In this document: positions 1 through 32,000 of the stretch, in pieces
Numbering within the stretch: position 1 is the stretch's first letter
Layout of the letters: every line of letters starts with the position of its first letter
DNA from: Candidatus Scatovivens sp.
Lineage (GTDB): Bacteria; Bacillota; Clostridia; TANB77; CAG-508
Direction of reading: 5' to 3'
Assembly (NCBI GenBank): GCA_045646345.1
Contig: JAZRKN010000014.1
Location: forward strand, 1 to 32,000
DNA length: 32,000 bases
Position numbers and translations under genes: made by a program
Notes under the pieces: model-generated
Database searches by the model: none
What the model saw: only the letters and a program-made list of their open reading frames with translations
Told to the model about the DNA's origin: nothing

Positions 1-389
1 AAGAAAAATTTTTAAAAGAATTAAAAGACAACAGAAATCAAGATATTTTAAAAGGACATACAACTATAGGAATACAAAGAGATGATATTTATTTTTTTAT
101 AAACGGAAAAAAAATAGATGTATATGGATCGCAAGGGCAACAAAGGACAAGTATTTTATCATTAAAACTTGCAGAATTAGAAATAATAAAAGATGAAATA
201 GGGGAATATCCAATACTTTTATTAGATGATTTTATGTCTGAACTAGATGAAGAAAGAAGATTAAATTTTTTAAAAAACATAGAAAATACTCAAATAATAA
301 TAACATGTACAGATGATATAAATATAGAAAATGTAGAAATAAATAAATATGAAGTAAAAGAGGGAATTGTCTACGAAAAAAATATTTAA
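1..389 (+). CDS. recF: RecF recombination/replication protein, C-terminal part (5' end lies outside the window)
   Basis: Frame 3 is open from the window edge to TAA at 387-389. The translation reads ...YGSQGQQRTSILSLKLAELEIIKDEIGEYPILLLDDFMSELDEERRLNFL..., showing an SMC/RecF signature-like QGQQR and a Walker B/D-loop LLLDD. It sits in the canonical position just upstream of gyrB. It is absent from the ORF track because it has no start codon in the window. Confidence 0.85.
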   Translation, partial: EKFLKELKDNRNQDILKGHTTIGIQRDDIYFFINGKKIDVYGSQGQQRTSILSLKLAELEIIKDEIGEYPILLLDDFMSELDEERRLNFLKNIENTQIIITCTDDINIENVEINKYEVKEGIVYEKNI

Positions 390-398
390 AATAAAAGC

Positions 399-428
399 TT
401 GATTTTTATAAAACTTTAAATATATAAT
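399..428 (+). promoter_or_regulatory. Putative sigma-A promoter of gyrB
   Basis: TTGATT (399-404), 18-nt spacer, TATAAT (423-428). AAGGAGG RBS at 446-452 precedes the ATG at 463. Confidence 0.5.
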
Positions 429-447
429 TAAAGCGAAGAAAACCTAA

Positions 448-2391
<1,944 letters not shown>

Positions 2392-2421
2392 TTTTGTATT
2401 ATTAGAATATAGAAGAGAAAT

Positions 2422-2453
2422 AAAGATCATTTTTATGATCTTTATTTTTTTTT
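2422..2453 (+). terminator. Rho-independent terminator of gyrB
   Basis: AAAGATCAT / ATGATCTTT 9-bp stem with a 4-nt loop, followed by a run of 9 T. Confidence 0.8.
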
Positions 2454-2460
2454 GTAAAAT

Positions 2461-2496
2461 GATAAAGCCATAAGGATTTTCCTTATGGCTCTTATC
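2461..2496. repeat. Long stable hairpin / inverted repeat without a T-tract
   Basis: GATAAAGCCATAAGG-ATTTT-CCTTATGGCTCTTATC forms about 15 bp of stem with one bulge. It lies right after the gyrB terminator and no U-run follows on either strand. Confidence 0.5.
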
Positions 2497-3222
2497 ATCT
2501 ATAAAACTTATATTAACTTTCAGCTCAAACTAATATAACTAGTAGTTTAACCTAATGTATATTACTATACAAGTAAGCTATATACTACTTATATTAATCA
2601 GTTACTAGACTATTAATCTACTCTAAATAGCTATATTCATCCGCGTGGGACTAAAAATAACCACTTTTGAATAAAAGAATAATCATAACTTCGAATATAT
2701 AATATACTTTTCAAATCCTAAATATTTTAGCCACTTAGTTTGATATATTTTCTGGTTTTAGAAAATAATTATTTATAATGCTTAGAACTATCAAGCACAC
2801 AATATATTCTTTGTGTCCAACATAAAATACTAAAGTATTAACTTCAATATTTTATATTTTTACTCGATCCTTAATTACTAGTATTTAAAATACCAATAAT
2901 AAAGCTCTAAGTTAGGCTAATATAAATTTTATAATAGTATTATGTTCAAAAGAAAAAAATATATACAAAAAATAAAATTAGTAAAAAGTTCCATAAAAAA
3001 CATTTTTTTATAAGCCTTAATAAATCAAATAAAAATGAATTTTATTGATATAAAAATAACAAAAAAATTAATTATTGCTTACGGAATTAAAGACTTTGAA
3101 AAAATAGAAAATACATATAAAAAATAATTAATAATAAAAGAAAATTTCAAAAAATATATGACTTAGAAAAAATGGAAAATTGTATAATGTAAGTGAATAA
3201 GTATTAAGTAAAATATAATTAA

Positions 3223-3257
3223 ACAAAAAAAAGAGACCCCAACTGTGGGGCCAGGGG
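3223..3257 (-). terminator. Putative Rho-independent terminator of the 243-aa HTH gene
   Basis: On the minus strand, CCCCA-CAGT-TGGGG is followed by TCTCTTTTTTTTG. It lies about 60 nt past the stop at 3318. Confidence 0.55.
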
Positions 3258-3265
3258 ATTGTGCT

Positions 3266-3278
3266 ATTGGATTATTGC
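3266..3278. repeat. Left copy of a perfect 13-bp inverted repeat flanking the HTH gene
   Basis: ATTGGATTATTGC at 3266-3278. Its exact reverse complement GCAATAATCCAAT is at 4088-4100. Confidence 0.8.
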
Positions 3279-3317
3279 GAAATTAAAAAATCTAAAAACT
3301 TATTGTTCTAGACAAAA

Positions 3318-4049
3318 TTAATAAATAGTGTTAAAACCGCAAAGTTGCAAATCAGCCAAATCCTTAATTTCTTTAGAATTGGTTAATAAGCGAACTTTAA
3401 ATCCTTTTGAGTAAAGGTCACAACATACAGAAACAACACCGATTGAACGTTTTTTTCTGATTTCGAATGTAGGATCTTCAAAAAGGACTTCTTCTTTTAA
3501 ATTGACAAGATTAATTCTTTGAGTACTATAGATTACTGAAAGTAAATCTCTAGCCTCTTTTGAGATGTTAGATAATTTTTCGAGTTCTTTAATGCAAAAA
3601 GATGGCATATACATATCCAAACTTTCATTAAAGAATCCGCTTACACCTACGTTAAGAAGATAACCTGTTTCAACGACAAGGACTTCACTGATTTCTTCTG
3701 TCGAAATTTCGAATTCCTCGAATCCATCTTCTCTTTTTGTTTCATTATTTTCAACGATAGATTCAAAATCTTCGAAAGATTCAGCAGCTTTTTTTCTTGC
3801 TTTTTCTGTTTGGCGAAGCTTGTCTAAAAAATTGCGGTTGTAAGCATTACTACCTTCTGCATAAGAATTTTTAACAATCTCACGAATATAACCAAAAGTA
3901 TAGCCAAAATGGTCGGCAATTTCTTTTCTGGTTGCACCGTGTTTTGCCATTTGTTTGGCAATTTTAGCGATGGTAGATTCTGCATATCTTCGTGTTTTTT
4001 TATTGCACATTTCGTTTGTTACATTTGTTTCTTTTTCAGCTCTGCTCAT
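3318..4049 (-). CDS. Hypothetical protein with an N-terminal helix-turn-helix and a C-terminal domain of unknown function (possibly PIN-like)
   Basis: 243 aa. GAGGAA RBS lies upstream of the ATG, with its own consensus promoter. The HTH-like segment is GATRKEIADHFGYTFGYIREIV, followed by an acidic linker. The C-terminal beta-alpha pattern is VLVVETGYLL...MPSFCIKELEKL...VRLLTNSKEIKDLA. I recognise no family with certainty. Confidence 0.75.
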   Translation of the reverse strand: MSRAEKETNVTNEMCNKKTRRYAESTIAKIAKQMAKHGATRKEIADHFGYTFGYIREIVKNSYAEGSNAYNRNFLDKLRQTEKARKKAAESFEDFESIVENNETKREDGFEEFEISTEEISEVLVVETGYLLNVGVSGFFNESLDMYMPSFCIKELEKLSNISKEARDLLSVIYSTQRINLVNLKEEVLFEDPTFEIRKKRSIGVVSVCCDLYSKGFKVRLLTNSKEIKDLADLQLCGFNTIY

Positions 4050-4087
4050 ATTATTTCGTTCCTCATACTTTCTTTTCGCTCAAATGT

Positions 4088-4100
4088 GCAATAATCCAAT
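4088..4100. repeat. Right copy of the 13-bp inverted repeat, within the 5' UTR of the HTH gene
   Basis: GCAATAATCCAAT is the exact reverse complement of 3266-3278. It lies between the minus-strand -10 box (4124-4129) and the start codon (4049). Confidence 0.8.
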
Positions 4101-4123
4101 TTTCAATTTACAATCTATTAAAA

Positions 4124-4152
4124 ATTATAACATAAAAAATGGTAAAAAGCAA
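4124..4152 (-). promoter_or_regulatory. Sigma-A promoter of the HTH gene
   Basis: The minus strand reads TTGCTT, 17 nt, TATAAT, with TGt directly upstream of the -10 (extended -10). Confidence 0.65.
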
Positions 4153-4181
4153 CCGATTATGTAAAATAGCACTTAAAGGTA

Positions 4182-4210
4182 TTGATATAACAACACTTTT
4201 GTGTTATAAT
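4182..4210 (+). promoter_or_regulatory. Sigma-A promoter of the divergent small ORF
   Basis: TTGATA (4182-4187), 17 nt, TATAAT (4205-4210), preceded by TGt. It stands back to back with the minus-strand promoter, 30 bp apart. Confidence 0.65.
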
Positions 4211-4259
4211 TTTTTGGATACTTATTGTTTTTTTATACCTACGATTGGAGGAGAATGTG

Positions 4260-4499
4260 ATGAGCAGAACAAGAAGTTTATTACGGTTACTTGTTCTAAG
4301 AGTTTGGGTCTCAGAGGACTCATGGGCAGAACTCGAAAATTATTTTTGCATGAGAAAAGAGAATATTATAAAACGATTAGCTGAAATGCTAAGTGATGAT
4401 AATGACAGTTCTCGCAAAATTAATGTATTCTGCAAACAAGTAGAAAAAAATGAGAAAATAAGAAATTTAAATGCTCAACGGTTGGAAAGACCACATTAG
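4260..4499 (+). CDS. Hypothetical small protein (79 aa)
   Basis: GGAGGAG RBS (4247-4253) lies 6 nt before the ATG at 4260. The TTG at 4245 in the ORF track overlaps the RBS, so it is unlikely to be the start. The unit is bracketed by a consensus promoter and a strong terminator. The N-terminus SRTRSLLRLLVLRVWV is Arg-rich and amphipathic. No recognisable family, and an RNA function cannot be excluded. Confidence 0.55.
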   Translation: MSRTRSLLRLLVLRVWVSEDSWAELENYFCMRKENIIKRLAEMLSDDNDSSRKINVFCKQVEKNEKIRNLNAQRLERPH

Positions 4500-4525
4500 A
4501 AAGCGCTTTCAGCGCTTTCTTTTTT
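4499..4525 (+). terminator. Rho-independent terminator of the small ORF
   Basis: GAAAGCGC-TTTCA-GCGCTTTC followed by TTTTTT. The stem begins inside the stop codon. Confidence 0.8.
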
Positions 4526-4593
4526 GTTTATTTTAAATAAAAAAAGTCACAAAAAAATCACTATTTTTTAGTGTGTTTTTTTGCTGATTTTCC

Positions 4594-4622
4594 TTGATTT
4601 TTTGAGTGTTTTTTTATATAAT
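4594..4622 (+). promoter_or_regulatory. Putative sigma-A promoter of gyrA
   Basis: TTGATT (4594-4599), 17 nt, TATAAT (4617-4622). AAGAGGAG RBS precedes the ATG at 4659. Confidence 0.55.
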
Positions 4623-4658
4623 GCAAGTGGAAAATAATAAAGGAAAAGAGGAGAATAA

Positions 4659-7094
4659 ATGGAAAGGCAAGATGGAAAAATAATCGAAAGAAATATTGAG
4701 ACAGAAATGAAAACAGCCTATATTGATTATGCAATGAGCGTTATCGTTTCTCGTGCTTTACCTGATGCTAGAGATGGTTTAAAACCAGTTCATAGAAGAA
4801 TTCTTTATTCTATGCATGAAGATGGAATAACATCAGACAAACCATACAGAAAATGTGCTAATACAGTTGGTTCTGTTTTAGGAAGATATCATCCTCATGG
4901 TGATTCTTCAGTTTATGATGCAATGGTAAGACTTGCTCAAGATTTCTCAATGAGATATATGTTAATTGATGGTCATGGAAACTTTGGATCTATAGATGGT
5001 GACGGAGCAGCTGCGATGAGGTATACAGAAGCTAGAATGGCAAAAATTGCTGAACAAATGCTAGTTGATATCGAAAAAAATACTGTAAATTTCATGCCAA
5101 ACTATGACGATAGACTTCAAGAACCAACAGTTCTTCCTGCAAAAGTACCAGCATTATTAATTAATGGTTCATCTGGTATAGCAGTTGGTATGGCTACAAA
5201 TATTCCACCACATAACTTAACAGAAGTTATTAATGGTGCAATAAAAGTAATAGATAATCCAGAAGTTACAATTGAAGAACTTATGGAAGTTGTAAAAGGA
5301 CCAGATTTCCCAACAGGAGCTATGATTCTTGGAAAAGAAGGAATAAAAGAAGCTTATACAACAGGTAGAGGAAAAATAACAGTAAGAGCAGAGACAGAAA
5401 TCGAAGAAATGTCAGGAAACAAACAAAGAATTATTGTTTCATCATTACCATACCAAGTAAATAAAGCAAACTTAATAATTAAAATAGACGAACTTGTAAG
5501 AGAAAAGAAAATTGAAGGAATCTCTGAAGTAAGAGATGAATCTGATAGAAATGAAAGAGTAAGAATAGTAATTGAATTAAAAAGAGATGCAAGACCTCAA
5601 GTAATTTTAAATCAATTATTTAAACATACTCAAATGCAAGATACGTTTGGTGTAATAACACTTGCTTTAGTTGATGGAGAACCAAAAATATTAACATTAA
5701 AACAATGTTTAGAAGTGTATATAAAACACAGAAAAGAAGTTGTTTTAAGAAGAACAAAATTCGAGTTAGATAAAGCTGAAGCAAGAGCTCATATTTTAGA
5801 AGGTTTATTAATTGCTATAGATAATATTGACGAAGTAATCAAAATAATTAGAGAATCTTATGATGATGCTAAAGAAAGATTGATGGAAAGATTTAAACTT
5901 ACTGATATTCAAGCTCAAGCGATATTAGATATGCAATTAAAGAGATTATCAGGATTACAAAGAGAAAAACTAGAAGAAGAATATGCAGAATTAATGAAAT
6001 TAATTGCATACTACAAAGAAATCTTAGCTAGTGCAACTTTAGTATATGATATAATCAAAACTGAATTATTAGAAATAAAAGAAAAATTCGGAGATGAGAG
6101 ATTAACAAAAATTGCTCCTGCAGAAGGTGAATTTGAAGAAGAAGATCTTATCAAAGAAGAACAAACTGTAATAGCTTTAACTCACTTTGGATACATTAAG
6201 AGAATGCCTGTTGATACATATAAGAGCCAAAGAAGGGGAGGAAAAGGTATAACAGGAATTGCAACAAGAGAAGATGATTTTGTAAAAGAAATATTTACAG
6301 CATCTACTCATGATACAATTTTATTCTTCAGTAATAAAGGAAAAATGTATAGATTACGTGGATTTGAAATTCCAGAAGCTGGAAGAACAGCTAAAGGAAC
6401 AGCTATCGTAAACTTATTAAACTTAGAGTCTGGAGAAAAAATTTCAGCAATTATACCACTTCAAAATTTCGCAAGTGATAAATATTTATTAATGGGAACA
6501 AGAAATGGTTTAATTAAGAAAACACCACTTCCTGAATATGATTCAAATAGAAAAACAGGTTTAATGGGAATCACATTAAAAGATGATGATGAATTAATAG
6601 ATGTTAGATTAACTGATGGACAAGATAATGTTGTATTAGTTACTAGAAAAGGATTAAGTATCACATTTGATGAAAAAGACGTTAGACCAGTTGGAAGAAC
6701 AGCTCAAGGTGTAATTGGAATGAGATTAGATGACGGAGATTATGTTGTTGGTATGGAACCAATCATAGTTGGAAGCAATGCTACATTACTTACAATTACA
6801 GAAAATGGATTTGGTAAGAGAACAGAACTTGAAGAATACAGAGTTCAAAACAGAGGTGGACGTGGAGTTATAACATATAAAATCACTCCAAAAACTGGTG
6901 AAATCGTAGGAATCAAGATAGTAGATGGAACTGAAGATGTAATTTTAATTACAGATACAGGAACAATTATTAGATTAAACTCTGGAGAAATCAGTGTTCT
7001 TGGAAGATCAACACAAGGTGTTACTTTAATGAGAACAAATGAAGGAAAAGTTGTAAGCATCGAGAAAATAGTTGAAAAAGATGATGAAGTATAA
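4659..7094 (+). CDS. gyrA: DNA gyrase subunit A
   Basis: 811 aa. Motifs include AMSVIVSRALPDARDGLKPVHRRILY and the QRDR-type GRYHPHGDSSVYDAMVRLAQDF. The catalytic Tyr sits in AAAMRYTEARM. The C-terminal beta-pinwheel repeats are present. Confidence 0.98.
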   Translation: MERQDGKIIERNIETEMKTAYIDYAMSVIVSRALPDARDGLKPVHRRILYSMHEDGITSDKPYRKCANTVGSVLGRYHPHGDSSVYDAMVRLAQDFSMRYMLIDGHGNFGSIDGDGAAAMRYTEARMAKIAEQMLVDIEKNTVNFMPNYDDRLQEPTVLPAKVPALLINGSSGIAVGMATNIPPHNLTEVINGAIKVIDNPEVTIEELMEVVKGPDFPTGAMILGKEGIKEAYTTGRGKITVRAETEIEEMSGNKQRIIVSSLPYQVNKANLIIKIDELVREKKIEGISEVRDESDRNERVRIVIELKRDARPQVILNQLFKHTQMQDTFGVITLALVDGEPKILTLKQCLEVYIKHRKEVVLRRTKFELDKAEARAHILEGLLIAIDNIDEVIKIIRESYDDAKERLMERFKLTDIQAQAILDMQLKRLSGLQREKLEEEYAELMKLIAYYKEILASATLVYDIIKTELLEIKEKFGDERLTKIAPAEGEFEEEDLIKEEQTVIALTHFGYIKRMPVDTYKSQRRGGKGITGIATREDDFVKEIFTASTHDTILFFSNKGKMYRLRGFEIPEAGRTAKGTAIVNLLNLESGEKISAIIPLQNFASDKYLLMGTRNGLIKKTPLPEYDSNRKTGLMGITLKDDDELIDVRLTDGQDNVVLVTRKGLSITFDEKDVRPVGRTAQGVIGMRLDDGDYVVGMEPIIVGSNATLLTITENGFGKRTELEEYRVQNRGGRGVITYKITPKTGEIVGIKIVDGTEDVILITDTGTIIRLNSGEISVLGRSTQGVTLMRTNEGKVVSIEKIVEKDDEV

Positions 7095-7108
7095 TTTTAA
7101 TATATTAA

Positions 7109-7140
7109 GGAGACAAACTTAAATGTTTGTCTTCTTTTTT
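7109..7140 (+). terminator. Rho-independent terminator of gyrA
   Basis: GGAGACAAAC-TTAAAT-GTTTGTCTTC forms a 10-bp stem including one G-U pair, followed by TTTTTT. Confidence 0.75.
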
Positions 7141-7183
7141 ATTTAAAAAAAATATATTTAATGATATACTAAAAAAGCAACAT

Positions 7184-7219
7184 ATTAATCCACAATTTGT
7201 TAAACAATTGTGGATTAAT
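7184..7219. promoter_or_regulatory. 36-bp near-perfect palindrome upstream of the ykgJ-like gene (candidate operator or leader hairpin)
   Basis: ATTAATCCACAATT-TGTTAAAC-AATTGTGGATTAAT has perfect 14-bp arms. Each arm contains TAATCCACA, one mismatch from the DnaA-box consensus TTATCCACA. Confidence 0.5.
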
Positions 7220-7253
7220 AACAGTTAATTTTTAATAAAAATGGGGAAGACAT

Positions 7254-7868
7254 ATGGATATTTTAACATTAAAATCTAAAGTAAAATTAGGGTGTAATTT
7301 ATGTGATAAATGTTGTATTTATAGGGGAGATATTAGATTACTTCCGATTAATGTTTGGAGAATAAGTAAATATTTAAATATATCGGTAGAAGAATTTTTG
7401 AAAAAGTATACAGATAGACCAGAGGGAAGTTTATTAGAATTAGTATTAAAAACTACAGGTGATTTAAGACAATGTATTTTATATGATGAAACAGGAAAAA
7501 AATGTGGTATTCATAAAGTAAAACCGCTTCAATGTGTAATGTTTCCTTTGGTGCCAGAAAATTTAAAAAGAGATTATTTTGTTGATTCAGGACAATGTAG
7601 GTTAGAGGACGCAAAAGAAATTACAGTAAATGAATGGGTTAATGGAAATAATAAAATATATAGTAAGAATAAAAAAATATGTATGGAATGGATTCAATTT
7701 ATAGAATGGGCTCAAACGAAAATAAATGGATTTTCAGCAGATGAAATTGATGAGTTATATAAAATCCTTTTTGCTACATATAATTTGAAAAATTTCAACC
7801 TTGTAAAGCAAATGAGAAGGAATATGTGGAAGGTTGAAAAAATAATAAAGATAAAAACGAAGAAATAA
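7254..7868 (+). CDS. YkgJ-family Cys-cluster (putative Zn/Fe-chelating, UPF0153) protein
   Basis: 204 aa. N-terminal CNLCDKCC (CxxCxxCC) motif, plus later Cys residues in CILYDETGKKCGIHKVKPLQC. Confidence 0.75.
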   Translation: MDILTLKSKVKLGCNLCDKCCIYRGDIRLLPINVWRISKYLNISVEEFLKKYTDRPEGSLLELVLKTTGDLRQCILYDETGKKCGIHKVKPLQCVMFPLVPENLKRDYFVDSGQCRLEDAKEITVNEWVNGNNKIYSKNKKICMEWIQFIEWAQTKINGFSADEIDELYKILFATYNLKNFNLVKQMRRNMWKVEKIIKIKTKK

Positions 7869-7871
7869 AAA

Positions 7872-7903
7872 ACACACCTCTTTTTTTAAGAGGTGTGTTT
7901 TTT
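7872..7903. terminator. Bidirectional terminator between the ykgJ-like and dnaI-like genes
   Basis: ACACACCTCT / AGAGGTGTGT 10-bp stem, flanked by an A-run on one side and a T-run on the other. The T-run overlaps the stop of the minus-strand gene. Confidence 0.8.
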
Positions 7904-8924
7904 AAGCGTCTTTTTTAGCTTTTTTGAATCTCAAATCATCACCAAAGAATCTTAAGAAACGATAGTTTCCAGCTAAACGAGAGCCGATTCTTGTAGTATA
8001 TGTTTTAAATAATTCATCTACATTTAAGTTTGTAGATATTATAGTTTTTGTTATTTTGTGATTTTGATTTAAAAGTCTTGTGTTTATGATTGTAAATAAT
8101 TCTGTGATTTTGGAATCAGTTATTTTTTCTGTTCCTAAATCATCTATTATAAGTAAATCAACATTTAAAATATTTTCATATAAATCAAATCTTGCGTTTT
8201 CTCTTCCAAATTTTGCATCGTTTATTTCGTCAAACATTACAGGTGCAGTTTGATAAAGAACTGTTTTTCCAAGTTTTAACATTTCATTTGCGATACAGTT
8301 AGTTAAAAATGTTTTTCCAACACCTGTATTACCTGTAAAGATTAGATTTTTTTCTTCTGGATCATCAAAGTTTTCAATAAAATTTTTCACTTTTTCTCGA
8401 ATGATTTGCATATTTTCTTTTGGAGATAATTCAGATTTATAAAGTTCTTTATCAGCCTTATCAGAGAAGATTCTAATATTAAAGCTTGAAAAGTTTTCTC
8501 TTTCTAAATTTCCCATGTTAGATTTATTATAAGCAATATCAAATATTCTTTGTTTTAAGCAAGTACACATAGTTACTTTGCCATCTTTTTGAACATATCC
8601 AGTATCTTTACACAATTTGCATTCAAAATGTGGATTTAGATAATTGTTTTCTTTAGAAAGATTTTTTATAAAATCATTTTTTTCCTTTATTAAACTAGTA
8701 TTTTTCTTTTTTAAACTTGCAAGTAAAGATGCTTTTTCTTTCGAATCAGCTAAAAGAATAGCTTTTGAAGTTTGAAGAGAGTTTTGTGTTAATTCTTTAT
8801 CAATTTCTTGAAGTCTAGGATTAACTTGCATTAATTCTTTTTTTCTCTTTTCTGCGTCTAATATGGCTTGAGTTCTTTTATTATCATATTCTTTTAAAAC
8901 TTGCTTTAATAAAGAATTATCCAT
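7902..8924 (-). CDS. dnaI: DnaI/DnaC-like replicative helicase loader (AAA+ ATPase)
   Basis: 340 aa. N-terminal Cys4 element CKLCKDTGY...CTC, Walker A FTGNTGVGKTFL and Walker B LLIIDDLGTE. It lies directly downstream of a DnaD-domain gene. Confidence 0.8.
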   Translation of the reverse strand: MDNSLLKQVLKEYDNKRTQAILDAEKRKKELMQVNPRLQEIDKELTQNSLQTSKAILLADSKEKASLLASLKKKNTSLIKEKNDFIKNLSKENNYLNPHFECKLCKDTGYVQKDGKVTMCTCLKQRIFDIAYNKSNMGNLERENFSSFNIRIFSDKADKELYKSELSPKENMQIIREKVKNFIENFDDPEEKNLIFTGNTGVGKTFLTNCIANEMLKLGKTVLYQTAPVMFDEINDAKFGRENARFDLYENILNVDLLIIDDLGTEKITDSKITELFTIINTRLLNQNHKITKTIISTNLNVDELFKTYTTRIGSRLAGNYRFLRFFGDDLRFKKAKKDA

Positions 8925-8973
8925 TTAAATGTTTTCCTTGATTTAAATTTAGGTTTTTAATAGAGCCTATAAA

Positions 8974-9927
8974 CTAGTTATCATATAGAGAGTCTAGATT
9001 GTCAAAAGTACTTTGAGTGTATTCGTAAGCGACTCTTTCAATTTGCTTTGTTTTCTTTTCTTTGTCTTTCAATGATTTCAAATAAGTATTTACTTCATCT
9101 ACAGAATGTAAGTCTTTATTATGCCAATCTGTAAGAAGTGTATCTATATAATCAAAACGAACTTTATTATTTGATGAAGCTTTTTTTAGAGCTATTTCTA
9201 TAACATCCATGTTATAACCATAATTTTCAGTCCATTTTACAATATCTTCTTCTTCATAAGTTGTTAATTTTCTGTATAGGTTTAATTTTTTAGAAATCTC
9301 ATTATTAATACTTCCACGTTTTTCTTGTTTTTCAAAATATGTATCTAAATCATTAAATGTTTTTATATTATTTTTACTCCATGCATCTGCTGTTGCTTGA
9401 ACGTAATTTCTGTGTAAAGCTCTTTTATCATAAGCATAATTAAAAAGAGCAAGCATAACTTGTTCATCAAATCCATATTTATTAAACCAAAGATCAATAT
9501 CATTGTACCAAGATGGAGACATAACTCCTTGGAAGAATTGAGAATTAATATTTTCAATTGCTTTTGCACGATATTGGCTCTGAGAACTCTTAATAGCATC
9601 TTCAGGAGAAGATGTTACTTTTGGAGAGTATAATTTTGCTAATTCTATTTCTTGGATATCGGCTAGAGTATAGCCATCTGTTTTCTTAACTAAAATACCT
9701 TTGTCTTCCCAGTATTTAATTGCATCTTGCACTGTTGGGAAATCCAAGGCAAGCGTTTTTGATAAGTCATTTATTTTAATTTCTTTATTGTATTTAGACA
9801 AAAAAAGCATATAGAAATATACTTTGATAAAATTACCATTTGCTTCTGGTAAATATTCTGTAAAAAACATATCTGGTATCTCTGTACTAGAAAATAGAAG
9901 AGATTTCTCGTTTTGAGATAATTTCAT
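8974..9927 (-). CDS. DnaD-domain replication initiation / membrane attachment protein (B. subtilis DnaB/DnaD-like)
   Basis: 317 aa with repeated DnaD-like segments (WFNKYGFDEQVMLALFNYAY..., IDTLLTDWHNKDLHS). It forms an operon with the helicase-loader gene. Confidence 0.75.
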   Translation of the reverse strand: MKLSQNEKSLLFSSTEIPDMFFTEYLPEANGNFIKVYFYMLFLSKYNKEIKINDLSKTLALDFPTVQDAIKYWEDKGILVKKTDGYTLADIQEIELAKLYSPKVTSSPEDAIKSSQSQYRAKAIENINSQFFQGVMSPSWYNDIDLWFNKYGFDEQVMLALFNYAYDKRALHRNYVQATADAWSKNNIKTFNDLDTYFEKQEKRGSINNEISKKLNLYRKLTTYEEEDIVKWTENYGYNMDVIEIALKKASSNNKVRFDYIDTLLTDWHNKDLHSVDEVNTYLKSLKDKEKKTKQIERVAYEYTQSTFDNLDSLYDN

Positions 9928-9984
9928 ATCAAAAACCCCTTTTCAAACTTTTTAAATTTATCTTCTTTTGTACAGTTTGAACAG

Positions 9985-10013
9985 ATTATATCATTTTAAA
10001 TTTGTAATTACAA
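9985..10013 (-). promoter_or_regulatory. Sigma-A promoter of the dnaD-like/dnaI-like operon
   Basis: The minus strand reads TTGTAA, 17 nt, TATAAT, with TGa directly upstream of the -10. Confidence 0.55.
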
Positions 10014-10163
10014 TAATAAATTTAAATCAATTTTTTAAAAGGATATAAACGATGTTTTACCTTATGATATTACAACATTTTTTTGTGATTATCTATACAA
10101 TTTTAAAAAATTATGATAAAATAATTTAGTCTTAAAAATAAAAGATTTAAAGGAGGACAAAAA

Positions 10164-10346
10164 ATGATAGATAAAGATATGAAAATTGGAGAATTATTAG
10201 CTCAATTTCCAGAGAAAGCTCAAGTTTTAGGAGCAGCTGGAATGGGATGTCTAGGATGCCCTGCAGCACAAGCTGAAACAATCGAAGAAGCTTGCCAAGT
10301 ACATGGAATAGATGTAGAAGAATTATTAGCAGAATTAAATAAATAA
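10164..10346 (+). CDS. DUF1858 / hybrid-cluster-protein-associated redox disulfide domain protein
   Basis: 60 aa. It shows the typical MKIGELLAQFPE...GMGCLGCPAAQAETIEEA pattern and an AAGGAGG RBS. Confidence 0.8.
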   Translation: MIDKDMKIGELLAQFPEKAQVLGAAGMGCLGCPAAQAETIEEACQVHGIDVEELLAELNK

Positions 10347-10350
10347 AAAT

Positions 10351-10378
10351 AAAAGGGCAGAAGCCCTTTTATTTTTTT
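10351..10378 (+). terminator. Rho-independent terminator
   Basis: AAAAGGGC-AGAA-GCCCTTTT followed by ATTTTTTT. Confidence 0.8.
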
Positions 10379-10395
10379 CTGTATTTGTCACAAAT

Positions 10396-10424
10396 TTGAA
10401 AAAAAATAAAAAAAGTGATATAAT
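10396..10424 (+). promoter_or_regulatory. Sigma-A promoter of the SleB-like lipoprotein gene
   Basis: TTGAAA (10396-10401), 17 nt, TATAAT (10419-10424). Confidence 0.5.
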
Positions 10425-10489
10425 TATAGAATAGGGACTTTGTAACTATTAACAAGCGCATATAATAATTTATAAGAGGGAACAACTTT

Positions 10490-11098
10490 ATGAGAAGAGA
10501 ACTGAAAGTATTATTAACCCTGGCAGTAGCATTAATGATGGTTTGCATTCTTGGATGCGGAGATGGTATGACCGCAAATGCGGAAAGTGACACGCCGAGC
10601 GATATCGTTGCAGTGATTACTCCTCCGACACAAGAAACAGAAGAACAAGTACAAGGAAATAATATTCAGTGGTGGCAAGGTGAATGGAAGACAGAATATA
10701 TTATAAATAGCGCCGGAAACGAAGTTAAGTTACGCTATTTAGATTCCATTATTTGGCCTGAATCTGAAGAAGAATGCTTGGCAAGATTTTTAAGCTGTGA
10801 AGGTGGCAACTACGAGGAAAAAACTCGTGTTGCTCAGCTAGTTGTGTGGAGAAAGTATGATTCTCATTTTGGCGACACAATCCAAGAGGTACTCAAAACC
10901 AATAGCTATTTTGCAATTTATCCTGAATTCTGGAATGAAAAGGCCGTTGTAACAGAGGAAGATTACGAAATTGCCAAAGAAGCGCTGAATAGCACAGAAA
11001 AACCAGAGTATGTGCATTATATCTTCAAAGAATTTTATGAAGATTTTGGACCAAAAGAAGATGTCTACATGACAGAAAATTTTGTGTTCTTTAACTGA
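10490..11098 (+). CDS. Lipoprotein with a SleB/CwlJ-type cell-wall hydrolase (Hydrolase_2) domain
   Basis: 202 aa. The signal peptide has a lipobox (VCILGC). The Hydrolase_2-like core is ECLARFLSCEGGNYEEKTRVAQLVVWRKYDSHFGDTIQEVLKTNSYFA, followed by EEDYEIAKEAL. G+C is clearly above its surroundings (30/60 counted in 10561-10620). Confidence 0.7.
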   Translation: MRRELKVLLTLAVALMMVCILGCGDGMTANAESDTPSDIVAVITPPTQETEEQVQGNNIQWWQGEWKTEYIINSAGNEVKLRYLDSIIWPESEEECLARFLSCEGGNYEEKTRVAQLVVWRKYDSHFGDTIQEVLKTNSYFAIYPEFWNEKAVVTEEDYEIAKEALNSTEKPEYVHYIFKEFYEDFGPKEDVYMTENFVFFN

Positions 11099-11106
11099 TA
11101 TCCTAG

Positions 11107-11147
11107 AAGCTGAAAAAAGTCCCGTTTCAGCTTCGGGATTTTTATTT
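11107..11147 (+). terminator. Rho-independent terminator of the lipoprotein gene
   Basis: GAAGCTGAAA / TTTCAGCTTC stem, with an alternative CCCG/CGGG pairing, followed by ATTTTTATTT. Confidence 0.6.
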
Positions 11148-11154
11148 ATAAATT

Positions 11155-11188
11155 TAAAAATTAAAAAGCGGTGCTTCTAGCACCGCTT
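11155..11188 (-). terminator. Rho-independent terminator of the DUF2142-like membrane gene
   Basis: On the minus strand, AAGCGGTGC-TAGAA-GCACCGCTT is followed by TTTAATTTTT. It lies right after the stop at 11197. Confidence 0.7.
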
Positions 11189-11196
11189 AATGTTTT

Positions 11197-12669
11197 TTAA
11201 AATAAAAATCTAGTACATATTTTAAGTAATATTCCAAAATTAATTAAAATAACTAAACTCCATAAATCATTTTTATTAACTTTTATAGATTTTTTTGAAT
11301 TTATAAAAATTGAAAGTACAGCTATGGGGATAAAATATCTTCCTTGAACTCCAATTACAAGTTTATTTCCAATTCCTTCATTTTCATTGTTTGCAGTCCA
11401 TTGAACATATAAAGATGTATGTATTATAAATATAACTAAAAATATAATTGTAAAAATTAAAAATTTAGACTTTTTTGATAATTTTATTTCACTTTCTTCA
11501 AAGAATAAACTTGCAATTAATGCAATAAAGTAAATAAAAGAGATAGTATTATCTACAGATATAGTATTGTGACATATCGTTGTGTTACCAGTTGTAAATT
11601 GATAAATATAGTATCCAAAGTTCTTTGTAATTGTTCTAATAAATGTTAATAAATAATCAAATGGATGATTGAATATATATTCTTTTTGATTTTCTATTAA
11701 AGGATAATATTCTAATAAATCTGTACCTACAAAGCTTAAATTAAAAATACATGTAAATACTAATATTAGGGTTAATATAAAACAATAAATATTTTTTTGT
11801 GTTATGTTTTTAAAGCATTCTTTTGGTAGTAAAAACATTATTAAGAATATTAAAGCGTAAACAATTTTTGCAAAACAAGATAGAATACCAAGTAATGTTA
11901 TAAGTAAGAATTCACTAAGTTTTATAGGTCTTTTTTCTTCATATAATTTATACCAAATTGCTATAAACAAAAACGCAGTAGCGTTTGTAAGAAGATCTCC
12001 TGTGAATGTTGTTACTATTGTGAGAGATATTGGCATTAAACAAAGAAATGCAATAAAGTCTTTTCTCTTTGGTATTAATTTAATTGTATACATAGAAACT
12101 AAAAGCCAAATAATAAAACTAAATATTCTTCCAGCAATAACTATCCAATAAATATCTGCGTTTAATAATGTTTTAAAAACAAACATAGGTAAAAGATATG
12201 TCAGATATGAAATTGGCGAATATAATTTGGCACCAATGTAATCTTTGGTATACAAGGTTTGGGATTCATCTATTTTTACATTTTTTAATTCTAAAGTGTC
12301 TTGTAAACTACGAACAGAATTTGCATCAATTATTGCTTTTGGAACAGCATCTTCTAAATTACTCTTTAATTCTTCTGGAACAGATATATCACTAAAAAAA
12401 GAATAAACTTTATAAAAATGAGCTCCTTCATCAATTCCATGCAGAATTGGTATTAGAAAAATTAGTATAATTCCTAATAATCCTGCAACTATTCCAAATT
12501 TTTTCTCAGTAGATAATTTTTTATAAGATATTATAAAAATATTAATTCCAAAAATTAAAATAGTAAGTAAGAGCATAAATAAATTGTTTAAGATTAAATC
12601 TGTTTCAAAAGAAAAAAATAAGTATACAAAAAAGTATAATATTATAAGAAATTTATATTCTTTTCTCAT
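11197..12669 (-). CDS. Polytopic membrane protein, DUF2142-like (possible glycan/arabinosyl-type transferase)
   Basis: 490 aa with at least 10 hydrophobic segments. The N-terminal loop motif HGIDEGAHFYKVY matches the DE..H motif I associate with DUF2142. Confidence 0.65.
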   Translation of the reverse strand: MRKEYKFLIILYFFVYLFFSFETDLILNNLFMLLLTILIFGINIFIISYKKLSTEKKFGIVAGLLGIILIFLIPILHGIDEGAHFYKVYSFFSDISVPEELKSNLEDAVPKAIIDANSVRSLQDTLELKNVKIDESQTLYTKDYIGAKLYSPISYLTYLLPMFVFKTLLNADIYWIVIAGRIFSFIIWLLVSMYTIKLIPKRKDFIAFLCLMPISLTIVTTFTGDLLTNATAFLFIAIWYKLYEEKRPIKLSEFLLITLLGILSCFAKIVYALIFLIMFLLPKECFKNITQKNIYCFILTLILVFTCIFNLSFVGTDLLEYYPLIENQKEYIFNHPFDYLLTFIRTITKNFGYYIYQFTTGNTTICHNTISVDNTISFIYFIALIASLFFEESEIKLSKKSKFLIFTIIFLVIFIIHTSLYVQWTANNENEGIGNKLVIGVQGRYFIPIAVLSIFINSKKSIKVNKNDLWSLVILINFGILLKICTRFLF

Positions 12670-12832
12670 TTTTTTAATCCTTTCGATTCAATAAAGTGTT
12701 AAAAAGAATATATCATTGATATGAGAAAAATTCAATATAACTTTAAAAGATTTTAGATAATGAAATTGATAATAAAAGAGTGTTAAATTTTGATTAAAAA
12801 TAATGACTTTTAAAATAAAATAATATATAATG

Positions 12833-12861
12833 TTGACAGCAAATTTTAAAGAATATATAAT
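12833..12861 (+). promoter_or_regulatory. Sigma-A promoter of pcrA
   Basis: TTGACA (12833-12838), 17 nt, TATAAT (12856-12861). AAGGAG RBS precedes the ATG at 12915. Confidence 0.6.
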
Positions 12862-12914
12862 ACAAACAAAAGTTTTATAATTACTTTGAAAATAGTTACA
12901 ATAAGGAGAATTTC

Positions 12915-15242
12915 ATGAATTTATTAGAAGGATTAAATGACAAGCAATATGAAGCAGTTGTAAACACAGAAGGTCCATGCTTAGTTATAGCTGGTGCAGG
13001 AAGTGGAAAAACAAAAGTATTAACACATAAAATTGCTTACTTAATGGGAGAAAAAGGGGTAAAACCTTGGGATATTTTAGCTATAACTTTTACAAATAAA
13101 GCAGCTAATGAAATGAAATCAAGAGTAGAAGGCTTAGTTGGTGATGTAGCTAAAGATATGTGGATTGGAACATTCCACTCAATATGTGTAAGAATATTAA
13201 GAAAACAAATAGATAGAATTGGTTTTGATACATCTTTTATAATATTTGATACATCAGACCAAAAAACATTAATAAAACAAATAATAAAAGGACAAAATTT
13301 AGATGATAAATTATTTTCTGACAGATCAGTTCTTTCTGAAATTAGTAATGCTAAAAACGAAATGCTAGAACCAGATGCCTATAGCGTAAAAGCAAGAGGT
13401 GATTTTAGAAAAGAAAAAATAGCAGAAATATATGAAATTTATCAAAGAAAATTAAAAGAAAATAATGCAATTGATTTTGATGATATAATCAACTTTACAA
13501 TAAAAATATTATTAGATAATCCAGATTTATTAGAATATTATGCAGGAAAATTTAAATATGTTTTAGTAGATGAGTACCAAGATACAAACAAAGCTCAATT
13601 TACTTTAGTAACATTACTTGCATCAAGATATGGAAATATAACAGTTGTTGGAGATAATGACCAAGGAATATATTCATTTAGAGGGGCAGATATTTCAAAT
13701 ATTTTAAATTTTGAAAAAGATTTTCCAGGAACAAGAATTATAAAATTAGAGCAAAATTATAGGTGTACACAAAGTATATTAAATGCAGCAAATGAAGTTA
13801 TAAAAAATAACGAAACAAAATACGAGAAAAAACTTTGGACTGAAAATGAAAGAGGAAAACTTCCAAAAGTATTTAGAGGAGATAATGAATATGATGAAGC
13901 AAACTTTATCGTAAGAAATATTAATACTCTAAAAATGGAAGAATATTATAAATATTCTGATTTTGCTGTTTTATATAGAATGAACTCTCAATCACGTGCA
14001 ATAGAAGATATTTTAAGAAGAGAAAATATACCATACAAAATTGTTGGTGGTTTAAAATTCTATGAAAGAAAAGAAATCAAAGATATTATTGCTTACTTGA
14101 GATTAATACAAAACCCATCTGATAATTTGAGTTTAACAAGAATTATAAATGAACCAAAAAGAGGGGTTGGAAAAACAAGTTTAGATAATATTGATAGTTT
14201 AGCTGCTGACTCTGGAATTTCAATGTATGAAATAATAAGAGATGCGGATAAATATGGTTTAAATAGAGTATTTGCCAATACAAGAGAATTTATTTCTGTA
14301 ATTGAAGAATTAAGAAGTAAAAAAGATGATATGAAAATATCTGATTTAATTAAAGAAACTTTAAATAAATCAGGATACACAAGAGCTTTAGAACTTGAGA
14401 ATACAGTAGAAGCTGAATCAAGAATTGAAAACTTAGACGAATTTTTAACTGTTGCAATCGAATTTGAAGAAGAATCAGCAGATAATTCTTTAAGTGAATT
14501 CTTAGAAGGAATTACATTAAGTTCTGATTTAGATGGAATGGAAGATTCAGAAGAATCAGTAACATTAATGACTTTACATAGTGCTAAAGGACTTGAATTC
14601 CCAGTTGTATTTTTAGTAGGAATGGAAGAAGGAATTTTCCCAGGATATAAATCAATTGGAGAACCTCAAGAGCTTGAAGAAGAAAGAAGACTTTGCTATG
14701 TTGGAATAACAAGAGCAAAAGAAAATTTATTCTTAACATGTGCTCGTCAAAGAACAATTTTTGGTTCTACAAGTTGCAACAGTGTATCTAGATTTGTTAA
14801 AGAAATACCAGCAAATATGCTTGATGGTTATGAAGATATTGAAGAAAGAAACAATAGATATCCAGATAATGATAATGGCTATAATTGGGAATATGGACAA
14901 AAAAGATCATATAATGACTCTTATGGTGGAGGATATTATGGTGGCTCTTCAGTATCTACTTATAGAGATATAGCAGCTGCATCAAAAGGAAAATCAACTA
15001 CTTTCCAATTTAGAAGTGCAGATAGTTTCTTAAATAGTTTAAATACAAATAAAAATAAAAACGATGATTTAGATTTATCATCTTTCAAAGCAGGAGTAAG
15101 AGTTTACCACAAAAAATTTGGTGAAGGAACAATTAATTCTGTTGAAACAGAAGGTGAAGATTTAAAAGTAGATATTAGCTTTGATAAAGCTGGACATAAA
15201 CGACTAATGGCTAAATTTGCAGGACTAGAAATTATAGAGTAA
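12915..15242 (+). CDS. pcrA: ATP-dependent DNA helicase PcrA (UvrD family, SF1)
   Basis: 775 aa. Motifs are AGAGSGKT (Walker A), VDEYQDTN, TLHSAKGLEFPVVFL and RLCYVGITRA. A Gly/Tyr-rich linker precedes a C-terminal Tudor-like tail (VYHKKFGEGTI...). Confidence 0.95.
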   Translation: MNLLEGLNDKQYEAVVNTEGPCLVIAGAGSGKTKVLTHKIAYLMGEKGVKPWDILAITFTNKAANEMKSRVEGLVGDVAKDMWIGTFHSICVRILRKQIDRIGFDTSFIIFDTSDQKTLIKQIIKGQNLDDKLFSDRSVLSEISNAKNEMLEPDAYSVKARGDFRKEKIAEIYEIYQRKLKENNAIDFDDIINFTIKILLDNPDLLEYYAGKFKYVLVDEYQDTNKAQFTLVTLLASRYGNITVVGDNDQGIYSFRGADISNILNFEKDFPGTRIIKLEQNYRCTQSILNAANEVIKNNETKYEKKLWTENERGKLPKVFRGDNEYDEANFIVRNINTLKMEEYYKYSDFAVLYRMNSQSRAIEDILRRENIPYKIVGGLKFYERKEIKDIIAYLRLIQNPSDNLSLTRIINEPKRGVGKTSLDNIDSLAADSGISMYEIIRDADKYGLNRVFANTREFISVIEELRSKKDDMKISDLIKETLNKSGYTRALELENTVEAESRIENLDEFLTVAIEFEEESADNSLSEFLEGITLSSDLDGMEDSEESVTLMTLHSAKGLEFPVVFLVGMEEGIFPGYKSIGEPQELEEERRLCYVGITRAKENLFLTCARQRTIFGSTSCNSVSRFVKEIPANMLDGYEDIEERNNRYPDNDNGYNWEYGQKRSYNDSYGGGYYGGSSVSTYRDIAAASKGKSTTFQFRSADSFLNSLNTNKNKNDDLDLSSFKAGVRVYHKKFGEGTINSVETEGEDLKVDISFDKAGHKRLMAKFAGLEIIE

Positions 15243-15247
15243 AAGAA

Positions 15248-16990
15248 GTGAAACAAATGGATTATCAAGAGTTAATAACTTCATACAACAAAAAAGGTTT
15301 GGATATAACTGACTTGAAAGAAAAGTTAGAAATAGCTAAGCCTTTAAAAGGACGTCCAAAATTTAGAGCTCTTGATATGATTGCTAAGAGATCAGCATTA
15401 ATAAATGATACAAGCAATGTATTGATAATTTCAGAGATACCAGATAAAGTAGAAGTATTTTTTGAAGATACTGCAACTGTTTTAAGAGAATATTTTGAAG
15501 TATTAATAGATTCTATAAAAAGTGCAAAAGCATGGAAATTTATGAAATTAGTGCCAACAGAATATTCAATAGAAGTGTTTGAAAAATTATCAGATGAAAA
15601 AATGTTTGAAATGCTACTTGTTCTAAATCAAAAGTATTTAGGATTTTTGGAGTATCAAAAAGTTGCAGATATTAGAGATTGTTTAAGAAATGGTAATAAC
15701 GAAGAAACAATTAGAAGACTACAATTTTTAATGAATATGTTTTCGTCGTTTAAAAATGAAGAAATAAAAAATGAATTTTTCTGTTTTGATAAAAAATTCT
15801 TAATGGCATTAATAGATTTTAGAAAAAGTAAAAGTTTAAGATTGGAAGACTTTATAAAATCTAAAAAGAGAAATGTTCAACAAGAATATGATAAGTTTAT
15901 TAATTTCTTTTCAAATGAAGATTTTAGAACAATTTCAGAAGTTTTGGTATTAACAAGTAAAACATTAAAAACTACTGTTGGAGATATTACAGAAGCGTTT
16001 AGTGAATTATCTGAATCAGAAGCTGAAATTAGTTATTTAAAAGATGAATATAAAGAATTCAAAAAATTAGAGAAAAAATTCTTACGAATGAAAGTTGTAA
16101 GAGTACAATGGGAAAAAGAAAAAAGAATAAAAGAAAAATTAGAATTAGTTAGACAAATTGCTGAAGAGAAAAAGAAAAAACAACAAGAGGAAGCACATAG
16201 GCAGAAATTAGAGGAGGAGTTAAAGCAACAAGAAAACGAAATTAGAAAGAAACTTCTTGAAGCTAAATTTAAAGAAAAATTACAACAAGCAAATAAATCT
16301 ATAAAAGAGCAAGTAAATCCAATAATTTTTTCTTGGTTGGAAAAAGAAGATATTACTTTAACAAGAAGATTAGGGAATAAAGTTGTAATAGAAATGTTTG
16401 ATAAAATCAAGAAAATTGAGGAAAAGACTGGAATTAGAGCATCTCTTTATTTGGTAACAAATGCTGAAAAAGAAGTTGCATTAAAGAGATTACATGATTT
16501 TAAAAAGAAAGCTACAACAAATGGACTTCCAGATTTAGTAGAAGGTATTTTAGGTGGCTATAGTACTTTTAAAATAGATAAAACAGGTAAAATTATAAAT
16601 ATTGCTGTAATGTCTGAAGTAAATAGAAAAAAAATAATTAATTTACTAGAAAACACAAAAGGGTCAAATTTATTAAGAGAAAAATTAATATCTGAAACAG
16701 ATTCATATTTAAGATATCAATTAACAGATAGAAATGATAAATCAATAACAAAAGAATATTTGAATTTGTCTATAAAAAATATATTAAAAGATGAAAGAGT
16801 TCGTAGACAACCATTAAAATTCTTACCATATATGGAAGGAAAATGTGCAGGTATAGATGTACTTTTAGAATCACAACTAAAAGGAATTTCACAACTTCCA
16901 GAATATTATAAAAATAAATATAATATAGCTCCTGGAAAAACAATAAATGTAAGGATTGACCAAATAGAAAATTTTATAAATAGTAAATAA
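15248..16990 (+). CDS. Hypothetical 580-aa protein with a central Lys/Glu coiled-coil, probably co-transcribed with pcrA
   Basis: The ORF starts 6 nt after the pcrA stop, with GTG at 15248 and an alternative ATG at 15257. No promoter or terminator lies between them. The central segment is KEKRIKEKLELVRQIAEEKKKKQQEEAHRQKLEEELKQQENEIRKK. No recognisable family. Confidence 0.7.
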   Translation: MKQMDYQELITSYNKKGLDITDLKEKLEIAKPLKGRPKFRALDMIAKRSALINDTSNVLIISEIPDKVEVFFEDTATVLREYFEVLIDSIKSAKAWKFMKLVPTEYSIEVFEKLSDEKMFEMLLVLNQKYLGFLEYQKVADIRDCLRNGNNEETIRRLQFLMNMFSSFKNEEIKNEFFCFDKKFLMALIDFRKSKSLRLEDFIKSKKRNVQQEYDKFINFFSNEDFRTISEVLVLTSKTLKTTVGDITEAFSELSESEAEISYLKDEYKEFKKLEKKFLRMKVVRVQWEKEKRIKEKLELVRQIAEEKKKKQQEEAHRQKLEEELKQQENEIRKKLLEAKFKEKLQQANKSIKEQVNPIIFSWLEKEDITLTRRLGNKVVIEMFDKIKKIEEKTGIRASLYLVTNAEKEVALKRLHDFKKKATTNGLPDLVEGILGGYSTFKIDKTGKIINIAVMSEVNRKKIINLLENTKGSNLLREKLISETDSYLRYQLTDRNDKSITKEYLNLSIKNILKDERVRRQPLKFLPYMEGKCAGIDVLLESQLKGISQLPEYYKNKYNIAPGKTINVRIDQIENFINSK

Positions 16991-16999
16991 TAAAACAAA

Positions 17000-17036
17000 A
17001 ATAAGTATAATGAAGATCATTATACTTATTTTTTTA
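17000..17036. terminator. Bidirectional terminator
   Basis: Perfect 14-bp stem AATAAGTATAATGA / TCATTATACTTATT with a 3-nt loop. T-runs follow on both strands. Confidence 0.85.
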
Positions 17037-17042
17037 TAAATC

Positions 17043-18485
17043 TTAAATTATATCTTTTAATATTCTAGCCATTTGAACACCGTTAGCAGAAGCCATTATA
17101 AGACCTCTAGTAACACCGCCACCATCACCAATTGAATATAATCCTTTTATACTTGTCTCAAAATTATTATCTATAACAATTTCGTTTGAATAGAATTTTA
17201 TTTCTGCTGCATATAGTAGGTTATCTGGATTAGCAAAACCAGGAACAACTTTATCCATTGTTTGTATAAATTCTAGAATATCAACCATTGTTCTATAACC
17301 AATAGCATAAGTAATATCTCCAGCAACAGCTGTTTTTAATGTTGGTACAACAGAGTTTGCTTTTAAATCTTTATCCCAAGTACGTTTACCATTTAAAATA
17401 TCACCTAGTCTTTGAACTAATACATTTCCCATTCCTAATTGATTTGCATTTTCTCCGATATTAACACCATATTTAATTGGTTCTTCAAATGGATCATTGA
17501 AATGATGAGAAGCTAAAATTGCTAAATTTGTATTTGTGCTTTTTTTATTTTTATAAGAGTGACCATTAACTAAAGTTAAATCATTATCATAGACTTCATT
17601 AGCAACAAAACCACTTGGATTTTGACAGAAAGTTCTAACTTTATCTTTATAAGGTGGTAGATAACCAACAAATTTACCTTCGTAAAGATATTCATTAACA
17701 TCTTTCATTACTGAGTCTGGAAGTTCATATCTAACACCAACATCAACGACACCAGCACGATTTTTTATTGAGTGTTTTGCACACATTTCAGAAAGCCAAT
17801 TTGCACCTTTTCTTCCAATTCCTAACACAACATTTTCAGAATATATTTCCACATCTTTTGAACAATCTGTGGAACCTGAAGGTGAAATTATAACACCACA
17901 AACTTTATTATTTTCTACAATTAAATCTTTAACATTTGTTTCAAACATTATTTCAACGTTATTTGCTAAAATATAATCTTGAATTTTTTTATAAAGTTCA
18001 TGACTTTTTTCTGTTCCTAAATGTCTGATAGGGCAGTTTGCTAAAATAATATCATTTTCTTTAGCTCGATCTGCTATTTCTTGTATTTTATCTAAATTTT
18101 CTAATCCTTCGACATGAGGATCTGCCCCAAATTTTAAGTAGATTTCGTCAGTGTAAAACATTAAATCTTTTGTTTTTTCAACACCAAGATATTTATGAAG
18201 AATACCACCAACTTCAATTGAATCACTATCTTTGTTTGGAAGAGTAAGTTTTCCATCAGAAAAAGCTCCTGCTCCAGAGAATCCACTAGTAATACTACAA
18301 TATGGTTTGCATTTTACACATTTACCTGCTTTTTCAACAGGACAACTTCTTTTATCTACTGCTTTTCCTTGTTCAACTAAAAGGATTTTTTTATCTTTTG
18401 CAATTCCAAGTTCTATAAGTTCATAAGCTGTAAAAACACCACTAGGGCCAGCTCCGACTATAATTAAATCATAATTTTTATTCAA
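17043..18485 (-). CDS. FAD-dependent protein (COG2509-type uncharacterised NAD(FAD)-dependent dehydrogenase)
   Basis: It has an N-terminal DLIIVGAGPSGVFTAYEL dinucleotide fold and a C-terminal GDGGGVTRG. I place the start at the TTG at 18485, 5 nt after a GAGGTGA RBS. The ORF-track ATG at 18515 lies inside an extended -10 box (TGTATAAT, 18507-18514 on the minus strand). Confidence 0.85.
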   Translation of the reverse strand: MNKNYDLIIVGAGPSGVFTAYELIELGIAKDKKILLVEQGKAVDKRSCPVEKAGKCVKCKPYCSITSGFSGAGAFSDGKLTLPNKDSDSIEVGGILHKYLGVEKTKDLMFYTDEIYLKFGADPHVEGLENLDKIQEIADRAKENDIILANCPIRHLGTEKSHELYKKIQDYILANNVEIMFETNVKDLIVENNKVCGVIISPSGSTDCSKDVEIYSENVVLGIGRKGANWLSEMCAKHSIKNRAGVVDVGVRYELPDSVMKDVNEYLYEGKFVGYLPPYKDKVRTFCQNPSGFVANEVYDNDLTLVNGHSYKNKKSTNTNLAILASHHFNDPFEEPIKYGVNIGENANQLGMGNVLVQRLGDILNGKRTWDKDLKANSVVPTLKTAVAGDITYAIGYRTMVDILEFIQTMDKVVPGFANPDNLLYAAEIKFYSNEIVIDNNFETSIKGLYSIGDGGGVTRGLIMASANGVQMARILKDII

Positions 18486-18589
18486 TTTAATCACCTCACA
18501 AGGCATATTATACAATGGAAAAATAATAAATAAAAGAATTGTTTTTTTATGGTGAATAGTATATAATAAATATTAACATATCAAAAAGA

Positions 18590-18625
18590 CGAAAAAAGCC
18601 TATCGAAAGATAGGCTTTTTGTTTT
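18590..18625 (-). terminator. Rho-independent terminator of the frameshifted gene
   Basis: AGCCTATC-(4 nt)-GATAGGCT with T-runs on both strands. Confidence 0.75.
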
Positions 18626-18646
18626 ATCATATTCAATTAATTTTTA

Positions 18647-19205
18647 TTAGTCATCAGCTGGTTCTTGTCCGCCTTTTTTCTTGTCATCCCATTCAGCTTT
18701 ATGTTCTTCCCACCATGCAGGGAAATTAGGATCTTTAGGTGAAAGAGTTGGAGTGATTCCAACGTTTTGAAAACCAGAATTTCCATATATGTTAAACGGA
18801 TATATAGTATCCGAACCTACACCTAAATGGAAAAATTGCATTAATATTCCGTTTATTTTCTGTCCAGATATTTCTTGTGTAATTAGTCATTACATTATCA
18901 ACATTGTCTTTTTCTATACTAATTGTATTACTATGTTCGTGAGTTGTGGCTAATTGGCCATATAAATATCTAATGTGTTTTAAGTTTTCTAATAATTTTT
19001 TCTTATCAAATAAAATTGGATTAGAATCTTCTTGATAACCAAATTTTTTTTGTTGTAAAATGCTTTTTATATATTCTGTAGTTGATTCTGTTGCTAAACA
19101 CCTATTAAATATTGCTTGTACATTTCCTTCTGTTAGTTCTATAGGTTGAAAACTATCATTATTATGCTGTTCGTTATATTTTTTTAATTTATCTTTTAAC
19201 CCCAT
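18647..19205 (-). pseudogene. Hypothetical gene split by a +1 frameshift (or affected by a sequencing error or recoding)
   Basis: The ATG at 19205 has a GGAGA RBS and opens a 137-codon frame ending at 18792. A second frame, 18647-18841, overlaps it by 50 nt, has no RBS of its own and continues to a terminator. The junction contains the homopolymers GAAAATAAAC and CAATTTTTCC. Confidence 0.55.
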
Positions 19206-19257
19206 AATAAAATCTCCTTTATAAAAACTAATTACAGTGTAACACAAATTATGTAAA

Positions 19258-19322
19258 TAATCAAGAAAAATGTTACATAAATGATAATAAAGTGTAATTG
19301 TAATCAAGAAAAACTTAACATA
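19258..19322. repeat. Two 22-bp direct repeats, 43 bp apart, in a divergent promoter region
   Basis: TAATCAAGAAAAATGTTACATA (19258-19279) and TAATCAAGAAAAACTTAACATA (19301-19322). They match at 19 of 22 positions, and the first 13 nt are identical. Confidence 0.7.
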
Positions 19323-19365
19323 CAATGTATATGTAAAAATAGATACAAAGGAAGATGTTTGTATT

Positions 19366-21240
19366 ATGGAACAAGGAAATCCAAATAAAGTAAGTGCTAT
19401 TGTTGATGAAATAGTTAGAAATAATGCTATGTTTAAGTTAAAGTCTCCTATAGAAAGAGATAAAGAAAAATATTCTATGGAGAAAAGCATTAACACAGCG
19501 TTATCAGAACTAAATGAAACAGGAAAAGAACTAGTATTAGAAGAATTAGCTGTGAACCCTGATGAAAAGTTTAAAGGGTTTATTGATAATGCCGGAAACA
19601 TAGATATATCAGGAATATTAAAATTTACTTCAGCCGTTGTAAAAGTAAAAATAGAAGAAGCACAAAGAGAAGGTATAAATTTAAGAAAAGATGGACCAGG
19701 AATTGTAAATGGTACAAATTTTAAACCAGAAGACGTAATTGCAATGGCTGCAATTGGTGAAATGATTTCAAATTATGAAAATTTAACTGATAAGCAAAAA
19801 GCCAGTTTATTTAATGAGAAAATTTATATGGCAATGTCAAATGAAGATAGAAGAAGATTAAACGATAAAGTATATGAAGAAGCTAGTAAAAAAGATTTAT
19901 CGGATAAAGAAAGAAGAAAAGTAGAAAGACTAAGAAGAGAAACATTAATAAATGAAGCATATTTAGATATTATAGAAAAGAATCCAAATCTTTCATTTGA
20001 ACAAATTTCAGCGGAAATTGAAAGAAGACATCCAGAGCTTAGCGAAAAAGAAATAAGAGAGCAATGTAAAAAATATCATAGAGATGATAGAACGTCACAA
20101 GAAAATAGTAATGCTGCGAAGAAATCAACTTATGAAAACACAACGAGCATAACAGCTATTACCGTTAAACATCAATATAATAATTTAGTAAAAAAAGGTT
20201 TGGTCAGAGAAGCGGAAGAGTATATATTAAGTTATAAAGATGAGATACCTGAAATAGATAGATATTATCATAAGATGAAAGAAAGTGGAGCCATTACTAT
20301 TGAGCAAGATACAGGTAATGATTTAGAAACACAAACAGTACAACTTGAAGCAAGAGAAGATAATGTTAGTAATGAAGATAAAAATAATGCATTGGCAGAA
20401 TTTAAAAATGAAGCTCAAACGATTAACAATGCACTGGAAGAGAAAAAAATAGATATACAAAATGAAATTATAGCTCAACTAACAACAATATATGAAAAAG
20501 AAGGGCAGACTATAGAAGATAAAAATATAGCTATATCAATATATGCGGACTTTTTAAAAGAAATTGACGAGGAGGTAATTGCTGATTTTAAAAATAAAAG
20601 TGAAGATGAATTAATTGATTTTATGAAAAAATATTTTGAAGATTTTAAAGATAATATGTCTTCAAATAGCTTTGAAATATTACAAGGATTAGCTCAAAAT
20701 ACTTTCGGAGGAAACTTATATAAATTGTTAACTAACAAACAAATGTTGGAAGAAGTTCTTTTGCCAACATTAAACTCCGAAATGGAAAGATTAGGATCTA
20801 GTCAAGAACTAGAAGTAGTCACAGCACAAGAAAAATCAAAAAATGAAGAAGATGTAACTCCGATAACTGACACAGATGTCGAACAAGGAGTAAGACAAGG
20901 AACACTTAAACAAGAAGATTTAATTGTAGATACAGCAAGTGTTCGTACAGCTCAAAATGAGGAAGAAGGAAGAGTAAATGTTGAAATTCTTAACACAGAA
21001 CAAGCTGAGCAAGGAGTAAATTCAAAACCATTTAAAAATGTAAGTGCTTTTATGGGAATCATAGGAGATGAAAAAGATAATGTGGCAGAAAGTGATTTAG
21101 AAGAAACTCTTGCTGAGTTAGAAACAGCAGCACAAATGATAGAACAAGACCTACAAGTAACTCAAGGAAATATAGGCAATCCACAAACAAATTTAAATCA
21201 AGAACAAACAATTAAAGAAGATGAAGGTATAGAGCAATAA
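19366..21240 (+). CDS. Hypothetical 624-aa highly acidic, Glu/Lys/Asn-rich protein
   Basis: Long uninterrupted ORF with an AAGGAAG RBS-like element upstream and a terminator downstream. No signal peptide or TM segment and no recognisable domain. It contains coiled-coil-like and low-complexity stretches. Confidence 0.7.
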   Translation: MEQGNPNKVSAIVDEIVRNNAMFKLKSPIERDKEKYSMEKSINTALSELNETGKELVLEELAVNPDEKFKGFIDNAGNIDISGILKFTSAVVKVKIEEAQREGINLRKDGPGIVNGTNFKPEDVIAMAAIGEMISNYENLTDKQKASLFNEKIYMAMSNEDRRRLNDKVYEEASKKDLSDKERRKVERLRRETLINEAYLDIIEKNPNLSFEQISAEIERRHPELSEKEIREQCKKYHRDDRTSQENSNAAKKSTYENTTSITAITVKHQYNNLVKKGLVREAEEYILSYKDEIPEIDRYYHKMKESGAITIEQDTGNDLETQTVQLEAREDNVSNEDKNNALAEFKNEAQTINNALEEKKIDIQNEIIAQLTTIYEKEGQTIEDKNIAISIYADFLKEIDEEVIADFKNKSEDELIDFMKKYFEDFKDNMSSNSFEILQGLAQNTFGGNLYKLLTNKQMLEEVLLPTLNSEMERLGSSQELEVVTAQEKSKNEEDVTPITDTDVEQGVRQGTLKQEDLIVDTASVRTAQNEEEGRVNVEILNTEQAEQGVNSKPFKNVSAFMGIIGDEKDNVAESDLEETLAELETAAQMIEQDLQVTQGNIGNPQTNLNQEQTIKEDEGIEQ

Positions 21241-21247
21241 TAAAAAC

Positions 21248-21278
21248 AAAAAATCCAACTTTTATGTTGGATTTTTTT
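21248..21278. terminator. Bidirectional terminator between convergent genes
   Basis: ATCCAAC-TTTTAT-GTTGGAT stem flanked by an A-run and a T-run. The stop codon of the minus-strand gene lies in the loop. Confidence 0.75.
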
Positions 21279-21774
21279 CTTTATTAAATATTTTAAATAT
21301 AAAGTTCTTAATTGATGTAAACATCTTCTTATACCAAGGCAAATTATTATAATCTACTGGTAAAGCAGATGGATCTGATTTAACTTCTACAGTTGTATTT
21401 AAATTTATTTCTGTAGTAGTTGCTGTTTTATTATTAAAGATATTCTCTGGATTGTATTTTTCACGTAATTCTTTTTGTTTTTGTTTTTCGTTTTCTGCTA
21501 AAATAGCTTTTATTTGAGATTTCTCTTCTTCTGTTTCACACCAATAGTTTAATGAAAGTAGAGCTATAAGTGCAGCAGTTTTTTTAGAAACATTTTGGTC
21601 TTCTAAAGGAAGATTACTATCTAAATGTTTTTCATAAGTATCAAGAGCATAAGTATTAAAGATAGTCATAAGTTTTTTTGGAATTTTACTTACTAAGCTA
21701 TCATCTGTAAATGACAGAATTTCTAATAATTCTGCATAAGCATATGCTTGATCGGGCTTAATTTGAATTGCCAT
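21262..21774 (-). CDS. Hypothetical 170-aa protein
   Basis: This is the second gene of a two-gene minus-strand operon. The N-terminal helical domain reads ELLEILSFTDDSLVSKIPKKLMTIF...ALIALLSLNYWCETEEEK. It resembles uncharacterised clostridial proteins I recall only vaguely, so I give no family name. Confidence 0.7.
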   Translation of the reverse strand: MAIQIKPDQAYAYAELLEILSFTDDSLVSKIPKKLMTIFNTYALDTYEKHLDSNLPLEDQNVSKKTAALIALLSLNYWCETEEEKSQIKAILAENEKQKQKELREKYNPENIFNNKTATTTEINLNTTVEVKSDPSALPVDYNNLPWYKKMFTSIKNFIFKIFNKEKNPT

Positions 21775-21813
21775 TTATCTACTTGTCCTTTCATTAAAAT
21801 CTTTTGTTTGGTA

Positions 21814-22539
21814 TTACATTGTTCTATCTTCTGGTTCTGTTTTGGTATCTGTTGTTCTTGGAGTTGTCTTTTTTGGTTGTGGTATATAAATTTTTTGTTG
21901 AGTATTTTCAACAGTTAAATTTTCTGTCTTCAAAGGTGATTGGGCTGCTTCTTGAGTTCCTTTTTTTGGTAAATCGAATGAATCATCTAATTCGATTTCT
22001 GCTGAATCAGGAACATCCAAAATTTCTTCGCTATTTGTAAGTTCTTGAGGTTTTCTTGAATTATCGATAAGTGTTCTTGGTTGCGATTGTTGATCATTTT
22101 TTAATCTTTCTACAGCAATTTGTGCTGGAGTTTTATGATGTATGATAGCTTGTAATTGCTCTGGAGTAACAGTTTGATCAAGTTGTTGTTTTGTAGATTG
22201 ACTAATTGTTTGAACTTTAAGTCTATTTGGTGATGATTTAGCATTAATTTTGTCTGCTCTTTTCTTTTGATGATTTTCAAAAGCTGTTACAAGTCTTGCT
22301 CTTAAAGATTTTTTATCTGTAGCTTCCAGCGGATCTTTTGACGTAGTTTGATATCCTTTTGTATTTGTTGTATTATCTCCAAGTAATAATTGTCCTGGTT
22401 TGATTAATTTCATTTTTTGTAGTAATTCAGAGACTTTTTTCATTGCATTAGAAAAAGGGTTAGATGTATCTATGTCATGTATATAGCCAGTTTTGTCTTG
22501 ATTTAATTCTTTGTTTGGATCATTTTCTAGATTATCCAT
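21814..22539 (-). CDS. Hypothetical 241-aa Gln/Thr/Pro/Lys-rich, probably disordered protein
   Basis: The ATG at 22539 follows AAAGGGGG. The ORF-track start at 22605 would overlap the predicted promoter. Composition is low-complexity with no TM segment and no recognisable domain. Confidence 0.6.
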   Translation of the reverse strand: MDNLENDPNKELNQDKTGYIHDIDTSNPFSNAMKKVSELLQKMKLIKPGQLLLGDNTTNTKGYQTTSKDPLEATDKKSLRARLVTAFENHQKKRADKINAKSSPNRLKVQTISQSTKQQLDQTVTPEQLQAIIHHKTPAQIAVERLKNDQQSQPRTLIDNSRKPQELTNSEEILDVPDSAEIELDDSFDLPKKGTQEAAQSPLKTENLTVENTQQKIYIPQPKKTTPRTTDTKTEPEDRTM

Positions 22540-22576
22540 AAATCTAATACCCCCTTTTACTCCAATATATACTATT

Positions 22577-22605
22577 ATTTTATACATAACCGATCTAAAG
22601 TGCAA
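22577..22605 (-). promoter_or_regulatory. Sigma-A promoter of the 241-aa/170-aa operon
   Basis: The minus strand reads TTGCAC, 17 nt, TAAAAT. Confidence 0.5.
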
Positions 22606-22692
22606 TAAAATTACAAAAATTTAACCAAAATGACATATTTGGAGGTAATAATTAAAAAATAAAAAAGAAGATAAAAAAATAAAGTCATGGAT

Positions 22693-22722
22693 TTGACTTT
22701 AGAGTAAATAACATATTATAAT
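22693..22722 (+). promoter_or_regulatory. Sigma-A promoter of candidate small RNA A
   Basis: TTGACT (22693-22698), 18 nt, TATAAT (22717-22722). Confidence 0.6.
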
Positions 22723-22727
22723 AAAGA

Positions 22728-22840
22728 ATAAGGACACCAAAATTCAATTAGAATTTTGATGTGTTCCTTTGGAAAAATGAAAAGTCTTCCATTTAATCTG
22801 AGGGGTTGAGTCAGATTAGTAAAAGTGGAAGACTTTTTTT
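22728..22840 (+). ncRNA. Candidate convergent small RNA A (about 110 nt)
   Basis: Its own consensus promoter is followed by a 5' box GAATAAGGAC. A hairpin at 22730-22769 pairs AAGGACACCAAAATTC with GAATTTTGATGTGTTCCTT. A terminator follows at 22784-22840. It carries no credible ORF and ends 10 nt from the stop codon of the opposing ORF. Confidence 0.55.
22784..22840. terminator. Bidirectional terminator shared by small RNA A and the cassette-1 ORF
   Basis: The outer stem is GTCTTCCA / TGGAAGAC and the inner stem TAATCTGA / TCAGATTA. T7 follows on the plus strand and TTTTCATTTTT on the minus strand. Confidence 0.75.
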
Positions 22841-22849
22841 ATGTAAAAA

Positions 22850-23152
22850 CTAGTCGTTAGTTATTTTTTCAAGCGTAACATAAGAGTCTAAAATTTTGTG
22901 ATCATATCGATTGAATTTAGCTAAATAATTAAAAAGTTCTTGATTGATTTTTCTCATAATGTTTTTTAATTCATGTCTTTCAATTGCAGAAATTGACTTA
23001 TTATATTGTTCGACAATGCATTTGATAATTTCTTGAATGACAGTATAGCTAATATCTTTGTCTTGCTTTTCTTTTTTGCTTTCACTTATTGTTTCAATGT
23101 GTTTTTTTATAATAATATGAATTAAATATACATCAGTATCATTTTTCTTCAT
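22850..23152 (-). CDS. Hypothetical 100-aa helical protein, cassette 1
   Basis: The ATG at 23152 lies 7 nt after an AAAGGAGGAA RBS. The ORF-track start at 23191 falls inside the leader hairpin. The protein is hydrophilic with no TM segment. It is paralogous to the 99-aa ORF at 23492-23791, sharing IHxIIxxH[IL]xT[IL]xE, DKxxxY, KCxV and FxYL. Confidence 0.7.
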   Translation of the reverse strand: MKKNDTDVYLIHIIIKKHIETISESKKEKQDKDISYTVIQEIIKCIVEQYNKSISAIERHELKNIMRKINQELFNYLAKFNRYDHKILDSYVTLEKITND

Positions 23153-23161
23153 AAGTATTCC

Positions 23162-23185
23162 TCCTTTAAAACCTAATTTAAAGGA
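23162..23185 (-). promoter_or_regulatory. SD-sequestering hairpin in the cassette-1 leader
   Basis: The mRNA sense reads TCCTTTAAA-TTAGGT-TTTAAAGGA, a perfect 9-bp stem. The 3' arm is the 5' half of the Shine-Dalgarno sequence AAAGGAGGAA. Confidence 0.55.
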
Positions 23186-23260
23186 ACACATTTTGAAACT
23201 CTAATCTGAATCAATATCCTTATTCAATTTTCAAATGTTTGACAAATATCAAACACCAAC

Positions 23261-23289
23261 ATTATAGCACAACGGTTGACATAAGTCAA
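23261..23289 (-). promoter_or_regulatory. Sigma-A promoter of the cassette-1 mRNA
   Basis: The minus strand reads TTGACT, 17 nt, TATAAT. The -35 box lies inside the palindrome GTTGACATAAGTCAA. Confidence 0.7.
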
Positions 23290-23314
23290 AAGGTAAAAAA
23301 ATAAAGCCAATAAA

Positions 23315-23343
23315 TTGACTTTTTAATAGGGCAAAATTATAAT
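23315..23343 (+). promoter_or_regulatory. Sigma-A promoter of candidate small RNA B
   Basis: TTGACT (23315-23320), 17 nt, TATAAT (23338-23343). Confidence 0.65.
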
Positions 23344-23349
23344 ATGAAT

Positions 23350-23458
23350 AAGGACATCAAAATTCATTACGAATTTTGATGTATATCCTAAATATGGAAA
23401 ATCTTCCAAGTATCATCGGAAACATGGGTGGTCTCAGATGTTTGGAAGATTTTTTTTA
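23350..23458 (+). ncRNA. Candidate convergent small RNA B (about 110 nt)
   Basis: The 5' box TGAATAAGGACAT is followed by a hairpin pairing ACATCAAAATTC with GAATTTTGATGT. The terminator pairs ATCTTCCAA with TTGGAAGAT and ends in T8. It has the same layout as RNA A, with base changes that preserve the hairpin. Confidence 0.55.
23401..23458. terminator. Terminator of small RNA B, possibly also used by the cassette-2 ORF
   Basis: 9-bp outer stem plus an inner CATC/GATG pairing, then T8 on the plus strand. The minus-strand U-tract (TTTCCATATTT) is weak. Confidence 0.65.
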
Positions 23459-23491
23459 TTTATTGCAATATCAATGATTGATAGTTATTTT

Positions 23492-23791
23492 CTAGATTGA
23501 AGTAAGTAATTCGTATAATTCGGTTACATTTGAATCCCAAGGATTATCAATTAAGTAAACAAAAAAAGATTCTTTAACTCGATATATAGTAAAGTGAATT
23601 TCTAAGTTGATTGGTGTTAAAATAAATTTGTTTTTATTATCCGAATAGTGTCTCATTAATTTGTAGACAGCACATTTTAGCATGTCATACTCCAATAGTT
23701 TGTCATCATCTGATAGCTCAACTTCCTTAAGTGTTCTTAAATGTGTATTTATAATTTTGTGTATATTTTTAATTTCTTTAGTTTTTTCCAT
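23492..23791 (-). CDS. Hypothetical 99-aa helical protein, cassette 2 (paralogue of 22850-23152)
   Basis: The ATG at 23791 lies 4 nt after a TAGGAGGAA RBS. It has its own promoter and leader, is hydrophilic and belongs to no recognisable family. Confidence 0.7.
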   Translation of the reverse strand: MEKTKEIKNIHKIINTHLRTLKEVELSDDDKLLEYDMLKCAVYKLMRHYSDNKNKFILTPINLEIHFTIYRVKESFFVYLIDNPWDSNVTELYELLTSI

Positions 23792-23906
23792 AAAATTCCT
23801 CCTAAAATAAAATTAAAAAACATACTTATGAGTACACACCAAAAACTCTTATCTGAACCCATGTCCTTATTCAATTTTTAAATGTTTGGAAACCAAACAT
23901 GCAATT

Positions 23907-23935
23907 AGTATAGCACAAAAGTTGACATAAGTCAA
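23907..23935 (-). promoter_or_regulatory. Sigma-A promoter of the cassette-2 mRNA
   Basis: The minus strand reads TTGACT, 17 nt, TATACT. The -35 box sits in the same palindrome as in cassette 1. Confidence 0.65.
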
Positions 23936-23982
23936 AAAACAAGGCGATTAAATCTACAAAAATAAAATTTTACATAAAACAT

Positions 23983-24011
23983 TTGAAATATATAGAAAAA
24001 TACTGTATAAT
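23983..24011 (+). promoter_or_regulatory. Sigma-A promoter of the ABC-F gene
   Basis: TTGAAA (23983-23988), 17 nt, TATAAT (24006-24011), with TG directly upstream of the -10 (extended -10). Confidence 0.6.
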
Positions 24012-24044
24012 AGAATGGTTAAAAATATTAGGAGGTTTTTTATA

Positions 24045-25634
24045 ATGCTTTTATCAAATGGAGTAACTTTAAGATTTGGAAAAAGAGTACTTTTCGAAGA
24101 TGTTACTATAAAATTTACAAAAGGAAATTGTTATGGTTTGATTGGTGCTAATGGTGCCGGAAAATCTACTTTTTTAAAAATCTTATCAGGAGAAATAGAA
24201 CCTAATAAAGGTGAAGTTATTTTAGACAAAGGTGAAAGACTATCTGTATTAAAACAAGATCACTATGCTTTTGAAGGATATACAGTAATAGATACTGTTA
24301 TGATGGGAAATAGTGAACTTTATAAAATAATGAAAGAAAAAGATGCAATTTACTCAAAACCAGATTTCTCAGAAGAAGATGGAATGAAAGCTGCAAAACT
24401 TGAAGAAAGATTTGCTGAATTGGATGGATGGAACGCTGAATCAGATGCAGCTAAAATGTTAAATGATTTAGGTATTGATGTAGATTTACATTACAAATAT
24501 ATGAGCGAAATTGAAGCTAAAGATAAAGTTAAAGTTCTTTTAGCACAAGCGTTATTTGGAAATCCAGATGTTTTATTATTAGACGAGCCTACAAACGACT
24601 TAGATATTAAAACAATAAATTGGTTACAAGATTTCTTAATGGATTTCGAAAATACTGTAATTGTCGTATCTCACGATAGATATTTCTTAAATAAAGTATG
24701 TACTCATATTGCTGATGTTGACTTTGGAAAAATTAAAGTATATCCAGGAAACTATGACTTCTGGTATGAATCAAGCCAACTTGCATTAAAACAAATGAGA
24801 GATGCAAATAAAAAGAAAGAAGAAAGAATTAAAGAGTTACAAGAATTCATTGCTAGATTTAGTGCTAACGCTTCAAAATCAAAACAAGCTACATCTAGAA
24901 AGAAATCTTTAGAGAAAATTGAACTTGAAGAGATTAAACCTTCAAACAGAAAATATCCTTATATAGATTTTAAACCAGATAGAGAACAAGGAAAAGAAAT
25001 TTTAGAAGTTAAAAATATTTCTAAAACAATAAATGGAGAAAAAATATTAGATAATGTTAGTTTCACTGTAAAAAGAGAAGATAAAATAGCTCTTTTATCA
25101 GATAATGAAATTGCAAAAACTGTTTTATTCCAAATCATTGCTGGAGAAATGGAACCAGATGAAGGTGAATTAGTTTGGGGAACAACAATTACTAAAGATT
25201 ATTTCCCAAAAGATAATAACTATATGTTTGAACAAGATTTAAGTATAACAGATTGGCTACGTCAATATTCAAAAGATCCAGATGAAACATATGTTAGAAG
25301 TTTCTTAGGAAGAATGCTTTTCTCTGGAGAAGAAGCTTTGAAAAAGGTTGCAGTTTTATCAGGAGGAGAGAAAGTAAGATGTGTTCTTTCAAAATTAATG
25401 CTTTCAGGAGCAAACTTCTTAATTTTTGATGAACCAACAAACCACTTAGATATGGAATCAATTACAGCGTTAAATGATGGTATGACAAAATATAAAGGAA
25501 TAATGATGTTTACATCTCATGACCACCAATTAACACAAACTGTAGCAAACAAAATTATAGATATAACAGATAATAATGTAGTTGTAAGAGAATGTACTTA
25601 TGACGAATACTTAGAAGAACAAGAAAATAAATAG
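24045..25634 (+). CDS. ABC-F family ATPase (YbiT/YkpA-like, ribosome-associated type)
   Basis: It has two ABC domains and no TM segment. NBD1 shows GANGAGKST, the Q-loop and LLLDEPTNDLD. A Lys/Glu-rich linker follows. NBD2 shows LSGGEKVR and LIFDEPTNHLD. The ATG at 24045 lies 9 nt after AGGAGG, whereas the ORF-track ATG at 24015 would precede the predicted transcription start. Confidence 0.9.
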   Translation: MLLSNGVTLRFGKRVLFEDVTIKFTKGNCYGLIGANGAGKSTFLKILSGEIEPNKGEVILDKGERLSVLKQDHYAFEGYTVIDTVMMGNSELYKIMKEKDAIYSKPDFSEEDGMKAAKLEERFAELDGWNAESDAAKMLNDLGIDVDLHYKYMSEIEAKDKVKVLLAQALFGNPDVLLLDEPTNDLDIKTINWLQDFLMDFENTVIVVSHDRYFLNKVCTHIADVDFGKIKVYPGNYDFWYESSQLALKQMRDANKKKEERIKELQEFIARFSANASKSKQATSRKKSLEKIELEEIKPSNRKYPYIDFKPDREQGKEILEVKNISKTINGEKILDNVSFTVKREDKIALLSDNEIAKTVLFQIIAGEMEPDEGELVWGTTITKDYFPKDNNYMFEQDLSITDWLRQYSKDPDETYVRSFLGRMLFSGEEALKKVAVLSGGEKVRCVLSKLMLSGANFLIFDEPTNHLDMESITALNDGMTKYKGIMMFTSHDHQLTQTVANKIIDITDNNVVVRECTYDEYLEEQENK

Positions 25635-25644
25635 TAAATATTAA

Positions 25645-25676
25645 AAACTGATTAGAGTATTCTAATCAGTTTTTTA
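25645..25676 (+). terminator. Rho-independent terminator of the ABC-F gene
   Basis: AAACTGATTAGA / TCTAATCAGTTT 12-bp stem with a 4-nt loop, followed by a T-run. Confidence 0.8.
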
Positions 25677-25717
25677 TTAATTAAATATAAAATGTAAAGT
25701 GTTTCAAAAACAATCAC

Positions 25718-25746
25718 TTGTAAATTATGTAAACACGTGATATAAT
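25718..25746 (+). promoter_or_regulatory. Sigma-A promoter of the 126-aa orphan gene
   Basis: TTGTAA (25718-25723), 17 nt, TATAAT (25741-25746). Direct repeats GTAAACACGT (25729-25738) and GTAACACGT (25755-25763) bracket the -10 box. Confidence 0.55.
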
Positions 25747-25798
25747 ATTGAACAGTAACACGTTGTTTAGCTCATCAGAAAGCAAAGAGGTATAGAAA

Positions 25799-26179
25799 AT
25801 GATGAACAAAACAGAATTCTTAAAAGTAGCAATTAAAACATCAAAAAGGGACTATGGTAAAACCGTGTTAAACAAAGTCTACAACAAACGTAATAAAAAA
25901 CAGTTTGTAAGAGATTTTGTTATAAGTCTCTGGGGATTTTCAACAATATCTAGAGAAAAATCATATGGAGAAGAGTATGATAACGATGCAATTTTAATTG
26001 AAGAAGCAGGTGGATACTATGAACATGTGATTGTTGAAAAAGTGGCAGCAGAAAATAAGCAAAGGGTAAGAGAAGGGTATTTTGTAAAAATGTATACTGA
26101 CGAAGTAACTTACACCTGTAAGGGCTATGAAGTAAAGGAGGAAGTATTAGTAGTTGTTCCTAAAGTGCCTTTTTTCTAA
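25799..26179 (+). CDS. Hypothetical 126-aa protein
   Basis: It has an AAGAGG RBS and its own promoter and terminator. No recognisable family. Confidence 0.65.
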   Translation: MMNKTEFLKVAIKTSKRDYGKTVLNKVYNKRNKKQFVRDFVISLWGFSTISREKSYGEEYDNDAILIEEAGGYYEHVIVEKVAAENKQRVREGYFVKMYTDEVTYTCKGYEVKEEVLVVVPKVPFF

Positions 26180-26210
26180 GAGTAGGAAACTGTAAAAATA
26201 ATTTTTTATT

Positions 26211-26233
26211 GACTGGCGAATGCCAGTCTTTTT
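26211..26233 (+). terminator. Rho-independent terminator
   Basis: GACTGGC-GAAT-GCCAGTC followed by TTTTT. Confidence 0.75.
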
Positions 26234-26284
26234 CCTTTTTAAAACTAAGCAATAATTGTACTTAGACTCAGAAAGGTGTGAATA

Positions 26285-26313
26285 TTGATAAGTAGAAGAA
26301 AATATGATATAAT
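26285..26313 (+). promoter_or_regulatory. Sigma-A promoter of the GC-rich membrane-protein gene
   Basis: TTGATA (26285-26290), 17 nt, TATAAT (26308-26313), preceded by TGa. The TTG 'start' in the ORF track at 26285 is this -35 box. Confidence 0.6.
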
Positions 26314-26347
26314 TTATGTATACTTTTTAAAAGGAGTTGACCTTTTT

Positions 26348-26674
26348 ATGTACATGAACCATATCGTAAAGCGGGCAATTAGCAATATCTGGAAAAATAC
26401 CAAGGTAAACCTGAAGAAAGGCTTTTTCGGTGCTCTCGAGAGCACGAAGTATACCTTGGGTCTGGCGTATGTCGGATACTTCGTTGGAGCAATCCCGGTG
26501 ATGATGCTGGTTAACCTGTTTGGTCTTTTGACCACGGGCCAGGTATATCCGGTTGATCTGCACAAGGAAGTCATTCTGCCGGCACTGTTTTTCATCATTC
26601 TGGCAATTACCCTAGTTGGGTGGTTCTACAAAGAGCTCGATATCGCAGTGGCTGAACTGGCTGAAGAGAGCTAA
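26348..26674 (+). CDS. Hypothetical 108-aa membrane protein with two predicted TM helices, compositionally foreign
   Basis: The ATG at 26348 lies 11 nt after AAGGAG. Hydrophobic segments are LGLAYVGYFVGAIPVMMLVNLFGLL and ILPALFFIILAITLVGWF. G+C counts 30/60 in 26461-26520, and CTG/CCG/GGC codons are frequent, unlike neighbouring genes. Confidence 0.65.
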   Translation: MYMNHIVKRAISNIWKNTKVNLKKGFFGALESTKYTLGLAYVGYFVGAIPVMMLVNLFGLLTTGQVYPVDLHKEVILPALFFIILAITLVGWFYKELDIAVAELAEES

Positions 26675-26678
26675 AAAA

Positions 26679-26719
26679 GAGTCTGGGAACATAGTTTTGT
26701 TCTCAGGCTCAATTTTTTT
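26679..26719 (+). terminator. Rho-independent terminator
   Basis: GAGTCTGGGAAC / GTTCTCAGGCTC 12-bp stem including two G-U pairs, followed by AATTTTTTT. Confidence 0.75.
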
Positions 26720-26839
26720 ATAAATATTTATATAATACTAAAATATAATACAAAAAGAATTGATTATATGATAGAATTATTTTGAAAATATAAAAGAAAG
26801 GTTATATTGGCTAAAGTCTAATATATAGGTGAAAAATAT

Positions 26840-27892
26840 ATGTCTATTGCTTTTTCAGACTTTATTGGTCAGCTACTTAATAACCCAAGTTTATGCATTA
26901 TAACAGTTTTAATTTCTGGTGTTATTTTGGTAAATGGTTGGACAGATGCACCAAATGCTATTGCAACATGTGTATCTACAAGATGTTTGTCTCCAAAAAA
27001 ATCTATTATTATGGCAGCAATATTTAATTTTTTAGGAGTTTTTACAATGACTCTAATAAATTCTACTGTTGCTCAAACAATTTATAATATAGTAGATTTT
27101 GGAAATGATGCTACATCTGCTTTAACAGCACTTTCTGCAGCATTGGTTGCGATTGTTACATGGGCTATTTTTGCCTGGCTTTTTGGAATTCCAACAAGTG
27201 AATCCCATGCATTAATTGCAGGTCTTTCTGGTTCTGCTATAGCAATTCAAGGTGGAATTGCAGGAATAAATGGAGCAGAATGGATGAAAGTATTATATGG
27301 TATTGTAATTTCAACAATTTTAGGTTTTGGGATGGGATATGGAATTACCAAGATAATAGAAACAATTTGCAAAAACATTGATAGAAGAAAAACAACAAAG
27401 TTTTTCAAAGGTACTCAAATTGTTGGAGGTGCTTCAATGGCATTTATGCATGGAGCGCAAGATGGTCAAAAATTTATGGGAGTATTTTTATTAGGAGTTG
27501 CACTAGCAAATGGAAATGCAGGAGCTAGTACATTTGCAATTCCGATTTGGCTTATGTTATATTGCTCATTTTTAATGACGCTTGGAACTTCAATTGGTGG
27601 TTATAAAATAATAAAAACAGTAGGAATGAAAATGACAAAACTTGAAGTTTATCAAGGGGCTTCAGCAGATATTGCAGGAGCTGGATGCTTACTTATTTCC
27701 TCAGTCTTTGGTGTTCCAGTAAGTACAACTCATACAAAAACAACTGCAATAATGGGAGTGGGTGCTTCTAAAAGATTATCAAATGTAAATTGGGGAGTAG
27801 TTAAAGAAATGGTTTGGGCATGGATATTAACATTCCCAGGATGTGGATTTTTAGGATATTTAGCAACGTTAATATTTATGAGAATTTTCTAA
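26840..27892 (+). CDS. pit: Inorganic phosphate transporter, PiT family
   Basis: 350 aa and polytopic. The PHO4 signatures GWTDAPNAIAT and HGAQDGQKFMG are present. Confidence 0.9.
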   Translation: MSIAFSDFIGQLLNNPSLCIITVLISGVILVNGWTDAPNAIATCVSTRCLSPKKSIIMAAIFNFLGVFTMTLINSTVAQTIYNIVDFGNDATSALTALSAALVAIVTWAIFAWLFGIPTSESHALIAGLSGSAIAIQGGIAGINGAEWMKVLYGIVISTILGFGMGYGITKIIETICKNIDRRKTTKFFKGTQIVGGASMAFMHGAQDGQKFMGVFLLGVALANGNAGASTFAIPIWLMLYCSFLMTLGTSIGGYKIIKTVGMKMTKLEVYQGASADIAGAGCLLISSVFGVPVSTTHTKTTAIMGVGASKRLSNVNWGVVKEMVWAWILTFPGCGFLGYLATLIFMRIF

Positions 27893-27944
27893 AATAAAAT
27901 TAATAATACGTATCACAAAAATAGATTGTGGAAAGGATATAAAT

Positions 27945-28571
27945 ATGAGAAAGAAAAAAGAAGAATATAATTATTTTGAAGAATTTGCTAATAATTCAAA
28001 ATATATAGTAGAATCAGCAGAAATTTTAAAAGAGACACTTGGAAACTATAGCCAAGAAAAATTAAAAGAAAATATAACTAGAGTTCACAAACTAGAAAAC
28101 GATGCAGATAAAGCGCTTCATAGAATGAGAGAATATCTTATCAAAGATTTTTTACCACCAATAGATAGAGAAGATATTGTTTTAATAGGACACAGATTAG
28201 ATGATATAGAAGATTATATTGATGAAATATTAATTAACTTAAATATTTTGGATATTTCTACAGTAAGAAATGATGCACTTGAATTCACAGACCTTTTAAT
28301 AGAGTGTGCTCATTCGGTTAAAGATGCATTAGAAAATTTTAAAAATTTCAAAAAGGCAGATATTGTAAAAGAAAAATCTATAGCAATTAATGTTCTAGAA
28401 GAAAAAGCAGATAGATTATATGAAAAAGCAATGAAAAACTTATATAAGGAAGAGAAAAATCCAATTGAAATAATAAAATGGACGACTATATATAATTGCT
28501 TAGAAAACACAACAGATGCATGTGAAAGAGTGGCAGATTGCTTAGAAGATATAGTAATGAAAAATTCATAG
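27945..28571 (+). CDS. DUF47 family protein (PhoU-like phosphate transport regulator, YkaA-like)
   Basis: 208 aa and all-helical. It shows repeated PhoU-like D..D/E motifs (ENDADKALHRM, EEKADRLYEKA) and is adjacent to pit, as is typical for this family. Confidence 0.8.
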   Translation: MRKKKEEYNYFEEFANNSKYIVESAEILKETLGNYSQEKLKENITRVHKLENDADKALHRMREYLIKDFLPPIDREDIVLIGHRLDDIEDYIDEILINLNILDISTVRNDALEFTDLLIECAHSVKDALENFKNFKKADIVKEKSIAINVLEEKADRLYEKAMKNLYKEEKNPIEIIKWTTIYNCLENTTDACERVADCLEDIVMKNS

Positions 28572-28580
28572 TAAATGAAA

Positions 28581-28608
28581 AGAAGTCTTTTTAAAAGACT
28601 TCTTTTTT
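28581..28608 (+). terminator. Rho-independent terminator
   Basis: AGAAGTCTTT-TTA-AAAGACTTCT followed by TTTTT. Confidence 0.8.
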
Positions 28609-28609
28609 C

Positions 28610-28638
28610 TTGACAATGAATTTCTAAAAAGATAAAAT
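28610..28638 (+). promoter_or_regulatory. Sigma-A promoter of tex
   Basis: TTGACA (28610-28615), 17 nt, TAAAAT (28633-28638). Confidence 0.6.
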
Positions 28639-28671
28639 CAATAAGGTAAAAAATAGAAAAGAGGTAAAGAA

Positions 28672-30825
28672 GTGGACAAAATTTTTAAGAAAATAGCAGA
28701 AGAATTAAGCATAAGAGAATCTCAAGTTGAAGCTACTGTTAAACTTATAGATGAAGGAAATACAATACCATTTATTGCTCGTTATAGAAAAGAAGTAACA
28801 GGAAATTTAAGTGACGAAACTTTAAGAGATTTAGGAGAAAGATTAACATATCTTAGAAACTTAGAAAAGAGAAAAGAAGAAATAATAAGATTAATAGATG
28901 AACAAGGAAAACTAACAGATGAACTTACAATAAAAATTGCAAGTACAATGGTTTTATCTGAACTTGAAGATATCTACAGACCTTATAAACCTAAAAAAAG
29001 AACAAGAGCAACTATAGCAAAAGAAAAAGGATTAGAACCTTTGGCTAATATTATTTATCTTCAACAAGAAAAAAATGATATTTATGAAGTTGCAAAAGAA
29101 TATATAAATGAAGAAAAAGAAGTAAATACAGCAGAAGATGCAATTGTAGGGGCATTAGACATAATAGCTGAAAATATTGCTGACGATGCAGATTATAGAA
29201 AGAAAATTAAATCTTTCTGTTTTAGAGAAGCGGTTATAACAAGCAAAGCCTCTAAAGAGGAAGAAAAATCTGCTTATGAAATGTATTATGATTTTAAAGA
29301 ACCAATTTTAAAAATACCAAGTCATAGAATATTAGCTATAAACAGGGGAGAGAATGAAGAATTCTTAAAAGTAAAAGTGGAAAAACCGGAAGAAAAAATC
29401 TTAGATTATTTGAAAAAACAAATTATTAGAGATTTCAAAAGTCAATTTAATGAACCTTTAACAACTGCAATAGAAGATTCTTATAAAAGATTAATTGAAC
29501 CATCTATTGAAAGAGAAATTAGAAGTGATTTAACAGAACGTTCAGAAGAACAAGCTATAAAAGTATTTGGTAAAAATGCAAAACAACTTTTACTTCAACC
29601 ACCAATTAAAGAGATGACTGTTATGGGATTTGACCCAGCTTATAGAACTGGGTGTAAAATAGCTGTAATTGATAAAACAGGAAAACTTTTAGATACTACA
29701 ACAGTATATCCAACAGAGCCTCAAAATGATGTTGAAGGTGCAAAAAAGGTATTAAAAGAATTAATTAAAAAACACAAAATAAATATGATTGCTATAGGAA
29801 ATGGAACTGCATCTAGAGAATCTGAAAGTTTTGTATCTAATATGATAAAAGAAATAGATTCAGAACTTTATTATGCAATAGTAAGTGAAGCAGGAGCATC
29901 TGTATATTCAGCATCAAAACTTGCAACTGAAGAATATCCAGATATAAATGTTTCTTTAAGAGGAGCGATTTCAATTGCAAGAAGATTACAAGATCCACTT
30001 TCAGAACTTGTAAAAATAGATCCTAAAGCAATTGGGGTTGGACAATATCAACATGATGTTAATCAAAAGAAATTATCAGAAAGTTTAACAGGTGTTGTTG
30101 AAGATGCAGTTAACTCTGTAGGTGTTGATGTTAATACTGCTACTCCATCATTATTATCTTATGTTTCTGGAATTAATAGCACAATTGCTAAAAACATTGT
30201 AAAATTTAGAGATGAAAATGGTGAAATTAAACAAAGAAAAGATCTATTAAAAGTTCCAAAACTTGGACCAACAGCATATAAACAATGTGCAGGATTTATT
30301 CGTATATTTAATGGTAAAAACCCATTAGAAGTTACAGCAGTTCACCCAGAAAGTTATGATGTTGCTGAAAAGTTATTAACAAAATTGGGATATTCTGTGG
30401 ATTCTTTGGTGCAAAAATCAAGTCTAGAGACTTTAAGAAATGACTTATCTAAAGTTGACGTTGTTAAAATGTCAGATGAACTTGGAGTTGGTGGTTTAAC
30501 ATTAAAAGATATTATAGATGAACTTTCAAAACCAGGTAGAGATCCAAGAGAAGACTTACCAAAACCAATTTTAAGAAGTGATGTATTAAAATTTGAAGAT
30601 TTACAAGAGGGAATGGAACTTACAGGAACTGTTAGAAATGTAATAGATTTTGGAGCATTCGTTGATGTTGGAGTTAAACATGATGGATTAGTTCACATAT
30701 CAGAAATGGCAGATAGATACATTAAAAATCCTTCAGAAGTAGTTTCAGTAGGGGATATAGTTAAAGTTAAAGTAATAGGTATAGATAGAGTAAAACAAAA
30801 GGTTAGTTTATCAATGAAAATATAA
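28672..30825 (+). CDS. tex: Tex-like transcription accessory / S1 RNA-binding protein
   Basis: 717 aa with a GTG start after AGAGG. It has N-terminal IPFIARYRKE, a YqgF/RuvC-like core, a helix-hairpin-helix region and a C-terminal S1 domain (GTVRNVIDFGAFVDVGVKHDGLVHISE). Confidence 0.93.
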   Translation: MDKIFKKIAEELSIRESQVEATVKLIDEGNTIPFIARYRKEVTGNLSDETLRDLGERLTYLRNLEKRKEEIIRLIDEQGKLTDELTIKIASTMVLSELEDIYRPYKPKKRTRATIAKEKGLEPLANIIYLQQEKNDIYEVAKEYINEEKEVNTAEDAIVGALDIIAENIADDADYRKKIKSFCFREAVITSKASKEEEKSAYEMYYDFKEPILKIPSHRILAINRGENEEFLKVKVEKPEEKILDYLKKQIIRDFKSQFNEPLTTAIEDSYKRLIEPSIEREIRSDLTERSEEQAIKVFGKNAKQLLLQPPIKEMTVMGFDPAYRTGCKIAVIDKTGKLLDTTTVYPTEPQNDVEGAKKVLKELIKKHKINMIAIGNGTASRESESFVSNMIKEIDSELYYAIVSEAGASVYSASKLATEEYPDINVSLRGAISIARRLQDPLSELVKIDPKAIGVGQYQHDVNQKKLSESLTGVVEDAVNSVGVDVNTATPSLLSYVSGINSTIAKNIVKFRDENGEIKQRKDLLKVPKLGPTAYKQCAGFIRIFNGKNPLEVTAVHPESYDVAEKLLTKLGYSVDSLVQKSSLETLRNDLSKVDVVKMSDELGVGGLTLKDIIDELSKPGRDPREDLPKPILRSDVLKFEDLQEGMELTGTVRNVIDFGAFVDVGVKHDGLVHISEMADRYIKNPSEVVSVGDIVKVKVIGIDRVKQKVSLSMKI

Positions 30826-30838
30826 ATGATGTATGAAA

Positions 30839-30869
30839 AGGATTAAAGCATTTGCTTTAATCCTTTTTT
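30839..30869 (+). terminator. Rho-independent terminator of tex
   Basis: AGGATTAAAGC-ATTT-GCTTTAATCCT followed by TTTTT. Confidence 0.8.
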
Positions 30870-30886
30870 GTACCGATAATTCAAAA

Positions 30887-30915
30887 TTGACTTTTTATGT
30901 AAATCATGCTATAAT
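30887..30915 (+). promoter_or_regulatory. Sigma-A promoter of the GC-rich orphan gene
   Basis: TTGACT (30887-30892), 17 nt, TATAAT (30910-30915), with TGc directly upstream of the -10 (extended -10). Confidence 0.65.
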
Positions 30916-30960
30916 AAAGTATACGCTTATAAACCTGTATACATGATAAGGAGGGCTACT

Positions 30961-31542
30961 ATGCCGAGAATGATGAAGAGAAAGATTTCCGCCCACGAAG
31001 CAATGTCCATGTATCTGGAGGAAAAGGAGCTCATGATGAGCAACCTGCCGATGGATTCCGAGCGCATCAAGCGCGAGATCGAGGAGTGCTATGCACTGTA
31101 CAACCAGGATCTTATGCTCACCGGTTTGACCGAGTGTGATGTGGAACTGGATGAGGACGTGGCTTGGGCTGCGTATTTCTGGGCCGTCAACAATGAGCTG
31201 ATCGACGAGCAGTCTACCGAGGAGGAGACCCGTGAGGCTATCCGTGCTTACTTTGAGGAGCTGGATGCTGAGGATGATCCCGAGGAAGAGAATGCTCCGC
31301 TCAAGGACATGAAGGCTGCTGATCGCCGTAAGAAGGATGCCCGTCATAAGAAGCGCGTTCGTCGCAACGCTATCAACGCTATGCGTAACAATGGTAAGCG
31401 TGGCGAGGACGACCAGATGGGTTCTTCCTGTCGTGGCGGTGTGATCGTTAAGGATCCTAAGAGCCTGACTGCGAAGACGGACGAGGTATGGAAGCGTGCT
31501 GAGAAGATGAAGTTGGTGGATGACACCACCGTTGTCGACTAA
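30961..31542 (+). CDS. Hypothetical 193-aa protein with an acidic N-terminal half and a basic Arg/Lys-rich C-terminal half, compositionally foreign
   Basis: The ATG at 30961 lies 6 nt after AAGGAGG. Three-base periodicity is strong (GAG/GAT/GCT/CGT/AAG codons). G+C counts 34/60 in 31201-31260, against 11/60 in a tex line (29401-29460). No recognisable family. Confidence 0.7.
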   Translation: MPRMMKRKISAHEAMSMYLEEKELMMSNLPMDSERIKREIEECYALYNQDLMLTGLTECDVELDEDVAWAAYFWAVNNELIDEQSTEEETREAIRAYFEELDAEDDPEEENAPLKDMKAADRRKKDARHKKRVRRNAINAMRNNGKRGEDDQMGSSCRGGVIVKDPKSLTAKTDEVWKRAEKMKLVDDTTVVD

Positions 31543-31565
31543 CATAAATCTCTGCATAATCCTTT

Positions 31566-31602
31566 GAGGTGTGCTCCGAAAGGAGCCACCTCTTTCTTTT
31601 TT
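31566..31602 (+). terminator. GC-rich Rho-independent terminator of the orphan gene
   Basis: GAGGTGTGCTCC-GAAA-GGAGCCACCTC forms 11 bp with one bulge, followed by TTTCTTTTTT. Confidence 0.75.
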
Positions 31603-31610
31603 CAAATAAA

Positions 31611-31645
31611 AACACTATATTGAAGAAATACTTCAATATAGTGTT
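31611..31645. terminator. Terminator of the MBL-fold hydrolase gene, potentially bidirectional
   Basis: Perfect 15-bp stem AACACTATATTGAAG / CTTCAATATAGTGTT. TTTATTTG follows on both strands. Confidence 0.8.
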
Positions 31646-31653
31646 TATTTGTT

Positions 31654-32000
31654 TTATATAGTTATTATTTTTCCAGGTGCATTTCTATTTGCTACACTGA
31701 TGTTTATTTTATTTATATCTGAATTATTATTCATAAGTTCTTCTGCAACAGTTTGGTATGCTAGTTCTGGAAAATTATTTTCTTTACTTAAATGTCCAAG
31801 GACTACTTGTTTTAAATCTTTTTTCATTAAAGCAGAAATTGTTTTTCCAGCTGTTTCATTTGATAAGTGACCGTGAGGTCCAGCAATTCTTTGCTTTAAA
31901 TGAAATGGATATTTTGACACTTTTAATATTTCTGGATCATAATTTGATTCAAGTAATATAAAAGAACTTTTTTCAAGTTGTTTAAAAATATCATTATTCA
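31654..32000 (-). CDS. MBL-fold metallo-hydrolase (YycJ/WalJ-like), C-terminal part; the gene continues beyond the window
   Basis: The frame stays open to the window edge: ...FILLESNYDPEILKVSKYPFHLKQRIAGPHGHLSNETAG...VLGHLSKENN. The GTG at 31920 listed in the ORF track is an internal Val codon. Confidence 0.8.
   Translation of the reverse strand, partial: NNDIFKQLEKSSFILLESNYDPEILKVSKYPFHLKQRIAGPHGHLSNETAGKTISALMKKDLKQVVLGHLSKENNFPELAYQTVAEELMNNNSDINKINISVANRNAPGKIITI

Follow-up and report, generated by a model that had tools for sequence, protein, structure and literature searches.

In the window, the whole 32,000-nucleotide stretch of Candidatus Scatovivens sp. DNA that was analyzed, the gyrB and gyrA genes are separated by a spacer that contains, in order from gyrB, the terminator of that gene, a predicted structured RNA gene, the relic of a gene encoding a protein referred to as p240, a divergent gene pair (ORF243 and ORF79) and the promoter of gyrA (Table 1). 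The end of gyrB, the start of gyrA and the spacer length of 2.27 kb given in the initial annotation were confirmed, as were the separate terminator of gyrB and the separate promoter of gyrA. Promoter and terminator scans together with direct reading of the sequence likewise bore out its description of two ORFs with back-to-back promoters and separate terminators, the −35 boxes being 29 bp apart. The description of an AT-rich non-coding tract held in part: between positions 2392 and 3317 the longest ORF does not exceed 32 aa and the GC content is as low as 15–24%, so that the tract is ORF-free, yet it is occupied by the RNA gene and the p240 pseudogene relic.

Table 1. Genes, regulatory signals and segments of the gyrB–gyrA region, in positions of the window.
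Feature	Position	Strand	Basis
gyrB, 642 aa	463..2391	+	ORF list; 81–98% identity to gyrB in relatives
gyrB intrinsic terminator, A/T-rich 19-bp hairpin (2412–2453) followed by a T run	2412..2455	+	folding −18.5 kcal/mol, z −6.05
Predicted structured ncRNA gene, ~476 nt, convergent with gyrB	2457..2932	−	consensus folding, covariation, covariance model
RNA gene promoter: −35 TTGTAT (2968–2963), 18-nt spacer, −10 CATAAT (2944–2939); inferred start ~2932	2939..2968	−	consensus-inferred
p240 pseudogene relic, residues 153–211 of 246, three internal stops	2987..3172	+	tblastn, blastn
Acquired segment, ~1.4 kb, with the two-gene module; species-lineage-specific	3173..4576		blastn boundaries
ORF243 terminator, 7-bp stem with 5 G-C pairs, and T run	3235..3252	−	terminator scan; conserved in near relatives
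ORF243, 243 aa	3318..4049	−	ORF list; AlphaFold2 mean pLDDT 81
Divergent control region between ORF243 and ORF79	4050..4259		direct reading, promoter scan
P(ORF243): −35 TTGCTT (4152–4147), 17-nt spacer, TGTTATAAT (−10 box 4129–4124)	4152–4124	−	direct sequence reading
P(ORF79): TTGATA-17-TATAAT with upstream TG; −35 4182–4187, −10 4205–4210	4182–4210	+	scan, 11/12 positions match
ORF79, 79 aa, ATG after GGAGGAG ribosome-binding site	4260..4499	+	ORF list
ORF79 terminator, 10-bp stem with 5 G-C pairs, and T run	4498..4520	+	terminator scan
gyrA promoter, TTGATT-17-TATAAT	4594..4622	+	promoter scan; within block conserved in all relatives from ~4577
gyrA, 811 aa	4659..7094	+	ORF list; residues 1–150 85–100% identical across genus relatives

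Comparison of the gyrB–gyrA spacer with relatives

The premise of the initial annotation that gyrB and gyrA are contiguous fails for this lineage, since adjacency of the two genes is almost never seen in the genus and family of the window, and the spacers of relatives range from 0.5 to >8 kb and normally contain an operon of four genes besides the conserved RNA. Between gyrB and gyrA the usual order is a structured RNA on the minus strand, a two-component system that may be absent, and an operon encoding VirB4N, VirB4, a ParA-like protein and p240; in close relatives the two-component system is present beside this operon. Regarding annotation, a tempting misreading is thereby corrected: in this uncultured gut lineage the separation of gyrB from gyrA by conserved content is of long standing.

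Blocks conserved between the window and its relatives were detected by blastn at 2455–2977 and from 4577 onward, homology to all genus relatives resuming at 4577–4593. The predicted gyrA promoter is located in the conserved part of the spacer and is ancestral to the genus and unchanged in the window. The relic between the RNA gene and the divergent pair derives from p240, the last gene of the operon, and was recognized both by tblastn with the p240 of the closest cassette-bearing relative as query (E 2e-7) and by blastn (74% identity over 158 bp, E 3e-18). No orthologue of the VirB4N/VirB4/ParA-like/p240 operon was detected elsewhere in the genome of the window, and the secretion-type genes that flank gyrA downstream are likewise missing from its species. 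An intermediate state is preserved in a metagenome contig (L065), which has the order gyrB, RNA, RR, HK, relic and gene pair.

The RNA gene was inherited, with its own promoter and terminator and as a single copy in most genomes of the family; the operon was deleted, leaving the p240 stump, and the two-component system is also gone; the 1.4-kb module now stands where p240 had its 3′ end, ahead of the ancestral gyrA promoter. In anatomy and history the spacer is very probably a composite of an inherited RNA gene, the stump of a deleted operon and an acquired two-gene module, and it is the loss of the operon together with its replacement by the acquired module that is new here. The earlier interpretation as a single 2.27-kb insert is not sustained, as ~520 bp belong to the ancestral RNA gene and its promoter, ~190 bp are operon relic and only ~1.4 kb were acquired. 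The alignment of relatives, which had been proposed as a means of defining insertion boundaries, does delimit an acquired part (~3173–4576), the rest of the spacer being ancestral or relic.

The structured RNA gene

Consensus folding of 24 copies from the genus with RNAalifold gave a structure of 128 pairs, 59 of which have compensatory changes, with 97.6% of cells paired and a covariation score of 0.301, compared with 0.159 in shuffled alignments (0 of 500 shuffles reached 0.301) and 0.06–0.07 when the pairing partners were slid; folding of the single sequence gave a minimum free energy of −147.4 kcal/mol (z −11.3). A 17-bp helix links the 5′ end (2932–2916) to the 3′ region, and the 3′ end is formed by a terminator hairpin (2492–2464) and a U run. 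Promoter and terminator are conserved among the copies, the promoter hexamers across the 24 aligned copies (consensus TTGAAT ... CATAAT/TATAAT), and the terminator stem covaries. The minus strand is identified as the RNA strand because 22% of the paired cells are G-U and a reading of the plus strand would pair just 75%, by which a plus-strand RNA or a DNA element was also ruled out. The region has what is generally expected of structured ncRNAs, helices with compensatory changes beyond those of the controls and predicted transcription signals, and the comparative evidence firmly predicts a structured RNA gene on the minus strand.

Using a covariance model of this RNA (R1), a single copy per genome was detected in 52 of 74 genomes of the genus and in 42 of 52 genomes from other genera of the family, while it was absent from all 98 genomes of other families in the order. 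None of the 4227 families of Rfam 15 matched the RNA, the best scores being 15–21 bits against cut-offs of 42–115. A shortened 'variant 1' OLE RNA has been reported for TANB77 (PMC11332333), and this variant was considered as an identity of the RNA along with divergent forms of RNase P, tmRNA, 6S and SRP RNAs; all five were rejected, as RNase P, tmRNA, 6S, SRP and OLE RNAs were each found elsewhere in the genome of the window at high scores, the OLE RNA at C1:79413–80011.

Distribution of the acquired module

A near relative also has the acquired segment, which occurs in six independent assemblies and immediately precedes gyrA in each contig long enough to include that gene. No terminal repeats beyond A/T-rich noise were detected at the ends of the module, and neither the ORF list nor family scans revealed a recombinase or transposase ORF in the spacer. 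ORF243 was not found in 60 relatives, in which ORF79 gave chance-level matches alone (3 of 60, E ~0.002–0.006, inside unrelated long ORFs), and the ORF243 family was detected in just ~5 of 300 genomes of the family, at other loci; a lineage-specific two-gene unit lacking a recombinase, as initially described, is thus upheld. A pattern-based scan of species-representative genomes matched a single MAG, and the ORF243 family comprises ~137 cluster representatives among 1.8 billion. Divergent pairs of the ORF243/ORF79 type recur in at least six other lineages at 29–43% identity in unrelated housekeeping contexts, adjoining trpS/dnaJ-dnaK, ROK/TetR, a transglycosylase gene, Sua5 and ftsY, and never gyrase genes. 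The pairing is not obligatory, because ORF243 homologs without an ORF79-like neighbor are found in several lineages (L138–L140, L102/L103, L070, L143 and L144). Neither ORF had a match by tblastn among 50,697 phage and 72,556 plasmid records.

Predicted proteins of the module

Scans of both proteins against Pfam, PHROGs, NCBIfam and PADLOC gave only weak helix-turn-helix (HTH) matches, in the case of ORF243 to Pfam HTH_28/HTH_23; ORF243 had no PADLOC match and those of ORF79 were at chance level only (Cas11f, E 0.007; PDC-M41A, E 0.019). The predicted layout of ORF243 begins with an HTH (residues ~24–62) and a long helix (69–102), which a disordered acidic linker connects to a PIN-like alpha/beta domain (121–243). 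The top Foldseek matches in the PDB were PIN domains, standalone or in larger proteins, with modest E values of 1e-3 to 1e-2, and included Rrp44, AF0591, an archaeal RuvB-like helicase, SMG6/EST1A and VapC20. Pfam PIN_4 was matched by 8 of 66 members of the ORF243 family, at sub-threshold to weak levels (best E 1.8e-5), while ORF243 itself had no Pfam PIN match at E up to 1 and did not reach the PIN_4 gathering score. No Pfam or NCBIfam model was found for a family with this HTH and PIN-like fusion.

Regarding the putative active site, all 66 of 66 family members have E or D at position 127, and 60 of the 66 retain E155. On our reading of the motif, the invariant Arg of the family (Arg201) presumably stands at the position of an Asp in PIN_4 proteins. 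The residues after strand 4 are T223, N224 and S225, the last being Ser in 55 of 66 members where Asp is expected; E187 (46/66) and E227 (42/66) might serve as substitute acidic residues. The active site of PIN domains has four or more conserved acidic residues, one of them an Asp or Glu after strand 4 (PMC5499597). The C-terminal domain of ORF243 is predicted from the models to be PIN-like with a non-canonical acidic set.

As a separate small protein, ORF79 is paralogous to the region of ORF243 that contains the HTH and the long helix: comparison of the two families with hhalign gave a probability of 94.6% (E 6.6e-8) over ORF243 residues 25–86, and the AlphaFold2 model of ORF79 (pLDDT 89.5) has four helices in the same order as in ORF243. 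Both proteins are under purifying selection, with dN/dS of 0.15–0.18 for ORF243 in comparison with near relatives and 0.3–0.4 for ORF79.

The divergent control region and the proposed role of the module

The control region is 91% conserved in near relatives and contains an 18-nt inverted repeat (4120–4137/4197–4214) that spans both extended −10 boxes and is invariant in near relatives; in the near relative represented by contig L065 a 29-bp deletion removes P(ORF79). A candidate mRNA stem at the ORF243 start codon (4000–4012/4082–4094) was discarded, as the difference seen in near relatives is uncompensated.

We tentatively propose that the module is a self-contained, autoregulated transcriptional switch of two proteins. 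ORF243 and ORF79 would both bind the shared inverted repeat overlapping both −10 boxes, ORF79 would either compete with ORF243 or pair with it through the long helix, and the PIN-like domain of ORF243 would be an RNA- or ligand-binding domain or a weak nuclease effector. Of the features expected of an arrangement like that of CI and Cro, divergent promoters and predicted HTH folds are present and the sole operator candidate is the 18-nt repeat, which largely consists of the two extended −10 elements and hence may not be an operator. A composite spacer with the module acting as a switch is probably the best explanation overall.

Of the alternatives, a toxin–antitoxin-like or abortive-infection module, in which ORF243 would be a PIN-like RNase toxin restrained by its own HTH or by ORF79, is unlikely. 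The PIN-like fold, the acidic residue at position 127 throughout the family, the frequent E155 and the character of the unit, which is small, probably self-regulated, sporadic in distribution and without a recombinase, are all what such a module would have. However, the two genes do not form a bicistronic operon but are transcribed divergently, each with its own promoter and terminator; the residue after strand 4 is mostly Ser instead of the expected Asp, and on our motif reading the invariant Arg replaces an Asp of PIN_4 proteins; and ORF243 homologs lack the ORF79 partner in several genomes; the PADLOC scans and the phage and plasmid collections provided no support either. Of the toxin–antitoxin-like reading in the initial annotation, the fold was thus retained, while the gene organization and obligate pairing were not.

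It is less probable still that a mobile element or prophage has decayed here and left the pair as inert remains of an immunity region like that of CI/Cro, with no function today, although the divergent HTH genes resemble such a region, a distant homolog (L070) adjoins KilA-N and HTH_26 genes, and the ORF79 promoter was lost in the near relative with the 29-bp deletion. Neither ORF is disrupted in the six independent assemblies, and dN/dS is 0.17 for ORF243 and 0.3–0.4 for ORF79. Homologs as distant as 29% identity still occur together as a pair, in the context of core genes and without other phage genes, and the phage and plasmid records are without a match. A functional tie to gyrase, for instance as a gyrA regulator or supercoiling modulator, is very improbable: only the position directly upstream of gyrA in the window's species and the near relative points to it, while a strong terminator lies between ORF79 and gyrA, the gyrA promoter is ancestral and unchanged, and the gyrase-related module suggested earlier is unsupported because homologous pairs adjoin trpS/dnaJ, ROK/TetR and a transglycosylase gene, never gyrase genes.

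Returning to the composite spacer with a switch, the locus amounts to a natural experiment, as the operon and the two-component system were lost and the RNA was kept, which points to an RNA function separable from that of the operon. The operon and the secretion-type genes downstream of gyrA have been lost, and the RNA gene nevertheless remains complete, promoter and terminator included. It is quite possible that the RNA represents a new large structured class with a function independent of the secretion-ATPase operon and, jointly, that the pair of an HTH and PIN-like protein with an HTH-only protein is an undescribed type of switch. Large structured RNAs of unknown function are rare, and candidates for ribozymes or ribonucleoprotein scaffolds are gained with every new class. 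The recurrent pairing of an HTH and PIN-like protein with a paralogous mini-protein offers a small regulatory unit suited to bench experiments.

Comparison with known systems

The RNA resembles OLE, ROOL, GOLLD and raiA RNAs in its length of several hundred nucleotides with many covarying helices, in having its own predicted promoter and terminator, and in being single-copy and family-wide in Bacillota-type gut bacteria; it differs in having no Rfam match, in being extremely A+U-rich and in its restriction to one family among the genomes searched. Regarding the operon, the chromosomal, relaxase-free and origin-proximal T4SS gene sets of Patescibacteria are described (PMC12102498) as likewise having a split VirB4-type ATPase with partner genes and being vertically inherited beside replication-origin genes, as is the operon of the relatives; unlike them, the window is without the operon.

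The ORF243 family shares with the PIN_4 (PF13638) branch, which includes SMG5/SMG6, Swt1 and PhoH2 (PMC5499597), the weak PIN_4 matches of 8 of its 66 members, the fold matches to Rrp44, SMG6 and archaeal PIN domains and a conserved 'IPxFCxxEL' helix motif bearing the Glu at E155. It differs by the N-terminal HTH fusion, and ORF243 itself falls below every Pfam cut-off. A further difference lies in Ser225 and, on our motif reading, Arg201, conserved residues at positions where an acidic side chain would be expected.

As in type II VapBC systems, the module combines a PIN-like alpha/beta fold with a predicted DNA-binding function and is small, probably self-regulated and patchily distributed. 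In contrast to VapBC, however, a single chain carries both the PIN-like domain and the HTH, and the partner, a paralogue of the HTH part, is encoded by a divergent gene. The acidic residues also depart from the canonical set, and the long protein occurs alone in several genomes.

Lambda CI/Cro, with divergent promoters, and Bacillus subtilis SinR/SinI are regulator and antagonist pairs built from paralogous modules. The module resembles these systems in consisting of a long regulator and a short partner encoded by adjacent genes, in having back-to-back promoters that share sequence elements, and in that the short protein copies one module of the long protein. It differs in that no prophage is attached and in that the shared module is, as predicted from sequence, a DNA-binding domain with a long helix and not an oligomerization domain alone.

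Organization of the gyrB-gyrA spacer

The layout of gyrB, ORF243 (a minus-strand HTH and PIN-like protein), ORF79 (a divergent short HTH protein) and gyrA given in the initial annotation is borne out by the ORF map and the sequence, as is the assignment of separate terminators to gyrB, ORF243 and ORF79, each of which is followed by a terminator-like hairpin. In the promoter scan the ORF79 promoter has 11 of 12 consensus positions and an upstream TG, and the ORF243 promoter, TTGCTT-17-TGTTATAAT, was identified by direct reading of the sequence. Between gyrB and ORF243 (2392-3317) there are no ORFs of more than 32 aa and GC content falls to 15-24%; the description of this DNA as AT-rich and non-coding holds for its composition and its paucity of ORFs, but it is not empty, as it contains an RNA gene.

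Features of the gyrB-gyrA region of the window
Feature	Position	Strand	Basis or remarks
gyrB	463-2391		ORF map and sequence
gyrB terminator-like hairpin	2412-2453		-18.5 kcal/mol, z -6
ORF243 terminator-like hairpin	3252-3235		terminator scan
ORF243, 243 aa	3318-4049	minus	ORF map
ORF79, 79 aa	4260-4499	plus	ORF map
ORF79 terminator-like hairpin	4498-4520		terminator scan
gyrA promoter	4594-4622		within conserved block 5' of gyrA
gyrA	4659-7094		ORF map and sequence

Composite origin of the spacer

Searches of 36 genomes of the same genus and 24 of the same order gave no matches to ORF243 and only chance-level matches to ORF79 (E 0.002-0.006), inside unrelated long ORFs. The length of the spacer is highly variable in the genus: one genome has 523 bp, eight have 4.3-6.5 kb, and others have more than 8 kb or unlinked gyrB and gyrA. 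Most relatives carry a plus-strand set of four genes immediately 5' of gyrA, encoding a VirB4/TraG-type ATPase split into proteins of ~200 aa (VirB4N) and ~590 aa (VirB4), a ParA/MinD-type ATPase of ~370 aa (both assigned by Pfam) and a helical protein of ~240 aa labelled p240; in some, a response regulator and a histidine kinase are present upstream of this operon. The order gyrB, conserved non-coding block, VirB4N and VirB4 is also found in other genera of the family, indicating that gyrB and gyrA are ancestrally non-adjacent in the lineage. Contiguity of the two genes, which had been assumed to be the norm, is therefore not supported for a lineage in which spacers vary and include the conserved block and the VirB4 operon.

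In blastn comparisons with loci of genus relatives, positions 2455-2977 are conserved (69-80% identity) and homology returns at 4577-4593, ~70-80 bp 5' of the gyrA start, in a block that takes in the gyrA promoter. A relic at 2987-3172 aligns with p240 of the closest relative that has the cassette, over its residues 153-211 (tblastn E 2e-7, three in-frame stops; blastn 74% identity over 158 bp, E 3e-18). The sole VirB4-like match in the genome (G000), at C14:138570, is a paralogue of 26% identity, and neither the ParA-like protein nor p240 has a match elsewhere in the genome; the relic and the lack of an orthologue of the operon indicate that the operon was once present and later deleted. By sequence comparison, the truly lineage-specific DNA is about 3173-4576 (1.4 kb), a segment which took the place of the final 35 or so codons of p240. 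The proposal of a 2.27-kb acquired insert thus stands for this segment but not for the conserved block or the p240 relic, the aligned boundaries are those of a composite rather than a single insert, and the initial interpretation of the spacer as a whole is partly supported.

The same pair (ORF241/ORF79) is found in a near relative of 86-93% nucleotide identity, on six contigs of independent assemblies, and is immediately 5' of gyrA in all five contigs long enough to include gyrA. A further contig of this relative (L065) has the order gyrB, conserved block with the RNA gene, two-component system, p240 relic and pair; this arrangement is an intermediate state. Several genus relatives (L054, L055, L094-L100) keep the RNA gene and the VirB4 operon together, away from gyrB, and in one relative gyrA follows mnmE-mnmG-rsmG-parA-parB; the displaced genes and altered gyrA neighbours point to rearrangements around the replication origin.

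A structured RNA gene adjacent to gyrB

The conserved block is single-copy in 54 of 74 genus genomes (blastn), and in an alignment of 24 copies invariant blocks alternate with variable hairpins, and the terminal hairpin covaries. The RNAalifold prediction for the minus strand has 128 pairs in 14 helices, with compensatory changes in 59 pairs and a 17-bp helix closing the 5' and 3' ends. A pair count on this structure gave 97.6% paired cells; G-U accounts for 22% of these and a plus-strand reading would cut pairing to 75%, which places the RNA on the minus strand. The covariation score was 0.301, compared with 0.159 for shuffles (0 of 500 reached it) and 0.06-0.07 for slid partners. Folded alone, the window copy retains this architecture (-147.4 kcal/mol, z -11.3). 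A conserved predicted promoter (TTGAAT ... CATAAT, 2968-2939) lies 5' of the first helix, and the 3' end is formed by a U run and an additional minus-strand hairpin of the terminator scan (2492-2464) that has no ORF to terminate.

No Rfam family matched this RNA, and the RNase P type A, tmRNA, 6S, SRP and OLE RNAs are all encoded at other genome sites. The OLE RNA is located outside the window at G000:C1:79413-80011 (Rfam RF01071, 252 bits), so that the genome has two large structured RNAs. A shortened OLE variant is known from TANB77 (PMC11332333); this identity was ruled out for the gyrB-adjacent RNA since OLE is located elsewhere. With R1, a covariance model of the RNA 3' domain, a single copy per genome was detected in 52 of 74 genus genomes and in 42 of 52 genomes from 12 of the 14 other genera of the family, and in none of 98 genomes from four other families of the order. 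The RNA is missing from several near-complete genomes and hence dispensable; in the window it was kept although the adjoining operon is gone.

The ORF243/ORF79 pair

The ORF243 family is rare, with 9 clusters among 5.8 billion proteins (word-seeded search) and 137 representatives among 1.84 billion (profile search). In the AlphaFold2 model of ORF243 (mean pLDDT 81) a three-helix HTH at the N terminus is followed by a long helix, an acidic disordered linker and, at residues 121-243, a beta-alpha-beta domain. ORF79 is homologous to ORF243 residues 25-86 (hhalign 94.6%, E 6.6e-8), and its confidently predicted fold (pLDDT 89.5) has four helices as in ORF243. Matches to the HTH motif of ORF243 include PDB 8vd6, an entry named 'CAP repeat', and proteins with 4-12 tandem motif copies (profile-search matches P0090-P0146), indicating that repeat proteins of this HTH unit exist.

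The arms of an 18-nt inverted repeat (4120-4137 / 4197-4214, 94% complementary) are the extended -10 boxes of both promoters. As paralogous HTH proteins expressed from these promoters, ORF243 and ORF79 would presumably share their recognition sites, allowing mutual regulation and autoregulation, with ORF79 acting as a competitor of ORF243 or as its partner via the common long helix. The pair is tentatively regarded as a two-protein transcriptional switch, to which we assign somewhat less than an even chance. In L065 (6430-6638) a 29-bp deletion takes out the -35 and -10 of the ORF79 promoter, with both ORFs intact. In the ORF243 mRNA a perfect 13-nt complement (3266-3278 / 4088-4100) joins the 5' and 3' untranslated regions; it is invariant in five near-relative contigs, with no covariation to score, and the motif TTATTGC is found again at 4000-4006.

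Regarding the C-terminal domain, the top Foldseek matches in the PDB are PIN domains, single or inside larger proteins (Rrp44, AF0591, an archaeal RuvB-like helicase, SMG6/EST1A, SSO1118 and VapC20; E from 1e-3, TM-scores up to about 0.6 relative to small PIN targets), and 8 of 66 family members have weak Pfam PIN_4 matches. Position 127 is Glu or Asp in all 66 members, E155 is present in 60, R201 in 65, and T223, S225 and Q235 in 55-59, while strand 4 is not followed by the expected acidic residue. PIN-like domains have three nearly invariant acidic positions and need four or more for activity (PMC5499597), making nuclease competence of ORF243 doubtful, though E187 and E227 could be substitute acidic residues. 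The domain carries invariant Arg, Thr, Ser and Gln and in this resembles a module for binding nucleic acids or ligands more than it does a canonical metal-dependent RNase. A toxin-antitoxin-like module, which has the PIN-like fold in its favour and the doubtful nuclease competence against it, is unlikely.

At several loci, ORF243 homologues of 29-43% identity have a divergent ORF79-like gene 200-300 bp upstream (L104/L105, L106, L107/L108, L109, L141, L145). Within the host family, ORF243 relatives occur at other loci in about 5 of 300 genomes, and phage and plasmid collections gave no matches to ORF243. In comparison with the near relative, ORF243 has a dN/dS of 0.15-0.18 and ORF79 one of 0.3-0.4, which together with the sporadic occurrence indicates functional genes spreading or persisting sporadically without a recognisable vehicle; inert debris is improbable given these ratios. 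The recurrent pairs adjoin unrelated housekeeping genes (a transglycosylase gene; trpS and dnaJ-dnaK; ROK and TetR) and solitary homologues are located beside the suf operon and alaS, beside Sua5 or beside ftsY, and a link to gyrase, suggested by the position next to gyrA, is very improbable.

Comparison with known systems

In L135, the closest cassette-bearing relative, a dnaD-like gene 3' of gyrA is followed by four minus-strand genes (5344-8622), one encoding a 208-aa type IV coupling protein fragment (Pfam TraG-D_C / TrwB_AAD_bind); none of the four has a match in this genome, and the corresponding window segment (9928-12866) instead encodes a DUF1858 mini-protein, a 202-aa protein and a 490-aa membrane protein. 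On either side of gyrA, secretion-type genes seem to have been lost. A distant VirB4N/VirB4 paralogue pair (38% and 26% identity; G000:C14:137264-140258), ~135 kb downstream on the same contig, may be part of an integrated conjugative element.

The composite spacer is novel here, as is a species in which the operon was lost, the RNA was kept and an uncharacterised pair of HTH plus PIN-like and HTH-only proteins was gained. A relaxase-free, origin-proximal chromosomal T4SS is described for Patescibacteria in PMC12102498, and these T4SS sets are a published analogue of the operon lost in the window.

Follow-up and report, generated by a model that had tools for sequence, protein, structure and literature searches.

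A tandem gene cassette of uncultured gut Clostridia whose mRNA leader complements the mRNA-sense sequence 3' of its own ORF and is shared with a predicted antisense RNA

In the 32,000-nucleotide stretch of Candidatus Scatovivens sp. DNA analysed here (the window), each of two adjacent minus-strand units appears to be a self-contained gene cassette, controlled post-transcriptionally through pairing of the mRNA leader with an element 3' of the ORF. Judging from sequence data, we give this explanation as a whole, including the mechanism set out below, a probability of about 0.5. Taken together with a predicted antisense RNA that mimics the leader, the pairing has the appearance of a novel kind of RNA control. 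An earlier note on this DNA had described the tandem units and offered an RNA-controlled regulator as one candidate; that part of its reading is strongly supported, but the note had missed that the convergent RNA consists of leader sequence and that the leader is complementary to its own mRNA's 3' region.

The two units lie head to tail at 22672-23291 (unit 1) and 23292-23937 (unit 2) and repeat the same minus-strand architecture, every element previously described being present at the coordinates given for it: a near-consensus promoter, then a hairpin at +1 and the box UUGAAUAAGGA, and further on a strong RBS, an ORF of ~100 aa and terminators. They can be aligned over ~680 columns, in which long invariant non-coding blocks are interleaved with weakly conserved coding sequence; the blocks GTTGACATAAGTCAAAA and TATAGCACAA do match at 17/17 and 10/10 positions between the units, and both belong to repeat family D4. 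The mRNA promoters, TTGACT-17-TATAAT in unit 1 (23289-23261, 11/12 to consensus) and TTGACT-17-TATACT in unit 2 (23935-23907, 10/12), both have a TG-extended -10 and rank among the best promoter-like sites of the region. Hairpin P1, at the predicted +1, is folded by GUUUGAUAUUUGUCAAAC in unit 1 (~23254-23237) and by AUGUUUGGUUUCCAAACAU in unit 2 (~23900-23882), and is kept between cassettes even though its stem sequence varies. The box TTGAATAAGGA(T/C)AT follows at 23227-23214 and 23874-23861, and the Shine–Dalgarno (SD) sequences AAGGAGG (23160-23166) and AGGAGG (23798-23803) precede ORF1 (23152-22850, 100 aa) and ORF2 (23791-23492, 99 aa). The convergent promoters, also noticed before, lie on the plus strand at 22693-22722 (TTGACT-18-TATAAT) and 23315-23343 (TTGACT-17-TATAAT), each 11/12 to consensus. 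Short motifs of the TTGAATAAGGAYAT type are by themselves not rare by chance when two mismatches are allowed; the 15-mer TTGACTTATGTCAAC is rare (0/100 shuffles).

The cassette recurs as ~18 sequence classes in related gut MAGs, with the RNA architecture retained across classes while the proteins drift to 20-40% identity. The distance from the mRNA promoter to box A is fixed in 17/17 classes, every homologue examined keeps the leader, and a convergent promoter of at least 10/12 accompanies it in 13/17 classes. The note had named two outcomes as refuting its reading, a well-characterised family for the ORFs or homologues lacking the conserved leader and convergent promoter; when checked, neither overturns it. 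In one instance an identical cassette is found in two genomic contexts, one of them beside an rve transposase, which, with the same architecture around proteins 20-40% identical, agrees with the suggestion of a self-contained module. Orthologous cassettes, compared at dS 0.4-1.0, are 82-94% identical in their non-coding blocks vs 76-86% in CDS nucleotides, bearing out the claim that the regulatory parts are more constrained than the proteins. These comparisons also bear on whether the non-coding similarity is functionless and reflects no more than a tandem duplication of recent date, or gene conversion from one unit to the other. The units are indeed adjacent and their non-coding blocks 89-100% identical, but the proteins are only 22% identical, so that the duplication is old; moreover, the same blocks are conserved in single-cassette genomes and across cassettes at dS 0.4-1.0, and the variable boxes covary within each cassette. 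We regard this reading as very improbable, and it is already contradicted by the comparative sequence data.

Three boxes can be distinguished in the leader: A (GAAUAAGGA), the cassette-specific B, and C (UUUUGAUGUG), after which comes a C/U-rich anti-SD tract. All three are complementary to the mRNA-sense region 3' of the same cassette's ORF, where anti-B occupies the 5' arm and loop of terminator hairpin T1. A further hairpin (HP) has anti-A on one side and anti-C, an SD mimic rich in purines, on the other, and a strong mRNA-sense terminator, T2, comes next. In unit 1, box A (UUGAAUAAGGAUAU, 23214-23227) has as its partner anti-A at 22726-22738, three U.G wobbles included, and box B (UUGAUUCAGAUUAG, 23201-23214) is complementary at 13/14 positions to CUAAUCUGACUCAA (22806-22819), which falls within the 5' arm and loop that T1 (22784-22833, bidirectional) forms in the mRNA sense. 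Box C with the anti-SD tract (AGUUUCAAAAUGUGUUCCUUU) spans 23180-23200, and anti-C (AAAGGAACACAUCAAAA) with HP (22734-22762) spans 22734-22770 on the minus strand; T2 (22673-22700, minus strand) reads AAAGUCA-loop-UGACUUU, then AUUUUUUU. In unit 2, box A (UUGAAUAAGGACAU, 23861-23874), which contains an SD-like AAGGA, has its complement in anti-A at 23345-23357, and box B (ACAUGGGUUCAGAUAAGAG, 23846-23864) in 23422-23440, the mRNA-sense 5' half and loop of T1 (23401-23450, bidirectional). Box C and its extension (UUUUUGGUGUGUACUCAUAAGUAUG, 23821-23845) are colinear with the antisense-RNA sequence at 23370-23396 and are thus complementary to the mRNA-sense 3' region; anti-C with HP (23354-23382), spanning 23354-23396, is terminator-like on the minus strand, and T2 (23295-23322, minus strand) reads AAAGUC-loop-GGCUUU, then AUUUUUUU.

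Permutation tests, in which the classes are phylogenetically related and so do not count as independent samples, gave a summed duplex energy for box B against its own T1 region, mRNA sense, of -271 kcal/mol, compared with -161 ± 12.5 when permuted (0/20000); repeated against the antisense-sense T1, the box B test was not significant. For the box C extension against anti-C the corresponding figure was 2/20000. Exact box B matches are 8-21 nt long and differ in sequence class by class, and anti-B lies within the 5' half of T1 in 15/17 classes. Compared with leader and 3' region folded separately, cofolding gains a further -15 to -27 kcal/mol. Complementarity to the mRNA-sense 3' region is formally equal to identity with the antisense RNA, and pairing is separated from mimicry only by this sense/antisense control and by a wobble asymmetry. 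Transitions between leader and antisense RNA are of the type leader U/G, antisense C/A in 74 cases vs 23 of the reverse (147 vs 48 in a second count), changes that would be G.U wobbles in a duplex of the leader and the mRNA-sense strand; inside box B:T1 the transitions split 6:6, and in the box B/HP stretch, where the alignment is loose, base composition could be exaggerating the asymmetry.

Box C runs on into the anti-SD arm of a covarying hairpin, P3, which sequesters the SD. In per-sequence folds, from which the covariation of both P1 and P3 was derived, the SD is paired with the tract directly after box C in 16/17 leaders; its pairing probability in silico is 0.79 vs 0.58 for shuffles, and the P3 stem sequences covary. 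In unit 1 the SD is predicted to pair with a UUCCUUU tract (probability 0.77). The hairpin of unit 2 is weak, its value of 0.53 not being above shuffles, and alignment of whole leaders (MAFFT with RNAalifold) recovered just one helix of 5 bp.

The predicted antisense RNA is ~110 nt long, starting in box A and ending at T1. In unit 1 (22728-22840, plus strand, ~113 nt) box A lies at 22726-22736, followed by a stem-loop, SL1, and by T1 with U7; in unit 2 (23350-23457, plus strand, ~108 nt), on the evidence of promoter, fold and consensus structure, the RNA would start within box A (GAAUAAGGACA, 23346-23356) and continue through SL1 to T1 with U8. Among the classes, the -10 of its promoter ends 2-3 nt before GAATAAGG, and RNAalifold recovers SL1 and T1 with 8 compensatory pairs. 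Because the repeats are inverted, the antisense RNA shares the leader sequence and matches the complement of the 3' element perfectly. Each terminator has its own strand preference: for T1 the antisense fold is the stabler one (-462 vs -394 in the mRNA sense) and has more G.U pairs (59 vs 19), as in unit 2, and T2 is more stable in the mRNA sense (-209 vs -149), again with more G.U pairs (37 vs 17). In unit 2, T2 has G.U pairs in the mRNA sense only and overlaps the antisense -35. T1 carries a U-tract in the mRNA sense too, and most mRNAs may terminate there, without anti-C and anti-A. All three classes whose T1 prefers the mRNA sense are among the four in which the antisense promoter is weak, the fourth being a tie, and in these four the box B:T1 pairing is still strong. 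Searches of the whole window with Rfam covariance models gave no match at gathering thresholds, and at E<=10 only chance-level matches in the cassette region.

Inverted repeats might also be sites at which recombination turns round an invertible DNA segment and so switches the ORF from one of two outward promoters to the other, and GAATAAGGAYA boxes do flank the ORF in inverted orientation, with an inward-facing promoter on either side. All of the ~25 distinct contigs have a single orientation, however; no recombinase was found adjacent to the cassette in the window, the repeats are split into three boxes with unequal spacing on the two sides, and the G.U asymmetries indicate that selection acts on the RNA. 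We consider inversion exceedingly improbable.

The proteins form an orphan family, confined to uncultured gut Clostridia, with ~34 clusters among 1.8 billion representatives. The claim that ORF1 and ORF2 are clearly paralogous could not be reproduced by pairwise BLASTP (E=5, in the wrong register), but was recovered by profile–profile comparison with hhalign (98.9%, E 1e-17, 94 columns), and by this comparison and their low identity they are ancient paralogs. Of the motifs said to be shared, IHxIIxxH[IL]xT[IL], DKxxxY and FxYL occupy homologous positions in the family alignment and KCxV does not. AlphaFold2 predicts a confident, soluble four-helix bundle (pLDDT 91 for ORF1). The ORFs are hydrophilic (GRAVY about -0.3 to -0.6, within a quoted range of -0.1 to -0.7), and the pI in the family runs from 4.7 to 9.5, with a median of 6.3. 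We take them to be real genes because dN/dS is 0.11-0.32 throughout, the one exception being a very close pair (0.77 at dS 0.08). In agreement with the earlier note, which could assign no family, they match no characterised family: profile searches against Pfam, NCBIfam, PADLOC and PHROG gave zero matches, PDB profiles none below E 0.019, and Foldseek against PDB and BFVD none below E 0.1, and the structure searches detected no RNA-binding fold. Class IIa bacteriocin immunity proteins are also ~100-aa four-helix bundles; an assignment to this group (EntA_Immun-type) was rejected, there being no Pfam match and none among the top Foldseek PDB matches listed.

Toxin–antitoxin, addiction and defence elements had been named as candidates; these find no support, the protein being soluble and lacking the hydrophobicity of type I toxins, and PADLOC giving 0 matches. 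A type I toxin–antitoxin or addiction module with the layout of par/Fst, in which the 100-aa protein would be a non-membrane toxin and the convergent RNA its antitoxin, is a possibility, if a doubtful one. One argument for it is anatomical, as the cassette has the strong promoters that converge, the shared intrinsic terminator that is bidirectional and has complementary, kissing-capable loops, the mRNA 5' end protected by a hairpin, the SD sequestered by an intramolecular stem-loop and the repeat boxes in the 5' regions of both RNAs that are listed for the par system (Fst RNA I/RNA II) of Enterococcus and Staphylococcus (PMC7472228). As in co-resident par loci, the boxes diverge between the tandem paralogs, giving specificity. 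Genomic observations point the same way: turnover of the proteins is rapid although the locus is conserved, beside an ABC-F gene that is 92-100% identical, the identical cassette occurs in two contexts, one of them next to the rve transposase, and in one lineage the ORF is frameshifted with the RNA elements intact. The repeats of par (DRa/DRb), however, are direct in the DNA, which makes RNA II complementary to the RBS region and able to block the RBS (PMC7472228). Those of the cassette are inverted, GAAUAAGGAYA and identical boxes B and C occur in both RNAs, and the leader's complement is the mRNA's own 3' region, so that the antisense RNA is identical to the mRNA 5' region and RBS masking in the style of RNA II is impossible. 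Furthermore, the product is a hydrophilic 100-aa helical bundle, not a ~30-aa membrane peptide; no Fst/Ldr-type peptide with a hydrophobic PXXXG domain is present, and no Pfam match was obtained. Type I toxins are generally <60 aa and hydrophobic or membrane-bound, unlike these ORFs of 99-100 aa, although the SD held by mRNA structure (in silico) is a type I trait. No toxin–antitoxin or defence model matches the protein, the cassette was absent from the plasmid and phage collections searched, dN/dS of 0.1-0.3 is ordinary purifying selection, and a good antisense promoter is seemingly missing in four classes. As a statement about function, this reading can coexist with the RNA anatomy proposed here.

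We favour a mechanism in which pairing of leader and 3' UTR most likely opens the RBS. A near-consensus sigma-A promoter would give an mRNA with a 5' hairpin and with the RBS locked in P3 by the anti-SD tract. Leader box B may then pair with the nascent 5' arm of T1 and favour read-through, boxes A and C would be paired by the read-through 3' UTR, and the anti-SD tract would be drawn out of P3 to expose the RBS, which implies that the long mRNA isoform would be the translated one. The predicted antisense RNA would compete with the leader for the 3' element and, by masking it, keep the cassette off, the duplex probably being a substrate for RNase III, and the cassette-specific box B would insulate the tandem paralogs from each other. 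The effect we propose is activation; repression or decay of the icaR kind are alternative directions. In Staphylococcus aureus icaR, translation is repressed by a 3' UCCCCUG anti-SD, whose pairing partner is the SD itself, and this 5'-3' UTR pairing controls translation and probably RNase III cleavage (PMC3868564). The cassette shares with icaR a conserved 5'-3' UTR complementarity (permutation 0/20000 and 2/20000, the place of the 3' region in the mRNA being predicted), but its own 3' element, an SD mimic, has boxes A, B and C, including the anti-SD tract, as partners rather than the SD, and should expose the latter; a dedicated predicted cis-antisense RNA, moreover, covers it. A 14-bp 5'/3' UTR interaction modulates RNase Y cleavage in Bacillus subtilis hbs (PMC5737220). 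That gene resembles the cassette in being short and highly expressed, with a structured 5' UTR and a strong SD, and in a long-range pairing of ~14 bp, the size of the unit 1 box B:T1 pairing. An antisense RNA, an SD-sequestering switch and multi-box pairing are not described for hbs (PMC5737220).

In hok/sok (fbi-tac) and in Helicobacter pylori aapA1/IsoA1, the 3' end of the full-length mRNA folds onto the 5' end and sets translatability, with an antisense RNA controlling the active form; unlike in the cassette as we propose it, pairing of the two ends makes the mRNA inactive, the overlap with the antisense RNA is in the 5' region, and the products are small membrane peptides. The B. subtilis type I systems bsrG/SR4 and txpA/RatA have, as here, a convergent antisense RNA that overlaps the mRNA 3' end; from such an overlap RNase III-dependent decay is expected, and the distant RBS structure may change. 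Their toxins are hydrophobic peptides, unlike the cassette proteins, and we know of no leader-like antisense sequence or leader–3' UTR complementarity in them.

Known cases of 5'-3' UTR interaction in bacteria are few; the two that we found, icaR and hbs, were discovered gene by gene; the cassette offers three boxes, strong natural covariation over ~18 variants and a dedicated, leader-mimicking predicted antisense RNA. It also offers a testable model of long-range mRNA circularisation, of possible long-range antitermination and of competition between antisense RNA and leader, and the box B 'code', particular to each unit, illustrates a way for tandem paralogs to avoid cross-talk. The elaborate control and the fast turnover of the orphan family suggest a role in conflict or addiction, and if the protein proved toxic, the definition of an RNA–antitoxin system would need widening. 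The most far-reaching version, that the leader antiterminates T1, the SD mimic opens the RBS, the antisense leader mimic competes and the circuit gates a fast-evolving soluble toxin or conflict effector, is speculative and on the sequence rather unlikely; if true, such a circuit would be a new class of RNA-antitoxin module, distinct from types I and III.

The shared boxes could instead make the antisense RNA a decoy, or sponge, that titrates a trans-acting factor off the mRNA. Candidates for such a factor are the 30S subunit, through AAGGA, a CsrA-like GGA-binding protein and the cassette's own protein. Leader and antisense RNA are indeed colinear over boxes A, B and C. A common factor, however, leaves unexplained the class-specific matching of box B to its own T1, the constant location of the match in the mRNA-sense 5' arm and loop, and the U/G vs C/A asymmetry; nor does the protein, with the spread of pI in its family and no RNA-binding fold detected, look like a consistently basic RNA binder, and we judge a decoy to be distinctly unlikely. 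In its favour is box A (GAAUAAGGA), which is nearly invariant in all classes, without covariation, and can occupy the loop of a small hairpin, UGAAU-AAGGA...-AUUCA in 15/16 leaders and GAAU...AUUC in the antisense RNA. Alongside the pairing that we favour, this near-invariance hints at an additional constraint on box A, for instance from binding to 30S, from a protein or from sequence close to the promoter.

The earlier note had read two head-to-tail units on the minus strand, at 22672–23291 (unit 1) and 23292–23937 (unit 2), and alignment of the two bears this out. All the parts it had listed were found in each: a promoter close to consensus whose −10 is TG-extended (by promoter scan, TTGACT-17-TATAAT at 23289–23261 in unit 1 and TTGACT-17-TATACT at 23935–23907 in unit 2, both minus strand), a hairpin from the predicted +1, a leader box common to both units, UUGAAUAAGGA(U/C)AU, a GGAGG RBS followed by an ORF of 99–100 aa, and, downstream of the ORF, terminator hairpins with U-tracts. 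The same scan placed two convergent promoters, scoring 11/12 each, on the plus strand at 22693–22722 and 23315–23343, directed back into the units. A TTGAC-N4-GTCAA palindrome over the −35 was considered as an operator and rejected, because other sequence classes of the cassette lose it (GTCAA becoming GTTAA or GTAAA); it is probably merely promoter context. The promoter of the neighbouring ABC-F gene (TTGAAA-17-TATAAT, 11/12; 23983–24011, plus strand) lies back-to-back with that of unit 2, less than 50 nt away, and the two may have upstream elements in common or interfere mutually.

ORF1 and ORF2 are real genes and old paralogs. Their relationship, already claimed from the sequence, was recovered by hhalign with 98.9% probability (E = 1e-17, 94 columns) and colinear family alignments, and pairwise BLASTP of one against the other detected no relationship (E = 5). 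Orthologs have dN/dS values of 0.11–0.32, except for one very close pair (0.77).

A 20-mer of the 3′ block picked out cassette loci in GTDB genomes and in metagenomes of JGI, and protein look-ups added distant members; loci L012 and L029 were discarded as chance or chimeric motif matches lacking a cassette. Every genuine locus, in about 18 sequence classes, retains the same elements in the same order on the mRNA strand, the leader, ORF and convergent antisense promoter elements among them: the promoter (TTGACTTATGTnAAC...TATAAT); P1, a hairpin at the mRNA 5′ end; a leader with box A (UUGAAAAUUGAAUAAGGA), box B, which differs between cassettes, and box C (UUUUGAUGUG, then a C/U tract); the SD and the ORF of about 100 aa; T1, a hairpin after the ORF; the 3′ block, GGAGCACAUCAAAAUUC-loop-GAAUUUUGRUGUCCUUAUUC; the antisense promoter, on the other strand and directed back into the unit; and T2, a hairpin followed by U7. 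Rfam, at both gathering and permissive thresholds, returned nothing real. The non-coding blocks are 82–94% identical where CDS nucleotides are 76–86% identical, and in the window long invariant non-coding blocks flank poorly conserved coding sequence in the unit alignment, so that the greater conservation of the non-coding parts stands. The alternative that this similarity is no more than a recent duplication is excluded, because the paralogs are old and the blocks are kept across genomes. Leader and antisense RNA were also inspected by eye for small conserved ORFs; the frames opened by the box C AUG lack an RBS and are constant in neither length nor frame, and were rejected for that reason. 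In 15/16 leaders (alignment A6), UGAAU of box A can pair with AUUCA of box B, presenting AAGGA in a loop of ~10 nt (23214–23227 and 23861–23874 in the window), and the antisense RNA can likewise form GAAU...AUUC; the loop resembles a CsrA-type GGA-in-loop or a 30S stand-by site, and this hairpin may be the reason for the invariance of box A.

In the DNA, the ORF lies between inverted repeats. The convergent RNA thus has the same boxes as the leader, and the mRNA-sense 3′ region is the complement of the leader boxes. Inverted repeats might have marked an invertible DNA switch, a reading excluded by the single orientation present in about 25 contigs and by the failure to find a recombinase nearby. 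Box B is distinct in each class, yet matches 8–21 nt of its own T1, the complementary stretch (anti-B) falling within the T1 5′ arm and loop in 15/17 classes. The pairing was evaluated by permutation (17 classes, summed duplex energy, 20000 permutations). In the mRNA sense, cognate box B–T1 duplexes summed to −271 kcal/mol against −161 ± 12.5 kcal/mol when permuted, a value reached in 0/20000 permutations, and the box C extension against its complement, anti-C, gave −234 against −190 ± 11.3 kcal/mol (2/20000). The control, box B against T1 in the antisense sense, was not significant (−168 against −157 ± 8.7 kcal/mol; 2037/20000), and direct pairing of the antisense RNA with the leader through T1 was rejected on this result. 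Where leader and antisense-sense sequences differ by a transition, the leader carries U/G 74 times against 23 (p ≈ 2e-7, the samples not being independent), the excess predicted for a leader that uses G.U wobbles to pair with the mRNA-sense strand; transitions within box B:T1 itself are few and balanced (6:6). Cofolding of leader and 3′ region gained 15–27 kcal/mol. If the antisense RNA titrated a trans-acting factor that also binds the leader, the invariance of box A would be accounted for, but the covariation of box B would not; this decoy model was rejected.

The hairpins downstream of the ORF differ in strand preference. T1 is more stable in the antisense sense (summed ΔG −462, against −394 in the mRNA sense; 59 and 19 G.U pairs, respectively) and is read as the putative terminator of the predicted antisense RNA; T2 is more stable in the mRNA sense (−209 against −149; 37 G.U pairs in the mRNA sense and 17 in the antisense) and is read as the probable terminator of mRNA-sense transcripts. 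The HP hairpin slightly prefers the mRNA sense (−262 against −252; 17 and 7 G.U pairs), its recurrent GRUG variant makes a U.G pair in the mRNA sense only, and with its CCUUAUUC tail it was called terminator-like on the minus strand by the scanner. Automated U-tract counts around T1 gave no information, since the A and U runs on either side of it pair together. RNAalifold of 15 antisense RNAs gave a stem-loop (SL1) and T1, with eight compensatory pairs. The antisense promoter scores at least 10/12 in 13/17 classes and lies at a fixed 2–3 nt from GAATAAGG. The four classes where it is weak comprise all three in which T1 favours the mRNA sense, together with one tie; some of the strongest box B:T1 matches are nevertheless theirs, which argues that 5′–3′ complementarity lies at the core, the predicted antisense RNA being a frequent add-on.

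Leaders were folded one sequence at a time because indels defeated whole-leader MAFFT and RNAalifold. In 16/17 of these folds the partner of the SD is the C/U tract immediately after box C (P(paired) 0.79, against 0.58 in shuffles), by stems that vary with class (UUCCUUUAAA/UUUAAAGGAGG, CUCUCAAAA/UUUUGAGAG, CUCUUAUAAAAA/UUUUUAUAAGGAG). The match of leader and antisense RNA continues through this anti-SD tract, so that anti-C (in the mRNA sense GGAGCAC, AAAGGAACAC or UUGAGAGUAC, for example) is an SD mimic that would be capable of displacing the genuine one.

The leader–3′ complementarities and the way they covary, together with the strand-specific hairpins, SD hairpin and promoters, are all read from sequence, and from them we propose a core model to which we give about an even chance (probability roughly 0.5). 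Box B would capture the 5′ arm of nascent T1 and so favour read-through; the read-through 3′ UTR would then pair with boxes A and C, freeing the RBS; and the antisense RNA, which mimics the leader and is perfectly complementary to the 3′ element, would block the pairing of 3′ UTR and leader and probably recruit RNase III. The unit-specific box B sequences would keep the tandem paralogs insulated from one another. Alternatively, the effect could be repressive, by analogy with icaR, in which a 3′ anti-SD pairs with the SD through 5′–3′ UTR pairing (PMC3868564). A 14 bp 5′–3′ UTR pairing is likewise described for hbs (PMC5737220), and the pairing predicted for the cassette resembles both; neither, however, has the multi-box pairing, the SD mimic or the leader-mimicking antisense RNA predicted here. 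The predicted layout of the cassette is also strikingly similar to that of par/Fst (PMC7472228) in its convergent promoters, its bidirectional terminator with kissing loops, the hairpin at the 5′ end, the stem-loop at the SD and the presence of repeat boxes. The par repeats, however, are direct, its antisense RNA being therefore complementary to the RBS region, and its product is a membrane peptide (PMC7472228); both of these defining features fail in the cassette, which we would class with two known kinds, cis-antisense control and 5′–3′ UTR control.

The encoded proteins form a tiny orphan family: only 8, 15 and 31 clusters came out of word-indexed searches, and profile scanning of all 1.84 billion representatives found 34 clusters, each of about 100 aa. 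The proteins had been described as belonging to no recognisable family, and Pfam, NCBIfam, PADLOC and PHROGs, run on both ORFs and the neighbour genes, gave no matches; an exact-sequence look-up of both window proteins found no record. A PDB sequence-profile search returned just designed helical repeats, along with weak stretches similar to uS15 (E ≥ 0.02), which we took as helical-composition noise. The AF2 model is a confident four-helix bundle (pLDDT 91), and the structural comparison proposed in the earlier note (Foldseek, against PDB and BFVD) assigned no family, finding generic helical bundles without a significant neighbour (E ≥ 0.1). The proteins are hydrophilic, with pI values from 4.7 to 9.5, and the modelled structure and chemistry give no clue to function. 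A toxin–antitoxin or defence role draws no support from these properties and appears unlikely.

The window, which carries gyrB, gyrA, DnaD/DnaB_2, a DnaI-like protein and PcrA, is chromosomal and appears to lie near the origin; its source is an uncultured Clostridium of the gut, a relative of Candidatus Scatovivens. The cassettes are located in a hypervariable, fast-evolving island (19366–22605 and 24015–25634; loci L001–L019). The gene order ABC-F, cassette(s), three orphan genes is retained in related MAGs, where ABC-F is 92–100% identical (dN 0.005 and dS about 0.27 against the closest genomes), and the cassette proteins fall to 20–80% (dN 0.1–0.2, dS 0.4–1.0). The three orphans (242 aa, 21814–22542, minus; 170 aa, 21262–21774, minus; Glu-rich, 624 aa, 19366–21240, plus) have no family match and are only about 32–90% identical in relatives, where any match exists. 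An identical cassette, encoding protein P0036, occurs in two unrelated contexts (loci L020 and L021, 1240–2000), one flanked by an rve-family transposase and mannose-6-phosphate isomerase, the other by a cation-efflux gene and tyrosyl-tRNA synthetase; identity ends about 40 nt outside the two promoters, and the cassette therefore appears to move as a unit. A phage or plasmid origin was rejected, as no viral or plasmid copies were found: the 3′-block 20-mer had no match in viral sequences, the ten viral matches to a 17-mer leader motif were all in unrelated coding sequences without a cassette, and the plasmid search gave no match.

A gene set of origin-proximal style spans 463–9927: gyrB (463–2391), gyrA (4659–7094), a DnaI/IstB-like ATPase (7902–8924, minus) and a DnaB_2/DnaD protein (8974–9927, minus). 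The 2.2 kb between gyrB and gyrA hold an opposite-strand orphan ORF of 243 aa (3318–4049) and two long intergenic gaps. The ORFs at 18792–19601 (minus) and 19366–21240 (plus) overlap by 236 nt on opposite strands; since the counterpart in relatives is called as 161–182 aa, one or both starts are probably placed too far upstream. Two orphan ORFs, of 126 aa (25799–26179) and 129 aa (26285–26674), lie between ABC-F and a PHO4 phosphate transporter, the former an indel polymorphism, being present in L007 and L008 and absent from L001 and L004. At L022 (about 13000–13710) and L031, which have the same sequence, the promoter, boxes A/B/C, T1, HP and T2 are intact and box B covaries with its own partner (TCAATACTCATG against CTTGAGTATTGA), and the ORF is frameshifted after 29 codons; either it is a pseudogene that has kept its RNA elements, or the frameshift marks a recoding site. 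In L003 (1531–2940), L004 (6197–7498), L005 and L006, an opposite-strand gene of 433–469 aa, without a Pfam hit, is inserted between the second cassette, which it follows directly, and the homologue of the 242-aa gene, the insertion point lying just past T2.

Follow-up and report, generated by a model that had tools for sequence, protein, structure and literature searches.

Tandem small-protein cassettes of Candidatus Scatovivens sp. with a convergent small RNA that resembles the mRNA leader: a candidate three-part RNA switch

Two tandem cassettes of Candidatus Scatovivens sp., each consisting of a small protein gene and a convergent RNA of about 110 nt, have been analyzed in silico within a window of 32,000 nt (the whole stretch of DNA studied, positions 1 to 32,000 of contig JAZRKN010000014.1). 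The mRNA leader is a weaker same-sense copy of the small RNA: it repeats the box, a hairpin arm W with an anti-SD and a variable segment V. A first-pass annotation of this DNA had remarked that the 5' end of the small RNA has the same sense as the mRNA leader; the remark was correct and concerns the key feature of the locus. We tentatively interpret the cassette as a three-part RNA switch around the small protein gene, a reading held with somewhat less than even confidence. Possible, if doubtful, is the wider proposal of a hitherto undescribed post-transcriptional switch in which leader and small RNA compete for the same 3'UTR hairpins, the V address keeps paralogous cassettes orthogonal, and a new family of small four-helix proteins is controlled in gut Clostridia. 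The elements of the two cassettes are as follows.

22693..22722, plus strand: promoter P(+)A of small RNA A, TTGACT-18-TATAAT, 11/12 consensus, kept in homologues.
22726..22842, plus strand: predicted small RNA A, about 110-117 nt, fold -39.1 kcal/mol, z -6.2, 66.7 bits with covariance model R1; box 22726-22735, hairpin 1 (H1) 22730-22769, terminator hairpin (T1) 22780-22837, T-run to 22840.
22806..22819, plus strand: V'A, TTGAGTCAGATTAG, located in T1 (apical loop and 3' arm); it copies leader V at 23201-23214 (minus strand) in the same sense.
22850..23152, minus strand: ORF1, 100 aa; belongs to a small, lineage-specific protein family, hydrophilic and with four helices.
23153..23257, minus strand: ORF1 mRNA leader, matched by R1 over its full length (20.2 bits); 5' hairpin 23235-23257, pre-box and box TTGAAAATTGAATAAGGA 23217-23234, V 23201-23214, W with anti-SD 23180-23202, SD 23158-23167.
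23261..23289, minus strand: promoter P(-)A of the ORF1 mRNA, TTGACT-17-TATAAT with a TG extension, consensus match.
23315..23343, plus strand: promoter P(+)B of small RNA B, TTGACT-17-TATAAT, 11/12 consensus, conserved in orthologous loci.
23346..23458, plus strand: predicted small RNA B, about 107-113 nt, fold -36.4 kcal/mol, z -5.6, R1 63.2 bits; box 23346-23355, H1 23350-23389, T1 23396-23457.
23423-23439, plus strand: V'B, CATGGGTGGTCTCAGAT, within small RNA B.
23492..23791, minus strand: ORF2, 99 aa, a distant paralogue of ORF1 by profile-profile alignment.
23792..23901, minus strand: ORF2 mRNA leader, matched by R1 over its full length (21.5 bits); 5' hairpin 23881-23901, box 23864-23872, V CATGGGTTCAGATAAG 23848-23863, W with anti-SD 23821-23849, SD 23796-23805.
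23907..23935, minus strand: promoter P(-)B of the ORF2 mRNA, TTGACT-17-TATACT with a TG extension, consensus match.

The plus-strand units proposed earlier, i.e. promoter, GAATAAGGAC box, hairpin 1 and terminator hairpin, were recovered in both cassettes, and the in silico evidence supports, for each ORF, a convergent RNA of about 110 nt with its own promoter, predicted to end at the terminator beside the ORF stop. The T-run of cassette A ends at 22840, 9 nt from the stop codon of ORF1 (22850-22852), and that of cassette B at 23457, 34 nt from the stop codon of ORF2 (23492-23494); 10-33 nt had originally been given. The segments folded were 22726-22842 (A) and 23346-23460 (B), each comprising hairpin 1 and the long terminator hairpin with a variable spacer between them. 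The box starts at 22726 and 23346 on the plus strand and recurs on the minus strand at 23225-23216 (with one mismatch, GAATAAGGAT) and 23872-23863; allowing up to one mismatch there are 6 matches versus 1.8 expected. A peptide encoded by the small RNA (MKSLPFNLRG in A) was considered and rejected, its start codon not being conserved in relatives. No Rfam family matched the window at the gathering score, and an E-value search of 22600-24000 gave chance-level matches only (E about 4).

The cassette promoters form convergent pairs which match the consensus at 11/12 or 10/12 positions and are kept in homologues. They supply four of the top promoter matches between 21000 and 25000, the fifth (11/12, 23983-24011, plus strand) being the candidate promoter of the neighbouring ABC-F gene, which stands back to back with P(-)B. 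The -35 element of P(-)A sits within the palindrome TTGACATAAGTCAA. Promoter-like sites are no more frequent than expected from the AT-richness of this DNA (19 found versus 24 expected), so the evidential weight of the promoters, including the two plus-strand ones found where they had been claimed, rests on conservation. A -35/-10 pair of at least 10/12, fixed 2-3 nt before the box, is present in 17 of the 22 distinct homologous cassettes, and in one further cassette of this set the gap between promoter and box is 7 nt.

The strand on which each hairpin is selected was assigned from the asymmetry of G.U versus A.C pairs. The 5' hairpin of the mRNA leader, found in 25/25 leaders, served as the positive control and has 23 G.U pairs in the mRNA sense versus 5 in the opposite one. 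G.U wobble pairs show that the terminator hairpin T1 is selected on the small-RNA strand: over all cassettes 45 are formed in the plus sense versus 20, and the plus-strand fold is the better one in 20/22. T1 of cassette A folds at -25.5 on the plus strand versus -20.1 and has G.U pairs in the plus sense only, and T1 of cassette B has 5 in the plus sense versus 1 in the minus sense. For hairpin 1 selection acts on the minus strand (2 G.U pairs in the plus sense versus 34 in the minus sense; summed energies -292 kcal/mol on the plus and -341 kcal/mol on the minus strand), and a minus-sense RNA probably covers it. The statement that this hairpin is maintained between the two window copies despite substitutions was not supported, as the C/T difference (ACACC versus ACATC) is uncompensated on the plus strand, where copy A has a C.A mismatch or a register shift; read on the minus strand, the site forms a G.U pair. 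Genuine compensation in H1 emerges only with the homologues included, 7 of 11 pairs being double-changed and 90% of the alignment cells paired, which was reached in 0 of 500 shuffles. In the full small-RNA alignment, gaps kept RNAalifold from finding hairpin 1, and H1 was then tested on a trimmed alignment.

T-runs were read by eye; automated scoring of T-tails is confounded by pairing between A-runs and T-runs and was left unused. The long hairpin of cassette A is flanked by T-runs on both strands, which makes the bidirectional terminator suggested for the first cassette plausible, with the T-run of T1' (T1 in antisense) on the mRNA side. Cassette B has T8 on the plus strand and just TTTTCC on the minus strand, and in some relatives the T-run is found on one strand only.

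A reading that dispenses with a regulatory small RNA takes H1 and T1 as tandem terminators or 3'UTR elements of the ORF mRNA and assigns the plus-strand promoter to transcriptional interference, insulation or noise, so that the unit is no trans or antisense regulator. It accommodates the minus-strand selection of H1 as well as the divergent cassettes L142 and L146a/b, which keep H1, T1 and V' in the absence of a recognisable plus-strand promoter; in these the plus-strand bias of T1 is also missing and the T-run is on the mRNA side only. It does not account for the near-consensus promoter and its spacing to the box being kept in 17-18 of the 22 cassettes while the spacer sequence drifts (absence of the promoter from homologous loci had been named as evidence against the small RNA, and its conservation in other genomes does not refute that RNA), nor for plus-sense G.U pairs in T1 of exactly the promoter-bearing cassettes, and we consider it improbable. 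The order of promoter, structured leader and terminator, directed into the ORF, together with a 5' module common to the mRNA leader, would also suit an attenuator, in which T1 is conditionally read through to give a long antisense RNA across the ORF and one signal is sensed by the mRNA leader and by the box and hairpin that it shares with the plus-strand unit. T1 is, however, a very long and stable stem (more than 20 pairs), a conserved antiterminator fold was looked for in vain and the H1-T1 spacer is variable; the chance of this arrangement appears slight.

The similarity of leader and small RNA extends over the whole module. R1, a covariance model of the small-RNA 5' module, matches every leader over its full length with 14-27 bits, and the box co-varies, cassette L156 having GACAAGGAA in the leader copy and the small-RNA copy alike. 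In 12 of the 14 leaders examined the minimum-energy fold contains the anti-SD:SD pairing. V is a hypervariable segment of 9-15 nt just 3' of the leader box; it has a second copy within T1, in the apical loop and the 3' arm. V'A is identical to its leader V at 13/14 positions. Over 18 cassettes the match of V and V' is cassette-specific (diagonal sum 356 versus 222 +/- 14 in 1e5 permutations, maximum 295; p<1e-5).

Transitions between leader and small-RNA copy are directional, 35 being G.U-tolerated versus 6 that are not (binomial 5e-6), in counts that are not phylogenetically independent, position 3 of W (G versus A) recurring in several sequence contexts. In V only, the counts are 7 versus 2, with at least one of these positions (L152) in an unpaired part of T1. 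A replication-strand mutation bias was rejected as the source of the asymmetry, since given the skews of the window it predicts the opposite direction. To judge from these sequences, the leader would pair with the complement of the small-RNA gene and not with the small RNA. The energy of leader V with the antisense of T1 is -16.7 kcal/mol for cognate and -9.5 kcal/mol for non-cognate combinations, the cognate partner being the best in 13/21; with the small RNA itself the values are -9.9 and -9.3 kcal/mol, and the cognate partner is the best in 3/21. That leader V pairs directly with the small RNA, at the 5' arm of its terminator, was rejected as well, for such pairing has no cognate specificity and the identity in L146a crosses a bulge.

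When leader and 3'UTR are cofolded, 14-29 kcal/mol are gained and the anti-SD is drawn into the pairing; T1' stays closed in these cofolds, and the V:anti-V pairing is unused in the minimum-energy structure. The complementarity of 5'UTR and 3'UTR, with its cassette-specific V/anti-V, has been maintained in evolution. The same-sense similarity is best explained by the leader pairing with the 3'UTR of its own mRNA.

Such similarity is also expected from a shared protein-binding site. One trans-acting factor could bind both leader and small RNA, the latter acting as a decoy that titrates it; candidates are the protein encoded by the ORF and host factors, for instance CsrA or the 30S subunit. The same-sense likeness in three modules, the AAGGA of the box, which is SD-like and resembles a CsrA site, and the variation of V along with the ORF are in line with this. 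The directional transition bias of 35:6 points to base pairing instead of recognition by a protein, most proteins of the family are neutral or acidic, close ORF1 orthologues carry a drifted V, and V' lies partly inside a stem; a decoy is a rather unlikely explanation. At the DNA level box, V and W are inverted repeats flanking the ORF, as might be expected of recombination or inversion sites, operators or gene-conversion products. All of the approximately 25 cassettes have the same orientation, with no inverted variants among them, there is no recombinase nearby, the V tracts of 9-15 bp lie in unrelated flanks and are too short for conversion, and G.U-type asymmetries are signatures of RNA. 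DNA inversion and gene conversion were rejected on these grounds, and a DNA-level origin of the repeats is hardly credible.

The switch that we tentatively favour would work as follows. The minus-strand mRNA would begin with a protective 5' hairpin, followed in the leader by the box, the variable address V and the arm W, whose anti-SD would mask the SD. Its 3'UTR would cross T1 in antisense (T1'), and read-through transcripts would also cross hairpin 1 (H1'), which with the U-rich complement of the box could form a second terminator. From the strong convergent promoter a small RNA of about 110 nt would be made on the opposite strand, ending at a T1 optimised for that strand, and would therefore be a perfect antisense of the mRNA 3'UTR; the leader, being a same-sense copy of the small RNA, would be complementary to its own 3'UTR. 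In vivo V would pair with T1', at its apical loop and 5' arm, and box and W/anti-SD with the H1' region, an interaction that may keep the anti-SD off the SD (translation on) or stabilise the mRNA. Acting as 3'UTR antisense and leader mimic at once, the small RNA might displace the leader, with the result that the SD is re-sequestered and the duplex exposed to RNase III, and the difference in V between cassettes would prevent cross-talk of paralogues. The small RNA would accordingly be a mimic and competitor of the leader, unlike par, where an antisense RNA acts on it. The sign of the regulation is a guess. The antisense relation to the 3' part of the mRNA presupposes an mRNA that spans T1' and H1', which the mRNA-side T-runs and the minus-sense selection of H1 support; most mRNAs may stop at T1', at its mRNA-side T-run, and would then be without H1' for the pairing of box and W.

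The protein that would be controlled in this way is, as previously described, about 100 aa long and non-hydrophobic (99-100 aa, GRAVY -0.3 to -0.6 for the products, within an overall -0.2 to -0.6). ORF1 has 15 homologues only, and a profile search of 1.84e9 representatives gave 19; the family proteins are hydrophilic, and the AF2 model of ORF1 has four helices in a soluble bundle (pLDDT 91). The flanks of the two ORFs are 76-93% identical, while the ORFs are without similarity detectable by BLASTP; profile-profile alignment joined them over the full length (E 2e-4), and a joint family alignment was built. Searches of the ORFs against Pfam, PHROGs, NCBIfam, PADLOC and PDB sequences, and with Foldseek against PDB and BFVD, gave no informative match.

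The same layout was found in every related locus fetched, about 25 distinct cassettes of Ca. Scatovivens-like Clostridia (counts deduplicated by context), in sequences that are metagenome assemblies of one narrow clade. The cassette is chromosomal, is present in one or two copies and has stable synteny beside the ABC-F gene, a housekeeping gene. BLAST against plasmids and phages gave no copy of the cassette, a scan of viral contigs with a 20-mer of the small RNA gave nothing, and among the listed matches of a metagenome scan with a leader 18-mer, mostly chance matches, there were at least about six real loci.

The locus offers a first handle on an uncharacterised protein family beside an ABC-F gene in uncultured gut Clostridia, and the comparative method, in which strands are assigned by G.U versus A.C pairs and pairing is detected by directional transitions, could be used on other convergent loci. 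If the model holds, one module unites 5'-3'UTR pairing with antisense control by small RNAs at the 3' ends of mRNAs; new in it would be a small RNA that mimics the leader and a terminator loop bearing a specificity code which is natural and able to evolve. Terminator loops would then be able to carry regulatory addresses, and the cassette would represent a compact orthogonal RNA device of a type now engineered from type I systems.

The first-pass annotation had suggested that this locus may be an RNA-controlled module analogous to type I toxin-antitoxin systems. The par locus of pAD1 (RNA I/RNA II, Fst) has convergent promoters, a shared terminator hairpin, a stem sequestering the SD and a 5'-terminal helix in the mRNA (PMC7472228). 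All four features recur here, the shared terminator with its complementary loops included, and in this respect the analogy stands; membership in those families fails because the protein is a hydrophilic four-helix one of about 100 aa, where par encodes a membrane peptide of 33 aa, and because the repeats are inverted and not direct. In par the direct repeats of the DNA give complementary 5' regions, whereas here box, V and W are inverted in the DNA, so leader and small RNA have the same sense and there is no 5' complementarity of the par type. Unlike par, the cassette lies on the chromosome in a syntenic position, and plasmid and phage collections do not contain it. Plain antisense control through overlapping 3' ends, possibly by a true type I pair with decay by RNase III, a toxin as the ORF product and a purely intramolecular role of the leader likeness, would explain the convergent promoters, shared terminator, 5' hairpin and SD-masking stem, as in par and bsrG/SR4, and would suit conserved elements in a cassette of one or two copies. 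The size and non-hydrophobic character of the protein, the lack of plasmid or phage copies and of a PADLOC match, and the stable ABC-F synteny argue against it, and it leaves unexplained why V' must copy leader V; we regard it as unlikely.

In bsrG/SR4 of B. subtilis the small RNA makes its first contact at the terminator loop and, acting at the mRNA 3' end, alters sequestration of a far-upstream SD (PMC3834814). In bsrG/SR4, txpA/RatA and yonT/SR6, as predicted for the cassettes, a convergent small RNA of about 100 nt is complementary to the 3' end of the mRNA; the toxins of those systems are small and hydrophobic, and neither leader mimicry nor a hypervariable address has been described for them.

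In hok of the E. coli plasmid R1 a 3' element (fbi/tac) locks the 5' end of the mRNA until processing, and an antisense RNA is also present. To our knowledge none of hok, icaR and hbs has a convergent small RNA mimicking the leader or a cassette-specific variable pairing segment. Pairing of 5' and 3'UTRs has been proposed to control translation or RNase access in icaR of S. aureus (PMC3868564) and hbs of B. subtilis (PMC5737220). With icaR and hbs the cassettes have in common the complementarity of leader and 3'UTR inside one mRNA; the icaR 3'UTR pairs with the SD itself, whereas here the complementary segments are box, V and W/anti-SD, all upstream of the SD.

The two tandem cassettes, A and B, span 22659-23937 of a chromosome segment of 28% GC whose genes include PcrA, an ABC-F ATPase, a PHO4 transporter and Tex; the only sources of related DNA were gut-metagenome assemblies and MAGs, which bear the names Candidatus Scatovivens or uncultured Clostridia. 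Each cassette carries a minus-strand ORF and a predicted convergent plus-strand small RNA of about 110 nt, made of a box, hairpin 1 (H1) and a terminator hairpin (T1). The promoters, box, hairpins and terminators listed in the first-pass annotation were all found. Both plus-strand promoters are among the five best consensus matches (10-11 of 12) in a 4-kb scan, together with the two minus-strand ORF promoters and a candidate ABC-F promoter. The box GAATAAGGAC occurs four times, twice per strand, against 1.8 expected, and both plus-strand units fold as H1 and a long T1 (z-scores -6.2 and -5.6) ending 9 nt from the stop codon of ORF1 and 34 nt from that of ORF2. The claim that the hairpin is kept between the window copies despite substitutions has to be amended, the sole C/T difference in H1 not being compensatory. 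A peptide encoded by the small RNA, from an ATG at the same relative position in both copies, is unlikely, as most relatives lack the start codon.

22776-22808, plus strand: ATG-initiated frame in small RNA A, MKSLP...
22850-23152, minus strand: ORF1
23394-23477, plus strand: ATG-initiated frame in small RNA B, MENLP...
23492-23791, minus strand: ORF2
23983-24011, plus strand: promoter-like site, candidate ABC-F promoter (consensus-match scan)
24015-25634, plus strand: housekeeping-type ABC-F ATPase gene (NCBIfam PRK15064, E 2e-207)

The ABC-F gene is divergent from cassette B, and most of the related loci (L001, L005, L142, L146) have it as a neighbour too; it may be functionally linked to the cassettes. 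On the other side, 19366-22539 holds three ORFs of 624 aa (plus), 170 aa (minus) and 241 aa (minus), charged and of low complexity, with no match in Pfam, PHROGs, NCBIfam or PADLOC; their synteny with the cassettes is kept in related contigs (L001, L003, L139), and the 624-aa and 170-aa ORFs, which converge, are separated by a perfect palindrome at 21248-21277 (AAAAAATCCAAC...GTTGGATTTTTT) that resembles a bidirectional terminator. The stretch that immediately precedes small RNA B and contains the -35 of the promoter for the ORF1 mRNA recurs in degenerate form (76%) at 22659-22700, ahead of small RNA A, as if a tandem duplication or a lost third cassette had left a scar there. In both minus-strand ORF promoters the -35 hexamer sits inside a perfect palindrome, TTGAC-ATAA-GTCAA (23276-23289 and 23922-23935); it is conserved between the cassettes, and a DNA-binding regulator might use it as an operator.

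Related loci were gathered through ORF homologues and their contigs, a genome scan with a small-RNA 20-mer and a metagenome scan with a conserved leader 18-mer, giving at least about 25 distinct cassettes of the same anatomy, all from one narrow clade and counted here without correction for phylogeny. On the mRNA side the order is promoter, 5' hairpin, TTGAAAATT-GAATAAGGA, a variable segment, GA(G/A)TTTTGATGTG(C/T)TCC, spacer, SD and an ORF of about 100 aa; on the opposite strand, pointing at the ORF, it is box, H1, spacer and T1. Absence of the plus-strand promoter from homologous loci had been named as evidence against the module, and in the window's clade the promoter is kept: in 17 of 22 cassettes it lies 2-3 nt from the box and matches at least 10/12. 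It is present with a 7-nt gap in L075b, and a recognisable one was not found in L142, L146a, L146b and L057. Covariation was seen in H1 (double changes in 7 of 11 pairs, matched by none of 500 shuffles) and at the base of T1 (7 of 10 pairs).

The cassette may act as a unit in itself: a 663-bp copy is identical (99.85%) in two contigs (L149, 1-1304, against L150, 1172-1329), with an rve-family IS element just upstream in one, and the downstream flanks are wholly different, diverging after position 1967, right beyond the small-RNA promoter. Two divergent family members, L154 and L156 (ORF 1201-1509), adjoin a gene for an FAD-dependent protein (PF21688); a similar gene lies at 17043-18515 of the window, where a covariance model built on the 5' module of the small RNA detected no cassette.

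This model, whose E-values are rough, scored the small RNAs at 48-70 bits and also matched every mRNA leader over its full length (14-27 bits), and nothing else in the window. Leader and small RNA have in common the box, W (the 3' arm of H1) and an anti-SD-like YTCC, and within a cassette these parts change together (L146b has GATTCTG in both copies, L149 has GCTCTC, and L156 has the box variant GACAAGGAA in each copy). Directly after the leader box comes V, a segment that differs from cassette to cassette, and the apical loop and 3' arm of the same cassette's T1 hold a same-sense copy, V'.

Variable segment (V) and its copy (V') in the window and in related cassettes
Window A: V TTGATTCAGATTAG, V' TTGAGTCAGATTAG
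Window B: CATGGGT..TCAGAT in both
L057: CAAAACTCAGAGT in both
L075a: V/V' TTGGAA(T/C)TCATAGTA
L142: TTACTGGCAAT in both
L146a: V/V' TGGCTA(T/A)ATTAAGT
L149: V/V' TTTAAAA(T/C)TCGG
L156: TGAAGGTTAG in both

For 18 distinct cassettes the cognate V/V' alignment scores sum to 356, against 222 +/- 14 after permutation (maximum 295 in 1e5 permutations). Such likeness might reflect a protein site shared by leader and small RNA, and it is the direction of the differences that speaks against this: the leader has G/U and the copy A/C in 35 transitions and the reverse in 6 (unique sequence contexts, binomial 5e-6, phylogeny uncorrected), a bias expected from G.U-tolerant pairing of the leader with the complement of the small-RNA gene and not from a shared site. 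Strand skews of the window would give the opposite direction. Within V only, the count is 7 against 2, and at least one of these sites (L152) is unpaired in T1. Leader V pairs with the antisense of its cognate T1 at -16.7 kcal/mol, against -9.5 for non-cognate ones (cognate best in 13 of 21); with the small RNA itself no specificity was found (-9.9 against -9.3, cognate best in 3 of 21). When a leader is cofolded with its own 3'UTR, 14-29 kcal/mol is gained and the anti-SD becomes paired, but T1', the minus-sense counterpart of T1, remains closed in the minimum-energy structure.

G.U pairs are tolerated in RNA and the complementary strand has A.C mismatches at those positions, so each hairpin can be assigned to a strand.

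G.U pairs by strand
Leader 5' hairpin (positive control, 25 leaders): 23 in the mRNA sense, 5 in the opposite sense
T1: 45 in the plus sense, 20 in the minus sense; plus strand more stable in 20 of 22
H1: 2 in the plus sense, 34 in the minus sense; summed energy -292 (plus) and -341 (minus) kcal/mol

T1 is thus shaped for the small RNA, and the exceptions to its bias include cassettes without a plus-strand promoter. The bias of H1 is reversed, which implies that a minus-sense RNA must contain its counterpart H1'; on this reasoning the ORF mRNA must pass T1' by read-through at least sometimes. H1' and, behind it, the U-rich complement of the box and -10 region together resemble a second mRNA terminator, and an mRNA reaching it would hold the small-RNA gene wholly within its 3'UTR, in antisense.

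We propose, on evidence that is comparative or thermodynamic throughout, that leader and 3'UTR of the same mRNA pair with each other. The contact of V with the T1' loop would be the specific nucleation site, and in read-through transcripts the box and W/anti-SD would pair with the H1' region, holding the anti-SD off the SD or protecting the mRNA. The convergent small RNA would be at once a perfect antisense of the 3'UTR and a mimic of the leader, and should for that reason displace the leader, whereupon the anti-SD would close the SD and an RNase III substrate would form; which state would count as 'on' is left to inference. V would serve to keep a genome's two paralogous cassettes insulated.

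BLASTP found no similarity between ORF1 and ORF2, and the non-coding flanks of the two cassettes are 76-93% identical. A full-length hhalign alignment (E 2e-4) indicates that the proteins are distant paralogues. Their family is tiny: among 1.84e9 proteins it has 19 representatives at 50% identity. Sequence and fold searches gave no informative relatives. Its members are hydrophilic and near-neutral, and ORF1 is predicted with high confidence as a four-helix bundle, which argues against a classical type I toxin and against a basic RNA-binding protein.

The likeness to type I toxin-antitoxin loci proposed in the first-pass annotation holds in part. The locus has the convergent promoters, shared terminator, 5' helix and SD-masking stem of par, but the direct repeats and hydrophobic peptide on which par relies were looked for and are not found here. 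The nearest working analogue is bsrG/SR4, with its 3'-overlapping small RNA, first contact through a terminator loop and remote effect on the SD, and icaR and hbs are examples of 5'-3'UTR pairing at work in Firmicutes. None of these systems joins such features to a leader-mimicking small RNA and a variable address, and we therefore file the locus as a putative new form of antisense/3'UTR control, outside every named family.

Follow-up and report, generated by a model that had tools for sequence, protein, structure and literature searches.

Cassette-specific complementarity between the mRNA leader and its own terminator loop in tandem, putatively antisense-controlled modules of gut Clostridia

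Two tandem cassettes of a Candidatus Scatovivens contig (JAZRKN010000014.1; the window analysed is a stretch of 32,000 nucleotides, positions 1 to 32,000) each specify a predicted mRNA whose leader is complementary to the apical part of its own terminator. The leader segment concerned, called X, differs in sequence from one cassette to the other, and its complement in the terminator, called anti-X, is matched to it within each cassette. Sequence analysis establishes the architecture of the cassettes, the cassette-specific complementarity of X and anti-X, and the identity of the partner strand. We consider it fairly probable, judging from the sequences, that every cassette forms an independent unit under antisense-RNA control, in which X in the mRNA leader would contact anti-X in the terminator of the same molecule.

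Architecture of the two cassettes

The two modules are repeats of about 620 to 650 bp, in which the non-coding blocks are conserved and the ORFs are divergent. Each has convergent promoters, by prediction, an arrangement that is kept in the homologues described below. One of them, a strong promoter, precedes a predicted sRNA of about 110 nt made of a 5' hairpin followed by a long terminator hairpin. The other precedes a predicted mRNA that contains, in order, a 5' hairpin, the motif GAAUAAGGA, the variable segment X, an SD-sequestering hairpin, an ORF of about 100 aa and the sRNA terminator read from the opposite strand. Four promoters in the window, two on the plus and two on the minus strand, agree with the consensus at 10 to 11 of 12 positions, and we infer that both predicted RNAs are produced as drawn.

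In cassette 1, the sRNA promoter (TTGACT-18-TATAAT, 22693..22722, plus strand) agrees at 11 of 12 positions; among the homologues, TTGACT-17/18-TATAAT precedes GAATAAGG in 19 of 22 cassettes. The predicted sRNA 1 (22726..22840, plus strand, about 115 nt, single-sequence fold of -39.1 kcal/mol) comprises the 5' hairpin H1 (22730-22769), the terminator hairpin H2 (22780-22837) and a T-run (22834-22840). A bidirectional intrinsic terminator with U-runs on both strands (22773..22840) is predicted to be common to sRNA 1 and mRNA 1, which would overlap there by about 65 nt in a cis-encoded antisense arrangement.

The mRNA 1 promoter (TTGACT-17-TATAAT with a TG extension, 23261..23289, minus strand, 11 of 12 positions) lies in a block that is conserved in cassette 2. 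On the same strand, the leader begins with the 5'-terminal hairpin P1 (GUUUGAUAUUUGUCAAAC, 23237..23254), followed by the conserved motif GAAUAAGGAUA (23215..23225), which forms an inverted repeat with the sRNA 5' end (22726-22736), by X1 (UUGAUUCAGAUUAG, 23201..23214) in the apical part of the leader hairpin P2, and by the hairpin P3 (23156..23189). The anti-SD arm of P3, GUUCCUUUAAA, pairs with UUUAAAGGAGGAA, so that the SD of mRNA 1 (AGGAGG, reverse complement of 23160-23165) is predicted to be sequestered. Beyond ORF 1 (100 aa, subtype A, 22850..23152, minus strand), anti-X 1 (CUAAUCUGACUCAA on the mRNA strand, 22806..22819, minus strand) occupies the 5' inner arm and loop of the mRNA terminator, and its plus strand is a same-sense copy of X within sRNA 1.

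Cassette 2 has the same parts. The sRNA 2 promoter (23315..23343, plus strand, 11 of 12 positions) precedes a predicted sRNA of about 112 nt (23346..23457, plus strand, fold of -34.9 kcal/mol, included in the multi-sRNA consensus), in which H1 is followed by the terminator hairpin (23397-23449) and a T-run (23450-23457). The mRNA 2 promoter (TTGACT-17-TATACT, 23907..23935, minus strand) agrees at 10 of 12 positions and is followed, on the same strand, by P1 (23882..23900), the conserved motif GAAUAAGGACA (23862..23872), X2 (ACAUGGGUUCAGAU, 23851..23864) and ORF 2 (99 aa, subtype B, 23492..23791). Anti-X 2, which reads AUCUGA-GACC-ACCCAUGU on the mRNA strand (23422..23439, minus strand), forms the apical loop of the mRNA terminator; here also, the plus strand is the same-sense X copy of the sRNA.

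The conserved motif has five occurrences in the window, where 1.0 would be expected; the two cassettes are bracketed by four of them. An invertible DNA switch acting through the GAATAAGGAYA inverted repeat that brackets each cassette finds no support, as a single orientation is found in all of the approximately 27 cassettes collected.

Both H1 and H2 persist in a consensus of 18 sRNAs, where 11 pairs show compensatory changes. RNAalifold found no consensus structure on a MAFFT alignment of 21 leaders, in which the hairpins are misaligned, and the leader structures given here rest on per-sequence folds: these predict P1 in all cassettes, with differing sequences, and the SD-sequestering P3 in nearly every cassette, with a sequence that varies between subtypes. 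The sRNA and the leader have three blocks in common, namely GAAUAAGGA, UUUUGAUGUGYUCC with a cassette-specific tail, and X. A direct repeat, ACAYCAAAA, extends over 7 to 10 nt in most subtypes (about 6 bp in cassette 1 of the window); it lies upstream of the anti-SD and is locked within hairpin H1 in the sRNA. No known Rfam family covers the cassette RNAs at gathering score within the window, and a search of 22600-24000 with a cut-off of E <= 10 returned chance-level matches only (E > 4).

The ORFs encode proteins of 99 to 100 aa with GRAVY values of -0.64 (ORF 1) and -0.34 and no TM-like window. The AF2 model of ORF 1 (pLDDT 92.6) has four amphipathic helices, and the product is predicted to be a soluble four-helix protein. 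BLASTP detects no similarity between ORF 1 and ORF 2; the two align in one family profile, of which ORF 2 is a distant member. Searches of Pfam, NCBIfam, PADLOC, PHROG and PDB sequences gave no match for the ORF protein, and neither did Foldseek with the ORF 1 model against PDB and BFVD. The family comprises about 36 clusters at 50% identity, all unannotated and named only "hypothetical protein". Nothing was found by blastn against phage and plasmid collections or by two pattern scans of viral contigs, and a literature search with the conserved motif returned unrelated primers only. Each protein subtype has its own X; proteins of subtype A are 64 to 97% identical, yet X changes among them.

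Leader/terminator matches in homologous cassettes

The initial annotation of this DNA had described the match in both cassettes, and its strings are exact. In cassette 1, the reverse complement of 23201-23214 is TTGATTCAGATTAG and the plus strand at 22806-22819 is TTGAGTCAGATTAG, which agree at 13 of 14 positions; in cassette 2, the reverse complement of 23851-23864 is ACATGGGTTCAGAT and the plus strand at 23422-23439 is ACATGGGT-GGTC-TCAGAT. In RNA terms, 13 of 14 bases pair between X1 and anti-X 1 (hybridisation energy -15.0 kcal/mol), and X2 pairs with anti-X 2 over 8+6 bp (-17.6 kcal/mol), the cognate partner having rank 1 in both cases. Within the window alone, the cassette 1 match is reached in 21 of 20,000 shuffles, and the best ungapped block of cassette 2 is not significant by itself (3,048 of 20,000).

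Homologous cassettes, about 27 in all, come from uncultured gut Clostridia in independent metagenomes, and were collected by DNA pattern scans (L001-L008) and from protein homologues (L009-L037). They extend the earlier observation that the sequence differs between cassettes while the match is kept within each. Across them, X takes at least 13 unrelated sequences, and in every cassette 8 to 14 nt of it are complementary to the 5' half (loop and inner arm) of its own mRNA terminator. Since the match persists in each cassette despite the change in sequence, the mRNA 3' UTR is to be regarded as complementary to its own leader.

The own mRNA terminator matches X in subtype A (UUGAUUCAGAUUAG), in L015 (UUUGGUUCAGAUUAG) and in L019 (UUGGUUCAGAUUAG), where an A-to-G change is found on both sides. 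It does so equally in subtypes B (ACAUGGG..UCAGAU), C (CUAGUUCAGAUU) and D (AGCCGAAUCAU), as well as in subtype E (CAAAACUCAGAGU), where 13 nt are exact. In L030, X reads UUACUGGCAA and the terminator match UUGCCAGUAA; matches are also present in L033 (AAAUUCGAAUUG), in the first and second cassettes of L034 (AUCGAUUUCGGUG and UUAGGAAUUC, respectively) and in L037 (GGAAUUCAGA).

For a permutation test, we used 13 non-redundant cassette subtypes from other contigs, and restricted the duplex matrices to the hairpin, as a matrix that included the A/U-rich flanks was noisy. The mean duplex energy is -16.1 kcal/mol for cognate pairs versus -8.2±3.0 kcal/mol for non-cognate pairs. Further homologues thus keep cassette-specific matches, which was the check proposed initially: the own terminator is the best partner of X in 12 of the 13 subtypes and the second best in the remaining one. 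None of 200,000 partner permutations reaches the observed total, and none of 100,000 does so for the ungapped match score. The position of anti-X is constant in the 13 subtypes: it belongs to the 5' side of the terminator apical region.

The partner of X and its possible role

Judged by duplex energies, the specific partner of X is the terminator in the mRNA sense rather than the sRNA. The sRNA was rejected as specific partner: against sRNA-sense hairpins, cognate pairs reach -9.5 kcal/mol versus -8.4 kcal/mol for non-cognate ones, and the cognate ranks are scattered from 1 to 12. The complement of the leader that had been reported in the sRNA, TAATCTGA, is indeed present at 22794-22801 in cassette 1; such a complement is not conserved across cassettes, being confined to those with an inner stem in the terminator. 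At two positions where X and its copy disagree (L033, L010), the mRNA-mRNA duplex has a G·U wobble. Among the internal mismatches, several are not wobbles but U·C or C·C (cassette 1 of the window, L020, L027, L034). Subtypes E and F, whose sRNA promoter is weak or missing, retain the pairing.

Full-length mRNA folds point in the same direction. X is paired with the terminator in the minimum-free-energy fold of 8 of the 13 subtypes, and 9 of the 13 give this pairing a probability of 0.5 or more. Net of the cost of opening local structure, pairing is marginally favourable, with a mean of -1.8 kcal/mol and a value below 0 in 10 of 13 subtypes. In subtype A, which includes cassette 1 of the window, the contact has a competitor in the terminator inner stem and does not appear in the nested full-length fold. 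Among the three possibilities raised by the initial annotation, 5'-3' pairing within the mRNA is the best supported, the terminator in mRNA sense being the specific partner. Kissing at the terminator loop in the manner of par is compatible with the geometry, and a role of the sRNA as decoy for a leader-binding protein is less likely. A contact from the leader to the terminator loop within the mRNA is the best explanation of what is under selection.

How might such a contact be controlled? Since both RNAs are predicted to finish at one bidirectional terminator, the sRNA would be fully complementary to the 3' end of the mRNA and would inevitably include X in the same sense; it should thus compete with the leader for the same site. 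The 5'-3' contact would keep the mRNA closed, nuclease-resistant and translationally silent, with the SD locked in P3. Binding of the sRNA to the terminator hairpin, probably by loop-loop kissing at first, would displace the leader from anti-X and open the contact, leading to decay of the mRNA or to further refolding; decay could proceed by RNase III on the duplex and RNase Y/J on the freed leader. The contact would in this way act on mRNA stability or translation. Loop sequences may change fast as determinants of which sRNA recognises which mRNA; orthogonal cassettes would thereby be able to sit in tandem, and X would have to follow every loop change.

Opening of the SD through sequestration of X finds no support in silico. 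When X is blocked, the unpaired probability of the SD is unchanged in 12 of 13 subtypes, and the SD hairpin stays closed; in cassette 2 of the window, the one exception, SD accessibility falls from 0.69 to 0.12.

Four alternatives to a contact within the mRNA were weighed. X may instead act as a long-range antiterminator, by pairing with the nascent terminator in its 5' half, which would block the hairpin, such that antisense transcription reads through over the sRNA gene and its promoter; the output would be transcriptional interference or a bistable switch. The constant location of anti-X on the 5' side is in keeping with this scheme, as are a predicted duplex that reaches the basal stem in subtypes C and D and in L030, and nested full-length folds that exchange the terminator for X pairing in 8 of 13 subtypes. 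However, about 400 nt, with a translated ORF among them, separate X from the downstream anti-X, an arrangement not typical of attenuators; a basal stem of 6 to 13 bp still forms in 10 of 13 subtypes when anti-X is held unpaired; and the pairing itself is only marginally stable. We consider this scheme unlikely.

Another scenario is mimicry of a protein site, in which X would bind a cassette-specific factor, for instance the encoded four-helix protein, and the X copy of the sRNA would serve as a decoy. The three blocks shared by sRNA and leader and the distinct X of each protein subtype speak for it, and mimicry also predicts the identity of X and its copy. This identity is nevertheless broken by the two differences mentioned above, both being transitions that preserve a G·U pair with the mRNA 3' UTR. 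Copies also differ by insertions of 1 to 4 nt (cassette 2 of the window, L001, L005, L015), which would be bulges in a duplex but would alter the spacing of a protein site. Moreover, the X copy belongs to a stem arm in subtypes A, D and E and to a loop in B, F, H, I and J, X varies inside subtype A despite the similarity of its proteins, and the ORF protein has no recognisable RNA-binding fold. Mimicry appears to us quite improbable.

A third scheme is trans antisense action at the leader, in the manner of DRa/DRb in par, in which the sRNA terminator would pair with X through its 5' inner arm (TAATCTGA in cassette 1, for instance) and repress the mRNA 5' end. In the subtypes with an inner terminator stem (A, C', E), the sRNA does hold 8 to 10 nt complementary to X, and the tail that follows H1 is able, in some subtypes, to pair with the SD region (-12 to -19 kcal/mol). 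Against this stand the poor discrimination of X against sRNA-sense hairpins and the sRNAs of subtype B, L030, L034 and L037, which hold the X copy in a loop, without a complement to X. Tail-SD complementarity is weak, it is missing in subtypes D and F and its specificity is marginal (p≈0.03); a role of the tail as cassette-specific anti-SD is not supported. We thus regard this scheme as very unlikely.

Finally, it is hardly credible that the matches have no function and are duplication remnants, products of gene conversion between leader and terminator DNA, or chance: although the cassette 2 match is not significant within the window, and although the leader is clearly paralogous to the 5' domain of the sRNA, with an inverted repeat bracketing the two, which indicates that parts of the cassette arose by duplication, 13 unrelated X segments each match their own terminator with a total that no permutation reaches, the position of X relative to the shared blocks differs between the two RNAs, and the flanks have diverged freely while 8 to 14 nt of match were kept, including paired changes within subtype A (L015, L019).

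Returning to the contact within the mRNA, the cassettes might belong to an undescribed selfish or defensive family of gut Clostridia with an antisense RNA as guard, in which a four-helix protein is placed under a three-way RNA switch with a diversified loop code of 8 to 14 nt; we put this forward tentatively. The leader and the sRNA terminator loop would then be molecular mimics that compete for the mRNA's own terminator loop, and the many orthogonal specificities of the loop code would let cassettes stack in tandem. If confirmed, this would be a clear natural case of an intrinsic terminator loop used as docking site for the leader of the same mRNA. The natural X/anti-X pairs, at least 13, form a ready-made series of compensatory mutations and possible orthogonal RNA-RNA interaction tags. 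Current annotation has a gap here, conserved sRNA-mRNA modules in metagenome-assembled genomes of gut Clostridia being missed by Rfam and Pfam.

Comparison with known systems

By analogy, the layout suggests placing the cassettes among antisense-controlled, type I toxin-antitoxin-like modules, with which they share a predicted cis-encoded antisense RNA that overlaps the mRNA by about 65 nt. A toxin-like role of the ORF protein may be proposed on the same analogy. Classical type I toxins are unlike this soluble protein of about 100 aa; if confirmed, it would be a new class, a four-helix bundle, among the few non-peptide type I-like systems.

A close parallel for the 5'-3' contact is offered by bsrG/SR4. 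In free bsrG mRNA, a long-range helix joins 5' nucleotides 1-35 to 3' nucleotides 232-262, and the SD is base-paired; when the antisense SR4 binds the 3' end, the 5'-3' helix is opened and the SD helix changes (PMC3834814). As in the cassettes, the antisense RNA overlaps the mRNA 3' end only, the SD is base-paired in the free mRNA (here by prediction), and the partner of the 5' end lies inside the region bound by the antisense RNA, since anti-X falls, by sequence, within the sRNA overlap. The two differ in that the 3' partner here is the apical part of the terminator, over 8 to 14 nt, versus a helix of about 30 bp in bsrG; in that release of X in silico predicts no SD opening, whereas SR4 binding remodels the SD helix of bsrG; and in their products, a soluble four-helix protein of about 100 aa here versus the 38-aa membrane toxin BsrG. 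bsrG/SR4 and the cassettes are related neither in sequence nor by Rfam family.

In the par locus of pAD1 (fst RNA I / RNA II), complex formation begins at complementary terminator loops, and the 5' end of the toxin mRNA is shielded by an intramolecular helix (PMC7472228); both traits would have counterparts in the cassettes. Convergent promoters with a shared bidirectional intrinsic terminator, and an intramolecular stem-loop that sequesters the SD, are features of the par and Fst/Ldr systems that are predicted in the cassettes, the second as P3 in silico. Unlike these systems, the cassettes encode no hydrophobic Fst/Ldr-like peptide of about 30 aa, the products of their ORFs being of 99 to 100 aa and predicted to be soluble, and have no DRa/DRb-type complementarity over the start region, ACAYCAAAA being the sole shared direct repeat. 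The 5' blocks common to cassette leader and sRNA are same-sense and not complementary as in par, and a match between leader and terminator loop is not a described par feature.

In hok/Sok, a long-distance 5'-3' interaction (fbi-tac pairing) keeps the full-length toxin mRNA inert, and kissing loops lead to an extended antisense duplex that is cut by RNase III. Likewise, the full-length toxin mRNA of aapA1/IsoA1 in Helicobacter pylori is inert through a long-distance 5'-3' interaction, and binding of the antisense RNA passes through kissing loops before an extended duplex forms, which RNase III cleaves (PMC5416894). A comparable course is proposed here for the cassettes. In both systems, the antisense RNA targets the 5' region, whereas it is directly over the 3' partner that the cassette sRNA would bind; activation depends on 3' trimming by exonucleases; and translation signals are sequestered by the long-distance interaction itself, whereas the cassette SD is predicted to be locked locally.

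A last parallel is found outside antisense systems, in the hbs mRNA of Bacillus subtilis, where a leader/3' UTR pairing of about 14 bp modulates RNase Y cleavage in the leader (PMC5737220). hbs differs from the cassettes in having no antisense RNA and in being a single housekeeping gene without cassette-specific diversification. By analogy with it, modulation of RNase Y would be a plausible output for the contact between X and anti-X.

Organization of the cassettes

Two tandem modules of about 620-650 bp each occupy positions 22690-23940 of the window; between them, the non-coding blocks are conserved and the ORFs divergent. Each is predicted to produce a small RNA (sRNA) of about 112-115 nt from the plus strand, starting with GAATAAGGACA at 22726 and 23346, and an mRNA transcribed from a convergent promoter on the minus strand; each of the four promoters agrees with the sigma-70 consensus at 10 or 11 of 12 positions. 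The sRNA begins with a strong hairpin (H1), and at its 3' end a long hairpin precedes a T-run (22780-22840 and 23397-23457). Read from the opposite strand, and again followed by a U-run, this last hairpin is the mRNA terminator, and the predicted transcripts overlap by about 65 nt. From 5' to 3', the mRNA comprises a terminal hairpin (P1), the conserved UUGAAAAUUGAAUAAGGA, a variable segment (X), a UUUUGAUGUGYUCC-like block, a hairpin in which an anti-SD arm is paired with the SD (P3), an ORF of 99-100 codons (minus strand, 22850-23152 and 23492-23791) and the terminator. The encoded protein is soluble, is modelled by AF2 as four helices (pLDDT 92.6), and had no match in Pfam, NCBIfam, PADLOC, PHROGs, PDB sequences, PDB folds or BFVD.

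Both sRNA hairpins are supported by an 18-sequence consensus fold, with compensatory changes in 11 pairs, and in 19 of 22 cassettes the sRNA is preceded by TTGACT-17-TATAAT. The 5' domain of the sRNA is paralogous to the mRNA leader, with which it has in common GAAUAAGGA, UUUUGAUGUGYUCC (at + 22759 in the sRNA) and a cassette-specific, anti-SD-like tail. This tail could pair with the SD region in some subtypes; overall, the pairing is weak and its specificity marginal. An inverted repeat, GAATAAGGAYA, brackets each cassette (+ 22726-22736 and - 23215-23225; + 23346-23356 and - 23862-23872). Since a single orientation was found in all cassettes seen, there is no sign of DNA inversion through this repeat.

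The AUG within UUUUGAUGUGYUCC opens a short reading frame (MCS...; minus strand, from the ATG at 23191 to 23153) extending over the anti-SD arm; in cassette 1 of the window its frame is that of the ORF, and in other cassettes it ends after 3-8 codons. No SD precedes it, and it is therefore probably a by-product of the structure; passage of a ribosome would open the SD hairpin. In the mRNA promoter, TTGACTTATGT(N)AAC (- 23275-23289 and - 23921-23935), which is partly palindromic (TTGAC....GTCAA), is a candidate operator for a transcription factor; almost all homologues conserve it well past the -35 hexamer. Another motif, AAAAAAATAAAG(C/T)C (22676-22686 and 23296-23309), immediately precedes the sRNA -35 boxes and is kept in many loci; it could be an UP element or, on the minus strand, a weak hairpin with a U-run that insulates tandem cassettes.

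Homologous cassettes and their neighbours

Scanning representative genomes for the H1 pattern yielded five single cassettes in uncultured Clostridia, Candidatus Scatovivens included, and a metagenome scan for promoter plus leader gave three further loci, one of them with the tandem pair of the window. With a profile of the encoded proteins, 40 clusters were recovered at 90% identity, and 36 representatives at 50%; every one is an unannotated protein of about 100 aa. Divergent cassettes were added from twelve contigs; in total about 27 non-identical cassettes, occurring singly or as tandem pairs, were extracted, and 13 representative subtypes were chosen.

In many genomes the neighbour is a divergently oriented ABC-F ATPase gene, as in the window (24045-25634, plus strand) and in L001-L004, L015, L027, L030 and L034; other cassettes adjoin a cation ATPase or HD-domain gene instead. 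A functional link to the ribosome-associated ABC-F proteins might exist. Two window ORFs of 170 and 241 aa (- 21262-21774 and - 21814-22539), without Pfam match, adjoin the cassettes, and ORFs of comparable length (247 and 181 aa) come after the tandem cassettes of L027-L029; they may or may not belong to the module. Two larger ORFs, 18792-19601 (minus) and 19366-21240 (plus), also lack a Pfam match; they overlap as listed, and one of them is probably a false prediction.

Complementarity of the leader to its own terminator

The initial annotation had noted that X resembles a segment of the terminator loop in each cassette, and every string that it quoted was found in place. In cassette 1, the leader reads TTGATTCAGATTAG (reverse complement of 23201-23214) and the plus strand TTGAGTCAGATTAG at 22806-22819, a match at 13 of 14 positions; in cassette 2, ACATGGGTTCAGAT (reverse complement of 23851-23864) faces ACATGGGT-GGTC-TCAGAT (23422-23439). 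Within the window alone, the first match is unusual (equalled in 21 of 20,000 terminator shuffles), whereas the best ungapped block of the second is not (3,048 of 20,000), so that the case depends on the homologues.

There, the claim that the match is kept though the sequence changes was borne out: X is unrelated across subtypes (UUGAUUCAGAUUAG, ACAUGGG..UCAGAU, CUAGUUCAGAUU, AGCCGAAUCAU, CAAAACUCAGAGU, UUACUGGCAA, AAAUUCGAAUUG, AUCGAUUUCGGUG, UUAGGAAUUC, GGAAUUCAGA), and matches its own terminator in every cassette. In two subtype A loci (L015 and L019), an A-to-G change in X is paralleled by the same change in the terminator. Among the 13 subtypes, leader positions 9-30 pair with their own mRNA terminator hairpin at a mean of -16.1 kcal/mol (RNAduplex), against -8.2±3.0 kcal/mol for non-cognate pairs; in 12 of the 13 rows the cognate partner is the best, and in the remaining row it comes second. 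The observed cognate sum was not reached in any of 200,000 partner permutations, and the ungapped match score agrees (0 of 100,000).

Specificity is a property of the mRNA sense: against the hairpin in the sRNA sense, cognate pairs give -9.5 and non-cognate pairs -8.4 kcal/mol, and the cognate partner ranks anywhere between 1 and 12. At two sites where X differs from its copy (L033 U/C, L010 G/A), the leader/3' UTR duplex has a G·U pair; the complement of X (anti-X) lies in every case on the 5' side of the apical terminator region (loop and 5' inner arm); and the match persists in subtypes E and F despite poor sRNA promoters. These observations argue that the selected feature is the contact of the leader with the terminator loop of the same mRNA, the same-sense copy of X in the sRNA, described in the initial annotation, being due to the overlap of sRNA and mRNA. 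In subtype E (L006, L012), the ORF extends at its 3' end into the 5' arm of the terminator hairpin, with the stop codon inside the stem, so that a terminating ribosome would sit on the terminator and anti-X region.

Proposed mechanism and known systems

Sequence analysis shows how the cassettes are built, that X:anti-X complementarity is cassette-specific and which strand is the partner, together with the predicted SD sequestration and 5' hairpin. In nested folds of full-length mRNAs (457-507 nt), X is paired with the terminator region in the minimum-free-energy structure of 8 of 13 subtypes, and with a probability of at least 0.5 in 9 of 13; it is not in cassette 1 of the window, because the terminator inner stem competes. 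Net of the cost of opening local structure, the contact is only marginally favourable (mean -1.8 kcal/mol, below zero in 10 of 13 subtypes); in these models, this suits a contact that can form and open again better than a permanent lock. Through the contact, the mRNA would be held closed, stable and silent. The sRNA, being fully complementary to the terminator hairpin and a mimic of X, would on binding displace the leader from that hairpin and trigger decay or refolding of the mRNA. In silico, a link to translation is unsupported, the SD hairpin staying intact with X blocked, and an output through nuclease access, as in the hbs mRNA (PMC5737220), appears at least as likely as a translational one. 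Fast divergence of the loop code, with X following, may create orthogonal specificities and thereby make tandem cassettes possible.

Four other explanations are considered. Long-range antitermination, in which the leader would act on the distant terminator, is the likeliest of them; the basal terminator stem persists in 10 of 13 subtypes with anti-X kept unpaired. Next comes a protein-binding site in X, with the sRNA and its copy of X as decoy. Direct pairing of the sRNA with X is third; TAATCTGA is present at 22794-22801, where a complement of X had also been proposed, and this part did not hold in L030, L034, L037 and subtype B, whose sRNAs have the copy in a loop and no complement. A non-functional remnant, set against a correspondence kept in all subtypes, is the least likely.

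Long-distance 5'-3' locking, the counterpart of the leader/terminator contact favoured here, is known from hok. It is also described for aapA1 (PMC5416894), and the par locus of pAD1 (PMC7472228) resembles the cassettes in its convergent layout around a bidirectional terminator, its sequestered SD and its protected 5' end. The cassettes are not members of the bsrG/SR4, par, hok or aapA1 families, because they have no small hydrophobic toxin, no DRa/DRb complementarity across the start codon, and no relationship to them in Rfam or Pfam; a leader/terminator-loop match with many co-varying specificities is undescribed for these four. In mode of working, the closest known system is bsrG/SR4, where an antisense RNA overlapping the 3' end of the mRNA opens a 5'-3' helix of the mRNA (PMC3834814).
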